Origin: a virus
Direction: 5' to 3' (one strand)
Virus record (IMG/VR): IMGVR_UViG_3300014656_000017
Location: 1-64,000 of that record
DNA: 64,000 nucleotides
Part shown: piece after piece, positions 1 to 64,000 of the stretch
Layout of the letters: every line of letters begins with the position of its first letter
How positions within the stretch are numbered: the stretch's first letter is position 1
Position numbers and translations under genes: made by a program
Notes under the pieces: generated by a model
What the model was told of the DNA's origin: nothing
What the model saw: only the letters and a program-made list of their open reading frames with translations
The model's database searches: none

Positions 1-194
1 TGACCGATCGCTTCGTACGTACCGTGCTTCTTGAGCAGGCCTTCCATCCGCTGGTTCGAAGCGTAATACCAGTTGCCGTCCATCGGATCCTGGATATAGA
101 AAACGCTTGCCGATTTCATCACAACTCCGGGCGCCAATTCCGTGCAAACCTTATCCGTGCCGCGAAAGTTAATCGTGATCTGTTTCGATGCCAT
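1..194 (-). CDS. Hypothetical protein, 5' part (runs off the window); GC-richer than the rest
   Basis: Not in ORF track. Minus-strand ATG at 194 reads MASKQITINFRGTDKVCTELAPGVVMKSASVFYIQDPMDGNWYY... open to position 1; purine-rich RBS (AGAAAGG) and consensus promoter upstream. Confidence 0.65.
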   Translation of the reverse strand, partial: MASKQITINFRGTDKVCTELAPGVVMKSASVFYIQDPMDGNWYYASNQRMEGLLKKHGTYEAIG

Positions 195-249
195 GTTTTT
201 CTGCCTTTCTTTTGGGTTTAACTTACTACGTTCTCTTAATTCTTTTTAT

Positions 250-278
250 ATTATATATGAATCTAAGTTGGTCGTCAA
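250..278 (-). promoter_or_regulatory. Sigma70-type promoter TTGACG-N17-TATAAT
   Basis: Near-consensus hexamers with 17-nt spacer pointing at the ORF starting at 194. Confidence 0.75.
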
Positions 279-597
279 TATTATATTAAAGAACCTTTAG
301 CCTTGACTTCTATTATATTTCCAATCAATCATTTAGAAGATAAGAGAGTCCTGAAGACATGTTAAATAATAAGTCTTGATTTCCAATCTATTCTATAGAC
401 ATTAAATAAATTGGAAATGTGTATATGAAATGAAAATAATTATTGTGTTGACAAGCGTTAGGAATCTTCTAATACAAAGATTTCACGGAAAGCCGGGTGG
501 GCGCAATGCGCTCTCTCAAAAAATTTTTTAACCAAAAAATCCAATTCTACTTCTATATAGCCCCATTTATATCTTTATAAATCACTAAATATATAAA

Positions 598-861
598 ATG
601 ATTTATAAAAAATTTTTAATAATATTATGTTTAGTGAGTGGATGTGTATCGGCTCGTGCTCGCATATTTGATTGGAACGAATCTGCTAATAGCCCAGTAT
701 ACGGTCCAACTAATTCAAGCGATAAGGCTTATTATCCTTGTGTGATTTATGATACCTACCAATTTTCAGGACACGGCTCATCAAACTACTATAAAATGTG
801 GTATGCAGATGGTAATGGACAATATGAGGCTCTAGTGTGTTCTAGTAATGGAATCAATTAG
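598..861 (+). pseudogene. Probably truncated secreted beta-propeller glycoside-hydrolase-like gene
   Basis: Signal-peptide-like N-terminus; YPCVIYD...YKMWY...SSNGIN then TAG where the S-x-D/N-G-x-x-W blade motif expects TGG. Confidence 0.45.
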
Positions 862-995
862 GGCAATGTATTTCTATTAATATAGAAGACTAATAATAGA
901 AAACTAAATGAATATTACATAATGGTGTGGATTAAAATTTAAATATTTCTTCAATCTATTCTATTATTTTCATAAATATTATATGAGACATATTT

Positions 996-2225
996 ATGAT
1001 AGACATCACTATTCCATTGTTTGAAGAGTTCTTAAAAGAAACTCCAGATACGATTTTTAAGACTGTAGGCTCATTTAAATCTAACTATACGTCACCATGT
1101 GCTCGATCATTTTTAATTTTTAATAATATTATATTTTATGTAATAAACGAAAATACAGCAGATACCACACATTATACTATGAGGAGATACATAAAAAACA
1201 TTTTAAGAGACCTCAATATTACTACAGTATCTCATTTTGCTGAAGCCTTGCTCAAAACTTATCCAGATTGTTCAATGAAGACTAATGGAATTAAATCCCA
1301 AGATCAATTTGATCTGTTTAAATACGAACACATGAGTCACATGAGTCACTTGAATACAATTAATGGGAGATTGTTTTTAAATCCATTTAAAGATGGTAAA
1401 AGTATATTAACTTTTTGGGCAAAAGTAGATATTGTTAAACCTTATAAAACATTATTACAACAAATGCTCAAATATTTTGGTTTACATGAAGAACAATGTT
1501 TATATCAACTCTCTGACCAGGAGGATAATGAATATTTTACCTATTATCAATTTTATAATTTGCCTGTGCCTTCTTCTAAACCAGAATGGCAGCAAAAAAT
1601 AGATAGAGAAAAACATCTTATGAATCCTATATTGAAACAGGCTGTTAAAAATGTTAATACAACAATAGGGTTTGATAGACCTGTTGATGCTCGTCTTAAT
1701 TTTATGAGAACCATTGGGGATTCTGTTGAAACACCAAAATTTAATAGGTATCTTATGATACAAGAAAATATAGTTCGTCCATTTTTAAAATTTTATCATG
1801 CCTTTAGTAGAGGCTCCTTACCAGATAAAGAAATTGTTATAGAATGTCTTATGATATTAGAACAATATTATAGAGAATATTTAGAATGGTATTCAGATCA
1901 TCCGGAAAGAATACTGGGATATGAACAGGTCTATGAAGATTTTACCCGACAATATAAAAACATTCAAAGATCAATAAAATCTGAAATGTTAACACACATG
2001 ATTGCAGCAGTAGATACAGGCATTAATCAATGGCACCATGACTATCCTGTTATTGCACATTTAGGTATGGAAGTAAAATTCGGCGATAAAGAAGATATAT
2101 CCGACAAAGAATATAATACAGCAGAAGGAATAGCTGGAAAGGTTTATGATATATTAGTTGGTCTAGGAAGATTGCCTAAAGAATCTCCATATATTCCAAA
2201 GAAAAAAAGTGATTCTCAAGTATAA
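996..2225 (+). CDS. Hypothetical protein, possible internal head protein
   Basis: 409-aa ORF; TAAATA late motif upstream; N-terminal LFEEFLKE resembles the T4 capsid-targeting leader. Confidence 0.7.
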   Translation: MIDITIPLFEEFLKETPDTIFKTVGSFKSNYTSPCARSFLIFNNIIFYVINENTADTTHYTMRRYIKNILRDLNITTVSHFAEALLKTYPDCSMKTNGIKSQDQFDLFKYEHMSHMSHLNTINGRLFLNPFKDGKSILTFWAKVDIVKPYKTLLQQMLKYFGLHEEQCLYQLSDQEDNEYFTYYQFYNLPVPSSKPEWQQKIDREKHLMNPILKQAVKNVNTTIGFDRPVDARLNFMRTIGDSVETPKFNRYLMIQENIVRPFLKFYHAFSRGSLPDKEIVIECLMILEQYYREYLEWYSDHPERILGYEQVYEDFTRQYKNIQRSIKSEMLTHMIAAVDTGINQWHHDYPVIAHLGMEVKFGDKEDISDKEYNTAEGIAGKVYDILVGLGRLPKESPYIPKKKSDSQV

Positions 2226-2236
2226 TTATATATAAT
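2209..2236 (+). promoter_or_regulatory. Promoter GTGATT-N16-TATAAT
   Basis: Same N16 geometry as other promoters in the window, followed by AAGGAA RBS and ATG 2255. Confidence 0.5.
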
Positions 2237-2254
2237 TTAATAAAGGAATGTAAT

Positions 2255-2719
2255 ATGTTTAATAAAGAATTGTATGATAAATATGACCTTGCAGGAAAGC
2301 AGTTGTTATTTAAAATACTTGAGCCTCGTGGATTTGAATTAGTAGACGGTTTCGTGGAAAGATTTAAAGATTGTGATATTGTTGTTAAAAATACTGATTC
2401 AGGACAAAAAACAAAATGGGATGTAGAGGTTAAAAATTCTATTCAATTCGAAAAGGTGTGGTCTGGAGAATATAAAGACATTATTCTTAATCAGCATAGA
2501 GGGTCAACAAATGCAAAACATTTTGTTATATTTTCAAGTGCCTATGATAAAATGATTTTATTAAAAATGGAAGATATTAGGATAGCTCCTACAAGGTTTC
2601 TTACTACATCAAGAGGTAAAGAAAAATTTTATACAGTAGATAGAAAATTAGGCAACTATTTTGAAATCACATACGATCAAGAAAACAACCCCCAAGTTAG
2701 AAAGGTTAATATTATTTAA
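2255..2719 (+). CDS. PD-(D/E)XK nuclease-fold protein
   Basis: D-x(n)-E-V-K motif (CDIVVK...WDVEVKN) with N-terminal helix. Confidence 0.55.
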   Translation: MFNKELYDKYDLAGKQLLFKILEPRGFELVDGFVERFKDCDIVVKNTDSGQKTKWDVEVKNSIQFEKVWSGEYKDIILNQHRGSTNAKHFVIFSSAYDKMILLKMEDIRIAPTRFLTTSRGKEKFYTVDRKLGNYFEITYDQENNPQVRKVNII

Positions 2720-3312
2720 GGATATTTTTGTCCTTTCACTTTAATGCTTGTAATAGGCGGAACAATTGCTTCCCAAACCATTTTCCAACCACCAATTACT
2801 GTATCGTCCCAAGTAATCCAGAACTTCTTTTTATTAAATTCTAAAATGTATTTAATGGTGTGCGTACCTTTCCAAGAAGGCACTTTTACTATTCCCCAAT
2901 GGTCTGGTGGTTCTGTTCCTTTTCGGTCACATTCTTTAATAAGTGGTTCGCCAAAATTAATTGCTCTATTATATAATCGAACTCCATATGTTCCATTTTT
3001 ATAAACAAAAAATTCAGTTATCTGTGATGTGTCATTTGCAAACAATCTATCCCATCCTGACCCATTGCTTTTAATATTTAAAGTGATAGCGAATTCATTA
3101 TCTCTATCAAAGTAAAATTTGAAAGAATCATTTGAAGTTGAACAGGTAATACCTTTAAATTCTGCGTTTACCCATCCTTGAGTGGGATCTGGTGGAGGTG
3201 GTGGTTCAGGTGGTTCAGGAGGCGGCTCAGGAGGATCTGGTTTAAAAATTTTATTCCACAGATCTACTATTGTTCTCCAAAAACTTTTTAAACTCATTAT
3301 ATTAAACTCCAT
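2716..3312 (-). CDS. Hypothetical protein with Pro-rich linker and beta-rich (lectin-like?) domain
   Basis: PDPPEPPPEPPEPPPPPDP linker; amphipathic N-terminus; likely start at the second Met (MSLKSF). Confidence 0.7.
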   Translation of the reverse strand: MEFNIMSLKSFWRTIVDLWNKIFKPDPPEPPPEPPEPPPPPDPTQGWVNAEFKGITCSTSNDSFKFYFDRDNEFAITLNIKSNGSGWDRLFANDTSQITEFFVYKNGTYGVRLYNRAINFGEPLIKECDRKGTEPPDHWGIVKVPSWKGTHTIKYILEFNKKKFWITWDDTVIGGWKMVWEAIVPPITSIKVKGQKYP

Positions 3313-3315
3313 TAT

Positions 3316-5136
3316 TTATAATACTATACCATATCCTAGTGCACTACCTACTTTCCAAGAGACAGGAAAGACTACTGTCTTTTTTCCTTTACTCCATTCT
3401 GTGCTCCATTTATGTATATTCGGCCAGCCACATTCTCTACATAATGTTTCGCCACCATGAGGACACCACATTCCGTTTAATGATGCCACACCAAAAAATT
3501 CATTAGATGGTTGCCAGTCTCTAAAAGATGCTACCCAAGCAATAGTCCAAATACCATTATCTAGATAAGCTGCAAACACTGCACCTGAATTGCCTCCATC
3601 AACTTCAACTGCTCCATGAACAGAAGCTGCCCGTATCCATGTACAGGTTGCATTTTTATTAGCACATTCATCTGGCTTACCCTCTCTTACAAACACAATA
3701 TCATTAAGGGTAGGATTAGATAATACTTGAGGAGAAATATTATCTGACTGAGATCCGTTATAGTTTAGTGGGCCTTTGAGTATGGCAGAAACATCAACAA
3801 TATCATGACCAGCTTCTTGTCTAATAAATATTAATCCATCCTCGCCAGGAGGAGGTGTTGGACCTGGAGGAATAGGTGGCACTGGAGGAAAAGCGCCAAA
3901 TGCCGGAACTATATTTTGACCAAATATATGATTCTCATCATTCCACCACCAACCTTCTACAAAACACATTCCGCGAGATTCAGCGGACGCAATACCTTGC
4001 TTAATAGAATTTGTTGGTGCTCGAGGAGCTGTTACACCATCATAAGAAACTTCCGACCAAAGATTAGGCTTGCCTAGTATTAAATCTTCTATTTCTACAA
4101 CAGCACCGTTTTTCATTTCTGCTTGTTGAATACCAAAATCAACATAGCTTAAATGAGCATTCCATTCTGCTGTAGAAACTTGTGGCCACAATAATTTCTT
4201 TCGAGTGGTTTGATCACCTACAAGAATTCCTGGTGCATTAGATTTCCACCATTGTGCAAACTGGATTCTATATGCATCGGATATTCTCCAGCTTTCACGC
4301 CCTGGAGCAACAGCATATTTTAAACCAGAAAGAGTATTTCTGATATATTCGAAAAAGGATCTATGTCGTGAATGAACCGAATCATAGCACCCTGCAAATG
4401 AACCATAATGACTTACCAAAACATCCATTGGAGGATTATTGCGAGTTGTACTATAAAAGTTAATAACTTCTATTACAGGTATTACACCAATTGCATTTAA
4501 TTGTACAACTAAATTTCTTAATGCAGTTGTAAAATATGAATTAAAACCTGCATCAGGATTAGTTAAACTTTTGTAAGGATAATACGTATCAGGACCGACC
4601 CATTCACCTGTTGAAGTTTTCCAAGTATGATGATCCAAAATATCTATTATTGTAGTTTGTGCTCCAATACTTGCTAATTGAGAAATGACTTGTGGAACTT
4701 GTCTTGCTAATCGCGAAGCACTTGTATTGAAAAGATAAAAAGGTGAAATACCTCTACCAAAACCTGAAGGGGGAGGGGGAGGTGGTGATGGATCTTTTTC
4801 AAGTGCAATTGATCCCCAATTGTCTTGTGTTTTCACAATCTGACGAACAATTGAATTTGAAATATATCCCGTTGCCGATGCTGTTATTGTAATATCACCT
4901 ACTGCAACTTTTGCAAAATAGTATCTTGCATCGCTACCAGTAGTTGCACTTTGTCCATCGTTTAGTGTTACTGTTGCACCAACAATATTTTTAGAAGGAT
5001 CATATATATCATGTTCTCTAATCACTCCCATTAAATTACCATATTCCAGTGGTGGTGGCGGTGGAGGAACTGAACTCCCTGCAACTGTAACTGTTAATAC
5101 ATCTCCAGCCTTTAATTCTATTTCATATGTTGACAT
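3316..5136 (-). CDS. Multidomain protein: carboxypeptidase-regulatory-like Ig domain + putative TIM-barrel glycoside-hydrolase-like domain + C-terminal domain, with Pro linkers
   Basis: GATVTL...TT..DARYYF...ITITASATGY Ig-type motif; three poly-Pro linkers; GGAG RBS. Confidence 0.6.
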   Translation of the reverse strand: MSTYEIELKAGDVLTVTVAGSSVPPPPPPLEYGNLMGVIREHDIYDPSKNIVGATVTLNDGQSATTGSDARYYFAKVAVGDITITASATGYISNSIVRQIVKTQDNWGSIALEKDPSPPPPPPSGFGRGISPFYLFNTSASRLARQVPQVISQLASIGAQTTIIDILDHHTWKTSTGEWVGPDTYYPYKSLTNPDAGFNSYFTTALRNLVVQLNAIGVIPVIEVINFYSTTRNNPPMDVLVSHYGSFAGCYDSVHSRHRSFFEYIRNTLSGLKYAVAPGRESWRISDAYRIQFAQWWKSNAPGILVGDQTTRKKLLWPQVSTAEWNAHLSYVDFGIQQAEMKNGAVVEIEDLILGKPNLWSEVSYDGVTAPRAPTNSIKQGIASAESRGMCFVEGWWWNDENHIFGQNIVPAFGAFPPVPPIPPGPTPPPGEDGLIFIRQEAGHDIVDVSAILKGPLNYNGSQSDNISPQVLSNPTLNDIVFVREGKPDECANKNATCTWIRAASVHGAVEVDGGNSGAVFAAYLDNGIWTIAWVASFRDWQPSNEFFGVASLNGMWCPHGGETLCRECGWPNIHKWSTEWSKGKKTVVFPVSWKVGSALGYGIVL

Positions 5137-5145
5137 AGTCTCTCC

Positions 5146-5994
5146 TTAAATTATATATTCGTACATCCATTTTTCTAGTTTGGATGGCTTTGTTCTGTCT
5201 GGTTGTTTGCCAATATAAACAGAGATGTACATTAACCACCCATCCTGATATCTGTTTCCTAAATTAATCCACTTAGGCACTTCGTTGGCTGCATTGTTAG
5301 CATTGAGTTCTTGACCATCACCATTTAACAATCTAATTGCTGTTCCTGTTGTTGACCTAATATCTAATGAAGGATCGCCAGCCCAGGATGCACTAGCAAT
5401 ACCATTTGTATATAATCTACCATTATAACCAATAGATCTTAACCATGCTCCTAATTTTCTTTGCCATTCAATAGAAACAGGTTCCATAGTTTCTAAGCAA
5501 AGTACAATACCCCAAATCCGTCTCATACCTACTCTACGAAATAAATCAGAAAAATAGTTTTTAGCATATTCAAGTCTTTCATTTGTATAGAGTTGCTTGC
5601 CGGACATATTTTTGTATCCTGTACCGGCCATCCATGGTCCACGCCCTTTTCTAACAGAGGGTTCATTTTCAAGAGTAATCATAATACGAAATCCCCAATT
5701 GTAAATTCGTTTTATATTATCTTCTAGTAAGTTGGTTACACTTTGCAGTTTGCGCCCTTCTTTAACATACATACGCTGGCCTGGTTGATTGATAGGCAGG
5801 TCTGCAACAAAATACATTGTATTGATTTGTTTGCTTCGCCATTTCTTGCAATCATCCCGACGATATTTGACTAGGTCATTCATTTGGCCCCAATCAGTCA
5901 CCATCAGCCCACGGACCTTGTCATTTGAATTGGGTTGTTTCTTAGGATTGATATCATCCCATAGATCAATAAAAAAATTAGTAAAGCTGCTCAT
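5146..5994 (-). CDS. Putative TIM-barrel glycoside-hydrolase-like protein
   Basis: Alternating beta/alpha pattern (INTMYF, GFRIMITL, WGIVLCLE, aromatic-rich); GGAG RBS. Confidence 0.4.
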   Translation of the reverse strand: MSSFTNFFIDLWDDINPKKQPNSNDKVRGLMVTDWGQMNDLVKYRRDDCKKWRSKQINTMYFVADLPINQPGQRMYVKEGRKLQSVTNLLEDNIKRIYNWGFRIMITLENEPSVRKGRGPWMAGTGYKNMSGKQLYTNERLEYAKNYFSDLFRRVGMRRIWGIVLCLETMEPVSIEWQRKLGAWLRSIGYNGRLYTNGIASASWAGDPSLDIRSTTGTAIRLLNGDGQELNANNAANEVPKWINLGNRYQDGWLMYISVYIGKQPDRTKPSKLEKWMYEYII

Positions 5995-6749
5995 ATATTC
6001 TCCTTTTTAATTTTTGTTTCTCCTGCAGTATATAATAAAACTGCTGCATAAATACCAAGCGCATCGGCCAACAAATCATTTGTATCTAATTTATTGTGTG
6101 TTATAAAAACTTCAAGATTTTTCAATTTTTCATGAAATTCTTTTAAATCATCACCAATTAAACTAGGAACAATAATATTTATGGGGTTATTATTAATATC
6201 CAACCCTATATCTTTTAATTCTTTTTCAAACCCTATTTTTAAAACTAATAATAGTGCTGCTAAAGATATTACAACAGGATTGCTTAATTCGTTTCCTACA
6301 TCCACTAATCCAAATAATCCTTTAGAAATTAATACATGTTGTTGTTTATCTTTAGGCAATAAATTTACAAATTTGTTAAAAGCTAATTCAAAATCAAATA
6401 CCAAATCATCTTGATCTAATTTGGTTACTGTACTATCACTTACTGCATCAGAAACATCGCCCACTACAAAGGTTGTACCGTTAAACAAATGTACTTTTCG
6501 ACCACTAATTTTAACACACAAGGATGATAAGGCCATTTCCATAGTGGAACCTTGTCCTCTAATATTTTCTGTATAATTCCATTCTTTGCCATTATTATCT
6601 AGTCCATAAAACCAAGCTTGTTTATTGTTGTCTAAAATATCAGCATAGAAAGACCAATCAGAGGTAGTTTCCCAATGTGGAACTATTTTAAATTCTAAAC
6701 CCTTTTGGTACAATTCTCTATACAATTTTATTTTATTTATAGTAATCAT
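5991..6749 (-). CDS. Hypothetical protein
   Basis: 252-aa ORF translationally coupled to its neighbours. Confidence 0.7.
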   Translation of the reverse strand: MITINKIKLYRELYQKGLEFKIVPHWETTSDWSFYADILDNNKQAWFYGLDNNGKEWNYTENIRGQGSTMEMALSSLCVKISGRKVHLFNGTTFVVGDVSDAVSDSTVTKLDQDDLVFDFELAFNKFVNLLPKDKQQHVLISKGLFGLVDVGNELSNPVVISLAALLLVLKIGFEKELKDIGLDINNNPINIIVPSLIGDDLKEFHEKLKNLEVFITHNKLDTNDLLADALGIYAAVLLYTAGETKIKKENI

Positions 6750-7192
6750 TATAATCTCTTTAAATATTCAACAGGAACCCTTTTTCTTGGTGTTAGTGTT
6801 TTAGGATTAGCAAAGAAAATAGATACATCTTCCACACCCTTATTTTGTAAAAATTTAGACAATGCCCAGGCTGAAATTTTTAATGTATCTGTATCGTATG
6901 CTACTATTTCTGCATGCATAGATGGTTCACTTGGAAGCTGACTATATGCACTGTTTAAAACACCTAATCTCAATGCACCAATTTGTAAAGCAAGATCATA
7001 AGCATCTACATCTTCTAAATCTTTACCTCTTAATCCAAAAACTTCTGGATGTTCTCTTACATAAGCATCATGATCCTCAAATGGAACTTTAAGTATTTTT
7101 TGTGATGGAGTAATCCAATAATATTCATTATCACTTATATTGCGTTCTATGAATAGTTTTTTCCAAAAGGTTAAAAAGCTAATATATTTCAT
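6749..7192 (-). CDS. Hypothetical protein (start corrected to MKYISF, 147 aa)
   Basis: The track's upstream extension overlaps the divergent gene; a TAAGTA late motif lies 5 nt upstream of ATG 7192. Confidence 0.65.
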   Translation of the reverse strand: MKYISFLTFWKKLFIERNISDNEYYWITPSQKILKVPFEDHDAYVREHPEVFGLRGKDLEDVDAYDLALQIGALRLGVLNSAYSQLPSEPSMHAEIVAYDTDTLKISAWALSKFLQNKGVEDVSIFFANPKTLTPRKRVPVEYLKRL

Positions 7193-7203
7193 ATATATAC
7201 TTA

Positions 7204-7232
7204 TTGACTTTCTATAAAAAATAAAGTATAAT
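7204..7232 (+). promoter_or_regulatory. Sigma70-type promoter TTGACT-N17-TATAAT
   Basis: Near-consensus, upstream of ORF 7251. Confidence 0.75.
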
Positions 7233-7250
7233 ATAAAGCATAGGGATATT

Positions 7251-7766
7251 ATGAAAAAGGAAAATGATATAAAGTTTCTTGATATGACTCGTGAACATTT
7301 TGATGAATACATGTGCAAAATATACCCCAAACAATTTCGTGAACGAAATATGGATATGACACAAACTTGCATGTGCTGGGGATTTGATATTGGGTGTGGG
7401 TGGTATGAATTATTAGATGAAATGTGTTCTAAGATAAACGAAGTACATAAAAAGACTGGCATTTTTCCTGTGTTCACTCAAATTAAAGAAAAATTTGGAG
7501 GCGGACGCTTTTATTATGATATTGATAATTCAGAAAGTGCTATTGACAAAGAAATGGAAGGATTTATAATTGAATATATTGATATGATTATTAGCAGGGC
7601 AGAAAATGAAGCAGAGCACACATGTGAGACATGTGGCAAATGGATATATAAAACATTAAATTGTTATGGTTGGGTGTATGCTTTACATCCTGAATGTTAC
7701 AAAAAAGTTTTTCCAGATAGAGAATTGCCTAAACAATACATAAAGGAAAATAAAAATGAAAACTAG
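7251..7766 (+). CDS. Conserved phage hypothetical protein with C-terminal CxxC
   Basis: GW.ELL...QIKEKFGG.RFY...CETCG pattern typical of a widespread phage family. Confidence 0.75.
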   Translation: MKKENDIKFLDMTREHFDEYMCKIYPKQFRERNMDMTQTCMCWGFDIGCGWYELLDEMCSKINEVHKKTGIFPVFTQIKEKFGGGRFYYDIDNSESAIDKEMEGFIIEYIDMIISRAENEAEHTCETCGKWIYKTLNCYGWVYALHPECYKKVFPDRELPKQYIKENKNEN

Positions 7767-7923
7767 AATTGAACTATTAAATGAACTACAGAAGTTGGAA
7801 GAGAGTGCTCGTGATGTCAGAAGCCAGAAGAAAGAATCTGCTAAAGATTATAAAGATCAATTGAACGATATTGAATCTCAAATTAGTGAAGTGTTAGACG
7901 AATTGAAAGATGCGCAAGAATAA
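7756..7923 (+). CDS. Small coiled-coil protein (55 aa), not in ORF track
   Basis: AAGGAA RBS; MKTRIELLNELQKLEESARDVRSQKKESAKDYKDQLNDIESQISEVLDELKDAQE. Confidence 0.65.
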   Translation: MKTRIELLNELQKLEESARDVRSQKKESAKDYKDQLNDIESQISEVLDELKDAQE

Positions 7924-8371
7924 GATGCGTTGCAATTGTGGCATAGATCCAAAACATTTAACTGACCAGTGGCTTATTGCAGAGCAATGTGAATTGCTTA
8001 TGATTACAGGAAATCTGTTAAAAAGAAATTATATTTCTAATAGAGATATTCCTCTTAAACTACAATTAGGAAAAGGACATATGAAATTTTGGTATAATAA
8101 ATTGTTTTATCTTAATAATAGACACAGAGAAGTAAAAAATGAAGTTAAATTAAGAGGATTTAAAGTTACGGATAAAATAATAGATTTGTCTCAATTTCCT
8201 TTACGGTTATGCAATGATTGGAGCCCAACTCAAAGAGACCAAGACATTCTTAAACAGAGGCTATTGTGGAAATTAATTAATAAGCCTGATATTTGGCGTA
8301 AAAATAGTGCGCCGATAATATTAAATGATTTTTATGATGTATTAAAACATTCTCTATTGTACTTTGTTTAA
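7910..8371 (+). CDS. denV: Pyrimidine-dimer DNA glycosylase / endonuclease V
   Basis: L.DQWLIAE..EL and LGKGHMKFWYNKL..L..R...E...RGF match the T4 DenV pattern; true start probably MRCNC (7925). Confidence 0.85.
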   Translation: MRKNKMRCNCGIDPKHLTDQWLIAEQCELLMITGNLLKRNYISNRDIPLKLQLGKGHMKFWYNKLFYLNNRHREVKNEVKLRGFKVTDKIIDLSQFPLRLCNDWSPTQRDQDILKQRLLWKLINKPDIWRKNSAPIILNDFYDVLKHSLLYFV

Positions 8372-8400
8372 TTTTTTAGCGTCTTTAATAAGTATTTAAA

Positions 8401-9309
8401 ATGAATACTTTTGATGGCCTATTAAATAACGTACTGCAATCTCAACTAATTAGAGAATCTGTAGTTGACATTCCTCGGGATAGTTTAGACTCTACTGTGT
8501 TTCAATTTTTTAATGATGGACGTCCACCCATTCTAAAGGATGGTATCAAATCACAAATATTGAGAGATGTAGATTCTATTGGACATATCGCACAAATTGA
8601 TACCTTTTATGGCATTGGAAGTATATTCACACAAAATTATACTAGTAATTGTGATATTGATATTACTATTCAAATTAATGTTAATGATTTAGAATCAGTC
8701 TCTGCCGCTGATCTTTTGGCGATGATCAAAAAACTAAATGGTAAACTGGCTGTAGGATCAACACATCCTATTAACTATTATTGTATTACTAGTGAATATG
8801 ATTGGGATAAAGCAGAAGCTGTTTATGATATTCCTAATGAACGGTGGTTAAAAATACCAGAGGTATTAGAACCAGATATAGGCTCTTATATAGTAAAATT
8901 TCAAGAGACACTTCAAAGTATAGATTTAACCACGGGTGAATTGCGCCGCAATTTAATTGACTTTAGCGACATCAGAAAAATGAAGATTAAAAATGTATTG
9001 CAACTTAAACACATGCTTCATAAAAAATTAAAAGCAATCGAAGAAAATATTAAACAGTTAACCACTGTATACCAACATCTTAAAATTATGAGACAGATGG
9101 CATTTAATAGAGCAATGACTCCACAAGAAATTCAAATTTATGGCAGTAAAAATATGCTGCCGGAAAATATTATATACAAACTAATGGAAAAATATTACTA
9201 TATTAAATTCTTAAAAAAATTAGATGAATTGATTACTAATCATGACGAGGTTGAATTATTTGATATTCCAACAATATCGAAGATTAGTAAAGCTTTTTGG
9301 ACAACATAA
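8401..9309 (+). CDS. Pol-beta-superfamily nucleotidyltransferase-like protein
   Basis: GIGSIFT.NYT..CDIDI (GS...DxD) motif followed by a coiled-coil region. Confidence 0.65.
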   Translation: MNTFDGLLNNVLQSQLIRESVVDIPRDSLDSTVFQFFNDGRPPILKDGIKSQILRDVDSIGHIAQIDTFYGIGSIFTQNYTSNCDIDITIQINVNDLESVSAADLLAMIKKLNGKLAVGSTHPINYYCITSEYDWDKAEAVYDIPNERWLKIPEVLEPDIGSYIVKFQETLQSIDLTTGELRRNLIDFSDIRKMKIKNVLQLKHMLHKKLKAIEENIKQLTTVYQHLKIMRQMAFNRAMTPQEIQIYGSKNMLPENIIYKLMEKYYYIKFLKKLDELITNHDEVELFDIPTISKISKAFWTT

Positions 9310-9310
9310 A

Positions 9311-9790
9311 ATGGATTTTCAACAATACATAATATCTGAAGATTTAAAAAGATTGGGCAAATTAAAACTACATAAGCCTCATGACCCTACTAAATCATTT
9401 AAGTTTAAAATGGCTCGTGGTCAAAATAGAAAAACATTAACTCAAGTGCCTGCCTCACAATCGTCAACACAAATATCAGACAATGAAAGATCATTGTCTA
9501 AATTTATTCGTGGAATGAATATCAGTAATAAAGCCGTGGACGTAGCTAAAAGAGCACCCAGTGGTGTGTGGAGAGTTTCTGCTCCACAAGCTAGCGATAT
9601 TGCAAAGAAGTATAAATTTTATGTCCCCAATGATGCTAAACCTATGAAACATTTGGGATCAACTGGTATACAATTAATTCAATTAAGACCTGGGGTATTT
9701 TATTTGTATAAGCCACGAAAAAGACACAAAAGAAAAAAGAGTATTAGAAAGGGGTCACACTTTTCAATTCCTATGGCAACATTTGGATAA
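9311..9790 (+). CDS. Basic hypothetical protein, possible internal head protein
   Basis: Start corrected to MDFQQYIISE, directly after the previous stop; Lys/Arg-rich. Confidence 0.65.
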   Translation: MDFQQYIISEDLKRLGKLKLHKPHDPTKSFKFKMARGQNRKTLTQVPASQSSTQISDNERSLSKFIRGMNISNKAVDVAKRAPSGVWRVSAPQASDIAKKYKFYVPNDAKPMKHLGSTGIQLIQLRPGVFYLYKPRKRHKRKKSIRKGSHFSIPMATFG

Positions 9791-9799
9791 AGGAGTAAT

Positions 9800-10672
9800 A
9801 TGGATTGTGCTAATGGAGCCAATTTAAGATATCTAAGAAAAACCGCTAATGAGGGAGAAAGAAGATTATTCCAATCATGGTGGAAAGATATTGTTAATAT
9901 GTATGGTACATATATAGATTATTATACATATGATTATCAAACGTCTGCACACGATTTCTTTTATGGTGAACATCCACTAGCACCATTTTCTGGGCCTAAA
10001 GGGATGGCTGTATATGCTCAATTTCAAAATGATTCATTAATGCTATCGAAGTTTGGAATAATTAATGATGCCGACGTGCTCTTCATAATTCCAATTATGG
10101 CATTTAGAGAAATAATGGGTTCTAACGTAGAGCCTAAAGCAGGCGATTTAATTCGAATGACAGAATTAGGATGGGATCGTCCTGGTGGAATAGATGATTT
10201 TAATGATCCTACTGTATCTCCTATATCAGCTTGTGAAGATACAACAAATCCGTTAGATTTAATATGTCAAGATGGTTTAGTAAATGTTACTCAAGATTGT
10301 GACAGTATCAGTAATCCCTATTCACAATATGATGATGCTTCTGCATTTGATGCATTAATTCGCGGAGCACCAATTTTTGAAATTACTGAAAGGCGTGATG
10401 AAAATTTCACTATGCAATTTAATCCTATAGCCGGACATTATGTGTGGATATTGCATGCTAAGAGATTTGATTACAGTTATCAACCCAATGCACCTAGAGA
10501 ACCTGGAAGTGATCAAGTTTCTGATGAAACTTTATATGGTAAATTAAGCGGCGGAACAAATTATCCAGAAGCTTCTAAGCCATACGATCAAAATATTAAC
10601 GAAGAAGCTAAAAAAGATTGGGATTACGACGGCTCAGACAAGACAGATGATCAAATATACGGCGACTATTAA
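9800..10672 (+). CDS. Neck / head-closure protein (T4 gp14-like)
   Basis: MYGT...YY, LSKFGI...D..F.I, EPKAGDLI, FEIT, VW.L.A.RFDYS pattern. Confidence 0.75.
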   Translation: MDCANGANLRYLRKTANEGERRLFQSWWKDIVNMYGTYIDYYTYDYQTSAHDFFYGEHPLAPFSGPKGMAVYAQFQNDSLMLSKFGIINDADVLFIIPIMAFREIMGSNVEPKAGDLIRMTELGWDRPGGIDDFNDPTVSPISACEDTTNPLDLICQDGLVNVTQDCDSISNPYSQYDDASAFDALIRGAPIFEITERRDENFTMQFNPIAGHYVWILHAKRFDYSYQPNAPREPGSDQVSDETLYGKLSGGTNYPEASKPYDQNINEEAKKDWDYDGSDKTDDQIYGDY

Positions 10673-11026
10673 TTAAATCATTTTTTCAAATGCTTTAGCA
10701 GACTGTTCTTTCTCGCTCCGCCAATCTTCTTCCGTGCCGGATAATCTAGCTATAAATTGATCTCCCTCTGTTAATGATATAAACTCACAATTTATTATTT
10801 CATTTGTTGAGGTGTTATTAAACGAATAAATATACTTTATTATTTTTTTATTTTCATAGATGGGGCGGATGGCTACAATAGTATATCGTTTGCCTTGATC
10901 AAATTTGCTATCAATTTGTGCCGGCGTGGAGTGTATTTTTGCCATCTGAATTCGTTCTGTTATTGAAACACTTTTACTTTGGCGGGGTGCACCAGCTATG
11001 AAAGAATGACCAACAATATAAATCAT
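10673..11026 (-). CDS. Hypothetical protein
   Basis: 117-aa ORF in a coupled minus-strand operon. Confidence 0.6.
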   Translation of the reverse strand: MIYIVGHSFIAGAPRQSKSVSITERIQMAKIHSTPAQIDSKFDQGKRYTIVAIRPIYENKKIIKYIYSFNNTSTNEIINCEFISLTEGDQFIARLSGTEEDWRSEKEQSAKAFEKMI

Positions 11027-11295
11027 ATTGCATTAACCTTCACTGGAGTTAAAGACTTAATAATATCTTTTAATTGTTCATTACGATGGAGTTTTTTATT
11101 ATCTTCTTCAATTTTGATAACTTTATGGTCACAAGTCCCTTCAATATATTTTTTAATAGTTAAGGGCTCCAATCGAAGATAATCAAATTTTACATTTCTT
11201 TGTTCACACTCTTCTGCAATTAAATTGACAGATTCCACTAAACATAACCATCGACCCAATTCAAATATATCCATATCTTCTATCTTTTTTTTCAT
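11023..11295 (-). CDS. Hypothetical protein
   Basis: 90 aa, ATGA overlaps. Confidence 0.6.
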   Translation of the reverse strand: MKKKIEDMDIFELGRWLCLVESVNLIAEECEQRNVKFDYLRLEPLTIKKYIEGTCDHKVIKIEEDNKKLHRNEQLKDIIKSLTPVKVNAI

Positions 11296-11786
11296 GTACT
11301 TTCCATTTTAATTTTTAAGGGTTTATATACACTTTCATTAACAAAAGATTCCATGTATCCGTGTAGCTGTGCAATTATATTTTTTGTATTATTTATCTTC
11401 GATACATTGGACTCGTAATCCTTTATTATTAATATAATTATATTATTTAAAATTTCGAAATGCACTCTTAATGATTCGGATGATAAAGATAATTTTTTAT
11501 ATTCATTAATCAATATTTGTTTAAGAGCATCAAATAATCTTTTAATTACTAGCAGACTATTTATTTTTGTACTGTCTCCAAATTTGCCCAATGAAACACC
11601 ATCCAAATAATCTGTTAATAAACTACTAGAAGAATTTATGCTAATAACTTGCATCCATAACGCCTCGGCATCTTTAACAAGATCGATAGTTTTGAATGAT
11701 GAAATCTCAGGGAGTTGATCAGCTATTTGTGATGGTGCAATTTCGTGAGTAATAAAATCTAAATCGCTTTTATGTTGATCATTCAT
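11292..11786 (-). CDS. Hypothetical protein
   Basis: 164 aa, coupled to neighbours. Confidence 0.6.
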   Translation of the reverse strand: MNDQHKSDLDFITHEIAPSQIADQLPEISSFKTIDLVKDAEALWMQVISINSSSSLLTDYLDGVSLGKFGDSTKINSLLVIKRLFDALKQILINEYKKLSLSSESLRVHFEILNNIIILIIKDYESNVSKINNTKNIIAQLHGYMESFVNESVYKPLKIKMEST

Positions 11787-12336
11787 GTTTAATTTTTATT
11801 GATTCATTTATAGTTGATTGGACAACATCATCTGCGTCTAATTCAACAGGGGATAAATTAGAATCTGGAACATTTAATGGTTTAGTGATTCTAACTACGG
11901 TTAATTGAAAAATAATTTTATTGGCTTGGTTGCAACTTTTACACACAAATGTATTTTCTGTGATTAAAGATAAAGGCACACTGTTAGCCATATTACAATA
12001 CGCACAACTCACATCGTATGGAACTTTAATTTCAGCTGCATTTTTAAAAACATCTCGTTGGAATTGTAAAAATTGTTCTGTGCGTCTTTTAGAAGTTATA
12101 AATGAAGCCCTGATAAATTCTTCTATAACCACAATAATACCAACGCCAATACCAGTCGATATTGATTTAGATATAAATCCTGCAGCCAATCCCGCTGTGC
12201 ATGCAATCAATAAAACTATTAAAAAGGATTGAAGTACTGTTTTGATTAAAATGTTCAATTTATTCCTGTACCTTTTCTGCTTCAATACAAACAGTTCGAA
12301 GTTCTTTAAACAGTTGATTGATAAACATTTCCACAA
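11779..12336 (-). CDS. Membrane protein with Zn-ribbon
   Basis: Two hydrophobic helices then CAYC...CKSC; true start probably TTG at 12258 after AGGA. Confidence 0.65.
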   Translation of the reverse strand: MWKCLSINCLKNFELFVLKQKRYRNKLNILIKTVLQSFLIVLLIACTAGLAAGFISKSISTGIGVGIIVVIEEFIRASFITSKRRTEQFLQFQRDVFKNAAEIKVPYDVSCAYCNMANSVPLSLITENTFVCKSCNQANKIIFQLTVVRITKPLNVPDSNLSPVELDADDVVQSTINESIKIKHE

Positions 12337-12496
12337 ATTTTTTATTTTTATATAGTCCAGATTTTGTTTTATTAGTTAGTTCAATTGCATCACTATACGT
12401 CATAATGACTCTACAGGATATGTTCAATTCATTAAGACCAAAAGCTCTAATTTGCAGACCAGGAATATCTTTATCGCCGTTTAATTTAATTTTCAT
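12260..12496 (-). CDS. Hypothetical protein
   Basis: 78 aa, directly downstream of TTGATT-N16-TAAATT (12503-12530). Confidence 0.55.
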   Translation of the reverse strand: MKIKLNGDKDIPGLQIRAFGLNELNISCRVIMTYSDAIELTNKTKSGLYKNKKFVEMFINQLFKELRTVCIEAEKVQE

Positions 12497-12534
12497 ATTA
12501 ATAATTTAATGTAGCTGTAAAAAAAATCAAGGGA

Positions 12535-12996
12535 TTATGTGATGCTAATTCTATCTAAATCAGCTGAAATGCTTTTAATCATTTCCATTACACCTTTAAT
12601 TTTTCGTTCAAGATGGGATAGCAACGCCTTTTTTTCTTTATTGGTGATCATTATTGCATTATATTTAATACAATTTTTAATTTGTTCTTCAGCATTTTTT
12701 ACGTAGATGTAAGCTTGTGCTAAATGATCATCAATAGTTTCTAATGGATATGGTTTTCTTCGGCCAGCGGTTGCTGCGAATTCTGCATCATCATCGGCAA
12801 TAGTTTTTATGTTGACGTCATGGTCTCCACCAGTCATGTGTCTAAAAGGAGGCGATTGTGGAGCCCATGTTTTTTGTCCGGCCACCTGAGCATATGCAAA
12901 CGTACCAGCTTGACCTCCTCCACCTCCATAGGTAGAATCCTCTTCTAGTACTTCTTCCATGCATTCATTTAATAATGGTGAATTATTTTTTTTCAT
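12535..12996 (-). CDS. Hypothetical protein (possible virion protein)
   Basis: 153 aa with Gly-rich stretch and C-terminal helices. Confidence 0.65.
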   Translation of the reverse strand: MKKNNSPLLNECMEEVLEEDSTYGGGGGQAGTFAYAQVAGQKTWAPQSPPFRHMTGGDHDVNIKTIADDDAEFAATAGRRKPYPLETIDDHLAQAYIYVKNAEEQIKNCIKYNAIMITNKEKKALLSHLERKIKGVMEMIKSISADLDRISIT

Positions 12997-13180
12997 CTAG
13001 TGGTTCTTGTGAGACAATTCCCTCTTGTATTTTGGCACCACATCTAGAGCAAACCCACATAGCTTCTACTATCTTAATTTTGTTTAGTCTATCAATAGAT
13101 TCTGATAAACGAGGCATAACTGGCGGGCCGCCACAAATATGACATGCCATTGGTACTGGTTGTATAGTTCCTGTTAACAT
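12983..13180 (-). CDS. Small Zn-ribbon protein
   Basis: CHIC...CSRC; AAGGAG RBS. Confidence 0.65.
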   Translation of the reverse strand: MLTGTIQPVPMACHICGGPPVMPRLSESIDRLNKIKIVEAMWVCSRCGAKIQEGIVSQEPLDEKK

Positions 13181-13195
13181 AATATTCTCCTTTAA

Positions 13196-14107
13196 TTATT
13201 TAGTGTTTTCTGACAAAGATTCAATCGTCTTAATTAAATTGTTACGAGAGAAGACGTGTCTCCAATCATTAAAGTTGTTTAAATATTCCTCAAAGTTATA
13301 TTTTTCACAGAATTTTTTAAAATTATCCAGGCTTTCTTTATTGTCAACCTTCATTGATTTAAATTGATCATCATATGATTGTTTTTCTCCTAGTTGCATA
13401 AGATATCCCAAATCTAAATCTATTAATTTCATATTCTTTTTAACTATTTCTTTATAATCTTCTGAAATGTTGCTTTCTTTCCACTCTTCAGCTAATCGTT
13501 TAGATCTTACAGGACCATATCCAGGCAAGCCTGGAATAGTATCAGCTGGATCGCCTAAAATAGCTTTATACAATTTAAAATTGGATTGATGGACTCCAAC
13601 AATATCTTTAAAATTAGTCGCTGTAATAATTTCTTTAAGATTATATACAGAATTTTTATCATCTACTAATTGATATAAATCACGGTCCACAGATACAACA
13701 ATATTAGGCCCCTCTAATTTTCTAGCTAGATAACCAACAACGTCATCTGCTTCTAAGGTGTTTGGGAACATGTGTTTACATCCCAAATATTCCAAAGCTT
13801 CAATCAATTTTACTTCTTGTTTAAACATCTCTTCTATGTCTGGTGGCTTTGGTCTTCCGACTTTGTATTGGCCTTTCATAAGAATTTTGCGAAAGTTTTT
13901 AGTTTCGCGATCAATCTTTCTATCCCATGCACAATATATATTATCTGGATTAAATTGGTTTACTAATCTTTTAAATGTTTGCAGAAATTTAAAGATGCAA
14001 GAAGTTTGTTCTCCCTCTTCTGTGAACATTTGTAAAGATTTTGAAACGTAAAAAATCCTAAATTCGAGATTAGTTCCATCTATAATTAAGTTTTTAATAT
14101 TATTCAC
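13196..14107 (-). CDS. rnh: 5'-3' exonuclease / T4-type RNase H (FEN family)
   Basis: LIIDGTN, AWD, YK..R, EADD, SVDRDL.QL, GDPADTIPG motifs. Confidence 0.9.
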   Translation of the reverse strand: MNNIKNLIIDGTNLEFRIFYVSKSLQMFTEEGEQTSCIFKFLQTFKRLVNQFNPDNIYCAWDRKIDRETKNFRKILMKGQYKVGRPKPPDIEEMFKQEVKLIEALEYLGCKHMFPNTLEADDVVGYLARKLEGPNIVVSVDRDLYQLVDDKNSVYNLKEIITATNFKDIVGVHQSNFKLYKAILGDPADTIPGLPGYGPVRSKRLAEEWKESNISEDYKEIVKKNMKLIDLDLGYLMQLGEKQSYDDQFKSMKVDNKESLDNFKKFCEKYNFEEYLNNFNDWRHVFSRNNLIKTIESLSENTK

Positions 14108-14394
14108 TATAGTGCTTTCTTTTTGTGATATTCAAAATTAGCCTTGCATACATCATATACATCAGTTGGAAGAGATTCAATAAATTCCAACAACCCCTCT
14201 TTAATCCACAGATTGATTTCATTTTTGTCAAAGTATATGCTTTCCATTGGATTGGGTATAGATAAAAATGCCAGACTATCACCCATATTATGTTCTTTAA
14301 TATAAATTATAAATCCTCCAGAATACTCACCCGTTCTAATAGCATACATTCCTTTGTATTTTAATTTTCTTTTAAATGGCATAGGTACTTTCAT
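14107..14394 (-). CDS. Hypothetical protein
   Basis: 95 aa downstream of TTGAAA-N16-TATTAT (14405-14432). Confidence 0.6.
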   Translation of the reverse strand: MKVPMPFKRKLKYKGMYAIRTGEYSGGFIIYIKEHNMGDSLAFLSIPNPMESIYFDKNEINLWIKEGLLEFIESLPTDVYDVCKANFEYHKKKAL

Positions 14395-14472
14395 TTCAAA
14401 TCATATAATATATTATCTATAAATTATTTCAATGAAAATCATAAATATTTATAAGATATAATAGGAGATACT

Positions 14473-15042
14473 ATGCGCACTAATGATGATGTACTGATTT
14501 TTGAAAAATACAAAGCTTCTTTTACAAAGAAAAACACGAAAGAAGATCCTAAAAAAGATTCCAAGAATGGAAAGAAAGGCGATTCTAAAAAGAAAGATTC
14601 CAAAAAAAAGGGCAAAAAAACAAAATGGATTCCGCCTTGGGTAAAAGATAAAAAAATAGTTAAAGAAGATATTGACCCAGCTGCTCCTGGTGTATCCAAC
14701 CCCTCACCAATTGAACAGCCTGATGATGATGATGATTTCATGGCTGATATTGAAAATCGACAAGCCGGTGAAGAAGCTGAAGAAGCAGGAAGAATAGGAA
14801 AAATTGATCCTGAGATGATCAATACAATTAAGCAAAAATTTATTGCTAAATTAGAAGAATTAGCCGGCTTGGAAGAATGGGATCCTAGCTTTTTAGCTAA
14901 AGTTACAGCAGAGGTTGAAAAGGCACAAACCGCCGACGATTTAATTGAAGCAGAATATATGTGGCTGAATAAAGATGAAGAAGTTGTTCCACCTGAATTT
15001 TTTGGTGATACTGAAGAAGACGCTTTGCCTTCTGCAATTTAA
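14473..15042 (+). CDS. Hypothetical protein with basic N-half and acidic C-half (possible internal head protein)
   Basis: TAAATATTTA late motif + AGGAG RBS; KKDSKK repeats; IVKE|D protease-like site. Confidence 0.7.
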   Translation: MRTNDDVLIFEKYKASFTKKNTKEDPKKDSKNGKKGDSKKKDSKKKGKKTKWIPPWVKDKKIVKEDIDPAAPGVSNPSPIEQPDDDDDFMADIENRQAGEEAEEAGRIGKIDPEMINTIKQKFIAKLEELAGLEEWDPSFLAKVTAEVEKAQTADDLIEAEYMWLNKDEEVVPPEFFGDTEEDALPSAI

Positions 15043-15080
15043 GTGTTGAATTTAATTATTTTTGATATATTATATATCAT

Positions 15081-15764
15081 ATGCAAGAAAATTCTTTAGA
15101 ACTTCCTGTCTTAGATAAAGGATTTGTTAGATATATAGATCACTTGGGGTCTGATCAACGAATAGTTGAAACAGCTCGTATTTGTTACAAGTCCCCATCT
15201 AAAGGAGAAAAACAAGATCGTGGATTGTTAAAATATCTCCTTACACATAATCACACAACTCCCTTTGAATCTTGTAATATTACCTTCAATATTAAATTTC
15301 CAATTTTTTGTATGCGCCAGTTTGTTCGACATAGAACATTTAGACTAAATGAAATGTCTGCTCGGTATACAGAAATGAAAGAAGAATTTTATTTCCCACA
15401 AAAATGGCGGAAACAAGATATTAAAGATAAACAAAGTAGCATAGATGGAGATGTTGGTTCTGAATCTCAAGATGGGAGATTAAAATTAGTTTGCAATACA
15501 TCCTATAATCTATATAGAGAAATGATAAAGGATGGGGTAGCTAAAGAATTGGCTCGTATTATCCTACCTATAAATTTATACACAGAAGTTTATGTCAATT
15601 GTGATATTCATAACCTGATGCACTTTTTTGAATTGAGATTAGATAAACATGCTCAATGGGAAATACAACAATATGCAAAGGCTATGTTTGTAATATTTGA
15701 AAAATATTTTCCCTGGACAGCGGAATTATTTAAAATAAAAAACAAAAAATTATTTGTGGAATAA
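15081..15764 (+). CDS. thyX: Flavin-dependent thymidylate synthase
   Basis: H.TPFE, RQFVRHRTFRLNEMSARY (RHRx7SxR), ELAR.ILP, HAQWEI. Confidence 0.95.
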   Translation: MQENSLELPVLDKGFVRYIDHLGSDQRIVETARICYKSPSKGEKQDRGLLKYLLTHNHTTPFESCNITFNIKFPIFCMRQFVRHRTFRLNEMSARYTEMKEEFYFPQKWRKQDIKDKQSSIDGDVGSESQDGRLKLVCNTSYNLYREMIKDGVAKELARIILPINLYTEVYVNCDIHNLMHFFELRLDKHAQWEIQQYAKAMFVIFEKYFPWTAELFKIKNKKLFVE

Positions 15765-15818
15765 ATTATACTCCGTGCTTTTCGTATAATTTTAATTACA
15801 ATATCATAAATATTTAAA

Positions 15819-16301
15819 ATGGTTAATTGGATTACATTTGAAGAATATATACAGATTGAATCCCACCAATCTATAATAAATTCATTTAGTGGTGAATATA
15901 GTTTTTTATCTAATTTTTATCCTAGCCCTATTAAATTTGAAGGTGTAATATATCCAACGGTTGAACATGCTTATCAATCTGCAAAAACAAATATACCTGA
16001 AGAAAAAGAAATGTTTAAAACTGTCCCCACTCCCGGTAAGGCTAAAAAATTGAGCAAAAGAATAACATTAAGATCTGATTGGGATGATATTAAAATTTAT
16101 GTAATGGATGAATTGCTTAGAAAGAAATTTAATAATCCAGAATTACGAAACAAACTAATTCAAACCTATGATAATGAACTTATAGAAGGCAATACTTGGT
16201 ATGATACTTTTTGGGGGGTTTGTAATGGCGTTGGAGAAAATAACCTTGGTAAACTATTAATGCAAATTAGAAAGGAAGCACAACATGGTCAAGAAGATTA
16301 A
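15819..16301 (+). CDS. NADAR (YbiA-family) N-glycosidase / DNA ADP-ribosyl hydrolase
   Basis: FLSNFY, YPTVEHAYQSAK, KF.NPEL...L..T, LIEGN.W.D.FWG, GENNLGKLLM..R. Confidence 0.92.
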   Translation: MVNWITFEEYIQIESHQSIINSFSGEYSFLSNFYPSPIKFEGVIYPTVEHAYQSAKTNIPEEKEMFKTVPTPGKAKKLSKRITLRSDWDDIKIYVMDELLRKKFNNPELRNKLIQTYDNELIEGNTWYDTFWGVCNGVGENNLGKLLMQIRKEAQHGQED

Positions 16302-16611
16302 AGATGTACAAGAAATTATTAATGAACATTCTGAAATTTTTGCAGATAATGTAAAAATTAGAAAAATAGAAGATAAATGGTTGCCTCTATTGAAGGCATA
16401 TTGTAATCATTTTGATTTCTTGGATGAAACTTTTGAAAGCGGATTTACTATAAAAGAATTATACGGAAAAGATTCAGCACTATATGTAAGATTTTCTATT
16501 ACAAAGGGAATTGAACATGAATATGATATATATGCAATTTATCAAGAATTAATAAATAACTTGATAGTTAGGACTGCTTTATTAAACGATTCTGATTATA
16601 AAAACATTTAA
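16285..16611 (+). CDS. Hypothetical protein
   Basis: 108 aa, AAGGAAG RBS. Confidence 0.6.
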   Translation: MVKKIKDVQEIINEHSEIFADNVKIRKIEDKWLPLLKAYCNHFDFLDETFESGFTIKELYGKDSALYVRFSITKGIEHEYDIYAIYQELINNLIVRTALLNDSDYKNI

Positions 16612-16738
16612 AAGAAACAGATTCTTTTACATTTGCATGTAATGCCGCCATATATTTTTTTACAGAACCTTTAGTACATCCAACTTTCTTATTAGATCCT
16701 TTTTTGTAAACACATTTACCTTTAGCGCGATATGGCAT
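16568..16738 (-). CDS. Small basic protein (56 aa), not in ORF track
   Basis: MPYRAKGKCVYKKGSNKKVGCTKGSVKKYMAALHANVKES...; TAAATA motif exactly 6 nt upstream of ATG. Confidence 0.65.
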   Translation of the reverse strand: MPYRAKGKCVYKKGSNKKVGCTKGSVKKYMAALHANVKESVSFKCFYNQNRLIKQS

Positions 16739-16763
16739 TTTAATTATTTAGGAATTTGAGAAT

Positions 16764-16793
16764 AAAAAAAGCTATTCAAAAGAATAGCTTTTT
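16764..16793. terminator. Intrinsic terminator (A/U tracts on both sides)
   Basis: AAAAAAAGCTATTC-AAAA-GAATAGCTTTTT hairpin just downstream of ORF 16813-17652. Confidence 0.8.
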
Positions 16794-16812
16794 GTTCTAA
16801 TATACTAACAGA

Positions 16813-17652
16813 TTACACACTATCAAATAATCCGGCGCCTGGTTTTGATACGGGACCTTTAGCGTCAGCTTTCATACTCATCTTAGGACCTAATGTGGTA
16901 CTTTTTGCTGCTTTAGCCTTACCATCAGCCTCACCATGTCCAGGACCGCCAATGGATCCTACACCTTTGCCTGTTGGGTTAAGATCTGATTTAACCTTAA
17001 AATTGCCTTTAGATGTCATTTTATTTACTGAATCAGGTAGGGGTTTTAATTCTTTCATAGCTTGTGAGGCTTCAGCAACTGGAGGAACTCCTTCAGGCTC
17101 ACTGGATATATCTGATAAAGGATCTCCACCATCTTCATCGGTTGAATCATAGGCACCTAATCGCTCTGCTACTTCTGTCAGTCTGTCAATAATCAATCTT
17201 AGTTCTGTAGCAACATCTACTTCTTCACCTATATCGCCTTCACTTTCACCTTCTACAGAAGGAAAATCTCCTTTGTCATCATCAAAGGATGCCGCACCTG
17301 ATTGTTCAATTGGGCTTTCATCTGAACTAATAGATTCTTCTTCTACTAATTGTGATTTAAATAACATATCAAATTTGCTTTCTGGTAACATATTGTGAAT
17401 CTCCTTCTTTGCTTCTTTCAAATTCTTTTGACTTCCTGTTTCGCCTTTGCCACGGGAATTAAGACCAGTGCCTGATTCTTGAGGACTTTTAACGCTTTTA
17501 GCTGCTTTACTATCTGTGCCCATATCACCTTTAGGTTTAGCTTTTTCTTCACCTTCAAAGGTCTTACCAACTTTTACGGCACCGTCTACTGTGCCCTTCT
17601 TTTCGTTCTCTACAATCAATCGATAAGCATCCATTAGTCCATCTGTCTTCAT
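16813..17652 (-). CDS. Low-complexity charged protein, probable prohead core/internal protein
   Basis: Late motif + AGGAG RBS; several (L/I/V)xE sites typical of T4-type prohead protease substrates; divergent from terminase. Confidence 0.55.
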   Translation of the reverse strand: MKTDGLMDAYRLIVENEKKGTVDGAVKVGKTFEGEEKAKPKGDMGTDSKAAKSVKSPQESGTGLNSRGKGETGSQKNLKEAKKEIHNMLPESKFDMLFKSQLVEEESISSDESPIEQSGAASFDDDKGDFPSVEGESEGDIGEEVDVATELRLIIDRLTEVAERLGAYDSTDEDGGDPLSDISSEPEGVPPVAEASQAMKELKPLPDSVNKMTSKGNFKVKSDLNPTGKGVGSIGGPGHGEADGKAKAAKSTTLGPKMSMKADAKGPVSKPGAGLFDSV

Positions 17653-17733
17653 AAATATCTCCTATGTTTTCTTTTAATTATTTATGTTTCTTTCATCATT
17701 TTTTTGTAAATACTTTTAGGAAATGTAGATTGC

Positions 17734-19461
17734 ATGAAAACAAAAACAGATATAGAAGATGTTATTCCTGTTGATAATGATAAATTTGATCGCTCACAAA
17801 GCTATTTAGGTAATAAAAATCTTCCACTTTCTGATATAGAATTTAAGTGGACTGCTAAAATGATTAGTGAAATGAAAAAGGCAAAGGACAGCCTTTTACA
17901 TTTTGCTGAAGCATATTTTTATATTGTAACACCCGATGATGGTAAACAAAAAATTAAACTATATGCTAAGCAAAAAAGAATATTGAAAGCATTACAGAAA
18001 AACAGATTCGTTATTACGGTAGCTAGCCGTCAAAGTGGAAAGGCTTTAGCACTAGATACGCCGATTCCAACACCTGTTGGGTGGAAAACAATGGGTGAAC
18101 TAAAAGATGGCGAATTGGTTTTCAATTCATCTGGAACTCCTTGTCAGATTTTAAAGGCCCATGATGTTATGTATGACAGGCCTTGTTATAAAATTGTTTT
18201 TGATAACGGAGAAACAATAATTGCAGATGAAGGCCATTTATGGTTTACACAATCAAAATCTGAAAGACAAAGAAAATGTAAAGGGTCAAGAAAAACCACA
18301 AAACAAATTTATGACAATTTATTTTGTGGAATTAAAAAAGAACCCATGCATAGAATTTTTAATGTTTTACAGGGGGTAGAATATCAAAAAAAAGAACTGC
18401 CTATTGATCCATATGTTTTAGGATTATGGTTAGGAGATGGATGTATTGATAATTCTGCAATAACAGTTGGTCCTAGAGATATTACAGAATTGGTTGAAAT
18501 ATTATCAAACAATAGTGAGTATGAAATTGGACTCAAAAATTATAAACCAAGATTATATACTCTTAGATTAAAAAGCAAAAACAATTCACTTCATACACAA
18601 TTAAAAGAAAATAATTTATTATACAATAAACACATTCCAAATATATATTTATTTGGTAATAGAGATCAACGATTAGAATTATTAAAAGGATTAATAGACA
18701 GTGATGGATATATAAACCAAAAAGGAACCGCACATTTTTACAATACAAATATCGAATTAACAAAACAGTTCAAAAAATTAGTTGAAAGTTTGGGGTATAA
18801 AACTACATATAGAACATTTATTCCTACTTGTAATGGAATAAAATGTTCTGAATGTGGAGAGGTTATATTTCATCCACGCGAAGATGTTTGCAAATTGTCT
18901 TTCAAAAAAAGTCGTATTAAAAAAGATATTAATATCGCCCCCGATTCTAAAAAAAGAAATCAATGGCATTATATAGTTAATGTTGAAAAAACAGAAAGCG
19001 TGCCTGTGAGATGTTTAACAGTTGATTCTATAGACCATCTATTTTTATGTGGTAAAACATATATTCCTACATCAAATACAACAATGATGTGTATTTATGC
19101 ACTATGGACGACTTGTTTTAATAGTGATAAGAGAATCGTAGTTGTTGCTAACAAAGAAAATACAGCTATTACCATTCTGCGTCGAATTAAATTAGCCTAT
19201 GAAGAATTGCCTAATTGGTTAAAGCCTGGTGTAGAGCAATGGGGTAAAACTGAAGTTATTTTTGGTAATGGTTCTAGTATTGCAATTAGCACTACAACAG
19301 GTTCTGCTGTTCGTGGTGAAACTGTTAATTGTGTAGATGGTGATAGTATTATTACAGTACGAGATAAATTAACGGGAAAAGTATACAATACAAGTATATC
19401 AAAATTATATGAAGAGCTTCAAAAGACAGAAGAACAACTCAATATAATTTTAAAAGAATGA
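17734..19461 (+). CDS. terL: Terminase large subunit, N-terminal fragment (contains a cis intein, ends in a split-intein N-half)
   Basis: YLGN.NL, Walker A ASRQSGK|T, VVVANK, LP.WLKPGV, GSAVRGET.N; no Walker B in this ORF. Confidence 0.92.
   Translation: MKTKTDIEDVIPVDNDKFDRSQSYLGNKNLPLSDIEFKWTAKMISEMKKAKDSLLHFAEAYFYIVTPDDGKQKIKLYAKQKRILKALQKNRFVITVASRQSGKALALDTPIPTPVGWKTMGELKDGELVFNSSGTPCQILKAHDVMYDRPCYKIVFDNGETIIADEGHLWFTQSKSERQRKCKGSRKTTKQIYDNLFCGIKKEPMHRIFNVLQGVEYQKKELPIDPYVLGLWLGDGCIDNSAITVGPRDITELVEILSNNSEYEIGLKNYKPRLYTLRLKSKNNSLHTQLKENNLLYNKHIPNIYLFGNRDQRLELLKGLIDSDGYINQKGTAHFYNTNIELTKQFKKLVESLGYKTTYRTFIPTCNGIKCSECGEVIFHPREDVCKLSFKKSRIKKDINIAPDSKKRNQWHYIVNVEKTESVPVRCLTVDSIDHLFLCGKTYIPTSNTTMMCIYALWTTCFNSDKRIVVVANKENTAITILRRIKLAYEELPNWLKPGVEQWGKTEVIFGNGSSIAISTTTGSAVRGETVNCVDGDSIITVRDKLTGKVYNTSISKLYEELQKTEEQLNIILKE
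18043..19077 (+). mobile_element. Class-3 cis intein with LAGLIDADG endonuclease (345 aa) in the TerL Walker A motif
   Basis: Starts ALALDTPIPTP, block B ADEGHLW, LGLWLGDG and LKGLIDSDG, block F VRCL, ends PTSN|T. Confidence 0.92.
19330..19458 (+). mobile_element. Split intein N-fragment (43 aa) at the end of TerL-N
   Basis: CVDGDSIITV...SISKLYEEL block-A-type sequence followed by a stop. Confidence 0.88.
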
Positions 19462-19479
19462 TGTAAGAGATTTCGTCCA

Positions 19480-19608
19480 ATGAAAAATAGGAGATCATAT
19501 ACAAAATATATTTTTGCATATGATCCATATACTTTAAAATTAAAACAATTTAAAACAAAAGATATTGTTCCTGATAATTTTGTTTTAGGGAGACCTAAAC
19601 ATGGCTGA
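19480..19608 (+). pseudogene. 42-aa remnant of a free-standing homing endonuclease (C-terminal DNA-binding repeat)
   Basis: MKNRRSYTKYIFAYDPYTLKLKQFKTKDIVPDNFVLGRPKHG; the P.(G/N)F..GR ending is typical of phage HEG tails; sits between split-intein halves. Confidence 0.5.
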
Positions 19609-19942
19609 TTTAAAAAATCCAGAAACCTTTAAAAATACCAAATTTGAAATTCTTACAAATAAAGGATTTAAAGATTTTAAAGGATTAATTAAAGGTGCTA
19701 ACAACGATAAACTAAAAATAACTTTAGATTCTGGTGAAACGCTTATATGTACTACATTACATAAAGTCATGATTAACGATTCTGTTTCCGCGCGCGCTCA
19801 ATCATTAGGAATAGGAACAAAAATTTATGGGAATAAAAAAATTGTTAATATTGAAAAAAATATTAATGATAATCCTGTTTATGAATTTTTAGAAATAGAA
19901 GACACCCACACTTATTTTGTAAATGGTTTACTATCACACCAA
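19601..19942 (+). mobile_element. Split intein C-fragment (114 aa), ending His-Gln
   Basis: ILTNKGFKDF, CTTLHKV (block B), VYEFLEIE..HTYFVNGLLSHQ|C. Confidence 0.88.
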
Positions 19943-21142
19943 TGCATTATCATTGACGAAATGGCACATGTACCAGACCATATCATGCAAGATTTTTGGG
20001 CCTCTGTAATTCCTGTTATATCAGCTTCTAAAAAACGTACTACTAAGATTTTTGCCGTAAGCACTCCAAAAGGAGCATCTAATAAATTTGCTAATATTTA
20101 TTTAAAAGCAGTAGCAGGAGAAGATACAGATGATGGTGTTCACTGGCATGCAGAGAGTATAAATTGGAACGAAGTTCCTGGAAGAGGAACTAAGTGGTAT
20201 CAAGAAATGCTTGCTGCACTAAATGGAGATACTGATCTTTTTGCTCAAGAATTTGAAAATGTGTTTTTAGAAACGGGCGAATCTGCTATTGATAAAGAAA
20301 TGTTAGTGCAAATGTCTGAGGAGTGTAGAGAGCCTGTGCAGTTATTAGATTCTGATCATTATAAAATATGGAAAGCCCCTCAAAATAAACACATATACGG
20401 AATAGGAGTTGATGTGGGAGAAGGCATTGGCAAAGCTGCATCCGTAGCACAAATTTTAGATTTCACTGATTTAACAAATATAGAAGTAGTGGCTTGTTAT
20501 CATCACCGATTAATTCATCCTCTTCAATTTGCTGAAATTTTAAATCGTATTGGCCATCATTATGGGTGTGCACCAATGCTTATTGAAAGAAACAATTGTG
20601 GAGCTCAAGTTATTGATGAATTGTACAAGACACATGGATATCAAAATGTTGTTACATATGATCATTCGGATATAGGAGTATATAATCAGTCGCGCATGGG
20701 AATTATATCTCACACAAATACCAAATATGCAGGTGTAATGAATATGAGATATTGGATTAATACTACGAAAGCAGTTACAATATATGATCTATTAACTATT
20801 AGAGAAATGGAAACTTTTATTCGCTATCCTAATGGTACATGGAAAAAACGTTTAGGAGACAATATATTTGATGATAGAGTATTAGCATTAATATGGGCCT
20901 TGTTTCTTTTAGAAGATTCTATAGTTACCAGTTATTATGAAGTATCTGAAGTAGATGATTATGGCAAGCCTCTAAAAATTAATCAATATGTTATAGAGCA
21001 ACCTTCTTTATATAAATTAGATAGCATATATCAAACTCAATCTAATGCCCCTTTGCCAACATTTTTAGATATTAATCCTACTGCAGATCAAGGAATGGAA
21101 GATTTAATTAAACAAGGTTATCGTCCATTAATTCATAAATAA
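19601..21142 (+). CDS. terL: Terminase large subunit, C-terminal fragment (starts with the split-intein C-half)
   Basis: After SHQ: CIIIDEMAHV (Walker B), VSTPKG, FAQEF, GIGVDVGEG, IERNN.G, DDRVLAL nuclease motifs. Confidence 0.92.
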   Translation: MADLKNPETFKNTKFEILTNKGFKDFKGLIKGANNDKLKITLDSGETLICTTLHKVMINDSVSARAQSLGIGTKIYGNKKIVNIEKNINDNPVYEFLEIEDTHTYFVNGLLSHQCIIIDEMAHVPDHIMQDFWASVIPVISASKKRTTKIFAVSTPKGASNKFANIYLKAVAGEDTDDGVHWHAESINWNEVPGRGTKWYQEMLAALNGDTDLFAQEFENVFLETGESAIDKEMLVQMSEECREPVQLLDSDHYKIWKAPQNKHIYGIGVDVGEGIGKAASVAQILDFTDLTNIEVVACYHHRLIHPLQFAEILNRIGHHYGCAPMLIERNNCGAQVIDELYKTHGYQNVVTYDHSDIGVYNQSRMGIISHTNTKYAGVMNMRYWINTTKAVTIYDLLTIREMETFIRYPNGTWKKRLGDNIFDDRVLALIWALFLLEDSIVTSYYEVSEVDDYGKPLKINQYVIEQPSLYKLDSIYQTQSNAPLPTFLDINPTADQGMEDLIKQGYRPLIHK

Positions 21143-21147
21143 TTAAT

Positions 21148-21738
21148 ATGAGTGAAAACATTACACAAGCTGCACTAAACAAAGTTCGCAAAGATAAATT
21201 TTTGTTGGTATTGAGTCTGCCAAACATAATGAAAGGTTTAAATTCTCGCAAATCTAGAGAAGATGAATTATTAAGTTTGGACAGTTTACAATTTTCATTG
21301 TATGACATTATAATACCTCAACATTCGATTCCTGAGGTACCTATACATTTTGGCCAACAGAATTATAATGTTACATCTTATAACAGACCGGCCTATCCAC
21401 CAGTACGGGTAGGATTTGAAGTAGACAATGAATTTAAAAACTATTGGGTATTGTGGAAATGGCAACAATTAATAAATGATCCTATAGAAAGCACATATGC
21501 TGGAAAGGAAATATTTCCAAATGGTGCTCCTGAATCTATTCCCCCTATTGTCCCAAATTATCAAACAACTATAACAGTTTTTGGTAGAGATGAATATGAT
21601 AATAAAATTATAGAATTTACTTATAAGTATGCATTTATTACAAAATTAGGTGAATTGTCCTACAATTATCGTGAGCACGATCAATTAGGATGTTCGTTTG
21701 AATTTGTTTTTAATCAAATGGATATTCATCTATTGTAA
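21148..21738 (+). CDS. Tail completion / tube terminator (T4 gp3-like, tube fold)
   Basis: F.VDNEFKNY..LWKW and FTYKYAF...LGEL.Y motifs; next to the sheath gene. Confidence 0.65.
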   Translation: MSENITQAALNKVRKDKFLLVLSLPNIMKGLNSRKSREDELLSLDSLQFSLYDIIIPQHSIPEVPIHFGQQNYNVTSYNRPAYPPVRVGFEVDNEFKNYWVLWKWQQLINDPIESTYAGKEIFPNGAPESIPPIVPNYQTTITVFGRDEYDNKIIEFTYKYAFITKLGELSYNYREHDQLGCSFEFVFNQMDIHLL

Positions 21739-21815
21739 CTTCAAAAAACTTTTCTAAAAATCATAAATAATTATAAAGAATTATGTATTTAGTTTTTAAA
21801 TTAGGAGAATAAAAA

Positions 21816-24554
21816 ATGCGCACAATAGAATCACCAGGCGTAGAGATTAATGAAATTGATTTAAGTTTGATTGCACAACTTCCTGTTGGTACAACTGTTT
21901 TTGCTGTTGGTTATGCAGCTCAGGGCCCTGTGGATGAGCCTATTAATGTTACCAGCATTTCAGAACTTGAACAAATTTATGGACTGCCTACGAATGCAGC
22001 TGAAAGATATTTTTATCATACATGTCGGCAGATATTATATGCTAATGGAACATTGTTAACCACAAGATTGCCATACGGGTCCGCCGCAGGCGATGGTTAT
22101 GTTAATGATTATAGTGCTCTGGTTTATCCAGTATTTCCATATACATCAAATGCAACCGAGTATACTGTAACCGATCAGGGGTGGCGCGGCACCGGATCGT
22201 GGCAGGAACAAACACTTTCTACAGATATTAATACTATTCCAAGCGGCAGTGTATCCTTTTTGGTGTTAAACTCTGCTTCAAATATGATTAGTGGTGTAGA
22301 TACATCTTATATAGAACTTTCTACGGGGCCTGAAACTAATATTACTTTTACAATTAATAATGGGTCTTTAAGTGCTTCAGATCCTATATATGGCGGTAGC
22401 TTCGTATTATCAGATTCTGCAACAGATACGTATGATTGGTGGGTTTCATGTTCAGGCCCATTAACCGCCGGAGACGATTTTATGATTACAACGTATGAAG
22501 TTGTAACAGGTGGATCGTTTGCTCCATGTAATTTAACAGATGCTGAAGATTATTATATTGGCGCACCTTATCATGTTACTGTCGATAATACAACTTTATT
22601 AACTTGGAAACAGGGTGGTATTAGTTGGAAAGATGGTCTTGATTACGGACACACAACCTCACAAATTACTGATTTGTCTGGTGTTGGATATGCGGGCTTA
22701 ATTCTTGTAAATGAAGCAAAGACAGCTATTAATGATTTGTTTGCAGGTTACTATGTTGCTATTGCGGATAATTCAAAGATAGATAAAGGTTCTAATTTTG
22801 ACAGTATTCGTAATGTTAAAACTTTTAACGGAAGTACTGCAGAGGATAGCTGGTTAGAATTAACCACAGATCGTCTTGCTTTTGCTTTGACAGGAACATA
22901 TTCTACTCGTAACAGCATTTCAGAAATTGTAGAAACTACACCTGGATGGGATTTTAGCAATACAGGACAGAATGGATATTCTGATAGTATCATTTTAGCT
23001 CTATTGAAATTACGTCCATCATTATATAATGATGATGAGCGATCTCTTGATAGAGTACTAATGGAAACTCATGTAGGGTCTTTTGATAGCACTCGTACAA
23101 TTAACAATCCACGTGGAGGTGAAGCGGTGAACTTCTTCTTGGAAAATGTTATTAATAATAGTGGAGGTGCATTAAGAGCATTTATCAATCCTAATATTTC
23201 TACTCGTGGAAATGCATGGTTTGATCCAATAACAAATGATCCTCTAAAGAAAGTGCGTGTTATGGCACCTGCTAGAACTCCATTGGAAAGTTCAATTTCT
23301 GTAAGCCCTCCAGAGCCTACAGATTTTGCTCGTCAGTTATTTAATTTGAACAATGCATCTACATATATGTCCGATGGAGATAATCTATACGGAACTGGTA
23401 TTTACACTCCATGTAATGCACAGTCTGAAAAATTAATTGGCAACCTGCCATATAAACTTGAAAGATCATTAAGGTTGGTTGAAAACCGTGAACAGATTCG
23501 TGTTGATATTGTACCAGAAAGTGGATTGGGAACAATTTGGACTGGTATGGTGTTAGATATGAACAACTGGCCTGCTGATGCAACTAATCGTGATACATTT
23601 GAACAAGACAATCAATTGTTTGATGACACTATATATATTAATGGTATTTTAGATGCTCATACGTTTGATAGAGACAGTGAAGGCTTGGCTGATCAAGAAA
23701 CAGGATCTGCTGCTGAAGCACAAGATCTTTATGAAACAATTAATCAGATCTTTATTACATTCTGTGAAACAACTCGTAAGGATTGTTTGCATGTAGCAGA
23801 TCCATTAAGATACATATTTGTTCAAGGTCCAGGTGATGTTAAAGTTCTTACTGATAAGTCAAAGAACTTTTCACAACATATTTTCTGGCCTTTAAAGAAT
23901 CTATTTGGAGCTGCGAATACAAGTTATGCATGTACCTATGCTAATTGGTTCAAGATTAATGATAATACATCTGGCAAATTTATATGGGCGCCTCCATCGG
24001 GGTATATATCAAGATTAATGATAGATACAGATACACGGTTCTTCCCTTGGTATGCACCTGCAGGATTAACTCGTGGTATACTACGTGATATTGTAGACAT
24101 TGGTGTAAATCCATCTCAAAAACAAAGAGATTTGTTATACAAGAATGGTATCAACCCTACAGTATACTGGCCCGGTGATGGTTATGTGGTTTGGGGTCAA
24201 AAGACTCTACAAACCAAGCCTAGCGCATTTGACCGTATTAATGTTCGCCGATTGTTCTTATGGTTAGAAAAGGCTGTATTGGCATTGGCTCGATATTTCG
24301 TATTTGAACAAAATACAGTATTTACTCGTACTCGTTTGAAAGACGCTATTGATCCTATATTCCAGTTTGCTAAGGCTAATGAGGGTGTATATGATTACAT
24401 GATCGTTTGTGATGAGCGTAACAATACCCCTGAAACAATTGATCGAAATGAATTAATTGTTGATATTTATATTAAGCCAGTTCGTGTAGCAGAGTTTATA
24501 TTGATTAACTTTATCGCTACTCGTACAGGTCAGGATTTTACTGAACTTATATAA
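21816..24554 (+). CDS. Tail sheath protein (gp18)
   Basis: SPGVEINEID, GPVDEP, PWYAPAG..RG, WGQKTL, DRINVRRL, FEQN, IKP....EFI. Confidence 0.95.
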   Translation: MRTIESPGVEINEIDLSLIAQLPVGTTVFAVGYAAQGPVDEPINVTSISELEQIYGLPTNAAERYFYHTCRQILYANGTLLTTRLPYGSAAGDGYVNDYSALVYPVFPYTSNATEYTVTDQGWRGTGSWQEQTLSTDINTIPSGSVSFLVLNSASNMISGVDTSYIELSTGPETNITFTINNGSLSASDPIYGGSFVLSDSATDTYDWWVSCSGPLTAGDDFMITTYEVVTGGSFAPCNLTDAEDYYIGAPYHVTVDNTTLLTWKQGGISWKDGLDYGHTTSQITDLSGVGYAGLILVNEAKTAINDLFAGYYVAIADNSKIDKGSNFDSIRNVKTFNGSTAEDSWLELTTDRLAFALTGTYSTRNSISEIVETTPGWDFSNTGQNGYSDSIILALLKLRPSLYNDDERSLDRVLMETHVGSFDSTRTINNPRGGEAVNFFLENVINNSGGALRAFINPNISTRGNAWFDPITNDPLKKVRVMAPARTPLESSISVSPPEPTDFARQLFNLNNASTYMSDGDNLYGTGIYTPCNAQSEKLIGNLPYKLERSLRLVENREQIRVDIVPESGLGTIWTGMVLDMNNWPADATNRDTFEQDNQLFDDTIYINGILDAHTFDRDSEGLADQETGSAAEAQDLYETINQIFITFCETTRKDCLHVADPLRYIFVQGPGDVKVLTDKSKNFSQHIFWPLKNLFGAANTSYACTYANWFKINDNTSGKFIWAPPSGYISRLMIDTDTRFFPWYAPAGLTRGILRDIVDIGVNPSQKQRDLLYKNGINPTVYWPGDGYVVWGQKTLQTKPSAFDRINVRRLFLWLEKAVLALARYFVFEQNTVFTRTRLKDAIDPIFQFAKANEGVYDYMIVCDERNNTPETIDRNELIVDIYIKPVRVAEFILINFIATRTGQDFTELI

Positions 24555-24601
24555 GGAAAATATATATTCGACAATAAGTAATTATAAAAGGAGAGTTTAT
24601 T

Positions 24602-25162
24602 ATGGGAATGGGATTAGGTGGTTTTTATACACAAGCATTGTCACGAGATTTTTCACGTGACTTTCAAATGAGGGTACTAAGCATTGGTCCCGGAGTATTA
24701 AATCAAGCAGATAATGTGCTTATTACTTCTACGACCTTGCCAGGCTATCAAATCAATAACCAAGTAGTTCCTTTTATGGGATTACAATTTAACGTTCCAG
24801 GGTCTGGATCATTTCCAGGCAGTGCAGGTTGGGCAGTAACATTTAGATGCGATCAGCAATTAAACATTCGTCAGAAATTAATTGTCTGGCAGCAATCTAT
24901 ATTTAATGCATTTCCATATGAAGCAGGAGAATCAGTCGGTGCATATGGCCCTAAGGGATTCGAAACTGTGGCTAACGTTATTGTGTTTGATAGGGACGGC
25001 AAAACAGCTAGAGGAATGAAACTTGTAGGTATTTATCCAGTTACGGTTGGTGACATCACTTATGACACCACTGGTTCAGGTAAAGAAGTGACCCTACAAG
25101 CAACATTGGCATATCAATGGTGGACAACGACTGGTGCAGTAACAGAATCTGTTATTCCTTAA
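24602..25162 (+). CDS. Tail tube protein (gp19)
   Basis: Follows the sheath; LPG...VPFMG, W.VTF..D, L.G.YP..VGDI.Y. Confidence 0.85.
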   Translation: MGMGLGGFYTQALSRDFSRDFQMRVLSIGPGVLNQADNVLITSTTLPGYQINNQVVPFMGLQFNVPGSGSFPGSAGWAVTFRCDQQLNIRQKLIVWQQSIFNAFPYEAGESVGAYGPKGFETVANVIVFDRDGKTARGMKLVGIYPVTVGDITYDTTGSGKEVTLQATLAYQWWTTTGAVTESVIP

Positions 25163-26740
25163 TTACTGATTAATATTAAATTGTGGAAAATTGGCAGGTG
25201 AAGAAACATCACCTGCTTTAATTTTTTCCTGTAAGCCTTTACCTGTAGTAACAACTTGTGAAATTTCAGTCTTTGCTGCGTCTGTATAACGTTGTGCTGC
25301 TTTAATTTGAGCCTCTTCAATTTTTGCATAATCACTATTTAATGATAACACAGTTGCACCAGCCTCTTTTTTTAAAGATGGAGGAATGGCAGATTTTACT
25401 AGAGTATTCTCAAATACAGGTTTATCTATTTCAAATTTGTTTGCAGCGTCGAATGTGCGTGGTTGTCCAGGAGCAGATTGCGCCAATGCTTCTAAATTAG
25501 CTGGACCTCCTTGAATAGCTCTTAAATTATTAACATTAACATATGTACCAGTTTCTTTATCAGTCCAACTATCAGTGACTTGTTGTGCTCGCTGTGAAGA
25601 TTCAAATGGAGAAGTTATTTCTCTCAGGGCATTGTTAAATTGTTGAGTCCCCTCAACCCACTGAGTACCAGTACTAATAATATTACTTGCTTCAGATAAT
25701 ACTTCCCCTTGAACTTTATCATGTACAAATTTATCAACATTCTCTGCTACCTTATCGGCTCCAAATAATCTTAGTCCTGCTGTTACACTTCCTTGAACTC
25801 TGCCTATATAACTTTGTGCCGTATTATATGCCTGATTAACTGCTTGCGCTATATCTCTACCTTTATCAACAATATCGTCTATTTTTTCTAATAATCCCTC
25901 GCCAGTTGGAGATACTATTTTAGTGTATGTTGGTTCGGGTATTTTAACAGCATTTACAAGATTTGCAGCAGTGGGAGGTTTTTGTTTTATTAATTCCCTC
26001 TCTATAGAATTGTTTAGTGTATCTTTACCAAGTATTGTAACTGCCTCTGCATACTCATTACTATCGAAAAAGTTTTTGATATCCACATTTGCAATAACTT
26101 TATATCGTGTGTATACAAATTTAACTTGTCTATCAATAACCTTATCTGCTGTATAATTAAATTCTTCTTGATCTATACTAAAAGGTACAGCTTGTTCTAA
26201 TTCAATTATCTTTCTTACTTGAACTGGACTATTAACTCCGTCTTTTTGAAAACATGTTAATTTAATAGGAATTCTGATAGCTTGTTCCTTTAAACTCCAA
26301 TGGGAAGCTAAAATTGCCCATGGACGCATTATTAAATCAGCCACTGATTGATTGGTTTCTAAAAATGTTATAGTAACTTCTTGTAATTCGTTGCGTTCTG
26401 TTCCAACAGGGGCTTTAAGCATACCAGTAAAAGATGAACCAGCATGGTCTAATTTAAAACCATCACCTGGAAAGGTACACCCTCTAGCTAATAAATAATA
26501 TTTTTTGCCTATAAAAAATACATCATTTAATGCGGCATTTATATTATATGCCACATCCCAACCAATATGTTCATATACATTGATACTTTCAACAATATGA
26601 TTTTTAATATTGATTAAATGGCTTTGTTCAATTTCAACAAGCCATAATTGTGATAGTGCTAAACTATTTGAAGAAGTGGTTAAGCTTGCATAAAATTTGA
26701 GAGCAGCTGATTGGTTTGCATCTTGTATTAAAATAGCCAT
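25163..26740 (-). CDS. Tube-fold baseplate protein (gp54-like N-terminus) with long C-terminal extension
   Basis: FPG, VTITFLET..S....RPW, L..AVP.SI, V.F.Y tube-fold pattern in the first ~215 aa. Confidence 0.5.
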   Translation of the reverse strand: MAILIQDANQSAALKFYASLTTSSNSLALSQLWLVEIEQSHLINIKNHIVESINVYEHIGWDVAYNINAALNDVFFIGKKYYLLARGCTFPGDGFKLDHAGSSFTGMLKAPVGTERNELQEVTITFLETNQSVADLIMRPWAILASHWSLKEQAIRIPIKLTCFQKDGVNSPVQVRKIIELEQAVPFSIDQEEFNYTADKVIDRQVKFVYTRYKVIANVDIKNFFDSNEYAEAVTILGKDTLNNSIERELIKQKPPTAANLVNAVKIPEPTYTKIVSPTGEGLLEKIDDIVDKGRDIAQAVNQAYNTAQSYIGRVQGSVTAGLRLFGADKVAENVDKFVHDKVQGEVLSEASNIISTGTQWVEGTQQFNNALREITSPFESSQRAQQVTDSWTDKETGTYVNVNNLRAIQGGPANLEALAQSAPGQPRTFDAANKFEIDKPVFENTLVKSAIPPSLKKEAGATVLSLNSDYAKIEEAQIKAAQRYTDAAKTEISQVVTTGKGLQEKIKAGDVSSPANFPQFNINQ

Positions 26741-26805
26741 ATATTGTAGATTATTTTATCCTTGTAAATACTTATATATATATAAATATTTAAGGAGAAC
26801 GAAAT

Positions 26806-27645
26806 ATGGAAGAAAATCAAAAAAGATTAGATTCAGTGCAAGATGTATTGAATATTATAAATCGAAGGGAAATGGCCTATACCTCTCATATATGGATTCC
26901 ATCGCTTGGACGCGACGTTCCGTTTAAAGAACTTAATACATCTCAGCAGAAGAGATTAATTAAATCAATTATAGATTCGCCTGTATATAACACTGAATTT
27001 ATATACACATTTAAAGAAATTGTTAAAGAATGTTGTGCAGATTCATCAATTAACATTAATGATCTTACTATTTTAGATAAAGCAATAATTGCAATAGGTC
27101 TTCGAGCGGGCAGTATTGGTGATACCGTTGATATTGTAGTAGAATCTAAAAAAACTGAGGAAAAAATTCCCACAAAATTAGATTTAAAAACTATTTATAC
27201 TATGGCTAAAGAAACTATGTCAGTTCCACAAAATACAATATTTGAAGACGAACTGTATAAAATAGAATGTGGTATTCCTACTATGGAAATGGAAGCAGTA
27301 ATAGAAAAAGGTCTTAAAGAAAACATTGATGCTACTAAAACAACTGATGATGTTAAAAACGCTATTGGTGATATATTTGTAACAGAATTGGTTAAATATA
27401 TTGTAGCTGTAAGTGTTAAAAATGATTCAGGCGAAGATACACCTATTAATTGGGTAAAATTGAGTATTAAAGATCGCATCCAAATCATTGAATCCTTTAA
27501 AACAAAAATATTAAAAAGTATTATTCAATTTGCTAATCAGGTTCGTACAGAAATAGATAAAGTAGAGATTGTTAATTTTTCTGTAAAAGATGAACAATTT
27601 AGCAGGAGGTTGACAATAGACGGAAATTTTTTTATGATTTCTTAA
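26806..27645 (+). CDS. Baseplate hub assembly protein (gp26-like)
   Basis: IPSLG..VPFK, L...D...I...LRA.SIG; C-terminal ID.NFF. Confidence 0.7.
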   Translation: MEENQKRLDSVQDVLNIINRREMAYTSHIWIPSLGRDVPFKELNTSQQKRLIKSIIDSPVYNTEFIYTFKEIVKECCADSSININDLTILDKAIIAIGLRAGSIGDTVDIVVESKKTEEKIPTKLDLKTIYTMAKETMSVPQNTIFEDELYKIECGIPTMEMEAVIEKGLKENIDATKTTDDVKNAIGDIFVTELVKYIVAVSVKNDSGEDTPINWVKLSIKDRIQIIESFKTKILKSIIQFANQVRTEIDKVEIVNFSVKDEQFSRRLTIDGNFFMIS

Positions 27646-27647
27646 AG

Positions 27648-27908
27648 TTGTTATTTAATGAAGATCTTCACAGTGTGTACAAGGAGATTTATTATTTAAC
27701 AACGAAGATAGGGATTGGTGATCCAATCTATATAGAAAGTTTAACACCTATGGAACGAAAATTATATATCAACTATTTCTTAAAAGATCAAGAGGAAAAA
27801 AGAAGTAAAGAAAGAGGCAATGTTTTTGATGCCACATCAAGTGGAGCGCCTATGGCTGGTATGAATTTAGCAGGAGATTTAACACAAAATGGCAATACAG
27901 GATCCTAA
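27648..27908 (+). CDS. Baseplate hub assembly chaperone (gp51-like)
   Basis: L..VY...YYL...IE.LTPMER.LY pattern; between gp26-like and tape-measure-like genes. Confidence 0.65.
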   Translation: MLFNEDLHSVYKEIYYLTTKIGIGDPIYIESLTPMERKLYINYFLKDQEEKRSKERGNVFDATSSGAPMAGMNLAGDLTQNGNTGS

Positions 27909-30522
27909 ATTTGGTTTAGATGATGTAGCTGTAAATACAGAACCTTTAAACAAGGAAGATGTAATTAATCTAATTACAACTTCCTTAGAAACAAATGATG
28001 CTCTAGCTCGTGAATTTGCTGATAGAGTTATTCCTCATTTATCACATTTAATTAGGGAAAATATAGATGTAGATCCTGTTTCAATAGATGGAAGTGTTGT
28101 TGGCAAATATGTAACAGATGCACTTCAAAGTGGTATTAAAGAAGATATCAAAAAATCACAAGCCAATTTATCTAAACAACTTTCCAATATAAGCTTAGAC
28201 GGGTCTATTAAATCGTTTAATTCGATAATGGCAAAATCCGTTAATCAAGCATCTACAACATTATCAGGAGATATACAAAAATATACAAATCATATTTCTG
28301 ATAAATTGACACAATCATCAAAAGAATTTACAGCTCCTCAAATATCTGTTCCTGATGTAGAAACTACCAAGAAGAATGCTCCTGTAGAAAAAGTTAAAGC
28401 CACAGAACCTAACAAGGATATTGAAAAGTCTGTAGATAATAAGAAAACACAACAAACAAAATTTCAACCTGATGTAACATCTCCTATGTCAGTTGCTTCT
28501 ATTGGCGATATTTTTTCTGGATTAAAATCTTCAGATTCCATATTAACACAAATGAAGTATGAACGCTTTCGTAGAGATTTGTTAGACAAGTTAATGAGAG
28601 CTTTTAATCCTGCTAATTTAAAACTTCAAGATGTTAAATTGGCTGATATTTTTACGCCACCTTCTACTGCATTAAGTGCCTATATTCCTTTTAGCAAAGG
28701 TTCAATATCACAATATGAGAAATTACAAAGAGAAATAATAGGCAAATTGACTACTGCAGTGAAGGAAGGGCTCACATTAGATAAGGAATTAAAATTATCT
28801 GATATATTCTCTCCGCCAAAAAATGGTTCACTAATGAGAGACCTTCCTTTCTTTGGCACAGCTGCTCAATATGAAAAATTGCAGAGACAAATTATATCCT
28901 CTCTTAATGCTATTGATTTTAGTGATATTGCTCTTAAAAATGATTTAAAACTTTCAGATATTTTTCAACCTCCTACTAATTCATTTTGGTCGTATATGCC
29001 TTCTGGCGCCGCAAACAAATTTGATGATCTACAAGGAAAAATTATAGATACATTAAGAGATCAATCAGAGGGCATTCAACTTACAGACAAGAAATTAAAA
29101 TTATCGGATGTATTTCAGCCTCCTACAGATTCGTTTTGGTCAGCTACTCCTTTTACAGGTTCTGCTGCTAAGTTTGAAAAATTGCAAAGGTCAATGTTAA
29201 ACAAGTTACAAAAACAGCTAGATGATGTAGAAGAAGTAGAAGATGAAAAAGAGACTGAAGATGTAAATGTTGTTAGTAAAGATGAAACATTTGAAAATAT
29301 TTCTTCGAAAAAACAAGAGAGAGATAAACTTGGATATACATCGTTGCTTGAAGATAGGCCAACGCTAGTTAATATTGTAAGTTTTAGTGATGAAGCTGAA
29401 GAAGAATTAAAAGATCTTTTTGATTCTATAGATATAAAACCAGAGCAAGAAATAAAGAAAAAAGATGATGATTTCTTAGGTAAATTGTTTCCTGGATTAA
29501 CTGGAATAATGGACAAATTTTTAGGGGCAGCGGCGATGGTAGCTTTAGCTGGATATATTGGGTATGAAGTTGGATCTGCTATTAGAAACTGGTGGGGTGG
29601 AGAAAAAAGAATTCAAGCTGGTAAAGCTACACAAGAAGGCATAAAAGCACTACAAGAAAGCCGAAAAGAATCTATTGTTTCACAGGGAGATGATGCAACT
29701 GACGTTTATAATATTGAACGACGAAAATTAAAAGGTGGAAAAAATCAAGCATTTTTAACAGAGCTTCTTAATCAAGGTTTTGACATTTCGCTTAATGAAA
29801 TGAAAGATATATTATCTGATGAAAATTTATCCCCTGAAGAAAGAAAACAATATATCAATGAATTTAATAAAAGACATAAATTAGCTGAATTTGATCCTAA
29901 AAAAAGAGAACTGCAATTAGATGCATCTAGGGCAATGGATGATATTTTATGGAAAAATACCAATGAAATGTTGGATAAATTGAAAAAACAAGAAACCACA
30001 TTAGATGAAATTAAAAAAACAGCAACGCCGGAAGTGGGGAAACAAGCCAGAACTGTTGCTGTAGATTCTGCACGAGATATTATTGATCAAGGAATTGAAG
30101 ATTATATTGGATCTGAACGTACATATTATGCTCCACTAAAAAAACCAGCTGAAGATTTTATCTGGCGTCAAGGTGAACCAATTCAACCGTTTAAACCTAC
30201 AGATAATATTATCGCCACCGAAGATCCTAAATTGTTTGAAAAGTTGTTGAAAGAAAAGGGAACTGAATCATCAGATTTTAAGAAAGATTTTATGCCAATA
30301 TTTGATAAACAAGTTAAAGCATTTGATGAAATTAAACGTTCATTGTTAACATTAAATGAAACCGTAGCATCAAAGAAAGGGAGAATGGTTGAAGAACAGC
30401 AGCCTTATGGACAACAACCAATGACAGGCGTTTCTAATAATGCTGGAGATATAAGAGATCCTGCATATGTTTTAAGAGGACGAGTATGGGACCGTCTTAG
30501 AGATGCATACATTTTAATATAA
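27889..30522 (+). CDS. Tape-measure / baseplate hub (gp29-like) protein with internal repeats
   Basis: 877 aa, helical, with a hydrophobic Gly/Ala segment; syntenic position. Confidence 0.55.
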   Translation: MAIQDPKFGLDDVAVNTEPLNKEDVINLITTSLETNDALAREFADRVIPHLSHLIRENIDVDPVSIDGSVVGKYVTDALQSGIKEDIKKSQANLSKQLSNISLDGSIKSFNSIMAKSVNQASTTLSGDIQKYTNHISDKLTQSSKEFTAPQISVPDVETTKKNAPVEKVKATEPNKDIEKSVDNKKTQQTKFQPDVTSPMSVASIGDIFSGLKSSDSILTQMKYERFRRDLLDKLMRAFNPANLKLQDVKLADIFTPPSTALSAYIPFSKGSISQYEKLQREIIGKLTTAVKEGLTLDKELKLSDIFSPPKNGSLMRDLPFFGTAAQYEKLQRQIISSLNAIDFSDIALKNDLKLSDIFQPPTNSFWSYMPSGAANKFDDLQGKIIDTLRDQSEGIQLTDKKLKLSDVFQPPTDSFWSATPFTGSAAKFEKLQRSMLNKLQKQLDDVEEVEDEKETEDVNVVSKDETFENISSKKQERDKLGYTSLLEDRPTLVNIVSFSDEAEEELKDLFDSIDIKPEQEIKKKDDDFLGKLFPGLTGIMDKFLGAAAMVALAGYIGYEVGSAIRNWWGGEKRIQAGKATQEGIKALQESRKESIVSQGDDATDVYNIERRKLKGGKNQAFLTELLNQGFDISLNEMKDILSDENLSPEERKQYINEFNKRHKLAEFDPKKRELQLDASRAMDDILWKNTNEMLDKLKKQETTLDEIKKTATPEVGKQARTVAVDSARDIIDQGIEDYIGSERTYYAPLKKPAEDFIWRQGEPIQPFKPTDNIIATEDPKLFEKLLKEKGTESSDFKKDFMPIFDKQVKAFDEIKRSLLTLNETVASKKGRMVEEQQPYGQQPMTGVSNNAGDIRDPAYVLRGRVWDRLRDAYILI
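28498..29200 (+). repeat. Four to five ~50-aa protein repeats (LKLSDIF.PP...F...A.YEKLQR.I)
   Basis: Copies start near 28636, 28789, 28945 and 29095, plus a degenerate copy near 28498. Confidence 0.85.
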
Positions 30523-30523
30523 T

Positions 30524-31351
30524 ATGAGCACTACAAGAACACGAGATAAATTAAAGATTAATACAGGGTGGACAAATTATTATGATTTTAGAGAAAAGAA
30601 TATGATTTGTTTTGCCAATCAATCTGATAAAAAGGCTCTCTATGAAATACCACATGCAGAATTAGTTGAATATGATGTTGATCAATCTATTGTTGTTAAT
30701 AATATCAACTATATAATCCATCATATAAAATTTGCCAAAGAGGATCCGGTATGGACATATAAGGGACTTTATATGGGCACAAAAACAGGGAATAGATATA
30801 TTGTTCCGTATTTAGAACAATTTCATCACTCTGTTACAAGTAATTGGGATGATCCTGGTGGAACAGGGATTCCAGGTTTAAGCCAAGCAGAAAATCTTTT
30901 AACAAAAATTTCAAAAATAATGAAACCAGCAGCAGGTATATTGTATGCAAAACAGTTTACGGGGACAACAGAGGCTGCATATTCATTAAGATTTAATCTC
31001 ATTAATACAGCTAATGATGAAAATGCAATTCAAAATAACTTTTCATTTATAACAAAATTGTTGCATCAAAATTTACACAATCAAACAAGTTATTCTGCTG
31101 TGCAACCTCCTTGTTTGTACGAGGTATATATTCCAGGTGTTAGATATTGTCCTGTTGCTTCATTGTCTATTACTGTTACAAATGTTGGAACTTTAAATAA
31201 ATGGAAAACTACAGTAATACCAGATGCCTGGTCTGTGATTATAAACATTAGAGAACTTTTATCAGAATCTCAACAGATATACGAAGACTGTGTTAAAGGT
31301 CTTAGAGATGCCAGTGATGTAAATATTCACGTATTTGAGAAAAAGGAATAA
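30524..31351 (+). CDS. Baseplate tail-tube cap-like protein (gp48-like), paralog 1
   Basis: PAAGILY, F.L.NT, PPCLYEVYIPGVR, NVGTLN.W...PDAW.V.I.IREL. Confidence 0.55.
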   Translation: MSTTRTRDKLKINTGWTNYYDFREKNMICFANQSDKKALYEIPHAELVEYDVDQSIVVNNINYIIHHIKFAKEDPVWTYKGLYMGTKTGNRYIVPYLEQFHHSVTSNWDDPGGTGIPGLSQAENLLTKISKIMKPAAGILYAKQFTGTTEAAYSLRFNLINTANDENAIQNNFSFITKLLHQNLHNQTSYSAVQPPCLYEVYIPGVRYCPVASLSITVTNVGTLNKWKTTVIPDAWSVIINIRELLSESQQIYEDCVKGLRDASDVNIHVFEKKE

Positions 31352-32186
31352 TATGAGTGAAAGAAAACCAAGAACACGAGCATCTTTTATGCCAACACAT
31401 ATGGCGGTCGGCAAGAACGGCGTGGTCAATTTTAAAAATCGAGATATTATTTGCTTTCCAAATCAAATTACACAATTTGAAGATGTTCCATATATTCAAT
31501 TAATAGAATATCATATTGATAGAAGTGTTCAATTACAAAAAATAAGTCAGTTAATGAGTCACGGGTGGGAATATTTTACAAACAGAACATTTAGTTATGC
31601 TGATGTATATTCATTAGTGCCTACTAAATATTCATATATTTTGCCTTATTTAAATGACTATCATCATCAAATAAATCAAAATTGGGAAGATTCACAAGGA
31701 GTGTGTAAGCCAATAGATGCAGTTGTAGATGGGATAGTGTCGATGTATAAAACTTTTTCCCCTGCAGCCGGTATTTTATATCCTAAATCGTATTCAGGAG
31801 CAACAGATTCTACTTATGATGTGCCATTCTATTTACTCAACACAACAGGAACTATTGAAGATATTCATCATAACAAAGCATTTCTTGAACGTATTATTAA
31901 GATGAATTTGTTATCGAAATCTACAGCCATTGCTATTGCTCCGCCATGTGTTTATGAAGCATTTATTCCAGGAGTTAGATTTTCTCCTGTTGCTGCAATA
32001 CATAATATAATTGTTGAAAATGTAGGAACATTAAACGATTGGTATAATTATACCGTTCCAGATGCATGGAAGGTGACACTACAAATAAGAGAATTGATAA
32101 ACGAAACACGTGATATTTTTATGGACGGTGTTGGTGGACATGACATTATTAGTACCAGTATGAAGACCAGAGTTGCGAGAGGCTAA
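31335..32186 (+). CDS. Baseplate tail-tube cap-like protein (gp48-like), paralog 2
   Basis: Same motifs as the preceding ORF along its whole length; start likely MSERK (31353). Confidence 0.55.
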   Translation: MRKRNNMSERKPRTRASFMPTHMAVGKNGVVNFKNRDIICFPNQITQFEDVPYIQLIEYHIDRSVQLQKISQLMSHGWEYFTNRTFSYADVYSLVPTKYSYILPYLNDYHHQINQNWEDSQGVCKPIDAVVDGIVSMYKTFSPAAGILYPKSYSGATDSTYDVPFYLLNTTGTIEDIHHNKAFLERIIKMNLLSKSTAIAIAPPCVYEAFIPGVRFSPVAAIHNIIVENVGTLNDWYNYTVPDAWKVTLQIRELINETRDIFMDGVGGHDIISTSMKTRVARG

Positions 32187-32541
32187 AATGAAACATAATG
32201 ATATAAAAGATGTAAGCTATAAATTAACATATGAAAATTATGAAAATGTTTTTCCTGTTGAAATTGATGATTCTAATTATTATTTTTATAATATATTGAG
32301 CGTTGTTAATTTTCCTCAAAGTTTAGATCCAACAAAATATTCAGAATATACTGTATTAACAAATGATACATGGCCTTTAATTGCATGGAAATTTTATGGA
32401 AGTGTTAAATTATGGTGGGTGGTATGTGGAGCTAATCAAATTGTAAATCCTGTTGAACATCCTGTTCCTGGAACTAAATTAAAAATTATTAATACTAATC
32501 AATTAAAAACATTATTAAACCACATCATAGGAGTTAAATAA
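32173..32541 (+). CDS. Baseplate wedge protein (gp53-like, LysM)
   Basis: YTV...DTW..IA.KFYG...LWWV...N.I.NP...G..LKI. Confidence 0.8.
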   Translation: MREAKMKHNDIKDVSYKLTYENYENVFPVEIDDSNYYFYNILSVVNFPQSLDPTKYSEYTVLTNDTWPLIAWKFYGSVKLWWVVCGANQIVNPVEHPVPGTKLKIINTNQLKTLLNHIIGVK

Positions 32542-34149
32542 ATGCCTCTAGGCGGATTAGATAATAATACAAAATCTTTTGGAAAAGATTTCGAGTATAC
32601 AATAAAAGACACGGCTCCATCTAATGTTAAAGAAGAAGGAGTAGTAGTATATAATGAACAAGCATATAAATTAAGTTTTATATTTGATAACAGTCAACAA
32701 GAAAAATATAATTTAAATCCTCAATATGTTGTTCAATGGTGTTTAGAAACAGATTTATTAACTTGGCCACTTAGAGGATATGTAATAGTGAGATCGCAAT
32801 GGGAAGCATTTGAAAAAAGTGAAACGCCGGATTGGTTTTATCACATCCGATCTGATAGTAGAGATAAATTAACAATTAAGCTTGAAGTAAAGCCCATACC
32901 TTTACAAGGAGTTCCTGATACAGATCCTGAAATATGGGATTTTGAAGTTAATGCTGTCATATATGATGTTGAAGATTTATCAACACCAAATAAAGAATTG
33001 AAAATGAAAAAGTTGTATTTTTGGGATGAAAAATTTCAATTTCTTCAAGAAAAAAGAATACAGTGGTGTACTGCAACTGGGAAAAGATATAAATCTCCAC
33101 AACCAAAAGATCCTATTGCACATGCATCGGATATAGATAAGTCAATGTTAACCGGGGAAGCTGTATGGTCTTTATTGGTCGAAGCTGGATATGAAGAATA
33201 TATAGATATTACTAAATGGAATTGGGGTAAGAGCAAAATCAATTATACAACTAAATCTAATTGGAGCATATGGGAAAACATACAATATATTTTGAAACAT
33301 CATATTAGCGATATCAATGACGACATTTGTATTTTGCAATGGAACCGAGGCAGAAAAAAGTGGACTTTGATGCCTTTCAATGAAATATTTGTCCAAGCAG
33401 GACATGCTTCACCAGGCCCTCTTCAAAGAGAACATTTGATTTTTGAAGATGGTGTTAGTGAATTAGGGGATAAAGAAACTCGCCGACAAGATGTTAAGCC
33501 GAGTCCATGGAAAGCTCCTTGGATCGATGATCCTACATGGGATATAGATATTAAAAGTGTAAATAATAGCACTATATTATCTTATAGGTTTTCACAAACA
33601 TCAGGATTAGATAGTAGTACAGCATGGAACACAAAACCTGTATATTCTCACTGGCACACTAAAAAACAATTTGATGTAGATGTAAGAGAAAATGAAATTG
33701 CTCAAATTAGAGACAATCATATTAAGCCTCAATATATAGAAGATAAATTATTATATGAAGAAATATATCCTGTAATGACATTAAACCAAACCAGAATGAC
33801 TGAATATAATATAGATCCACAGTTTTCTCCTGTAGTAACATTAGGATATGAAAATGATAGACCTATTAGAAGTTTATATGGTAAAGGTAAAGTGTTATAT
33901 TCTGCAATATTTTTAAATCAATGTATGACAGTTCGTCTTCTTGGAGCATCATATAGAACTGCGGGAACGTTTACAGGTGTTGATCGAACATATGAAAGTA
34001 GTGATACAGATTTTGATTATCAACTATGTGGACAATATTTGGTAACTAATGTAAAACACATATTTCAACTAAATAGATATGTAACAGATTTAACAATGGT
34101 TAAAATACATGCATATAAAACATTACAAGATAATGAGGACATACCCTAA
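32542..34149 (+). CDS. Baseplate hub protein (gp27-like)
   Basis: C-terminal G...R.AG.F, G.YLVT.VKH.F...Y.T.L..VK motif. Confidence 0.65.
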   Translation: MPLGGLDNNTKSFGKDFEYTIKDTAPSNVKEEGVVVYNEQAYKLSFIFDNSQQEKYNLNPQYVVQWCLETDLLTWPLRGYVIVRSQWEAFEKSETPDWFYHIRSDSRDKLTIKLEVKPIPLQGVPDTDPEIWDFEVNAVIYDVEDLSTPNKELKMKKLYFWDEKFQFLQEKRIQWCTATGKRYKSPQPKDPIAHASDIDKSMLTGEAVWSLLVEAGYEEYIDITKWNWGKSKINYTTKSNWSIWENIQYILKHHISDINDDICILQWNRGRKKWTLMPFNEIFVQAGHASPGPLQREHLIFEDGVSELGDKETRRQDVKPSPWKAPWIDDPTWDIDIKSVNNSTILSYRFSQTSGLDSSTAWNTKPVYSHWHTKKQFDVDVRENEIAQIRDNHIKPQYIEDKLLYEEIYPVMTLNQTRMTEYNIDPQFSPVVTLGYENDRPIRSLYGKGKVLYSAIFLNQCMTVRLLGASYRTAGTFTGVDRTYESSDTDFDYQLCGQYLVTNVKHIFQLNRYVTDLTMVKIHAYKTLQDNEDIP

Positions 34150-35150
34150 TGAATAATTGTTTTCCAGAAGATGCAAAACATAAAATAAAAAAGACATTAG
34201 CTGTCATTAATCTTGCAGACGATTGTAGGCCAGACGGCCCAATTAAACCCGCTATAGGCGGGCCTCCTATAGTTAGAGAACCTGTTAGCGTTCCAATAAT
34301 TGTATCTCCGCCTGTGTCAGCAACGCCTGTATCACAACCATTGCCTTCACCTATTAGAAATATAGTAATTGATCCAACAGAAAAGGTTACTTTAAAACAA
34401 GAGTCTGTATCTTTTCCAAATCCAGGAAGAGGCAGCAATTTTGAAGCAGCTGAAATTATAAGCGGAGTAGATGATGTATTAGCACATTTAGCATCCACAC
34501 TTGCTTTTTATGCAGCTGAAATAGCAAAAGCAGAAGAAAATAAAGCTGAAACAATTGAAGGATTTATGTGGCAAATAGCAATTTATGTAGAATTGATGAT
34601 TGAAGCAGCAATAGCTGCAGGATTTCACGGAGTAGCTATGGTATTAGCTGCTGTATGGAAAGCTATATTAGTTGCATGGAGTGTTGTAAAAGCTGCAATG
34701 GCTGCAATTACCGCCTCAACCAATCTTACGGAACTTGCAACATGTGAAGTGCCCCATTTTCATACAGTAATTTTACCTCAATTGTCAAATTCATCAAATG
34801 AAGTCGCAGAAGCATTAAAGGCGTTTACAGAATCTATTACAGAACTTGCACAATCTGTAATAGATGATATAGGAAATATAATACTAGATATTGCTATTAT
34901 TATTTTTTGTGCTAAGAATATTGCTTTATTAACATTAATGTTAGCAAAACAATTAGAACAATATGATATTTTTATAGCCGATATGGGTGAGCGCATAGTT
35001 AATACAGAAGCTAGTGTATTAGCAGGTGTTGAAGAAATGTTAGTAGTTGATGAAGGTCGTGTTTTTGTACAAGAAAAAGAAGCTGTACAAGATGAAGTAT
35101 TGCAAGCTTCTGTTGAAGATTTAATAATTCATGTTGAGGTACCAGCATAA
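34149..35150 (+). CDS. Hypothetical tail-region protein with long hydrophobic Ala-rich helices
   Basis: 333 aa between gp27-like and gp5-like genes. Confidence 0.65.
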   Translation: MNNCFPEDAKHKIKKTLAVINLADDCRPDGPIKPAIGGPPIVREPVSVPIIVSPPVSATPVSQPLPSPIRNIVIDPTEKVTLKQESVSFPNPGRGSNFEAAEIISGVDDVLAHLASTLAFYAAEIAKAEENKAETIEGFMWQIAIYVELMIEAAIAAGFHGVAMVLAAVWKAILVAWSVVKAAMAAITASTNLTELATCEVPHFHTVILPQLSNSSNEVAEALKAFTESITELAQSVIDDIGNIILDIAIIIFCAKNIALLTLMLAKQLEQYDIFIADMGERIVNTEASVLAGVEEMLVVDEGRVFVQEKEAVQDEVLQASVEDLIIHVEVPA

Positions 35151-36220
35151 TGGACATTCATCCAAACATTATAATACACCAACAAAGTCTAGATGAATTA
35201 AAAGGCTTAGAAAAAATATCTTTATTAGAAGTTCCTGATTGTGAATCTAAACCAAATATAGACGCAGGTAATATTGATAAAATTAGAAATCAATTATTAC
35301 CTACTGATATTGATATACATACTACCTCTACTTATAAAGACGAAATAGTTCAAATGGTAAATCTTTTAAATTCACACTGCAAGGAATTATCTATTGATGA
35401 AATTATAAAAACAATTAAAGAAATACACGAAACATTGAATAATAAAAAGGCCTCCCTGATAAAGGGATGGACAAGATTATTAACCTCGTTACATCCGTTG
35501 ATTGATGATGAAATTAAAAATCTTCCATATTGGAAAACTTTATATTCTGAAATTATTGGAACTAATACTATTCTATACCATGCAGATATGAATAGTATAG
35601 ATATTATGTTTTGGAGTAAAAAACCTTTATCAAATGCTAAAACATGTAATATTGAATGGTCTTTATCTCCTAGTCAATCACCGTCTTATTTAAGAGATAG
35701 TGTTAGAGAAAAAATGGATTCAAAAGCTGTTGAGTTTTTACAAAATGCCGGGCAAGCTACTTCATCATGTTTGAGACGGAATATAATATTTGATGCTATT
35801 CAAACTACATTGCCTGAGACTGGTGGAGAGGTTCCTCAAAAAAGGCCTATATTAGAAGATGTTCCTCATGGTGTAAGTTTGGCCAATGATTGGTATCATC
35901 AAGTGTATAGAATAATAGATGGAGATGCTTCTAATAAAAATATGGGGCGGCATGATGCAATACATAAATTAAGCAGTGGCGGATATTTTGTACATTTACT
36001 AGTTAATCATTTAACTCCGTTATTAAATATTACCAAAGCAGAACGTAGAGCATATATTAATAAGAATCCACTGGGTGTTGAGGTTGACACCTTTCCATTT
36101 AAAGCTGATAAGGAATTGGAATATTGGAGTCTTGAAAACAATGATAGAGTATTGCCTGTTTCACAAACAGTTGACGATAATGTAATAAAACCTACTATTA
36201 ATGAGACAACACAAGCATGA
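35150..36220 (+). CDS. Hypothetical protein
   Basis: 356 aa, coupled within the tail operon. Confidence 0.65.
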   Translation: MDIHPNIIIHQQSLDELKGLEKISLLEVPDCESKPNIDAGNIDKIRNQLLPTDIDIHTTSTYKDEIVQMVNLLNSHCKELSIDEIIKTIKEIHETLNNKKASLIKGWTRLLTSLHPLIDDEIKNLPYWKTLYSEIIGTNTILYHADMNSIDIMFWSKKPLSNAKTCNIEWSLSPSQSPSYLRDSVREKMDSKAVEFLQNAGQATSSCLRRNIIFDAIQTTLPETGGEVPQKRPILEDVPHGVSLANDWYHQVYRIIDGDASNKNMGRHDAIHKLSSGGYFVHLLVNHLTPLLNITKAERRAYINKNPLGVEVDTFPFKADKELEYWSLENNDRVLPVSQTVDDNVIKPTINETTQA

Positions 36221-38457
36221 ACGATATAAAACATAATGGCAATTATTTGGGCATAGTGGTTCAAAACAATGATCCTGAAAAAAGAGGTCGCGTTAAGGTT
36301 TTTGTTCCTCACATTAATATTGCTTTATATGAAAGCTGGAATAAAGATTTTGCTATGTTAAATGATAAGCATTTTGTATTTCCAGATGCAGCAACTAATC
36401 CTGATTTAGATAATGTATTAGAGTATTTAAAGAAAGCATTACCTTGGGCTGAAATAGCTCTTCCTTTGTTTGGTGGATCTGCATCAGGTCGATATAATGC
36501 TCATATGAAAGTGGGTACAACTTCAGATGCAAATTATTGGGATAAAGATAATACTAATTTTGGGTTTAGACCTTTAGTTAATTATGTGGGTGAAAACAGA
36601 ATTTCAGATGCCTTTCATGAAACTAAGGCAACACATAATAGATTAGTAAATCCAAATGCAAACCAATATGCGCCTTCAGATTATTCTAATTTAGCTCGCG
36701 GATCATTTACTATTCCAAATGTTGGTGCTCATGTTTGGGTGTTTTTCATTGAAGGAGATATTAATTATCCTGTAGTGTTTGCAGTTTCACAAGGACAGGA
36801 AGATTGGAAACGTATTTATTCTAAAAACAAAGAATTAGAAGATTTGAGCAATTTCATATCTCCAGATTATCCTGAATCATATGAAAATCTTTCTCCTGAA
36901 GATCAACCAACTTTTGATCATAATAAAAAGACCTTTAGAGCAAAACATGTATTCAATTCTAATAAACATTCTTTAGAATTTATAGATACAGATAAAGCTG
37001 AAGTATTAAAAATGACGCATTATGCTGGTTCATTTTTAGAAATGAATAATAATGTGACCACTAGATTTGCCCATGCTAACGATCAAACTCTTGTATTAGG
37101 AGATCAATTTTTAACAGTTCGTAAGAATCAAGGGATTTATATTGCCAATTATCAAGAAACTATTATTGATGGCGATAGATTTTTAAAACTGGGAGATTTT
37201 GAAAAGCGTAGAAAGATTGTACTTAAAATAATGGATATTTTAAAGGATGTACATAATTATAAAATGCTTTTTGAACTTATGAGAACAGAAGCTAATGATC
37301 CGTTTACGTCATCTGAACAAAAAAAGGAAGGATCAAAAGCAAAATGTCCTGTATGTCAAGGAGAGGGTACAAAATTTGATATGCCTTGTGTAACATGTGG
37401 AGAATCTGGAGAAAGTCCTTCTTCACAAGATGGTGACTGGGAATTAGATCAAGTTGCAAAATGGATAGATTCGTCGGTATCTTTAGATATATGGCAAGGT
37501 GGTGACCCAGGTGATGATTATGGAGGTCCAGAGGATGGTACATTTGGAAGCACTTCATATAGTGTAAAGAAGATAGTCGAAACAATTAGAAATGCACAAA
37601 AACAAATTATAGATGAAGAACTCGAGTCAGGTTTTGGTAATGGCGGAGATGATATTCAAACTGTTACAGGAAACGTTGTTACAACTATAGGTACTGTTTT
37701 TAATGACATGCCCAGCTTTCGTGTTGATGAAATAGGTAAAATTAGAAATCAGGGAGCCCATATCGGTAAAACAGGAACCTATGTTAGTATGGCTGAATGT
37801 CCTTTAGTTGAATATGTTGATGTTGATTCTCCACCTGGTGGAGATTGGGATATAACTGCAGCTAATAAATTTAGATTAAATGTGGGTAGTAATGGTATTC
37901 ATTTAAAGACTACAGGGGCAGTAGAAATATATGGCACTATAATGAATATTAATGCAGAATCTCTTAATGTATCATCTGAATGGGAATTATTGTTACAAGG
38001 TAAAAAGCGAGTTGAAATTCGTGGAGATATTATAAATATCCATCCTACAGAAGGTAAAAGAGGGTATGTGTTATTAGATGGTAATGTTGGTGTTAGAAAT
38101 AACTTAACTGTAGTTGGAGGTACACATCTAGAAGGTGAGTTGTCATATTTACACTCCACAACGCCCAAGAAAATGTATATGACAGAAATAGGTTATGGCC
38201 CGCTGCCACATACACATATATATTGGGCGCCGCCTTGGACCTTAGAAGAAGAAGGATGTCCTAAAGTTCGTGAAGATCAACAAGGATTAAATAAAAATGA
38301 ACCTGTTCCAAATCAGGGAGATTGTGGTGCAAAAGGCTTTTGGGTTCCTACAGGTACAGGAGAAGGAGCAGGTGGGCCTATTGAATCTGATGATGCTGGC
38401 GAAGAAGTTCCCGATAATTTAGAAGATGTTAATCCTGAACCGTGTGAAAATAAATAA
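36217..38457 (+). CDS. Baseplate central spike (gp5/VgrG-like)
   Basis: YLGIVVQNNDPEKRGRVKV and PNVG..VWVFF..GD..YPV OB-fold; beta-helix repeats; C-terminal HTH (HxH). Confidence 0.85.
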   Translation: MNDIKHNGNYLGIVVQNNDPEKRGRVKVFVPHINIALYESWNKDFAMLNDKHFVFPDAATNPDLDNVLEYLKKALPWAEIALPLFGGSASGRYNAHMKVGTTSDANYWDKDNTNFGFRPLVNYVGENRISDAFHETKATHNRLVNPNANQYAPSDYSNLARGSFTIPNVGAHVWVFFIEGDINYPVVFAVSQGQEDWKRIYSKNKELEDLSNFISPDYPESYENLSPEDQPTFDHNKKTFRAKHVFNSNKHSLEFIDTDKAEVLKMTHYAGSFLEMNNNVTTRFAHANDQTLVLGDQFLTVRKNQGIYIANYQETIIDGDRFLKLGDFEKRRKIVLKIMDILKDVHNYKMLFELMRTEANDPFTSSEQKKEGSKAKCPVCQGEGTKFDMPCVTCGESGESPSSQDGDWELDQVAKWIDSSVSLDIWQGGDPGDDYGGPEDGTFGSTSYSVKKIVETIRNAQKQIIDEELESGFGNGGDDIQTVTGNVVTTIGTVFNDMPSFRVDEIGKIRNQGAHIGKTGTYVSMAECPLVEYVDVDSPPGGDWDITAANKFRLNVGSNGIHLKTTGAVEIYGTIMNINAESLNVSSEWELLLQGKKRVEIRGDIINIHPTEGKRGYVLLDGNVGVRNNLTVVGGTHLEGELSYLHSTTPKKMYMTEIGYGPLPHTHIYWAPPWTLEEEGCPKVREDQQGLNKNEPVPNQGDCGAKGFWVPTGTGEGAGGPIESDDAGEEVPDNLEDVNPEPCENK

Positions 38458-38458
38458 G

Positions 38459-38725
38459 TTACTCTGATTTATCTTCTTCCATTAACATTCCAATTAGCAC
38501 TTTTTTAGCTAATTGCATAAGGCCGTCAAATTGACGTGGTGTTTTAGCTTGGCGCATAATTACGCGTTGTTCATCTATAGTGTGTCCAATAATAATAAAG
38601 TCATCTAAAAATTCAGAAGCTACTGTGTGCAATCCTTCAGCGTTTTGTCGATATTCTCGTGTTTCTTTTTCTACAATATCTTCATATTTTTTAAGCGATT
38701 CATTTAAAATTGTATTTGTATCCAT
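38459..38725 (-). CDS. Hypothetical protein (may extend upstream to ~38834)
   Basis: 88 aa; the frame stays open upstream towards a TAAGTA motif. Confidence 0.6.
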   Translation of the reverse strand: MDTNTILNESLKKYEDIVEKETREYRQNAEGLHTVASEFLDDFIIIGHTIDEQRVIMRQAKTPRQFDGLMQLAKKVLIGMLMEEDKSE

Positions 38726-38875
38726 CTTACCATTCTTTATTGGTGCAGCTTTAGGTGCAGCAATCTTTTCATTTATAATTGCTTCTAATTTTGCTACGTC
38801 AGTAAGAGGAGTCTTTTTAGATTTCTTTTTTATATCACACCATCCTTGTAAATACTTAGGTATATTGTTTTAAAT

Positions 38876-39241
38876 TTATACTGCCTTCCTAGTATTTTCT
38901 GAGGGGGAGCTATATTGCTTTGCTTTATTATTAATACCAAATTGTACTAAGTATTCAATTAAAACTTCAATAGAACTTGTTTTAATTATGAATTTGCTTG
39001 TGATGAATTGTCCTCCGTCATATAGCTCGAAGTAAAAATCATCAATATCCGATTTTTTAATATTGTCTTTATTGGCATTTTGATAGCACGTGCAAAATAC
39101 AGAAGCACATCCAGGATCTATAACAACAGTCCACACTCTTGGATCTGTATATGAATAACTTCTAAACAAGTCATCTACCATATACCCACTATCTCTCATA
39201 CGCTTCTTAAAATAACCTAATGTCGTCAATTTATTGGCCAT
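38876..39241 (-). CDS. Hypothetical protein
   Basis: 121 aa, GGAG RBS. Confidence 0.7.
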   Translation of the reverse strand: MANKLTTLGYFKKRMRDSGYMVDDLFRSYSYTDPRVWTVVIDPGCASVFCTCYQNANKDNIKKSDIDDFYFELYDGGQFITSKFIIKTSSIEVLIEYLVQFGINNKAKQYSSPSENTRKAV

Positions 39242-39515
39242 CTTTAGTCTCCTGGTTTATTATTCCTTCTATTACTTCGTAGTACCCTTTTGGTTTTTCT
39301 TGTAAATATACTTCTACATTTACTTCTGTATCATTTACTCTTATACATTTAACTATATAATCCGTTAACAAATGTTCTTCTTTAATAAAATGTAATACAG
39401 ATTCTAGATTATTAGCTACACACGATTCAAATTCAGGAGAGCTAATATCCATATTACACGTATTAACTGTTTTAGTAATAAGGCCTTGAATTGTTTTAAT
39501 ATAAGCTTTTTTCAT
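39231..39515 (-). CDS. Hypothetical protein
   Basis: 94 aa, coupled. Confidence 0.55.
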   Translation of the reverse strand: MKKAYIKTIQGLITKTVNTCNMDISSPEFESCVANNLESVLHFIKEEHLLTDYIVKCIRVNDTEVNVEVYLQEKPKGYYEVIEGIINQETKDGQ

Positions 39516-40259
39516 TTATTTAACATACGCAGGAATTATATATTTTAATATCCCTGTTTGTTTTTTAATTTCAAACAATATAATTTTATACGAATTGTTA
39601 ATTTTTATTTCAACATCTTCTTTATTATTTGATAACAATCTTAATATTTCTACGCTAAATGGTAGTGGAGTAGTTAATTCTATTCCTTGATAAGTAGGAG
39701 TAATGTTAAATGTAATATTATCTACCTGTTCAATCGCTTTGTCTGTAAGCTCAGCATAGATTACTTTATCTTTCGTAAAGAAATATACCTTATTTGATTC
39801 ATTGGCAAACATACTGCCTTTAAGAATTTCATTAATTTTAGAATTTGTTAAAGAAAATGAAGTATCGTATGTTAATTTGTTAATTTTATTAAGACTTAAT
39901 GTACATTTCTTAATAGCATCATCTAATACTAAATGCAATTTGAAACTTAAATTTGTAGAAGAGTATTTAATTGAACTATTATTGTCACCAATTTCAATTT
40001 CAAATTCGTCCGTTGGAATACATTCAAATACCCTGATAAGTTTTTTAACCCCTTTGATATTTAAACCAATAGAATCAGTATCTGATAATGTGTTATTATC
40101 CATTTGTGTTTCTGCATATAGAACTGTTGGCCCTGGATCAGCTGCAACCAAAGAATTAATAGTATTTTTAGTGACATTAATTGCACAATCATCAACTATT
40201 CTACTAATCGGGTTTAATATTTGATCAATGATTTGTTTTTTATTTATTTTCAGCTTCAC
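39516..40259 (-). CDS. DNA polymerase sliding clamp (gp45/PCNA-like)
   Basis: 247 aa, two-domain alpha/beta pattern, C-terminal L.Y.I; replication context. Confidence 0.6.
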   Translation of the reverse strand: MKLKINKKQIIDQILNPISRIVDDCAINVTKNTINSLVAADPGPTVLYAETQMDNNTLSDTDSIGLNIKGVKKLIRVFECIPTDEFEIEIGDNNSSIKYSSTNLSFKLHLVLDDAIKKCTLSLNKINKLTYDTSFSLTNSKINEILKGSMFANESNKVYFFTKDKVIYAELTDKAIEQVDNITFNITPTYQGIELTTPLPFSVEILRLLSNNKEDVEIKINNSYKIILFEIKKQTGILKYIIPAYVK

Positions 40260-40524
40260 TAATTTTACCTTCAGTTGATGGGGTGGGAAGAGGAGGCTGT
40301 GGTTGTTCAGATGATCTCAAAGGTGCCCTGGTTCTATTATTTCGATATACCATATTAATTACTCTTTTGCCTTTGTTAAAATCTGATTCTATTTTTTTTA
40401 TTGTGTCTAATATCTTTTTAATATCATTTTCAATTTTAGATATTTTTCGTTGTACATGTTCTTGAAATGCTTGAGGAGAAAGCTTTCCGATGTCTATAGT
40501 TTCTCTAATTTTATCAAATCTCAC
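40240..40524 (-). CDS. Hypothetical protein
   Basis: 94 aa, coiled coil. Confidence 0.55.
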   Translation of the reverse strand: MRFDKIRETIDIGKLSPQAFQEHVQRKISKIENDIKKILDTIKKIESDFNKGKRVINMVYRNNRTRAPLRSSEQPQPPLPTPSTEGKISEAENK

Positions 40525-40981
40525 TTTTTTTCTCTCTCTTTTTCTTACTGGTCAATTGTATTAATTTATCTTTAATTATTTTAACATCAATACTTAATAA
40601 ATCAAGCCTTTCCATTATAATATCTGCTGTAGTTTTTTCGTTAATCGATTTTTGTGCAAATTCAAATTCGAGTTGATTTGGATCTTTATTTAAATCTTTG
40701 TCTAATGAAACAGTTTTACCTTCTTCCATCTCTTTTATTCTATGTATAAAATTTGGAAGTACTGGTGGATTTAAAATTTCTGGTGGCAATGGTGGAGGTG
40801 CCACAAAAGGTCTTACACTGCTGCCATCAAGAGATATAGATTCTGTAGGCATTATTTCTTTGACCCCCGGCTTAAATGCTTTAATTTTATTGCGAGATGA
40901 TGGATCAGCCGAGGCATCTATAGCTGTTAAATGTGCCCCTAAAAATTCTACTAAATCTCTTTCTTCTTCTGATAATGGCAT
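40514..40981 (-). CDS. Hypothetical protein
   Basis: 155 aa with DPNQLEFEF (QL.F clamp-binding-like) motif. Confidence 0.6.
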   Translation of the reverse strand: MPLSEEERDLVEFLGAHLTAIDASADPSSRNKIKAFKPGVKEIMPTESISLDGSSVRPFVAPPPLPPEILNPPVLPNFIHRIKEMEEGKTVSLDKDLNKDPNQLEFEFAQKSINEKTTADIIMERLDLLSIDVKIIKDKLIQLTSKKKREKKSEI

Positions 40982-40990
40982 ATTATACCC

Positions 40991-41824
40991 TTAACTTAAT
41001 AATCTTCCTGCATTTAATATTGCAACGGCAGTATGACTGTGAATTGATTCTTCATGATTAACAGTTATTACATAATCACTAATATGTTTATCTAACCATT
41101 TATCTAATTCATTTCCCAACTGCCGAACTACATCTTCAACAAACTTTGGATTCTCATACATTAATTCAGTTTGCCATTTTTCATCTTCTCTTTTTAAACC
41201 ATTAATAATAGGTGCAGATGCACATTTAATTATCATATCGTACAAATCTTCAATCCATACTATATCTGCTCCATCATTAATTTTTACTGTAATCTCTGCT
41301 GTGCTGCGCTGATTATGTGCTCCATGTTGTGAAATTTCTTTACTACACGGACAACATGAAGTATACGGAGCCCGAACGGTTATATACATAGAAACTTTAT
41401 CATTTTCCAATTTACCCTCTACAGCTGCATATAATTCAATATGCGATTTAATCTTGCTTACAGGGGCTTCTTGTACTAGATAATAAGGGAAATGTATTTT
41501 AATAAACGCATTTTCTTGTTTCAATTTCTTTTTAGTGGCATGTAAAAGTTCATGAACAAAATCATGTAATACCAAATCCTTATTGATTAGAAATTCTTCA
41601 ATAAGGATTCGGTATCTAGACATATTAGTTCCTTTTTCCCTTTTACTCAAGTCAGTATACATAGAAATATTAGCAGAACAAATATTAATTGTTCCATCTT
41701 TTCTTTGTACCTTTAACGGCACTTTAACTTCACGTATACCCACCTTTTTAATAGGTCTCTCAGGGAACCCAGTTGCTTGATTTTGAATATCTGGCAACTC
41801 ATGTCTATGTTTAATTTCGGGCAT
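40991..41824 (-). CDS. folE2: GTP cyclohydrolase IB (FolE2/MptA family)
   Basis: LPDIQ, I.KVGI, KGTNMSR, TS.CPCSKEIS..GAHNQRS, LKREDEK, NPKFVED.VR, ESIH.H.A. Confidence 0.93.
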   Translation of the reverse strand: MPEIKHRHELPDIQNQATGFPERPIKKVGIREVKVPLKVQRKDGTINICSANISMYTDLSKREKGTNMSRYRILIEEFLINKDLVLHDFVHELLHATKKKLKQENAFIKIHFPYYLVQEAPVSKIKSHIELYAAVEGKLENDKVSMYITVRAPYTSCCPCSKEISQHGAHNQRSTAEITVKINDGADIVWIEDLYDMIIKCASAPIINGLKREDEKWQTELMYENPKFVEDVVRQLGNELDKWLDKHISDYVITVNHEESIHSHTAVAILNAGRLLS

Positions 41825-41834
41825 ATTTTATTCC

Positions 41835-42764
41835 TTATAGATTTTCAATATCATCTAATAGTTCTTTTAATTTATCTGAATCAGCAGTTGTTGTTGATTC
41901 ACTTGGTTCGCCTTCAACTGGAACATTAATAGACGGCTCAATGGTTTCATCACCATCTGTAATAGCTACCGTATCCGTACTTTTAGGAGCTGTTAGTTTA
42001 TTGGTAGTTCCTGATTTCTTATTGCTAGATTCGGCAACAATTGTAAAATCTGAAAACAAATGTTCTTGTAGCAATTCCTTCATTTCATCTGCAGACTTAG
42101 GCTCAACAAACTTTGTTAGATCAAAAATACTATCATAAATAGTTTTAATCTTTTGTGGTGTTAGTCCTTCAATTGGTCCTGGTGCAGTAAATCTAGAATT
42201 ATTATAGTTAGCAAATTTTCGTGTACCTTCTACAGTGCTTTCTACCTTAATTTTAAAATTACAACCATTCTCTGTCAAATCAAATACTTTTGATCCGAAT
42301 TCATCTGCATCACCACCCTCAATAGCTTCTGTAATCTTTTCGTGTAATCTTTTACCAAAACGAAGTACTTTAACAGTTCCCTCATTTTCTGAATTAGTAG
42401 GATCTGAAATTACATATACGTTCACCATATGTTTTTCCATACGTCGAATATTATATGCAACTTTCTTATCGTCTTCGTTCTTTGTTTTATACAGTTTAAA
42501 TCTGTTTTCGCAAATGATACACCTTTCATCAAATGTGGTTGGGCAAAAACTATCTACATACTGTCCTGTAGATGTGCTGCTCCACCCATGGTGAAAATAG
42601 TGGAAAAATGTTGCTTTTGGATCTTTGACATTTGGAATCAATCGAACCAAATAAGTATTACCTGGCTCCATCTTCAAAATATCACGATATGCGGACGAAT
42701 TATGCTTTGGATTATCTAACGACTCTTTAATACTATCAAACATACTTGTAATGTCTATATTCAT
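41835..42764 (-). CDS. Single-stranded DNA-binding protein (gp32-like)
   Basis: VRLIP, H.W, CP....CIIC, NVYVISDP...NEG.VK...FGK, FDL..G.NF.IK, acidic tail. Confidence 0.88.
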   Translation of the reverse strand: MNIDITSMFDSIKESLDNPKHNSSAYRDILKMEPGNTYLVRLIPNVKDPKATFFHYFHHGWSSTSTGQYVDSFCPTTFDERCIICENRFKLYKTKNEDDKKVAYNIRRMEKHMVNVYVISDPTNSENEGTVKVLRFGKRLHEKITEAIEGGDADEFGSKVFDLTENGCNFKIKVESTVEGTRKFANYNNSRFTAPGPIEGLTPQKIKTIYDSIFDLTKFVEPKSADEMKELLQEHLFSDFTIVAESSNKKSGTTNKLTAPKSTDTVAITDGDETIEPSINVPVEGEPSESTTTADSDKLKELLDDIENL

Positions 42765-43439
42765 TTATTTATTTTCCTTTATTATACTTTCTATTTTTTT
42801 AATACCTTCTTTTACTAATATTTTTGCATTTTTTGAATTTATATATTTTGTTTTATATTTTACCCAATCATTCATCAAATCCCCCAAAAATAATTCCTTT
42901 TCATCCTCTGCGATTTTGATAATGATATCATATATTTCAGGGAATTCAACGAGTACATAAAAATTTATTTCATGTCTCTTTAATTGTTTCATCCATTCAT
43001 ATGTTATACCCGTCCTTGTATGTATATACTCTTTCACACTCAGTTTGTGCTTATAGCAAAACTCACCTATTACTTTTAACGATTGTTTAATCATTGTTAG
43101 CTGTTCGGGGGTATCTGGTGGTAGTTCCTGAAGATATTTCATATACATTGCAAACGCTTCAATTCCACCCATTCCCGCATAAAATTTTAAATCTACATAA
43201 TCTTCAGCGGGATGTAAAACAAAAGGGGCTTTAAAATATAACTCTGGATTAATGTGAGGATACTTGCTTAACATATTACTAATTCGTTTTATATTAAGCC
43301 TTTTATCATCTTCTAAATTATCAAAATCCTTGCGATAAGAAAACAATTTGTCGCGACTTTCTCGAGATACCCTTAAATATAAATTATACAATTGTTTTTC
43401 TTTAAAATTTAAATTGATTTTATTTGTGTTGTTGTCCAT
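42765..43439 (-). CDS. Hypothetical replication-region protein (possible helicase-loader analogue)
   Basis: 224 aa, basic and helical, upstream of gp32-like as gp59 is in T4; function from synteny only. Confidence 0.4.
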   Translation of the reverse strand: MDNNTNKINLNFKEKQLYNLYLRVSRESRDKLFSYRKDFDNLEDDKRLNIKRISNMLSKYPHINPELYFKAPFVLHPAEDYVDLKFYAGMGGIEAFAMYMKYLQELPPDTPEQLTMIKQSLKVIGEFCYKHKLSVKEYIHTRTGITYEWMKQLKRHEINFYVLVEFPEIYDIIIKIAEDEKELFLGDLMNDWVKYKTKYINSKNAKILVKEGIKKIESIIKENK

Positions 43440-43734
43440 TACTGTTTCTTTTAGTTAATGCTATAGTTACTATTTTTGATTTACATAATGTAGGATATCT
43501 TTCAATAAGATTATTAACAAGTTCTTGAAAATTGTCAATGTCTGCTAATTGTAGTGCACAGTTTCTAAATGTAATACTTTGAATTAATGCTATTAATAGT
43601 TTTGCTTGATTAGTTTTTTTATTTTGTAATATAGATAATAAGGATCCAAGTTTTAATACAATCATATCTAGTTCTCGTTCAGCTAAATATTCTGGAGGGG
43701 ATAAATTGGTTTCTTCAATGTACGTAGTTATCAT
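43420..43734 (-). CDS. Hypothetical protein
   Basis: 104 aa, coupled. Confidence 0.55.
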   Translation of the reverse strand: MITTYIEETNLSPPEYLAERELDMIVLKLGSLLSILQNKKTNQAKLLIALIQSITFRNCALQLADIDNFQELVNNLIERYPTLCKSKIVTIALTKRNSNGQQHK

Positions 43735-44633
43735 TTTATTTCTTTTAATAATTTAGTAAATTCTAAAAATTTGCCAGTGATCTGTCCGCCAGCTGAATAT
43801 TCATGTCCTGCACCATCTGCTAATTTTTCAGCTAATAAATTTAATTTACATGTTGATTTTTTATTTCTTCTAAAACTAATATGTTGTGTTGAAGTATTAA
43901 CTACTATGGCAATATCTGGATTATATGTAGATAAAATATGATCACTAATATCGTTTACAGGTGAAGATTTATTAACAAATGTTGCTATAATATGATACTT
44001 GGTCCCTGATATAGAAATTTCTTTGTTTTCAAAAAGCTTTATATTTGCAAGAGTTTTATCTAATTGTTGTTTCCATAATTTGTAGATATTTTCTTGTTGT
44101 GCAGTAAAAGCTGTCATGCCTTTATCATACATTTCCATAAATGCTTTAAAGTTATTATGAGTGCTCCAAAATATTGAATTTAATTTTTTTGATTCTGGTA
44201 CAGATAATGTATAAGAATCATAATCATTACCAAGTGCTATTAAAATCTTTTGATTTTTATTCAGTTCTAAATTATATAACTTTTTAAATATTTTATAAGC
44301 AAGCAGACAAGCAGAGGGATATTCTTTAACAATAACAGTAGCTGTTTCATATTTTGCATTATCTACATGAGACTTATGATGATCAATAATAAAAACATTC
44401 GATTTATCAATTAAATCTTTATGATCACTAACGTCTAAATCTAAAATGAATATTTTGTCATAGTCTTCTATTTTATGTTTTAGAAGCCATTTTGTAAAGT
44501 CTATTCTAAATCCAAAACCTGCAATGCTATCATATTCTATATGTGCTTGAGGATGAGCCCATTTAGTCACCAGAGCAGACACCACACCATCTAAATCATT
44601 ATGACTAAATATAAATATACGGGGTATTTTCAT
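43731..44633 (-). CDS. DHH/DHHA1 phosphoesterase
   Basis: HNDLDG, LDLD, IDHH, SA, DYD, SFR, GAGH..SAG. Confidence 0.9.
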   Translation of the reverse strand: MKIPRIFIFSHNDLDGVVSALVTKWAHPQAHIEYDSIAGFGFRIDFTKWLLKHKIEDYDKIFILDLDVSDHKDLIDKSNVFIIDHHKSHVDNAKYETATVIVKEYPSACLLAYKIFKKLYNLELNKNQKILIALGNDYDSYTLSVPESKKLNSIFWSTHNNFKAFMEMYDKGMTAFTAQQENIYKLWKQQLDKTLANIKLFENKEISISGTKYHIIATFVNKSSPVNDISDHILSTYNPDIAIVVNTSTQHISFRRNKKSTCKLNLLAEKLADGAGHEYSAGGQITGKFLEFTKLLKEIK

Positions 44634-44671
44634 CTAAAATATTTATTAGTAATATGTTAAAAAATCAACTG

Positions 44672-46024
44672 CTATTTAATATCCAATTTTCCCAATACAC
44701 TATCTAATTCGCCCACTTCTTCAGTAGAAGAAAAGACATCATCTGTTTCACTAATAGTAAGAGTATCATAATCTATTTTGAATGATTGTTTTCCGAAATT
44801 TGGTCCAAATCTACTTTTCATCATTCCAATATTTAAAATTCCCAATTCTTTTTCTGCAGGAGTGCACCATATAGACATCATAGCATCTGCAGTATGAGAA
44901 ATGCCCATACTTTCACCTGTTGATTTAATAGATGGCGATTCTATAGCACCATATCCACTTCTATTTAATTGGAATGCACTGATAATAGGACACGAAAATA
45001 CATAACTTAGTGCTCTTAATTTTTCTGAAATATCTTTACCGTCTTCATATAGTGATCCATCACCTTTAGTGGATTCTAATAAAGTTAAATAATCTATGAT
45101 AATTACATCTGGGCGAAATTTCTTTTTATTCTTTAATTTTTGAATGTATGCTTTAATATGATTAGTTGTAATAGAACTGGGCGGAAATTCTTTAATGATC
45201 AGCTTTGAAGACATATGTTTTTGTGTAAACTCTTTAACAAATCCTCTCAATAAATTTGTTTCTTCTTTAAGTCTGTTTGTTGGGATTTGTGATAATTGAG
45301 TACTGATTCTTTTAGAATATAACAATTCTGACATTTCTAATGATATGATTACTGCATTTAGATCCTGTTCTACTACCTTTCCTGCTGCATTAGCTAATAC
45401 AATAGACTTTCCTATGTTAGTCTCGCCACCAAATAAATATAATGCTCGGCCAGACTGCATCCAGCCTCCTCCAAGCATTTTATTTAACCACTTATATCCT
45501 GTTGGGATAAATTTGTCAACAGTTGTAAGATCTGTTAAATGTTTTTCAATATCTTCAAAATAATCGTGACCTAAATTGTCAACTAAACTTATATTGCATG
45601 CCTTTTCAAACGTTTCTAGTATTTCATTAGTATCAGGGATGGCCTCTTTGTCCGATACTTTATTAACAGTTTCTTTGACTGCATAATATACTGCTTTCTC
45701 TTTAATAAATTGTTCTGTGTTGCGTAAAAGTTCATCTTGATTATATTGTGTGTCTAATGTTTTAAAATGTATCACTACATCTTTGTAAGCTTTTTTAAGA
45801 TCATCATTTATTAATTTAGATTTAATTTCTGTAGCATTAGGTAGAGATGAATGTTCTTTATAAAAGTCAAATATTATTTGAATGTAAGATCGGATATTAT
45901 CGTTTTTAATATATAATGGTTTTAATTCATCAATAATATTAGCTACGTAAATATCATTTAATGTGACATTTAACGCTACAACATATTCAAAAAAATCAGT
46001 ATCTATTTTGCGAGGCTCAGACAT
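44672..46024 (-). CDS. Replicative DnaB-like helicase (gp41)
   Basis: GGETNIGKS, ISLEMSE, IKEFP, IIDYL, QLNRSG, ESMG..HTAD, KSRFG. Confidence 0.93.
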   Translation of the reverse strand: MSEPRKIDTDFFEYVVALNVTLNDIYVANIIDELKPLYIKNDNIRSYIQIIFDFYKEHSSLPNATEIKSKLINDDLKKAYKDVVIHFKTLDTQYNQDELLRNTEQFIKEKAVYYAVKETVNKVSDKEAIPDTNEILETFEKACNISLVDNLGHDYFEDIEKHLTDLTTVDKFIPTGYKWLNKMLGGGWMQSGRALYLFGGETNIGKSIVLANAAGKVVEQDLNAVIISLEMSELLYSKRISTQLSQIPTNRLKEETNLLRGFVKEFTQKHMSSKLIIKEFPPSSITTNHIKAYIQKLKNKKKFRPDVIIIDYLTLLESTKGDGSLYEDGKDISEKLRALSYVFSCPIISAFQLNRSGYGAIESPSIKSTGESMGISHTADAMMSIWCTPAEKELGILNIGMMKSRFGPNFGKQSFKIDYDTLTISETDDVFSSTEEVGELDSVLGKLDIK

Positions 46025-46636
46025 TTATGTAGTTTGTTTATTTAGATTTTCAATTGACTCTACAAGTTTCTGCTGCAACATTTCAATAATCGTATCTTCT
46101 TCTTTTATTCTAACATTATATTCAACTACATTTTTAATAATCTGATCAGCTCTTTCTTTAACAGATCCTGTTACTATAATTGGATTTATTCTATAAGATT
46201 CAATATAGTCGTCATATAATTGTACAATAGCATTTCGATAATCTTGATTCATACTTCGCGAATCATCATCTATTAAGTCAAATTCTGGTTTAATATAAAA
46301 GTGTAAATCATATCTAAGATTTTCAAAAATTGCTTCAGCTATCCGTAAGGTTTCTTGAGTTATTTTTTCTGTTTGATACTGGTGTGTTGCATACACTAAT
46401 GCATCTAAAGAACATCGATCTAATACAGAATTCCTCCATACATAATTTTTTAAATGAACAGCTTCTACCATTAACTGTGCATTATCATCCCCTACATCAT
46501 TAAGTTTAAATCCTAATTCTTGAATACCTCTAATACTTTCAACAAAGGTATAATCTTTCAATTCTGGTCTAGTTCGAAGTTCATTAATTAGTGAAGTTTT
46601 TCCCGTTCCTTGAGCGCCTGAAATAGCTATTCTCAT
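46025..46636 (-). CDS. P-loop nucleoside/nucleotide kinase (AAA_28/NadR-like)
   Basis: IAISGAQGTGKTSL, DRCSLD...Y, DD.SR, G...ER. Confidence 0.8.
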   Translation of the reverse strand: MRIAISGAQGTGKTSLINELRTRPELKDYTFVESIRGIQELGFKLNDVGDDNAQLMVEAVHLKNYVWRNSVLDRCSLDALVYATHQYQTEKITQETLRIAEAIFENLRYDLHFYIKPEFDLIDDDSRSMNQDYRNAIVQLYDDYIESYRINPIIVTGSVKERADQIIKNVVEYNVRIKEEDTIIEMLQQKLVESIENLNKQTT

Positions 46637-47433
46637 ATATTCTCCTTATTATTAAACATTTTACGAAATAATCGTACATTATGCACGGCAGTTTCTATTT
46701 GTTCTAAAGAAAATTGATGTTCAAATAGTTCTACCATTTTAGTTGGATCTTTATCAATCGTCAATGTTGGCCATGAGTATTTAATGCCTAATAATCCTTG
46801 CACTATGGGGTTAGACGTGTCGATCGTATCGAACTTGCGGTATATGTCAGACGTCATAAATTCATTTGGCAACGCTGTTCCAAGCGCATGGTGAGGCTTG
46901 GTAAATCTAAGAATCCCCAATTTCTCCATTTCTGTAAGAAAATAGTGGCGACCTGATGCATATTTTTGCCAAATATTATCACCCGTTCCGTGCACTAAAT
47001 AATAATCTTGAATAAAGTTAATAGCTATTTTGTCTGCTTTGCTGTGCATGAAATTATAACAGACTGTCAAATCTTCAAAATTCTTGCCTTGAACAACACC
47101 AATTTTCTTACCAGGCAGATTACCATAGTTTTCATTCCACTTTTTATAATTTTCAATAGTTTTTTCAGCATCACCAAATACATCAGGAACTATATATTCT
47201 GTTGGTTTTAATTCAAGAATTTTTAATGCAAATAAATCGGAATTAAATGCCTCACCTAATTCAAAGACACTATTATCCAAAATAACTCTACGCCCCATTT
47301 TTAATGAATCTTTAAAGAACTCTGAATATTTTGGATAGTCGTTTAGTAAATGCACCAAACAATAATCATAATCATTAAAGCTTCTAGAAATATCTAAAAG
47401 TTGTAATGGAACTTCGTGGGAGATTTGTGTCAC
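46633..47433 (-). CDS. TGT-fold transglycosylase-like protein (divergent DpdA candidate)
   Basis: ILDNS.FE, .VPD, GVVQG, HHALG, IDTS map onto the TGT/DpdA motifs DSG.F, PD, VQG, H.LG, DS. Confidence 0.6.
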   Translation of the reverse strand: MTQISHEVPLQLLDISRSFNDYDYCLVHLLNDYPKYSEFFKDSLKMGRRVILDNSVFELGEAFNSDLFALKILELKPTEYIVPDVFGDAEKTIENYKKWNENYGNLPGKKIGVVQGKNFEDLTVCYNFMHSKADKIAINFIQDYYLVHGTGDNIWQKYASGRHYFLTEMEKLGILRFTKPHHALGTALPNEFMTSDIYRKFDTIDTSNPIVQGLLGIKYSWPTLTIDKDPTKMVELFEHQFSLEQIETAVHNVRLFRKMFNNKENI

Positions 47434-48539
47434 TTTTCTTCCTTTATATTATCTACTTCTTTTTTAATTTCTTCAACAGAACTACTAAACACAAACTCTT
47501 TCTTTAATACTTCTTCAAGTTTAGGTATAATAATATTATCCCATACATTTGCATCTTTTTCAAATGCTTTTCTATATCCTAAAGTATTACCATTACATTC
47601 ATAAGTTCTATCGCCTGTAATAACGCCTAGTCCATGAGCCAATTCAAACAACCCAGAGTATTTATCTACCCCTGTTTTAAAATTAAGGTAAATGTCTGTT
47701 GCTAGCATAGGTGGTAAAAATCTATTTTTAGCTGTAAGTGCATGCATTGTTATTCCGCCTACTTTCTTAGCTGCTGATAATATTTCTTCAGATTCAAATT
47801 CCTTTTCGTTCTTTTCTCGTTTAAATCCTAATTGAATAATTAGTGAAGAAAGATAAATTGGCGCTTTTCCTCCAGATTGATTTTTAATTGCAGACGGATA
47901 CATAGCAGCCGGATCATCATATTCATGGTTAGAAAATAGAATAGTGGTTTTAGCCTTAGCAGCTCTATAGGTTAAGGTTCTTAACATGCTTTTAATTTCT
48001 TTAGCTCTCAATCCCATATCTGCTGCTGATTTGTCTTCTTCAGCATCTTTAATTTCTTTACCACTGGCCAAATTACCCAAAGAATCTATAATAATCATAA
48101 ACTTCTTTTGCAGATTCTTTTCAAGGATTTTATTAAGAACCGCTAAAATTTGATTACGGGCACTATTTACAGTATTCACCGGATAGTGCTTAATTTGATC
48201 AGGATTGGCTCCTAAAGATCGTGCTGTAGCCGCATCTAATGCTACTTCTGAATCGAATACAATACCCCATCTTGTCGGATCTTCTTTTTGAAAGTTTCCT
48301 AATATCTTAGTCATAATCAAAGTTTTACCACAACCAGAAGGTCCTGATAATCCAATAATTCTTCCTTGTTGAATTCCTTTGAAACAGGAACCTGAAACAA
48401 TTGCATTCAGGGCATACGATCCTGTGTCCACCCAAGCATCTACAACAGACAATGCATTGTCTGATAAAATTGTGGCATCAGGATTCAGAGCATCCGCATC
48501 TTTAAACACATCATCATATATATTAGTCTTTTTAGCCAT
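47430..48539 (-). CDS. uvsX: RecA-like recombinase
   Basis: DTGSYALNA..SG, GPSGCGKT, FDSE, IIDSLGNL, DMG.RA, SGG. Confidence 0.93.
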   Translation of the reverse strand: MAKKTNIYDDVFKDADALNPDATILSDNALSVVDAWVDTGSYALNAIVSGSCFKGIQQGRIIGLSGPSGCGKTLIMTKILGNFQKEDPTRWGIVFDSEVALDAATARSLGANPDQIKHYPVNTVNSARNQILAVLNKILEKNLQKKFMIIIDSLGNLASGKEIKDAEEDKSAADMGLRAKEIKSMLRTLTYRAAKAKTTILFSNHEYDDPAAMYPSAIKNQSGGKAPIYLSSLIIQLGFKREKNEKEFESEEILSAAKKVGGITMHALTAKNRFLPPMLATDIYLNFKTGVDKYSGLFELAHGLGVITGDRTYECNGNTLGYRKAFEKDANVWDNIIIPKLEEVLKKEFVFSSSVEEIKKEVDNIKEEK

Positions 48540-48562
48540 AAATATACTCCTTAATATTTTAT

Positions 48563-48590
48563 ATTATAAATGAAATTTTATAAAAAGCAA
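48563..48590 (-). promoter_or_regulatory. Promoter TTGCTT-N16-TATAAT for uvsX
   Basis: Followed by AAGGAG RBS and ATG 48539. Confidence 0.65.
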
Positions 48591-48593
48591 TAA

Positions 48594-48623
48594 AAAAGCC
48601 CTATTATTTCTAATAGGGCTTTT
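48594..48623 (-). terminator. Intrinsic terminator
   Basis: AAAAGCCCTATTA-TTTC-TAATAGGGCTTTT perfect hairpin after ORF 48636-49037. Confidence 0.85.
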
Positions 48624-48635
48624 CTGTAGAAACTA

Positions 48636-49037
48636 TTAATCGTCAAACAACTTAATTACGTTATCTCCAGCTGGAGCTACATTTCCTGCATTTTCAGGTA
48701 ATACTATTCCAGAAGGATCGAAGATGTTTGAAATTTGAGCATACAATCTAAAATCAAATCCACCAGCAAATTCAATTTGTGTAATTTGGTTTTTTTGATA
48801 ATTGAAATATACAGGTTCTGACTTATCCCCCATAAATTCTTTAAAAAATAACGGCAGCAATCTCAAGGCCATTTGACCAGTTGCTTGTCCAGTTACTTGA
48901 TTAAATTGAGGAACCACATCTACAACAACAGGGTTCTTAATAACCACAATAGTATCAGAAGACTTATCCTCTACTATTTCACCAATAATAGTACGTTGAA
49001 TACTATCTAAAAACGTCACAATATTTTTATTATCCAT
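48636..49037 (-). CDS. Hypothetical protein (Sm/SH3-like beta fold possible)
   Basis: 133 aa with its own promoter (TTGACA-N16-TAAGAT), AGGAG RBS and terminator. Confidence 0.7.
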   Translation of the reverse strand: MDNKNIVTFLDSIQRTIIGEIVEDKSSDTIVVIKNPVVVDVVPQFNQVTGQATGQMALRLLPLFFKEFMGDKSEPVYFNYQKNQITQIEFAGGFDFRLYAQISNIFDPSGIVLPENAGNVAPAGDNVIKLFDD

Positions 49038-49088
49038 ATTTTCTCCTATTTGTTATTATCTTATTATATTATTTACTAATGTCAAGGG

Positions 49089-52000
49089 TCAAACTTTAAA
49101 AAATTCGAACAAATCACACGTATATTCGTTTTTAAAATCAATCAATCTCCATCCAATACTAATAAATCTACTTTCTATTGCTCTAACTATATGCTTTTCA
49201 AACATCTTGTCATAATCAGGCTTAATAACAGATTCAAATTCTTTTGGAAATTTATCAGCGAATGCAATATTCTCAAATCCATACTTATTAGGCATTACAT
49301 ATATCCATTTAATTTTATTTCCAGAGCCAATAAAATCATATACGTTTTCTAATTTTAATGCTTTAATTAAATTGTTATGATTGATAGCTCCTTTAACATG
49401 CACTGGAGTTCCTTTAGCGTGTACTAATCCATTCATTCTGTTGTTATATTTATCAAACCCATTTATATTAGATCGTGATGCAATATCTTCATATGAAAGT
49501 TTTTTAAATTCTTCAAAAATTTGTTTATATACTTCTATTGTTTGTTCACGACTCTTAGTATAAATTATAGTTTCAACTACCTTTTTAATAAGATTTTTGC
49601 ACTCTTTTGAAATAGTGCTTTTAGCTACCTCTACTCCTACATATTTAATTTTATCAGTTGGAAGCGGAGTATCACCTTTACTCTTGTCTTTAATATGCAA
49701 AATGTAATATTTCTTTGCTTCATAAATGCCAGCTGAACATATATATTCTCTTTTAAATACAAATTGAGGATTTAAAGAATTGATAGCATTTTTAGCCCAT
49801 TCAATAATTTGTGTATTTAATACATTATTTAATTTTTTAACAATGTTGAAACTCTGTCTGCTTACTTCTCCTGTTTCGTCTAAAAGAGGAATTTTTAATT
49901 TCTTTAGAATAGGCTCTAAAGTTAGCACTGTGCTGTCCGTGTCATTATAAAATGTTATATTAGAATCTATACCGTATTCTGTTTTTGCAAAATTATCTAA
50001 AATATCATTAGCTGCTTTAATTGTTGCTTGTCCTGTTAAAGTAATACTACCAGAATGATCAATATCTGCTAAGGGAGCATATCTGTTAGCAAAACATCCA
50101 TACAAACTATTTAATATAGTCTTTAAAGTGTTTTGAATAATATCTAATCTGCCTAAAGCGGCAATGTTTTCATTGTATTTATCTGAACCCTTTTTTGTGT
50201 GAGATTGAGAATGATTAATTTTGTCTATCTCTTCCACACTCTTAACTCGTTCATCATAAAGGGATTGTACGAATTCTGGAACTATACCCAGTGTCTTTTG
50301 TGTATATAATACTTTAGCTTTAGATATAGATATTTTTTCTTTTTCTATGAAAGTTTTAAAGTTGTCTTTTGTAAGTGTGTGCATTTTTCCATTTACTAAT
50401 TTTAATTCAACTTCTGTATCAGACATAGATAAAATTTTACCTATTTTTGTCTCTGGTGAAATGTTCAAAGATATAATAGTATTAGGATATAGACTATTAG
50501 CATCGAATACAACAATACTTTCATATAATCCGGGCGTGATATCTCTAACAAATCCGCCGGCATAGGATCCCATTTCTTCATGCTTAAAGGTAGGTATAAT
50601 TTTATTATGTTTTAATGCCTGTTGTGCAATAGCTCCTGTTACTACTGTTACTTTACCTAGAGCAGATTCTAATGCAGCTAATCCTTTATAAGATATTGTT
50701 CTCATTAATTGAAGAAAACGAAGCTTTTGTTCTAATTTTACCAATAGCTCAACATCCCTAACATTATATTCGACAAATTTGTCCCAATTAGTATCAGCTA
50801 ATTTTGTAAGACTTGTAGCACTTACATTAACTTTACCTTCGCCTAATTCTAATTCACTAATATAATCCAAACTATAAGACTCTCTATCTCCTCTTGAAAA
50901 TGTTTTATATGCTTTCCAATAGTCAATACAGCTTATGCCGCCAATATACCACCGGCCTATTTCTTTACCAAATTGTTTTTCTACATTTTCGCGATATCTT
51001 ACTTGGCCTACCGGAGACAATTTATACACCCAATCTTCACCAATAACATTTTCAATTCTATTAATTATATAGGGTATATCAAAGCGTTCGCAATTGTGGG
51101 TCTTGATACCATTACAAATAAAATAATGTGTTTGTGTTTCTATGTCACACATTTCTACATTTTTGCCGGTTTTTTGTATATTTTTAATTTTAACCAACAT
51201 TCCGTTCTCGATTTTAAACCACTTAATTTTATTAGATATTATATTTTTTTTAATGTAATATTTTATATTTTTGAGTTTATTTTTTCTGTCTTGGTGCCAA
51301 ATATTTAAATCAGATATAAATTTTTTATTTTCATTAATAAAAGGAATCCCTGTATTATGCTTTGTTACAGAGGATATAACACCATTCCATAATAATAGTT
51401 GTTGCAAAATATTAATATTTGGAATATCATAACATTTATCATAATTACATACATTTAATTGTGTATCCGCAACATTACCATCACCGTCAATTAAACCGGA
51501 GTAAAATTCAATAAATTGATCATAAGACAACATTGAAATCATCGATATGTTTAATTGTTTTTTGTTTTCTGTATTATATATTAATGGCAATAATACTCCA
51601 AACTTGTTATTGCAAGATACTCTTTTATAAAAATTGTTATCACTTTGTTGTAATCTTGATAAAACTTTAATATTGGAGGGGCAATTTGTATCAATATTGT
51701 TATATATGGACGAATATTTTTCTACTAAATATTGGTGTTGGCTGCTGTACTGATTGGTAAAGGTTTTAAAATCAACACATCCATCTGTAAATGTATATCC
51801 TAAGAATCTTAATATATCACTAGATATAACTTCGTCTAAATTTATGTTTATAAATTTTTGTGTTAACAATATTGTTAATACTGTTTCGTTTTTTAAATAT
51901 TCTAATATCATATCATCAGATATATATTTTTGAAGATTTTTATAATCCCATCCCTTTCTTTTCCAAAATATCTTTCCCTGCCAATATTCTGTTGGTATAT

Positions 52001-53033
52001 TTATTGAATTTTTATATTGTTTTAAATGGTCTCTAATTTGAACGGATTTAATTTTAAAATTAAATCTGGTATAATTTTTTAAGCTGGTCCAGTTATCAAT
52101 AATATAGTTTCTATAATTTAATTGTTTGTTATTATTATCTCTAATAGGTATAAATACATATGAATCTTTGTTTTGTGTATTTATGTCTTTTACTTTAGTA
52201 TCTGTTAGAGTGGATAATAATGTATTTGAATTTTTGTATGCATTTTTGTTTTTAGAACATATCGGAAATATGTGTTCCTTCGAACATAAAATGCTGTGTC
52301 CTAATTCTGTTGTAAGGTTGTATTCTTCTTTAATTCCTGTATCTATATAATTATTTATATTATTTTGGAATTTTTCTGATGTAAAAAGGGGTATATTTTC
52401 ACATTTTTTTGATAAATTTACTATTTTATTAGTGCCCCATAAATATTGGTTTTTGGTGAGACAATACCATCCAGAAACTATATCAGGATAATCCTCTCGC
52501 CAAAATTTAACAAAAGCTCTTAACATTTCAGCTTCTGTTTGAAATTCATAATATTTGTGATCTGAAGCTAAAGATAAGTGTCGATGAGCTAGACCAAACG
52601 TATGATATATTTTAGATAAAGAATCGTATACCGTAATTAAGTTGATTGGATGCGCAGCCTTTTCAGGTTCAGGAAATTCAACAGAGTATGTTTCAATATC
52701 TAGAAAGAAAGTTTTAAGTGGATGTTTAGTAAATTCAGCAGAAGCATTTAATCCATTAAATTTGTCAATTAAATATTGATGTTCTGCTTTAAGATTATAA
52801 AATATTCGTTGAGTTCCGCAACTTTCAACATATCTACGCCTATCAAATTGACTCGGAAATGTTATTTTTCTTAAAGGAGTATTATAAATAGAAACAGCAT
52901 CTTTTTGTGTATTGCTTTCAATATAAATATAGGGATGATAATCCTCAATTTGTTCTATTCTATTGCCGCTTTCATCCCATGTCCACAAATGCATTTTTTG
53001 TGTTTTGGGATTATAAGAAATATTTCTATACAT
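49089..53033 (-). CDS. Family B DNA polymerase (gp43-like) with intein
   Basis: LDIET (ExoI), FDIPY (ExoII), YN..DV (ExoIII), DANSLYP, K..LNSLYG, NDTDS, KKYY; start corrected to MYRNI after AAGGAG. Confidence 0.95.
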   Translation of the reverse strand: MYRNISYNPKTQKMHLWTWDESGNRIEQIEDYHPYIYIESNTQKDAVSIYNTPLRKITFPSQFDRRRYVESCGTQRIFYNLKAEHQYLIDKFNGLNASAEFTKHPLKTFFLDIETYSVEFPEPEKAAHPINLITVYDSLSKIYHTFGLAHRHLSLASDHKYYEFQTEAEMLRAFVKFWREDYPDIVSGWYCLTKNQYLWGTNKIVNLSKKCENIPLFTSEKFQNNINNYIDTGIKEEYNLTTELGHSILCSKEHIFPICSKNKNAYKNSNTLLSTLTDTKVKDINTQNKDSYVFIPIRDNNNKQLNYRNYIIDNWTSLKNYTRFNFKIKSVQIRDHLKQYKNSINIPTEYWQGKIFWKRKGWDYKNLQKYISDDMILEYLKNETVLTILLTQKFININLDEVISSDILRFLGYTFTDGCVDFKTFTNQYSSQHQYLVEKYSSIYNNIDTNCPSNIKVLSRLQQSDNNFYKRVSCNNKFGVLLPLIYNTENKKQLNISMISMLSYDQFIEFYSGLIDGDGNVADTQLNVCNYDKCYDIPNINILQQLLLWNGVISSVTKHNTGIPFINENKKFISDLNIWHQDRKNKLKNIKYYIKKNIISNKIKWFKIENGMLVKIKNIQKTGKNVEMCDIETQTHYFICNGIKTHNCERFDIPYIINRIENVIGEDWVYKLSPVGQVRYRENVEKQFGKEIGRWYIGGISCIDYWKAYKTFSRGDRESYSLDYISELELGEGKVNVSATSLTKLADTNWDKFVEYNVRDVELLVKLEQKLRFLQLMRTISYKGLAALESALGKVTVVTGAIAQQALKHNKIIPTFKHEEMGSYAGGFVRDITPGLYESIVVFDANSLYPNTIISLNISPETKIGKILSMSDTEVELKLVNGKMHTLTKDNFKTFIEKEKISISKAKVLYTQKTLGIVPEFVQSLYDERVKSVEEIDKINHSQSHTKKGSDKYNENIAALGRLDIIQNTLKTILNSLYGCFANRYAPLADIDHSGSITLTGQATIKAANDILDNFAKTEYGIDSNITFYNDTDSTVLTLEPILKKLKIPLLDETGEVSRQSFNIVKKLNNVLNTQIIEWAKNAINSLNPQFVFKREYICSAGIYEAKKYYILHIKDKSKGDTPLPTDKIKYVGVEVAKSTISKECKNLIKKVVETIIYTKSREQTIEVYKQIFEEFKKLSYEDIASRSNINGFDKYNNRMNGLVHAKGTPVHVKGAINHNNLIKALKLENVYDFIGSGNKIKWIYVMPNKYGFENIAFADKFPKEFESVIKPDYDKMFEKHIVRAIESRFISIGWRLIDFKNEYTCDLFEFFKV
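51093..52463 (-). mobile_element. Cis intein with LAGLIDADG endonuclease (457 aa) in the PolB ExoII motif
   Basis: GWY|CLTKNQ...CSKEHIF...LGYTFTDG...SGLIDGDG...MCDIET...NGIKTHN|CERFDIPY. Confidence 0.92.
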
Positions 53034-53052
53034 ACTAGCTCCTTTATTGACC

Positions 53053-53073
53053 GTGCGTGTTAAAGATGCGCAC
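53053..53073 (-). promoter_or_regulatory. Hairpin in the polymerase mRNA leader (candidate translational operator)
   Basis: GUGCG-11nt-CGCAC stem just upstream of the SD, downstream of TTGATT-N16-TATAAT (53090-53117). Confidence 0.45.
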
Positions 53074-53119
53074 ACCCTTATTTTAATTAATTATATAAAA
53101 TGCTATATAGAAATCAAGT

Positions 53120-54484
53120 TTATTTTTTTAATAATTGGTTTTCGAAAGGAACGGCTGCTTTTTCATCGGGATTTAATCGATATAAAGTTTTTCGATCCGG
53201 TGAGCCAATTTTTGTAAAGTATAATTCGTTAAATTCATCCAAATGATCATCTAACCACATTGTATCAGCATAAGCTCGTGCTTGTTTAGAATAGTTCATA
53301 TAAGTATCTTCATCTTTTAGAAGCAGTTTTAACTGATCAATCAAATCTGTCCCCTTATTAAATTTTAATGGGGCATCTTGATAAGTTACTAGATTTTGAA
53401 ACACTCCAGGAATTCCTAAACAAGCAGACTCTAAAAACTTAATATTGCTTTTAGCTTTGTTAAATGTAATATCTTGAAGAGGAGCAAATACAGCACTCAT
53501 TTTAGGCTCATAATATGCTTTCCATAAATCCATTAAAGGAAACCATTGAATAAATTCCATTTCTCCGCGATCAATAAAAGGTTTGCAAGGTAGTGGAAAG
53601 CATCCAACAAACACCCATTTAAAATCATTTCGTGTTTTAATAATCGCATCCACGACATGATGAAAATCATCTCGCTGATTTGTTTTATTTAATACATCAA
53701 TATGTGTACCCGATCCAACATAGGCAACTCGGGGTTTCTTTTTATTGTCTTGGTAATTCTTTAAAATTCTATCTGGTTCATAATGTTTATCCATCCACAT
53801 TTTAGCAGGATAATTAGGAACAACAGTAATATTTTTATTACCAGTCTTATGAGTATAGTAATCTTTCATGAACTGACAAGTTACACTAATCTCATCACTC
53901 ATCTTCATCATTTCAATACAACTGTTTAAAATTTGATCATTTTCAAATGCCACTTTACATCTATTAAAATCTGGAATATCGTCTTTGAAAATAATATCAT
54001 CAATTTCATATATAATTTTATAGTTATGATGTGATGCAATGCTTTTTAAAAATTTCACAAATTCTAATTGAACTGGAGTTGCTTGTCTCTGTAATCTAAC
54101 AGCTTTTATACCACCATAAAATCTAGGATCTAACACCATTGTAGTTAATCCGTTAATAACACATTTCTGGTTCATATTTAATAGCATTTCCGGAGCTATC
54201 ATTCTCCACCAGCCGCAGCCGGCATAATCCGCATAGTAATTAACAGCTCTGTTTAATCCTTGTCCTGGTATTTCAAGAGGAGGAGGAGTTCGAGATTGGG
54301 GTATTTGGTGAGCAATGTGAGGTACATATGCTTGCCCCACTGGTTTTCCCATAACATTCCCCATACTGTGATATTTTGTAGGTATAACTTGTTGAGCAAC
54401 ATAAGCTGGAGCCTGCTCCGGAACGGGATTTTTAAATTTAAGAGCCATTATCGATTCTCCTGGTGTATCCATTATATTTTTCAA
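53120..54484 (-). CDS. GT-B fold glycosyltransferase
   Basis: GCGWWR, RLQRQ, YEIDD, V.PN, GS.TH, APL....FN.AKSNIKFLE....G.P; start probably MALKF. Confidence 0.8.
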   Translation of the reverse strand: MKNIMDTPGESIMALKFKNPVPEQAPAYVAQQVIPTKYHSMGNVMGKPVGQAYVPHIAHQIPQSRTPPPLEIPGQGLNRAVNYYADYAGCGWWRMIAPEMLLNMNQKCVINGLTTMVLDPRFYGGIKAVRLQRQATPVQLEFVKFLKSIASHHNYKIIYEIDDIIFKDDIPDFNRCKVAFENDQILNSCIEMMKMSDEISVTCQFMKDYYTHKTGNKNITVVPNYPAKMWMDKHYEPDRILKNYQDNKKKPRVAYVGSGTHIDVLNKTNQRDDFHHVVDAIIKTRNDFKWVFVGCFPLPCKPFIDRGEMEFIQWFPLMDLWKAYYEPKMSAVFAPLQDITFNKAKSNIKFLESACLGIPGVFQNLVTYQDAPLKFNKGTDLIDQLKLLLKDEDTYMNYSKQARAYADTMWLDDHLDEFNELYFTKIGSPDRKTLYRLNPDEKAAVPFENQLLKK

Positions 54485-56237
54485 GATTTATAATTTCACC
54501 AGTAGCATGTTTGACTGCTTCTCTTTTATGGCTAATAATATAAATTGCTTCATTAAAATTACTAACTCTTTCTTGTAAAATCCCCATAACACATTCAATA
54601 CCTTTGTCGTCTAATGAACTATCTAATAGCTCATCATAGATCACTGTATTAATAGATACATTAGATTGGAGTCGACGAATATCAATAAAGGTAAATAACA
54701 TTGCTAGATCTATACGTTTCCTTTCTCCACCAGAAAAATTAAAATATGAACATTTTTGACCTCTTTCATTTAAAATGTTCTCTTCAAAATATTCATTAAA
54801 TGTGCAAACACAATTAGCATCTAATTTTTTGAGATAATAGTTCAATCGACCGTTCAACAATTTTAACATCTTTTTAACAATAAAACTTTTTACACCCTCT
54901 TCTGATACTACAAATTTAGCAACATCTAAAAGGTGCAACTTTTCTTTGTACTTATTTAGTTCAATATTTAATATTTCAACCCGTGTTTGTGCTTCATTTA
55001 TAAGTTCTATATATGTATCCTGTTCACCTTGTATTGTTTTTATATCTATTTCGGTTTGAGCACTCCAAATTTCTTTTTGTTTTATTTGTGTGGTGATTGT
55101 CTCATTTTCCATTTTAATTAATTCAAATTTATGTTTTTCATCAATTAAGATATCAATAATATTATTACATTTGTTCTTCTTGGTTTCAATTTCAGTTAGG
55201 GATTTATTAATTTCTATTAATGAATTATTAATGCTGTCAATTTCATTTTGATATTGTTTGATAATTTCTGTGTCTCGAGATTTATCTTTGGTGGTAAACG
55301 GCCTATTGCATGTAATACATATTCCACCTTTTTGCTCAATTTGATTGATCTTACCACTCAATTCTTTTGTTGTTAATATGTTTTGTATTTGTTGTGTAGT
55401 GATCTTTTTTTCTGTATCCGCAATATTTTTCTTTTTAGATTCTACAGTTCTTATTTTATCATCTAAAATATTATAGGTTTTAATATCTACATCTTTTATT
55501 GCATCTTTTAATGTTTTAATAGTTGTAATATTATCATCTAACCTAATTTGAAGATTGTTCACTCTATCAATTTTATTTTGATTATGAGCAAATTGTTGTT
55601 TTTTATATACTTCTAGTGACTGTTTAATTTCATTAGCTTTAACATTTTCAATATCATATTGTTTTTTTGCTTCATTTAAATCTTGTCTAATAACACTAAG
55701 CATATCCGTAAATAATGTGAGCTTAAATATGCCCTCAATAAAATTTTTCTTAGCTAAACCTTTTTTAGCTAAAAAGGGTTCTGTTTGATTTAGACTCATT
55801 ACAACACTTTGTTCAAACAAATCAGACCCTGCGCCCAATATCTCTTCAACTAATTCGGTTGTTTTGGCCATCGTACGAGAAATATCTACAGTATCTTTGA
55901 ACAATTGTACTCTAGAAGGATGTGTAGATCTTTGTAATACATATTCTGATTTAATCCCGTTTTCAATAACATCGAATAATAGAGATACTTCTCCACCCGA
56001 TTTATTATTCCAATTTATTAGATTTTCTTTTTTGATATCTCTAAGAGGCCTTCCAAAAAGAGAATAAAAAAACGCATCAGCTATTGCAGATTTACCTACA
56101 CCATTTCTACTATCTTCTTTGTCTTTATTGACACCCGTTATAATATTACACCCAATATTAAAATGAAGTTCTATGGGGTCTGAACCTATAGATAGAAAAT
56201 TTTTAATACTAAGTTTTTTAAAATAAATCTCTTTCAT
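54438..56237 (-). CDS. Rad50/SbcC-like recombination ATPase (gp46)
   Basis: KNFLSIG, NGVGKS, CITC Zn-hook, FSGGE, DE..DS.LD, ISH. Confidence 0.93.
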   Translation of the reverse strand: MKEIYFKKLSIKNFLSIGSDPIELHFNIGCNIITGVNKDKEDSRNGVGKSAIADAFFYSLFGRPLRDIKKENLINWNNKSGGEVSLLFDVIENGIKSEYVLQRSTHPSRVQLFKDTVDISRTMAKTTELVEEILGAGSDLFEQSVVMSLNQTEPFLAKKGLAKKNFIEGIFKLTLFTDMLSVIRQDLNEAKKQYDIENVKANEIKQSLEVYKKQQFAHNQNKIDRVNNLQIRLDDNITTIKTLKDAIKDVDIKTYNILDDKIRTVESKKKNIADTEKKITTQQIQNILTTKELSGKINQIEQKGGICITCNRPFTTKDKSRDTEIIKQYQNEIDSINNSLIEINKSLTEIETKKNKCNNIIDILIDEKHKFELIKMENETITTQIKQKEIWSAQTEIDIKTIQGEQDTYIELINEAQTRVEILNIELNKYKEKLHLLDVAKFVVSEEGVKSFIVKKMLKLLNGRLNYYLKKLDANCVCTFNEYFEENILNERGQKCSYFNFSGGERKRIDLAMLFTFIDIRRLQSNVSINTVIYDELLDSSLDDKGIECVMGILQERVSNFNEAIYIISHKREAVKHATGEIINLEKYNGYTRRIDNGS

Positions 56238-56446
56238 AACAAGTCTACAAATAAATCAGGGCGGGTTGTTAAAAAATTTGTTATTTCCTCTTCTGTTGCC
56301 AATCGAACTTTAATATAATCCACCCATATATCATTTTCAACACACAGTACACCTTTATAATCATCAAATTTTAATAAATCAGAAACATAATATGTTTTAT
56401 TATCAAATTTATTGACAATAAAACTTCCTCTTTTTATGTGTTTCAT
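56234..56446 (-). CDS. Hypothetical protein
   Basis: 70 aa with RLAT.EE motif. Confidence 0.6.
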   Translation of the reverse strand: MKHIKRGSFIVNKFDNKTYYVSDLLKFDDYKGVLCVENDIWVDYIKVRLATEEEITNFLTTRPDLFVDLL

Positions 56447-56453
56447 TCTTCGA

Positions 56454-56612
56454 TTATTTATGTCCTAATTTAGTAGCAAGCTCAGATAGCTTTACAATTT
56501 TAGCTAACACATCTATTGACGTTTCTGGGCATAATACTGCATACATAGACTTTAGATAATACTGTACTGCTTCTACAATTAACTGACTATTTTCATTTTT
56601 TTCTTCTGCCAT
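56454..56612 (-). CDS. Small protein (52 aa), not in ORF track
   Basis: TAAGGAG RBS; MAEEKNENSQLIVEAVQYYLKSMYAVLCPETSIDVLAKIVKLSELATKLGHK. Confidence 0.6.
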   Translation of the reverse strand: MAEEKNENSQLIVEAVQYYLKSMYAVLCPETSIDVLAKIVKLSELATKLGHK

Positions 56613-57056
56613 TTTAGTTCTCCTTAATATATTTCCACAAATTTCTAAAACGTATTCTTGTTAATAGCCAATCAAACAAATTAAGTTTTTCATCATAATA
56701 TCTTAACATATATGTATTATGTATAGTATTATGTAAAATTTGATATACTATTATAAACTTATTTGTTTTAATAAAATCTTCGACATCTGTTAGAGTTGAA
56801 AATTTTAATGCACAGGCTTGGACCGCCTTTTTTCTAAAGTGTTTTATAACTATACCAACAGGGCATATTCCTTTAAGGAATTTCCCTTTAATCTGATTTG
56901 TTACATCAACATTTATTGTTGACGGGTCAATATCACTAATATCTATTTCTCCTTCTTTTAAAAAGGATTTCATATCGATAGGGGCTGCTGTTAATTGAAC
57001 AGTAACCATTGTGTATTTGTTTATTTTATTTTCTTCTGCCATTTTAGTTCTCCTTA
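56599..57056. repeat. 28-bp perfect direct repeat (56599-56626 and 57029-57056) flanking ORF 56614-57042
   Basis: Minus strand TAAGGAGAACTAAAATGGCAGAAGAAAA = RBS + MAEE start, present twice. Confidence 0.9.
56614..57042 (-). CDS. Hypothetical protein
   Basis: 142 aa, strong RBS. Confidence 0.65.
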   Translation of the reverse strand: MAEENKINKYTMVTVQLTAAPIDMKSFLKEGEIDISDIDPSTINVDVTNQIKGKFLKGICPVGIVIKHFRKKAVQACALKFSTLTDVEDFIKTNKFIIVYQILHNTIHNTYMLRYYDEKLNLFDWLLTRIRFRNLWKYIKEN

Positions 57057-57183
57057 TATTTTAATATAGTAATCTCCAAACTTTTCATTAATATATGTTC
57101 TGTTAAATGTAATTCCAATAGACTCTTGATCGTTTATAAACCACGTTTTGCTCCATCTATAAATCCTAGTATATTAAATTTCA

Positions 57184-57777
57184 TTAGACATATTCAAGCT
57201 CGCAATTGTTTCTAAACTCTTGAAGATTCATTGCATTTACATAACTAAACGCTGATTTTAATCCATGCTCTATCTCACGCAAGATATACTTAGCATGTCC
57301 TTTAAACGGAACCTTCAACATCTCACCCTCTACAAACTCATTCTTTAACCCTGAAGATACTTTATTTTCCATACTAGCTGAACCACCATACATCTTATAG
57401 TATCTTCTATCTACTAAATTAGTTCCTGGTTCTGGATATACATTTCCTGGAGTTTCTGTAGTACCTGCTAGTACAGCACCTACCATAACAGCATCTGCAT
57501 ACTTTAATGCTTTAGCAACATCACCAGAACTTGTAATACCTCCATCAGATATCATTTTAATGGGAAGCCCTTGTCTAACAATTTCATCATAACAAGAATG
57601 TAAGGCTCCTAATTGTGGATGGCCTACACCCGTACGTTGAGTTGTAACACAAACAGAATTATGAACAACCATTCCTTCTGCAATATATGAATGGGGGTCT
57701 CCAACCTCTAGGTCATAAACAGGCCCAGAGTATTTATATTTTTTAATATTAGTAATAGGAACAAGATTAAATTTCAT
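57184..57777 (-). CDS. IMPDH/GMP reductase C-terminal fragment, starting with a 40-aa split-intein C-half (57658-57777)
   Basis: MKFNLV...VYDLEV...HSY...VVHN|SVCVT...G.PQ, SDGGI..SGD..KAL, VMVG, E.PG, YGGSAS, VEG; ATG overlaps the endonuclease stop. Confidence 0.92.
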   Translation of the reverse strand: MKFNLVPITNIKKYKYSGPVYDLEVGDPHSYIAEGMVVHNSVCVTTQRTGVGHPQLGALHSCYDEIVRQGLPIKMISDGGITSSGDVAKALKYADAVMVGAVLAGTTETPGNVYPEPGTNLVDRRYYKMYGGSASMENKVSSGLKNEFVEGEMLKVPFKGHAKYILREIEHGLKSAFSYVNAMNLQEFRNNCELEYV

Positions 57778-58928
57778 TTCGCCTCCAAAAAATCTATGCA
57801 TTTCTTAATAATTATATCTTTATTTTTCTTATAGTCAAGTGAAAGAATTCTTAAACATTTAGCGCCAGGCAGCTCCTTTTTAATATTTGTCTCTCTAATT
57901 TTATCTTTTTGTACATCATGCCATTTTGGATCATCATACTCTACCCATTTGTTAAGATCTTTAATATAAAAATCTAATCTATAATACTTCCCGTTTTTCA
58001 GCTCTACTAAAAACTCATTATTTATATGATCGTTTCGTATACCATTATCATTGGTTGCAAAATATATATTTTTATATTTGTGTGATATATTTTTATAAAT
58101 TTCCCAAAAAATCTCTTGTGATATATTAGACCATCCATGAGTTTTTAGTTTTTTAAGTATTTGTTTATTTTTATATCTATAATCTTTCCACCTTTTTGTT
58201 CCATTTATTTTTCCATAAATTCTTATGAATTTTTCTAATGTTTGTGCTTTAGATTTTTTATATTGATTGTATATTTCTGTGCCTTTATGTATACCATATT
58301 TTTCAATATATTTTTCAATAGTATGTTTATTTTTAAGACGATTTTTATATTCTTTTACTTTTATATTTGCTTCCTCTATTGATAATCCTTTCTTAATCCA
58401 ATATTCCGGCAAAAAACAACTCACATATTTGTCAGGATACATTTTTTTATATATTCCGAATTTCAAGCCTGCATTTCTTGAGTTGTCACTTAAAATTTTT
58501 TGTGCTTCGTCTGATGTGTGTCCTCTTTTAATCCAGTATTCTGGACATCTACAACTTCCCGTTCGATACTTTTTCTTATTATTTGTATACCATTTGCGTA
58601 TTTTTGATCCTGCCTCCGCAAGAAACTGGCTTCTTTTATTTTCAATTTCTTCGCCTGTATACCCCTTATCAATCCAATATTCTTTACAATTCTTTAAACA
58701 TTTTCGGTGAATGCAATAATTGCAGTATTTTTTATATCCCAACACTCCATTAATATATTCTGTTGATTTATTACATACCTTACACACACCTTCGTTGGCT
58801 TTTTTAAAATGTGTATCGTAATAGTCCTTAATCTGTTTTTTGTTGAATTTGTGTTTATTAGATAAATGCTTACTGAAATTATACAAATTGCTGCTTTGTT
58901 TTTGACATAAAATACATATAGGTTGCAT
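57774..58928 (-). mobile_element. Free-standing homing endonuclease (Vsr-like/EDxHD type) with Zn fingers and repeats
   Basis: C2H2 (CILC...HLSNKH), CxxC pairs, 3x EYWI.KG, 2x KYG...G; C-terminal S.ISQ...NEF...LDFY...VEYD..WH...D..R. Confidence 0.8.
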
Positions 58929-58956
58929 ACTTATCCGCCTTCTATATATATTTATG

Positions 58957-59847
58957 CTAATTTGCTAATTTTTCTTGAGATTCTATCAAAAAATAATCAG
59001 TTGTTAATTGATCTGCAGGAACCCATTTGGCAAAAAGATGGATATTATCATCTGTAATTTTATTAACATCATTTTTATGAACAACATATATTTTATGATC
59101 ATTAGTGCACTTTAATGAATTGTTAATTTCAACCACTTCTTTACTATTATCAAATTTAAATGTTGTTGTAACTTCTTCGTATTTACCTGTATGAGTTAAT
59201 ACTATTTCACCTGGTTTAATGTCCTGTATTTTTCTTTGTCCTGTAGATGTTGTAATTTTTGTATCAGGTAAAAAACACCCACCCGCTATGCCAACTTTTG
59301 CTACATCAGCACCCCATTCATTTAAATCATAAACAGCTTCCGGTGTACAAACATTACCTGCAATTAAGCATATTTTAGACCTCTCTGATCGAGACCATTT
59401 AAACAATTCGCTTGTAATCCATAGTAACATTTTTTTTGTATGTTCATGATGACCATGAGCTACATCAATACAAAAGATTCGAGCACCAGCGCAATATAAT
59501 TCTGCAAACCTTTCTTTATCTTCTGCTTGTACACCAAGAGAAACACCAATGAGAGGTATATTATAATCATTATCAGGGGTTGTTACCCATCTATAATCAT
59601 CTCTTGCTTGTTGTATAGTATCAAATCTGTGTAAAATACCTAACCCACCAGCGTCCCACATTGTAGTTGCCATTTTAGGACCTGTAATATTTTTCATATT
59701 AGCAGAAATTACAGGAAGTTTTAAAATTACATTATTATGGATCTTGCTGGAAATGTCTACATCATTGCGACTAGCAATAGTGCTATAAACTGGTTTAATA
59801 ACTACATCACTAAAATGCTCTGAGTATTTATTGTTGTTCATATCCAC
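58957..59847 (-). CDS. IMPDH/GMP reductase N-terminal fragment, ending in a 106-aa split-intein N-half (58960-59277)
   Basis: F.DV...P, SR, PVISANM, GGLGILHR, IDVAHGH, IAGNV.T, KVGIAGG|CFLPDT...CTNDHKIY. Confidence 0.92.
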   Translation of the reverse strand: MDMNNNKYSEHFSDVVIKPVYSTIASRNDVDISSKIHNNVILKLPVISANMKNITGPKMATTMWDAGGLGILHRFDTIQQARDDYRWVTTPDNDYNIPLIGVSLGVQAEDKERFAELYCAGARIFCIDVAHGHHEHTKKMLLWITSELFKWSRSERSKICLIAGNVCTPEAVYDLNEWGADVAKVGIAGGCFLPDTKITTSTGQRKIQDIKPGEIVLTHTGKYEEVTTTFKFDNSKEVVEINNSLKCTNDHKIYVVHKNDVNKITDDNIHLFAKWVPADQLTTDYFLIESQEKLAN

Positions 59848-60052
59848 ATTTCCTTTGAATACATTTATGATACCAAAATTTGGGGAACTTCCACCTGTAT
59901 TTTCTAGTCATATGGCTTTCACACTTTGGACAAAAACCAACTATGCAATCCAACGGGCTGTCAAAAAGTACGCGGTTAAGTGGTGGTTTCGGAGGCGCCG
60001 GCGGGTTTATGTGTTTTTCTGATCCATTTTTATTACATAGTATTATATTCAT
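59828..60052 (-). CDS. Small Zn-binding protein
   Basis: CPKC...C...C; directly downstream of TTGCTT-N16-TATAAT (60060-60087). Confidence 0.55.
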   Translation of the reverse strand: MNIILCNKNGSEKHINPPAPPKPPLNRVLFDSPLDCIVGFCPKCESHMTRKYRWKFPKFWYHKCIQRKCGYEQQ

Positions 60053-60243
60053 AAGACAAATTATATAATGAATTTTAAAAAAAGCAAGTTACTTTAAGGT
60101 CATTTTTATAGTAATTGATTCTTTGAAAATTGTCGATTCATAATTGGAGATTTGGCAAGATTCAAAATTGTAGTCTTTCGATTCGTAGCTGAAACTTTAT
60201 TCAATATAGTTAACCAAAGAAATATAATACTCACAATCTTCCT

Positions 60244-62160
60244 TTATTTAACAGGGCATACACCACTAGCACATTCGATTCCTTCAATATCCTCACCTGA
60301 AGATTTTATAATATGAATAGGCTGGAGTTTAGAGGTAAGCTCGGTATATTCTTCTTTAGTAATTTCTTGTAAAACAGGTTGCGCAAATCCATGATCACTA
60401 TGAAGCAAAAAACTAACTGATTTAATACTATTATCGTAATTATGTTTTAGCCATTCTTTTATTCCTGTTAGCTCTTCTTTTTTATAATACACAGTTACGC
60501 TAATAGAATTATCTGACCAAATAGTTTGAAGATTTTTAACCATCTCAAGCTGTTGAATAGCAGACATATCTTTTGCTAAAATGGTTTGTTCAGAAGACTC
60601 ACAAGGAAAAGAAACTACACAAGTATTATGATCATATGAACCATCAAAATTTAAAACGAATTCAATAGGATATCCTAAACTACGACAATATGCAACTAAT
60701 GGATCAGTAGCACCAATTCTCACTCTACGAATATAGTGTTGACTATAAGCAGGATGAATCCCAGGAGTGGAACCACTTAATAATGAAAGAGTTCCGCTTG
60801 GCTTACATGTAGAAAGCTTAATACTTTCATTCCATCCTCTTTCTTTACTCCATTGTTTATCAAATTTTCTAAGCTCTTTATAACATTCATCCAACCATTC
60901 TAATTTATCTATTGATTGACATATACCGGTCACTCCCAATCCTAATCTCATATTCTTATGTACTACTTTAGTTGTTTCCTCATGAATAAAGTTCATTGAA
61001 GCAACAGCTTTCTGTGTTTTATATAAAAGTTTAGCACAGGTAATAAGTTCTTCTTTTGAGGTAATATTGTTCAAATATAATTCCGCAAGATTACAACATT
61101 CTTTATCTGATAGAAAAATTTCAACGCACGGATTTGCGCCATCAACAGGATCTTTACATGGTTCACCTAAACGACCCATTTTTTGTGCTAATGGCAGATT
61201 AATAAAACCATAAGGCTCACCCTGTCCATTATACCCATCCCATACATCTCTCATAATGTGTGAATATTCATCTGCATAGATGGTATTATTAGACATAGCT
61301 CGCCAATTTGGAATATTGCCTAAATCCCATCGTTTAGCTCTAAGGAATAGATAATCATCTGGATCGCCAAGAGCAACCTCAGCACTTCTCCTCACATTGC
61401 CCGATACCACAAGCATTCCAATGATATTACAAATGTCTAAAACATCTATAGAACGTAACTTCTTTCCTTCTCTGCTTCTAAGAACATTTACAATTTTATC
61501 CATATTTTCAACAAGCAATTTCGGTCCACTTGCTTGACCACCAAAACTTCTAATATCTTCACCTTGACCTCTAACTAAGATAGTAGAATACGTAAATGAT
61601 TTTCCTTTAATAAAATATGCTTTTAAAATTTGTCTAAGCAATAAAATAAAACCTTCGCGGGAATCGGGTACAATAAAATTAGCATCTTTAGTTAATTCGT
61701 GTTTAATAAAAACATCTCTTTTAACTCTTGGCAATTCGTGAATATCTTCTGATTTTACAGAAAATCCAACACCGCCACCTAACATTAAATTCTCAAAAAG
61801 AAAACAGAAATCATCAATATTACGAATAGAAGTAAACCAGCAATTTAATAAACTGTTACCGCCAAACTTACGAACTACATTTGTACCTAACTGCCACAAC
61901 ATCCGCCCGGCATAATTACACTTTAAATTGAACATTAAATCATAAAGTTGTTCTGCTTCTTCTTTAGTGTAACCCGCTCCTATTTCTTGAGCGCCTTCAA
62001 TACTCCGCGCAATAGTTTCCCACCATTCTTCTGAAGTATCATCTTCTTTTTTACGCGCATAGGTTCTTTTGAAAACAATATACCCTAATCCGTTAAACCC
62101 CCAATTGGGTTGTTTGTTTTTATATTTGCTGAGAAAGTCTGGTGAAAAAGATTTAAACAT
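60244..62160 (-). CDS. nrdJ: Class II (adenosylcobalamin) ribonucleotide reductase, monomeric type
   Basis: RTYAR, GRMLWQLG, LNCW, GGGVG, GNVRRSA, NPCVE, CNLAE, KPSGT.S, C-terminal CASGVCP; start corrected to MFKSF. Confidence 0.92.
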   Translation of the reverse strand: MFKSFSPDFLSKYKNKQPNWGFNGLGYIVFKRTYARKKEDDTSEEWWETIARSIEGAQEIGAGYTKEEAEQLYDLMFNLKCNYAGRMLWQLGTNVVRKFGGNSLLNCWFTSIRNIDDFCFLFENLMLGGGVGFSVKSEDIHELPRVKRDVFIKHELTKDANFIVPDSREGFILLLRQILKAYFIKGKSFTYSTILVRGQGEDIRSFGGQASGPKLLVENMDKIVNVLRSREGKKLRSIDVLDICNIIGMLVVSGNVRRSAEVALGDPDDYLFLRAKRWDLGNIPNWRAMSNNTIYADEYSHIMRDVWDGYNGQGEPYGFINLPLAQKMGRLGEPCKDPVDGANPCVEIFLSDKECCNLAELYLNNITSKEELITCAKLLYKTQKAVASMNFIHEETTKVVHKNMRLGLGVTGICQSIDKLEWLDECYKELRKFDKQWSKERGWNESIKLSTCKPSGTLSLLSGSTPGIHPAYSQHYIRRVRIGATDPLVAYCRSLGYPIEFVLNFDGSYDHNTCVVSFPCESSEQTILAKDMSAIQQLEMVKNLQTIWSDNSISVTVYYKKEELTGIKEWLKHNYDNSIKSVSFLLHSDHGFAQPVLQEITKEEYTELTSKLQPIHIIKSSGEDIEGIECASGVCPVK

Positions 62161-63133
62161 TATTTTTAACTTGCTCCTCAATCCATTTATATGTTGGTTC
62201 AATGCCTCTTACTAGTGGCCATTGTGATTTCCATCCTGTTGAATATATTTTGTTGTTACTAAAATTGCGAGATTGTACACCTACTGGACCATCTATATGA
62301 TTAATGATTATATCTTTATTTGCAATTTTTGCAATAGTGTATGCTAGTTCATCTACAGAAACATATTCAGGATTGCCTATGTTAGTAGGACCTTTTAAAT
62401 CAGAATGCATTAATCTGTAAATACCTTCAACCATATCTTCTACGTAAGTATATGATCTTACGGCAGTTCCATCACCCCAAACATCTATAGTTCCTTTATT
62501 ACCTTTTATTTCCGCAATTTTTCGACATAGTGCAGCTGGAGCCTTTTCTCTTCCACCTTTCCATGTTCCATACGGCCCATAACAATTTTGAAAACGTGCA
62601 ATACGTACAGAAATATTATATTTTCTTCCGTATGCTTCTACAACACGTTCTGAATATAATTTCTCGAAACCGTACTCATTATGAGGCATTGCTGGATAGG
62701 CTTGTACTTCATTCATTTCAGGTTCTCCTATTTTCATGTCACGGTATACACAAACAGAAGAAGAATAAAAATACCTTCCAGGTACTCCAGGTACTCCATA
62801 GTTTGCTGTACAAGCAGCATGTATCATATTAACATTAATAAGAACATTGTTTCGCATGATATCTGTTTCTGCGCTGTGAATGAATCCCATTCCGCCCATG
62901 TCAGCTGCTAAAGAATATATTTCATCATAAGGTTTCCAAAAAGGATTTAACATAGCCAAATCACAATTTTGTGGAATTCTTAAATCTAATAGTTTAAATT
63001 CGTCACAAGAAAGAGATCGATATTCTGGATTCTTAATATCTACACCTCGAACCCAATATCCTTGTTTTTTAAGATACTCTACCAAATGCCCGGCAATGAA
63101 ACCGCCGGCGCCAGTTACTAGTGCTGTTTTCAT
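62153..63133 (-). CDS. NAD-dependent nucleotide-sugar epimerase (GDP-mannose 3,5-epimerase-like)
   Basis: VTGAGGFIA, LAADMGGMGFI, YG.EK, GGREKAPAALCRK, WGDG...RS. Confidence 0.9.
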   Translation of the reverse strand: MKTALVTGAGGFIAGHLVEYLKKQGYWVRGVDIKNPEYRSLSCDEFKLLDLRIPQNCDLAMLNPFWKPYDEIYSLAADMGGMGFIHSAETDIMRNNVLINVNMIHAACTANYGVPGVPGRYFYSSSVCVYRDMKIGEPEMNEVQAYPAMPHNEYGFEKLYSERVVEAYGRKYNISVRIARFQNCYGPYGTWKGGREKAPAALCRKIAEIKGNKGTIDVWGDGTAVRSYTYVEDMVEGIYRLMHSDLKGPTNIGNPEYVSVDELAYTIAKIANKDIIINHIDGPVGVQSRNFSNNKIYSTGWKSQWPLVRGIEPTYKWIEEQVKNNV

Positions 63134-63141
63134 AGACTCCT

Positions 63142-63972
63142 TTACATATAATTACTAAGTTTAATATAATCTAAATATTCTTCAAGGAATATCTCTTTAA
63201 TTTGTTTATCTTCTATTTGCAAATCGTGAGGCTCTGTAAAAAACAATCCACTATCCTTTAATTCATCATACCAATAGTACATGTCAGACAACATTTGTTG
63301 AACAGGAATAGTTCCTAATCTAATTGCTTCAAAAAAACGCAAACATATAAATTTACCTACACCCAATGGACATAATGCATATTTATATTCACTGAGTGTT
63401 TGTAAATATTGCTGGTACGTTAATTTTCTATCTGTACTGATTATTTCTAATGGAATTTTACCATTAAGCTTTCTTAGCATATCTGCACGTTTACTATACT
63501 CGTTTTGGTTAAATCTCCCTAAAAATAATACAACATCTTTCTTAGGTTTCTTTTCAACATTAAACACCATACTCTTCGATAGGTAAAATTTATTAAGAAT
63601 TGTTTTATTCAATAAATTAGCATCGTCAATGTCTGCAACAAATTGCGTTACATTTTTAAATGAATTTACAGCATTTTGATTATCAATATTCCACGGAAAT
63701 GGAGAATTGTAAATTTTATCAAAGTTAAAAATGATAACTTTGACATTTTGTTCATTTACACTATTAATAAATTGTTTTGTACTCCACACGTCTCTGTTTG
63801 GATGAAAATGTTCATCTACAATATATAAATGCGAAATACCTTCTATATCATTTATTGTGTTAATATCTTTAAAGGCCTCATTTGGAAAAAAGTTTTTTAA
63901 TGCCATTCTATAATTTTGAAACATACTATGGCCTACTAATTCTAAACTGTCGTGACATAATAGTCCTATCAT
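63142..63972 (-). CDS. Exostosin/GT47-like glycosyltransferase
   Basis: F.G...R...L, Y...L...KYALCP.G....RFFEA...G.IPV. Confidence 0.7.
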   Translation of the reverse strand: MIGLLCHDSLELVGHSMFQNYRMALKNFFPNEAFKDINTINDIEGISHLYIVDEHFHPNRDVWSTKQFINSVNEQNVKVIIFNFDKIYNSPFPWNIDNQNAVNSFKNVTQFVADIDDANLLNKTILNKFYLSKSMVFNVEKKPKKDVVLFLGRFNQNEYSKRADMLRKLNGKIPLEIISTDRKLTYQQYLQTLSEYKYALCPLGVGKFICLRFFEAIRLGTIPVQQMLSDMYYWYDELKDSGLFFTEPHDLQIEDKQIKEIFLEEYLDYIKLSNYM

Positions 63973-64000
63973 GTTATTTCCTTCTGAGGATCTAAAAATA

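Follow-up and report, generated by a model that had tools for sequence, protein, structure and literature searches.

The genome of an uncultured T4-like phage very probably encodes a DpdA3-type 7-deazaguanine DNA-replacement system, the genes of which are spread over its contig. The stretch of DNA analysed, referred to here as the window, comprises 64,000 nucleotides (positions 1 to 64,000 of IMG/VR record IMGVR_UViG_3300014656_000017) and belongs to a contig of 110.9 kb that is only about 49% complete. A reading of the window from its letters had suggested that a TGT-fold protein forms the core of a system for modifying DNA with 7-deazaguanine; this was borne out, and the protein proved to be a member of the named DpdA3 subfamily. 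What we established directly is which genes are present and how their products fold, that the catalytic residues are conserved, that a single contig encodes the whole base pathway, and that the pairing of DpdA3 with a kinase is conserved. The type of system has already been published (Cui, Hutinet et al. 2023), and what is new here is FolE2 in place of FolE together with the scattering of the genes.

Gene set and predicted pathway

All of the gene positions given by the sequence-only reading were confirmed, on the minus strand, with the TGT-kinase pair lying between uvsX and the helicase. The genes are listed below, with contig coordinates for those that lie outside the window.

40991-41824, minus strand: FolE2 (GTP cyclohydrolase IB), 277 aa (PF02649, NCBIfam NF010200)
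41835-42764, minus strand: gp32 SSB (PF08804); context, outside the modification pathway
42765-43439, minus strand: conserved ORF of no known function; context
43420-43734, minus strand: conserved ORF of no known function; context
43731-44633, minus strand: DHH phosphoesterase (Pfam/PHROG); context
44672-46024, minus strand: DnaB-like helicase (Pfam/PHROG); context
46025-46636, minus strand: AAA_28-family P-loop kinase with a dNK/thymidylate-kinase fold, 203 aa (Pfam, PHROG, AlphaFold, Foldseek)
46633-47433, minus strand: DpdA3-family 7-deazaguanine transglycosylase, 266 aa (tblastn, AlphaFold, Foldseek, VIA-align, phrog_19058)
47430-48539, minus strand: UvsX/RecA-like recombinase (PF00154, phrog_97)
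89931-90500 of the contig, outside the window: QueD
90704-91447 of the contig, outside the window: QueE
99701-100510 of the contig, outside the window: QueC

Related phage contigs also contain the block UvsX-DnaB-(DHH)-u104-u224-gp32. The ATGA overlap between the stop of DpdA3 and the start of the kinase is real, its junction sequence having been read directly; the uvsX stop and the DpdA3 start share a GTGA overlap, and the kinase and dnaB meet at a TAAATG junction. Since tight packing is general in the operon, the ATGA overlap alone means little as a sign of a special TGT-kinase coupling.

The pathway had also been described as incomplete, with QueD, QueE and QueC missing from the window. These three genes do lie outside the window, but a search of the rest of the contig found all of them, so that FolE2, QueD, QueE and QueC are co-encoded on the same 110.9 kb. 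In the predicted pathway, GTP would be opened by FolE2, QueD and QueE would make 7-carboxy-7-deazaguanine, and QueC would convert this to preQ0 or would halt at the amide ADG. DpdA3 would then swap guanine for the 7-deazaguanine base by the double-displacement chemistry of TGT, one aspartate presumably attacking C1' as the nucleophile while another acts as the acid/base. The virion DNA expected to result would carry a 7-deazaguanine in place of most or all G and would thereby block restriction enzymes.

DpdA3 was defined in a 2023 paper, with 100% G replacement in the phages CP220, phiST and immuto (Cui, Hutinet et al. 2023), and it is from these three that we infer the probable extent of replacement in our phage. 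They carry the same transglycosylase subfamily and likewise co-encode the base pathway from GTP. In contrast to them, our phage has FolE2 in place of FolE, and its genes do not make up one cluster but occupy three separate sites, within the replisome operon and outside it. It has QueC, whereas QueF, DpdN and DpdL were not found on the 110.9-kb contig; the predicted base thus derives from a gene set that differs from the three characterised ones. Because neither QueF nor DpdN was found, the base is predicted to be preQ0 or ADG, although the half of the genome that is missing may hold QueF, DpdN or further tailoring genes and so may change this prediction. QueC scored 127 bits against its NCBIfam model, below the trusted cut-off of 150, and tblastn gave only generic matches (27-36%) to phage QueC, so neither nitrile versus amide nor, correspondingly, preQ0 versus ADG can be called from it.

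The DpdA3 transglycosylase

A TGT fold had been proposed for the product of 46633-47433, with structure comparison as the check, and such a fold was found. With its AlphaFold model (pLDDT 94.7) as the query, the top 50 Foldseek matches in the PDB were all tRNA-guanine transglycosylases (probability 1.0), and VIA-align gave Z scores of 17.3 with archaeosine TGT, 17.0 with the DNA preQ0 insertase DpdA of Salmonella Montevideo (7ui4; 234 residues aligned) and 15.8 with bacterial TGT, as against 14.7 for pdxJ and at most 13.3 for the other unrelated TIM barrels. The protein is thus a TIM barrel of the TGT/DpdA kind, in a minimal form. By tblastn it is homologous to the named DpdA3 members Campylobacter phage CP220 gp056 (44% identity, 8e-53), Flavobacterium phage immuto DpdA (41% identity, 7e-55) and phiST CGPG_00065 (26% identity, 3e-4), the last of which is also matched by the family HMM at 4e-20, and it matches phrog_19058 at 1e-58. 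The nearest relatives, P0002 and P0003, are about 60% identical.

The conserved motifs of DpdA3 are LDNSxFEL (D53, F57), PDV (D84), IGVVQG, HHLLG and DTSNP (D205). D53, D84 and D205 are invariant in an alignment of 37 sequences, and F57 stands four residues past D53. Mapped by motifs and spacing, D53/F57, D84 and D205 match Asp95/Phe99, Asp130 and Asp256 of bacterial DpdA, that is, its three catalytic aspartates and base-stacking phenylalanine, which are reported to be invariant throughout the TGT and DpdA proteins (PMC10164549). DpdA3 has its fold in common with TGT (PF01702), as well as the residues that catalyse double displacement and motifs of the LDNSxF, GxxQG and DxxxP type. In contrast to TGT, however, DpdA3 has no C-terminal tRNA-binding parts, and the CxCxxC...H zinc site after the nucleophile aspartate is absent from the 37-sequence alignment, in which C125 is the sole invariant cysteine. 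Neither DpdA3 nor any of its 37 relatives matched the Pfam TGT family at E values up to 10, while 7 of the 37 weakly matched DUF6610, the DpdA4 family; a profile search of PDB sequences with DpdA3 retrieved no TGT, and the relationship was found by fold search only.

Several differences in size set DpdA3 apart from other DpdA proteins. Past the nucleophile, after D205, it has only about 60 residues, with no cluster of conserved Cys or His residues among them, and at 266 aa it is too short to accommodate the 128-residue insertion that the 413-aa bacterial DpdA carries at this place. The DpdA1 proteins are longer, at 317 aa; the DpdA1 phages 9g (Enterobacteria) and CAjan (Escherichia) likewise encode QueD, QueE, QueC and a TGT-like DpdA, but with FolE as the starter, and their replacement is partial (25-32%). 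Bacterial DpdA modifies less than 0.1% of G. The acidity of DpdA3 (median pI 5.6, net charge -7) was dropped as an argument, because DpdA1 of phage 9g, which does act on DNA, is just as acidic (pI 5.64, net charge -8).

The adjacent kinase and the substrate of base exchange

The ORF coupled to DpdA3 had been read as a P-loop NMP-kinase-like protein. That it is a P-loop kinase held true, and its fold resembles those of nucleoside kinases and NMP kinases alike: it scored 64 bits against Pfam AAA_28 (cut-off 27; 2e-17), it matches phrog_2107 'thymidylate kinase', and its AlphaFold model (pLDDT 94.8) retrieved deoxyadenosine kinase (dAK), TMPK, the NadR kinase domain and dCK with Foldseek probability 1.0. 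Its invariant residues (G7, G12, K13, D73-R74 and R127) include the P-loop, the DR motif and the lid arginine of kinases of the dNK/TMPK/AAA_28 kind.

Co-occurrence of the pair across phages, which had been proposed as a check, was found to be conserved. In the DpdA3 subclade of the window, 79 of 80 informative loci have the kinase downstream of DpdA3 and on the same strand (n=82 DpdA3-seeded loci, two of the three misses being at contig ends), and conversely DpdA3 lies upstream of the kinase in 76/76 informative loci (n=80 kinase-seeded loci, the four without DpdA3 all being cut off upstream). Clustered at 70% identity, the 79 paired loci fall into 22 groups, and across them the pairwise identities of DpdA3 and of the kinase are correlated (r = 0.89). 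The pairing is thus far beyond chance, and the adjacent kinase is a predicted functional partner of DpdA3, not a chance neighbour. A kinase-like gene adjoins DpdA3 in all three characterised phages as well; those of CP220 and immuto are annotated as 'thymidylate kinase', and that of phiST (CGPG_00066) is unannotated. The word 'kinase' is absent from the paper naming DpdA3 (Cui, Hutinet et al. 2023), and our literature search found no paper explaining the role of this gene.

The link has its bounds. The kinase is missing within 10 kb of DpdA3 in 17 of 30 informative metagenome loci, among them all 12 loci of a more distant DpdA3 clade (less than 40% identical to that of the window); in CC_R7, Bacillus phage BSTP12, phiST and MA9V-3, a kinase or small P-loop gene adjoins a distant DpdA3. 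Streptomyces phages carry the same kinase family without DpdA3, and the kinase-coupled 'methyltransferase' of phage LukeCage was rejected as a hidden DpdA3 (hhalign probability 0.1%). Complex prediction for DpdA3 with the kinase, each with its own alignment, returned a score of 0.00, that is, 'no answer', and carries no weight for or against the link. No DpdA3-kinase fusion was seen among the longer DpdA3 relatives, the longer kinase relatives or about 150 loci, a blank that is weak evidence; the five matches among the longer DpdA3 relatives comprised two DpdA3-QueF fusions and three proteins with unrelated or no recognisable domains.

As for the substrate of the exchange, which we infer, the published proposal that DpdA3 acts on DNA after replication may be given an even chance. 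The activity of DpdA3 has never been demonstrated, the authors' own attempts having failed (Cui, Hutinet et al. 2023). Somewhat less probably, the exchange could instead take place before replication, as the sequence-only reading had suggested, on free deoxyguanosine nucleoside or nucleotide, where DpdA3 would swap guanine for 7-deazaguanine and would not be a DNA transglycosylase. The coupled kinase, and perhaps also a second paralog of it that we found on the contig directly after QueE, would then phosphorylate the exchanged product, and a host NDP kinase would make the triphosphate and the phage PolB put it into DNA. A modified-dGTP route of this kind was the original proposal for CP220-type phages, and free dADG nucleoside has been reported in CP220-infected cells. 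It is also consistent with the completeness of G replacement in 3/3 tested DpdA3 phages, since DpdA1, DpdA2 and DpdA4 phages reach at most 30%; to our knowledge, the fully replaced phage bases with a known pathway (hmC, hmU, dU and 2-aminoadenine) are all made before replication.

The partner and its surroundings point the same way. The kinase has a small-molecule kinase fold with deoxynucleoside and thymidylate kinases as its best matches, it is near-obligately linked to DpdA3 in the subclade of the window, and no member of its family was found in the first 50 kb of 9g (DpdA1, 25% replacement), a stretch that includes the cluster of that phage. The short stretch past the nucleophile of DpdA3, set against the insertion of bacterial DpdA, argues in favour as well, and Cap10 provides an example of a TGT fold accepting a substrate other than nucleic acid. 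Furthermore, dNTP-hydrolase-like genes adjoin DpdA3 in phiST (MazG-like), immuto (NTP pyrophosphohydrolase) and CP220 (an HD domain fused to a P-loop). In our phage, however, the dGTP-clearing HD, MazG and MazG-like families had no match in the 110.9 kb, which as about half a genome is weak evidence, and the exclusion of dGTP is thus unexplained here. Exchange before replication is also weakened by the clade of 12 loci with no such kinase nearby, by the missing fusion, and by the kinase fold itself, which would fit a nucleoside, a nucleotide or another acceptor. Moreover, we know of no TGT-family enzyme that uses mononucleotides, so that DpdA3 would be the first TGT-fold enzyme known to do so. 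If this route did operate, the co-inherited kinase would commit the product to the dNTP pool and DpdA3 phages would build fully G-free DNA during replication; a route to a 7-deaza-dGTP analogue in cells would be of interest to makers of restriction-proof or nanopore-distinct DNA. The conserved kinase partner thus offers a concrete experimental handle on whether G replacement by DpdA3 is pre- or post-replicative.

That the exchange step is something else altogether seems improbable. We consider it rather more doubtful still that DpdA3 acts on DNA after replication with ATP-dependent help from the P-loop protein, in the manner of DpdB, to which this protein is unrelated. Bacterial DpdA needs the ATPase activity of its ParB-like partner DpdB to insert preQ0 into DNA (PMC10164549), and a tightly co-inherited P-loop protein would fit such a need and could explain why DpdA3 was inactive when expressed in E. 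coli in its absence. However, the only conserved neighbour of DpdA3 has a nucleoside/nucleotide-kinase fold that is neither ParB-like nor helicase-like, and it keeps the DR motif and the lid arginine, which are typical of phosphotransfer to a small acceptor.

FolE2 as the starting enzyme

Whichever the substrate, the replacement system would draw its base from a pathway that begins with FolE2. This enzyme catalyses the first step of 7-deazaguanine base synthesis, and no other GTP cyclohydrolase I was found on the contig. Its assignment rests on matches to PF02649 (3e-71, 240 bits, cut-off 25) and NCBIfam NF010200 (237 bits, cut-off 215), and no FolE (PF01227) was found in the contig. That this is an unusual starter, as had been remarked, agrees with the related loci, 22 of 82 of which have FolE and two FolE2, and a FolE2 match occurs in only 3 of 50,697 phage records. 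The substitution shows that a phage can replace the opening enzyme of the pathway by a non-orthologous one, and it possibly frees the pathway from zinc supply.

FolE2 also serves folate synthesis. It is nonetheless highly unlikely that these genes raise the host's queuosine or folate supply or modify tRNA, with the kinase as an ordinary phage dNMP kinase: preQ0-pathway genes in phages lacking DpdA were at one time suggested to raise Q in host tRNA, but the nearest characterised DpdA3 homologues come from phages with fully modified DNA, DpdA has been described as a signature of DNA modification (Cui, Hutinet et al. 2023), and no such tie to DpdA3, seen in every informative kinase-seeded locus, would be expected of an ordinary dNMP kinase.

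FolE2 lies directly after the gp32-like gene, as had been noted, its start being 10 nt past gp32, and this arrangement recurs in three related loci (L051, L080 and L181). The last of these shares the architecture of the window, with the DpdA3-kinase pair, UvsX, DnaB, DHH, gp32 and FolE2, and it has no QueF.

DpdA3 and its replisome neighbourhood

The source contig is an IMG/VR virus of 110,908 bp (CheckV completeness ~49%), and the window makes up its first 64 kb. At a G+C of ~31%, the window has a T4-like gene content, including gp32, UvsX, a DnaB-type helicase, a family B polymerase with an intein, a Rad50-like protein and a class II ribonucleotide reductase. The sequence-only reading had placed a candidate 7-deazaguanine DNA-modification system among these genes, and the three ORFs that it named were recovered, all on the minus strand, along with three pathway genes outside the window. 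The system is very probably of the known DpdA3 kind, and what is new here is that it is fed by FolE2, that its genes are dispersed and that it has QueC without QueF.

Genes of the probable modification system
Window 40991-41824, minus: FolE2 (PF02649, 3e-71; NCBIfam FolE2, 237 bits, cut-off 215)
Window 46025-46636, minus: P-loop ORF, the kinase (AAA_28, 64 bits)
Window 46633-47433, minus: TGT-fold ORF, DpdA3 (structure; similarity to CP220 and immuto proteins)
Contig 89931-90500: QueD
Contig 90704-91447: QueE
Contig 99701-100510: QueC

The TGT-fold ORF has no Pfam match, and none of its more than 2,500 metagenomic relatives has a Pfam domain. It shares 41-44% identity with gp056 of Campylobacter phage CP220 and with a Flavobacterium phage immuto protein annotated as DpdA, and identity to phiST CGPG_00065 is 26%, these three being the founders of the DpdA3 subfamily (Cui, Hutinet et al. 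2023). The fold proposed from sequence was borne out by an AlphaFold model with an input of 37 relatives (pLDDT 94.7). All of the 50 best PDB matches of this model in Foldseek were tRNA-guanine transglycosylases, and an independent all-against-all structural search put archaeosine TGT (Z 17.3), the DNA preQ0 insertase DpdA (Z 17.0) and bacterial TGT (Z 15.8) in the top ranks. The ORF is a DpdA3. Its invariant D53 (with F57 four residues further on), D84 and D205 correspond to Asp95 (acid/base, with Phe99), Asp130 (base-reading) and Asp256 (nucleophile) of bacterial DpdA, respectively (PMC10164549). The alignment of relatives contains no zinc motif, and only ~60 residues follow the DpdA3 nucleophile, whereas bacterial DpdA has a 128-residue insertion there (PMC10164549). 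In two metagenome proteins, P0121 (531 aa) and P0122 (568 aa), DpdA3 is naturally fused to a two-domain QueF, which suggests that QueF passes the free base that it makes directly to DpdA3.

Elsewhere in the neighbourhood, the 1,328-aa polymerase (49089-53075, minus) has its intein between the exonuclease and polymerase domains. A DHH/DHHA1 phosphoesterase (43731-44633, minus), flanked by the helicase on one side and two conserved unknown ORFs on the other, also occurs at this position in metagenome contig L181 but is missing from the other relatives examined. An NAD-dependent sugar epimerase/dehydratase gene occupies 62153-63133, and further along the contig are three radical SAM genes (65404-66723, 72704-73768 and 73775-74827).

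Pairing of DpdA3 with a kinase and its limits

The modelled P-loop protein (pLDDT 94.8) resembles deoxyadenosine kinases, thymidylate kinases, the ribosylnicotinamide-kinase domain of NadR and dCK, and its family has an invariant P-loop, DR motif and lid arginine. Reading of the junctions confirmed that its gene lies between uvsX and the helicase and overlaps the DpdA3 gene by ATGA; this overlap, from which tight coupling had been argued, says little by itself because the adjoining junctions are equally tight (GTGA for uvsX/DpdA3, TAAATG for kinase/dnaB). The coupling itself is upheld by co-occurrence. In a six-frame domain scan of 82 DpdA3 loci (80 from IMG/VR, CP220 and immuto), the kinase was present in 79, in every case downstream of DpdA3 and on its strand, and two of the three misses were contig ends; reciprocally, DpdA3 lay just upstream in 76 of 80 kinase-seeded loci, the remaining four being cut off upstream. 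At 70% identity the 79 paired loci group into 22 clusters, and the divergences of the two proteins correlate (r = 0.89). No fusion of DpdA3 with the kinase turned up among longer relatives of either protein or in about 150 loci. Among distant DpdA3 genes, an adjoining kinase or small P-loop gene was found in CC_R7 (1.8e-26) and Bacillus phage BSTP12 (4.6e-5), with weak matches only for phiST CGPG_00066 and MA9V-3. Enterobacteria phage 9g, which has DpdA1 and 25% replacement, has no such kinase in its first 50 kb, which include the modification cluster.

A separate metagenome scan that took in more divergent DpdA3 relatives found the kinase in only 13 of 30 informative loci and, within 10 kb, in none of the 12 whose DpdA3 is <40% identical to that of the window; in most of these 12, DpdA3 is immediately preceded by a conserved ~170-aa ORF that has no P-loop. 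In Streptomyces phages, members of the kinase family are found in the absence of DpdA3. Given these two exceptions, the coupling is near-obligate in the subclade of the window and recurrent elsewhere, but no family-wide rule.

The kinase-less clade (L191, L192, L193, L197, L199, L204, L205, L207 and L216-L218; 35-38% identity to the window DpdA3) has QueD, QueE, FolE or a MazG-like gene downstream in most loci and QueC in some. In Streptomyces phage LukeCage, gp95-gp96 (L092:6210-7621) combine a kinase of the same family (HMM 1e-32) with a 263-aa 'methyltransferase' overlapping it by 4 bp, with a MazG-like gene nearby; the 'methyltransferase' was rejected as a DpdA3, and the pair may form a nucleotide-level modification module of another kind.

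FolE2 and the base pathway

FolE2 directly follows gp32, at a distance of 10 nt. The earlier reading, seeing no QueD, QueE or QueC in the window, had called the pathway incomplete; all three are indeed outside the window, but lie on the same contig, so that the base pathway is complete (FolE2, QueD, QueE and QueC). The use of FolE2 in place of the usual FolE, also remarked on there, is unusual for a DpdA3 pathway: FolE was found in 22 of the 82 DpdA3 loci versus two for FolE2, any FolE2 match occurs in 3 of 50,697 deposited phage records, and neither key paper (Cui, Hutinet et al. 2023; the same group's 2019 paper) mentions FolE2. Neither FolE nor QueF was found on the 110,908-bp contig. In close relatives, DpdA3 and the kinase are directly followed by DpdN and QueF, an arrangement that the source phage lacks; L181 has the same architecture as the window (DpdA3, kinase, UvsX, DnaB, DHH, gp32 and FolE2) and no QueF. 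With QueC present and neither QueF nor DpdN found, preQ0 or ADG is the base predicted, as judged from a contig ~49% complete with half of the genome unseen.

A further member of the kinase family (contig 91672-92361; L010:7672-8361, plus; 25% identical to the first, family HMM 1e-25) is encoded directly after QueD and QueE, and one may speculate that the two kinases could perform two successive phosphorylations. A DUF366 protein is encoded at contig 101297-101899 (L010:17297-17899), ~800 bp downstream of QueC.

Timing and substrate of the proposed base exchange

Cui, Hutinet et al. (2023) argued that insertion is post-replicative, on the ground that every such phage is now known to have a DpdA; their attempts to show DpdA3 activity failed, and they reported that free dADG nucleoside had been seen in CP220-infected cells. 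We give exchange on DNA, after replication, about an even chance of being correct. Exchange at the nucleotide level before DNA synthesis is a less likely alternative; the same group's 2019 paper mentions a modified-dGTP route as earlier proposed for Campylobacter phages. Complete replacement in DpdA3 phages only, the small-molecule kinase fold of DpdA3's partner, the stripped-down DpdA3 barrel and the dNTP-hydrolase-like genes adjoining DpdA3 in phiST, immuto and CP220 all favour it, but action on a mononucleotide has no known precedent in the TGT family, no HD or MazG gene was found on the 110,908-bp contig, and the kinase is missing near DpdA3 in one clade. It is unlikely that exchange proceeds in neither way. 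As a third option, the P-loop protein would substitute for DpdB, the ATPase that bacterial DpdA requires (PMC10164549), against which its kinase-type fold argues. The word 'kinase' is absent from both the 2023 and 2019 papers, and our literature search found no later paper on the mechanism of exchange.

The window also contains an IMPDH/GMP-reductase-family gene (57184-59847, minus) in two halves with intein ends, separated by a 384-aa ORF. Alignment of the halves to GMP reductase is unbroken, and that to IMP dehydrogenase lacks the CBS region; therefore, the rebuilt protein would be GMP-reductase-like in architecture. An enzyme of guanine-nucleotide metabolism may be relevant here, as the phage is predicted to eliminate G from its DNA.
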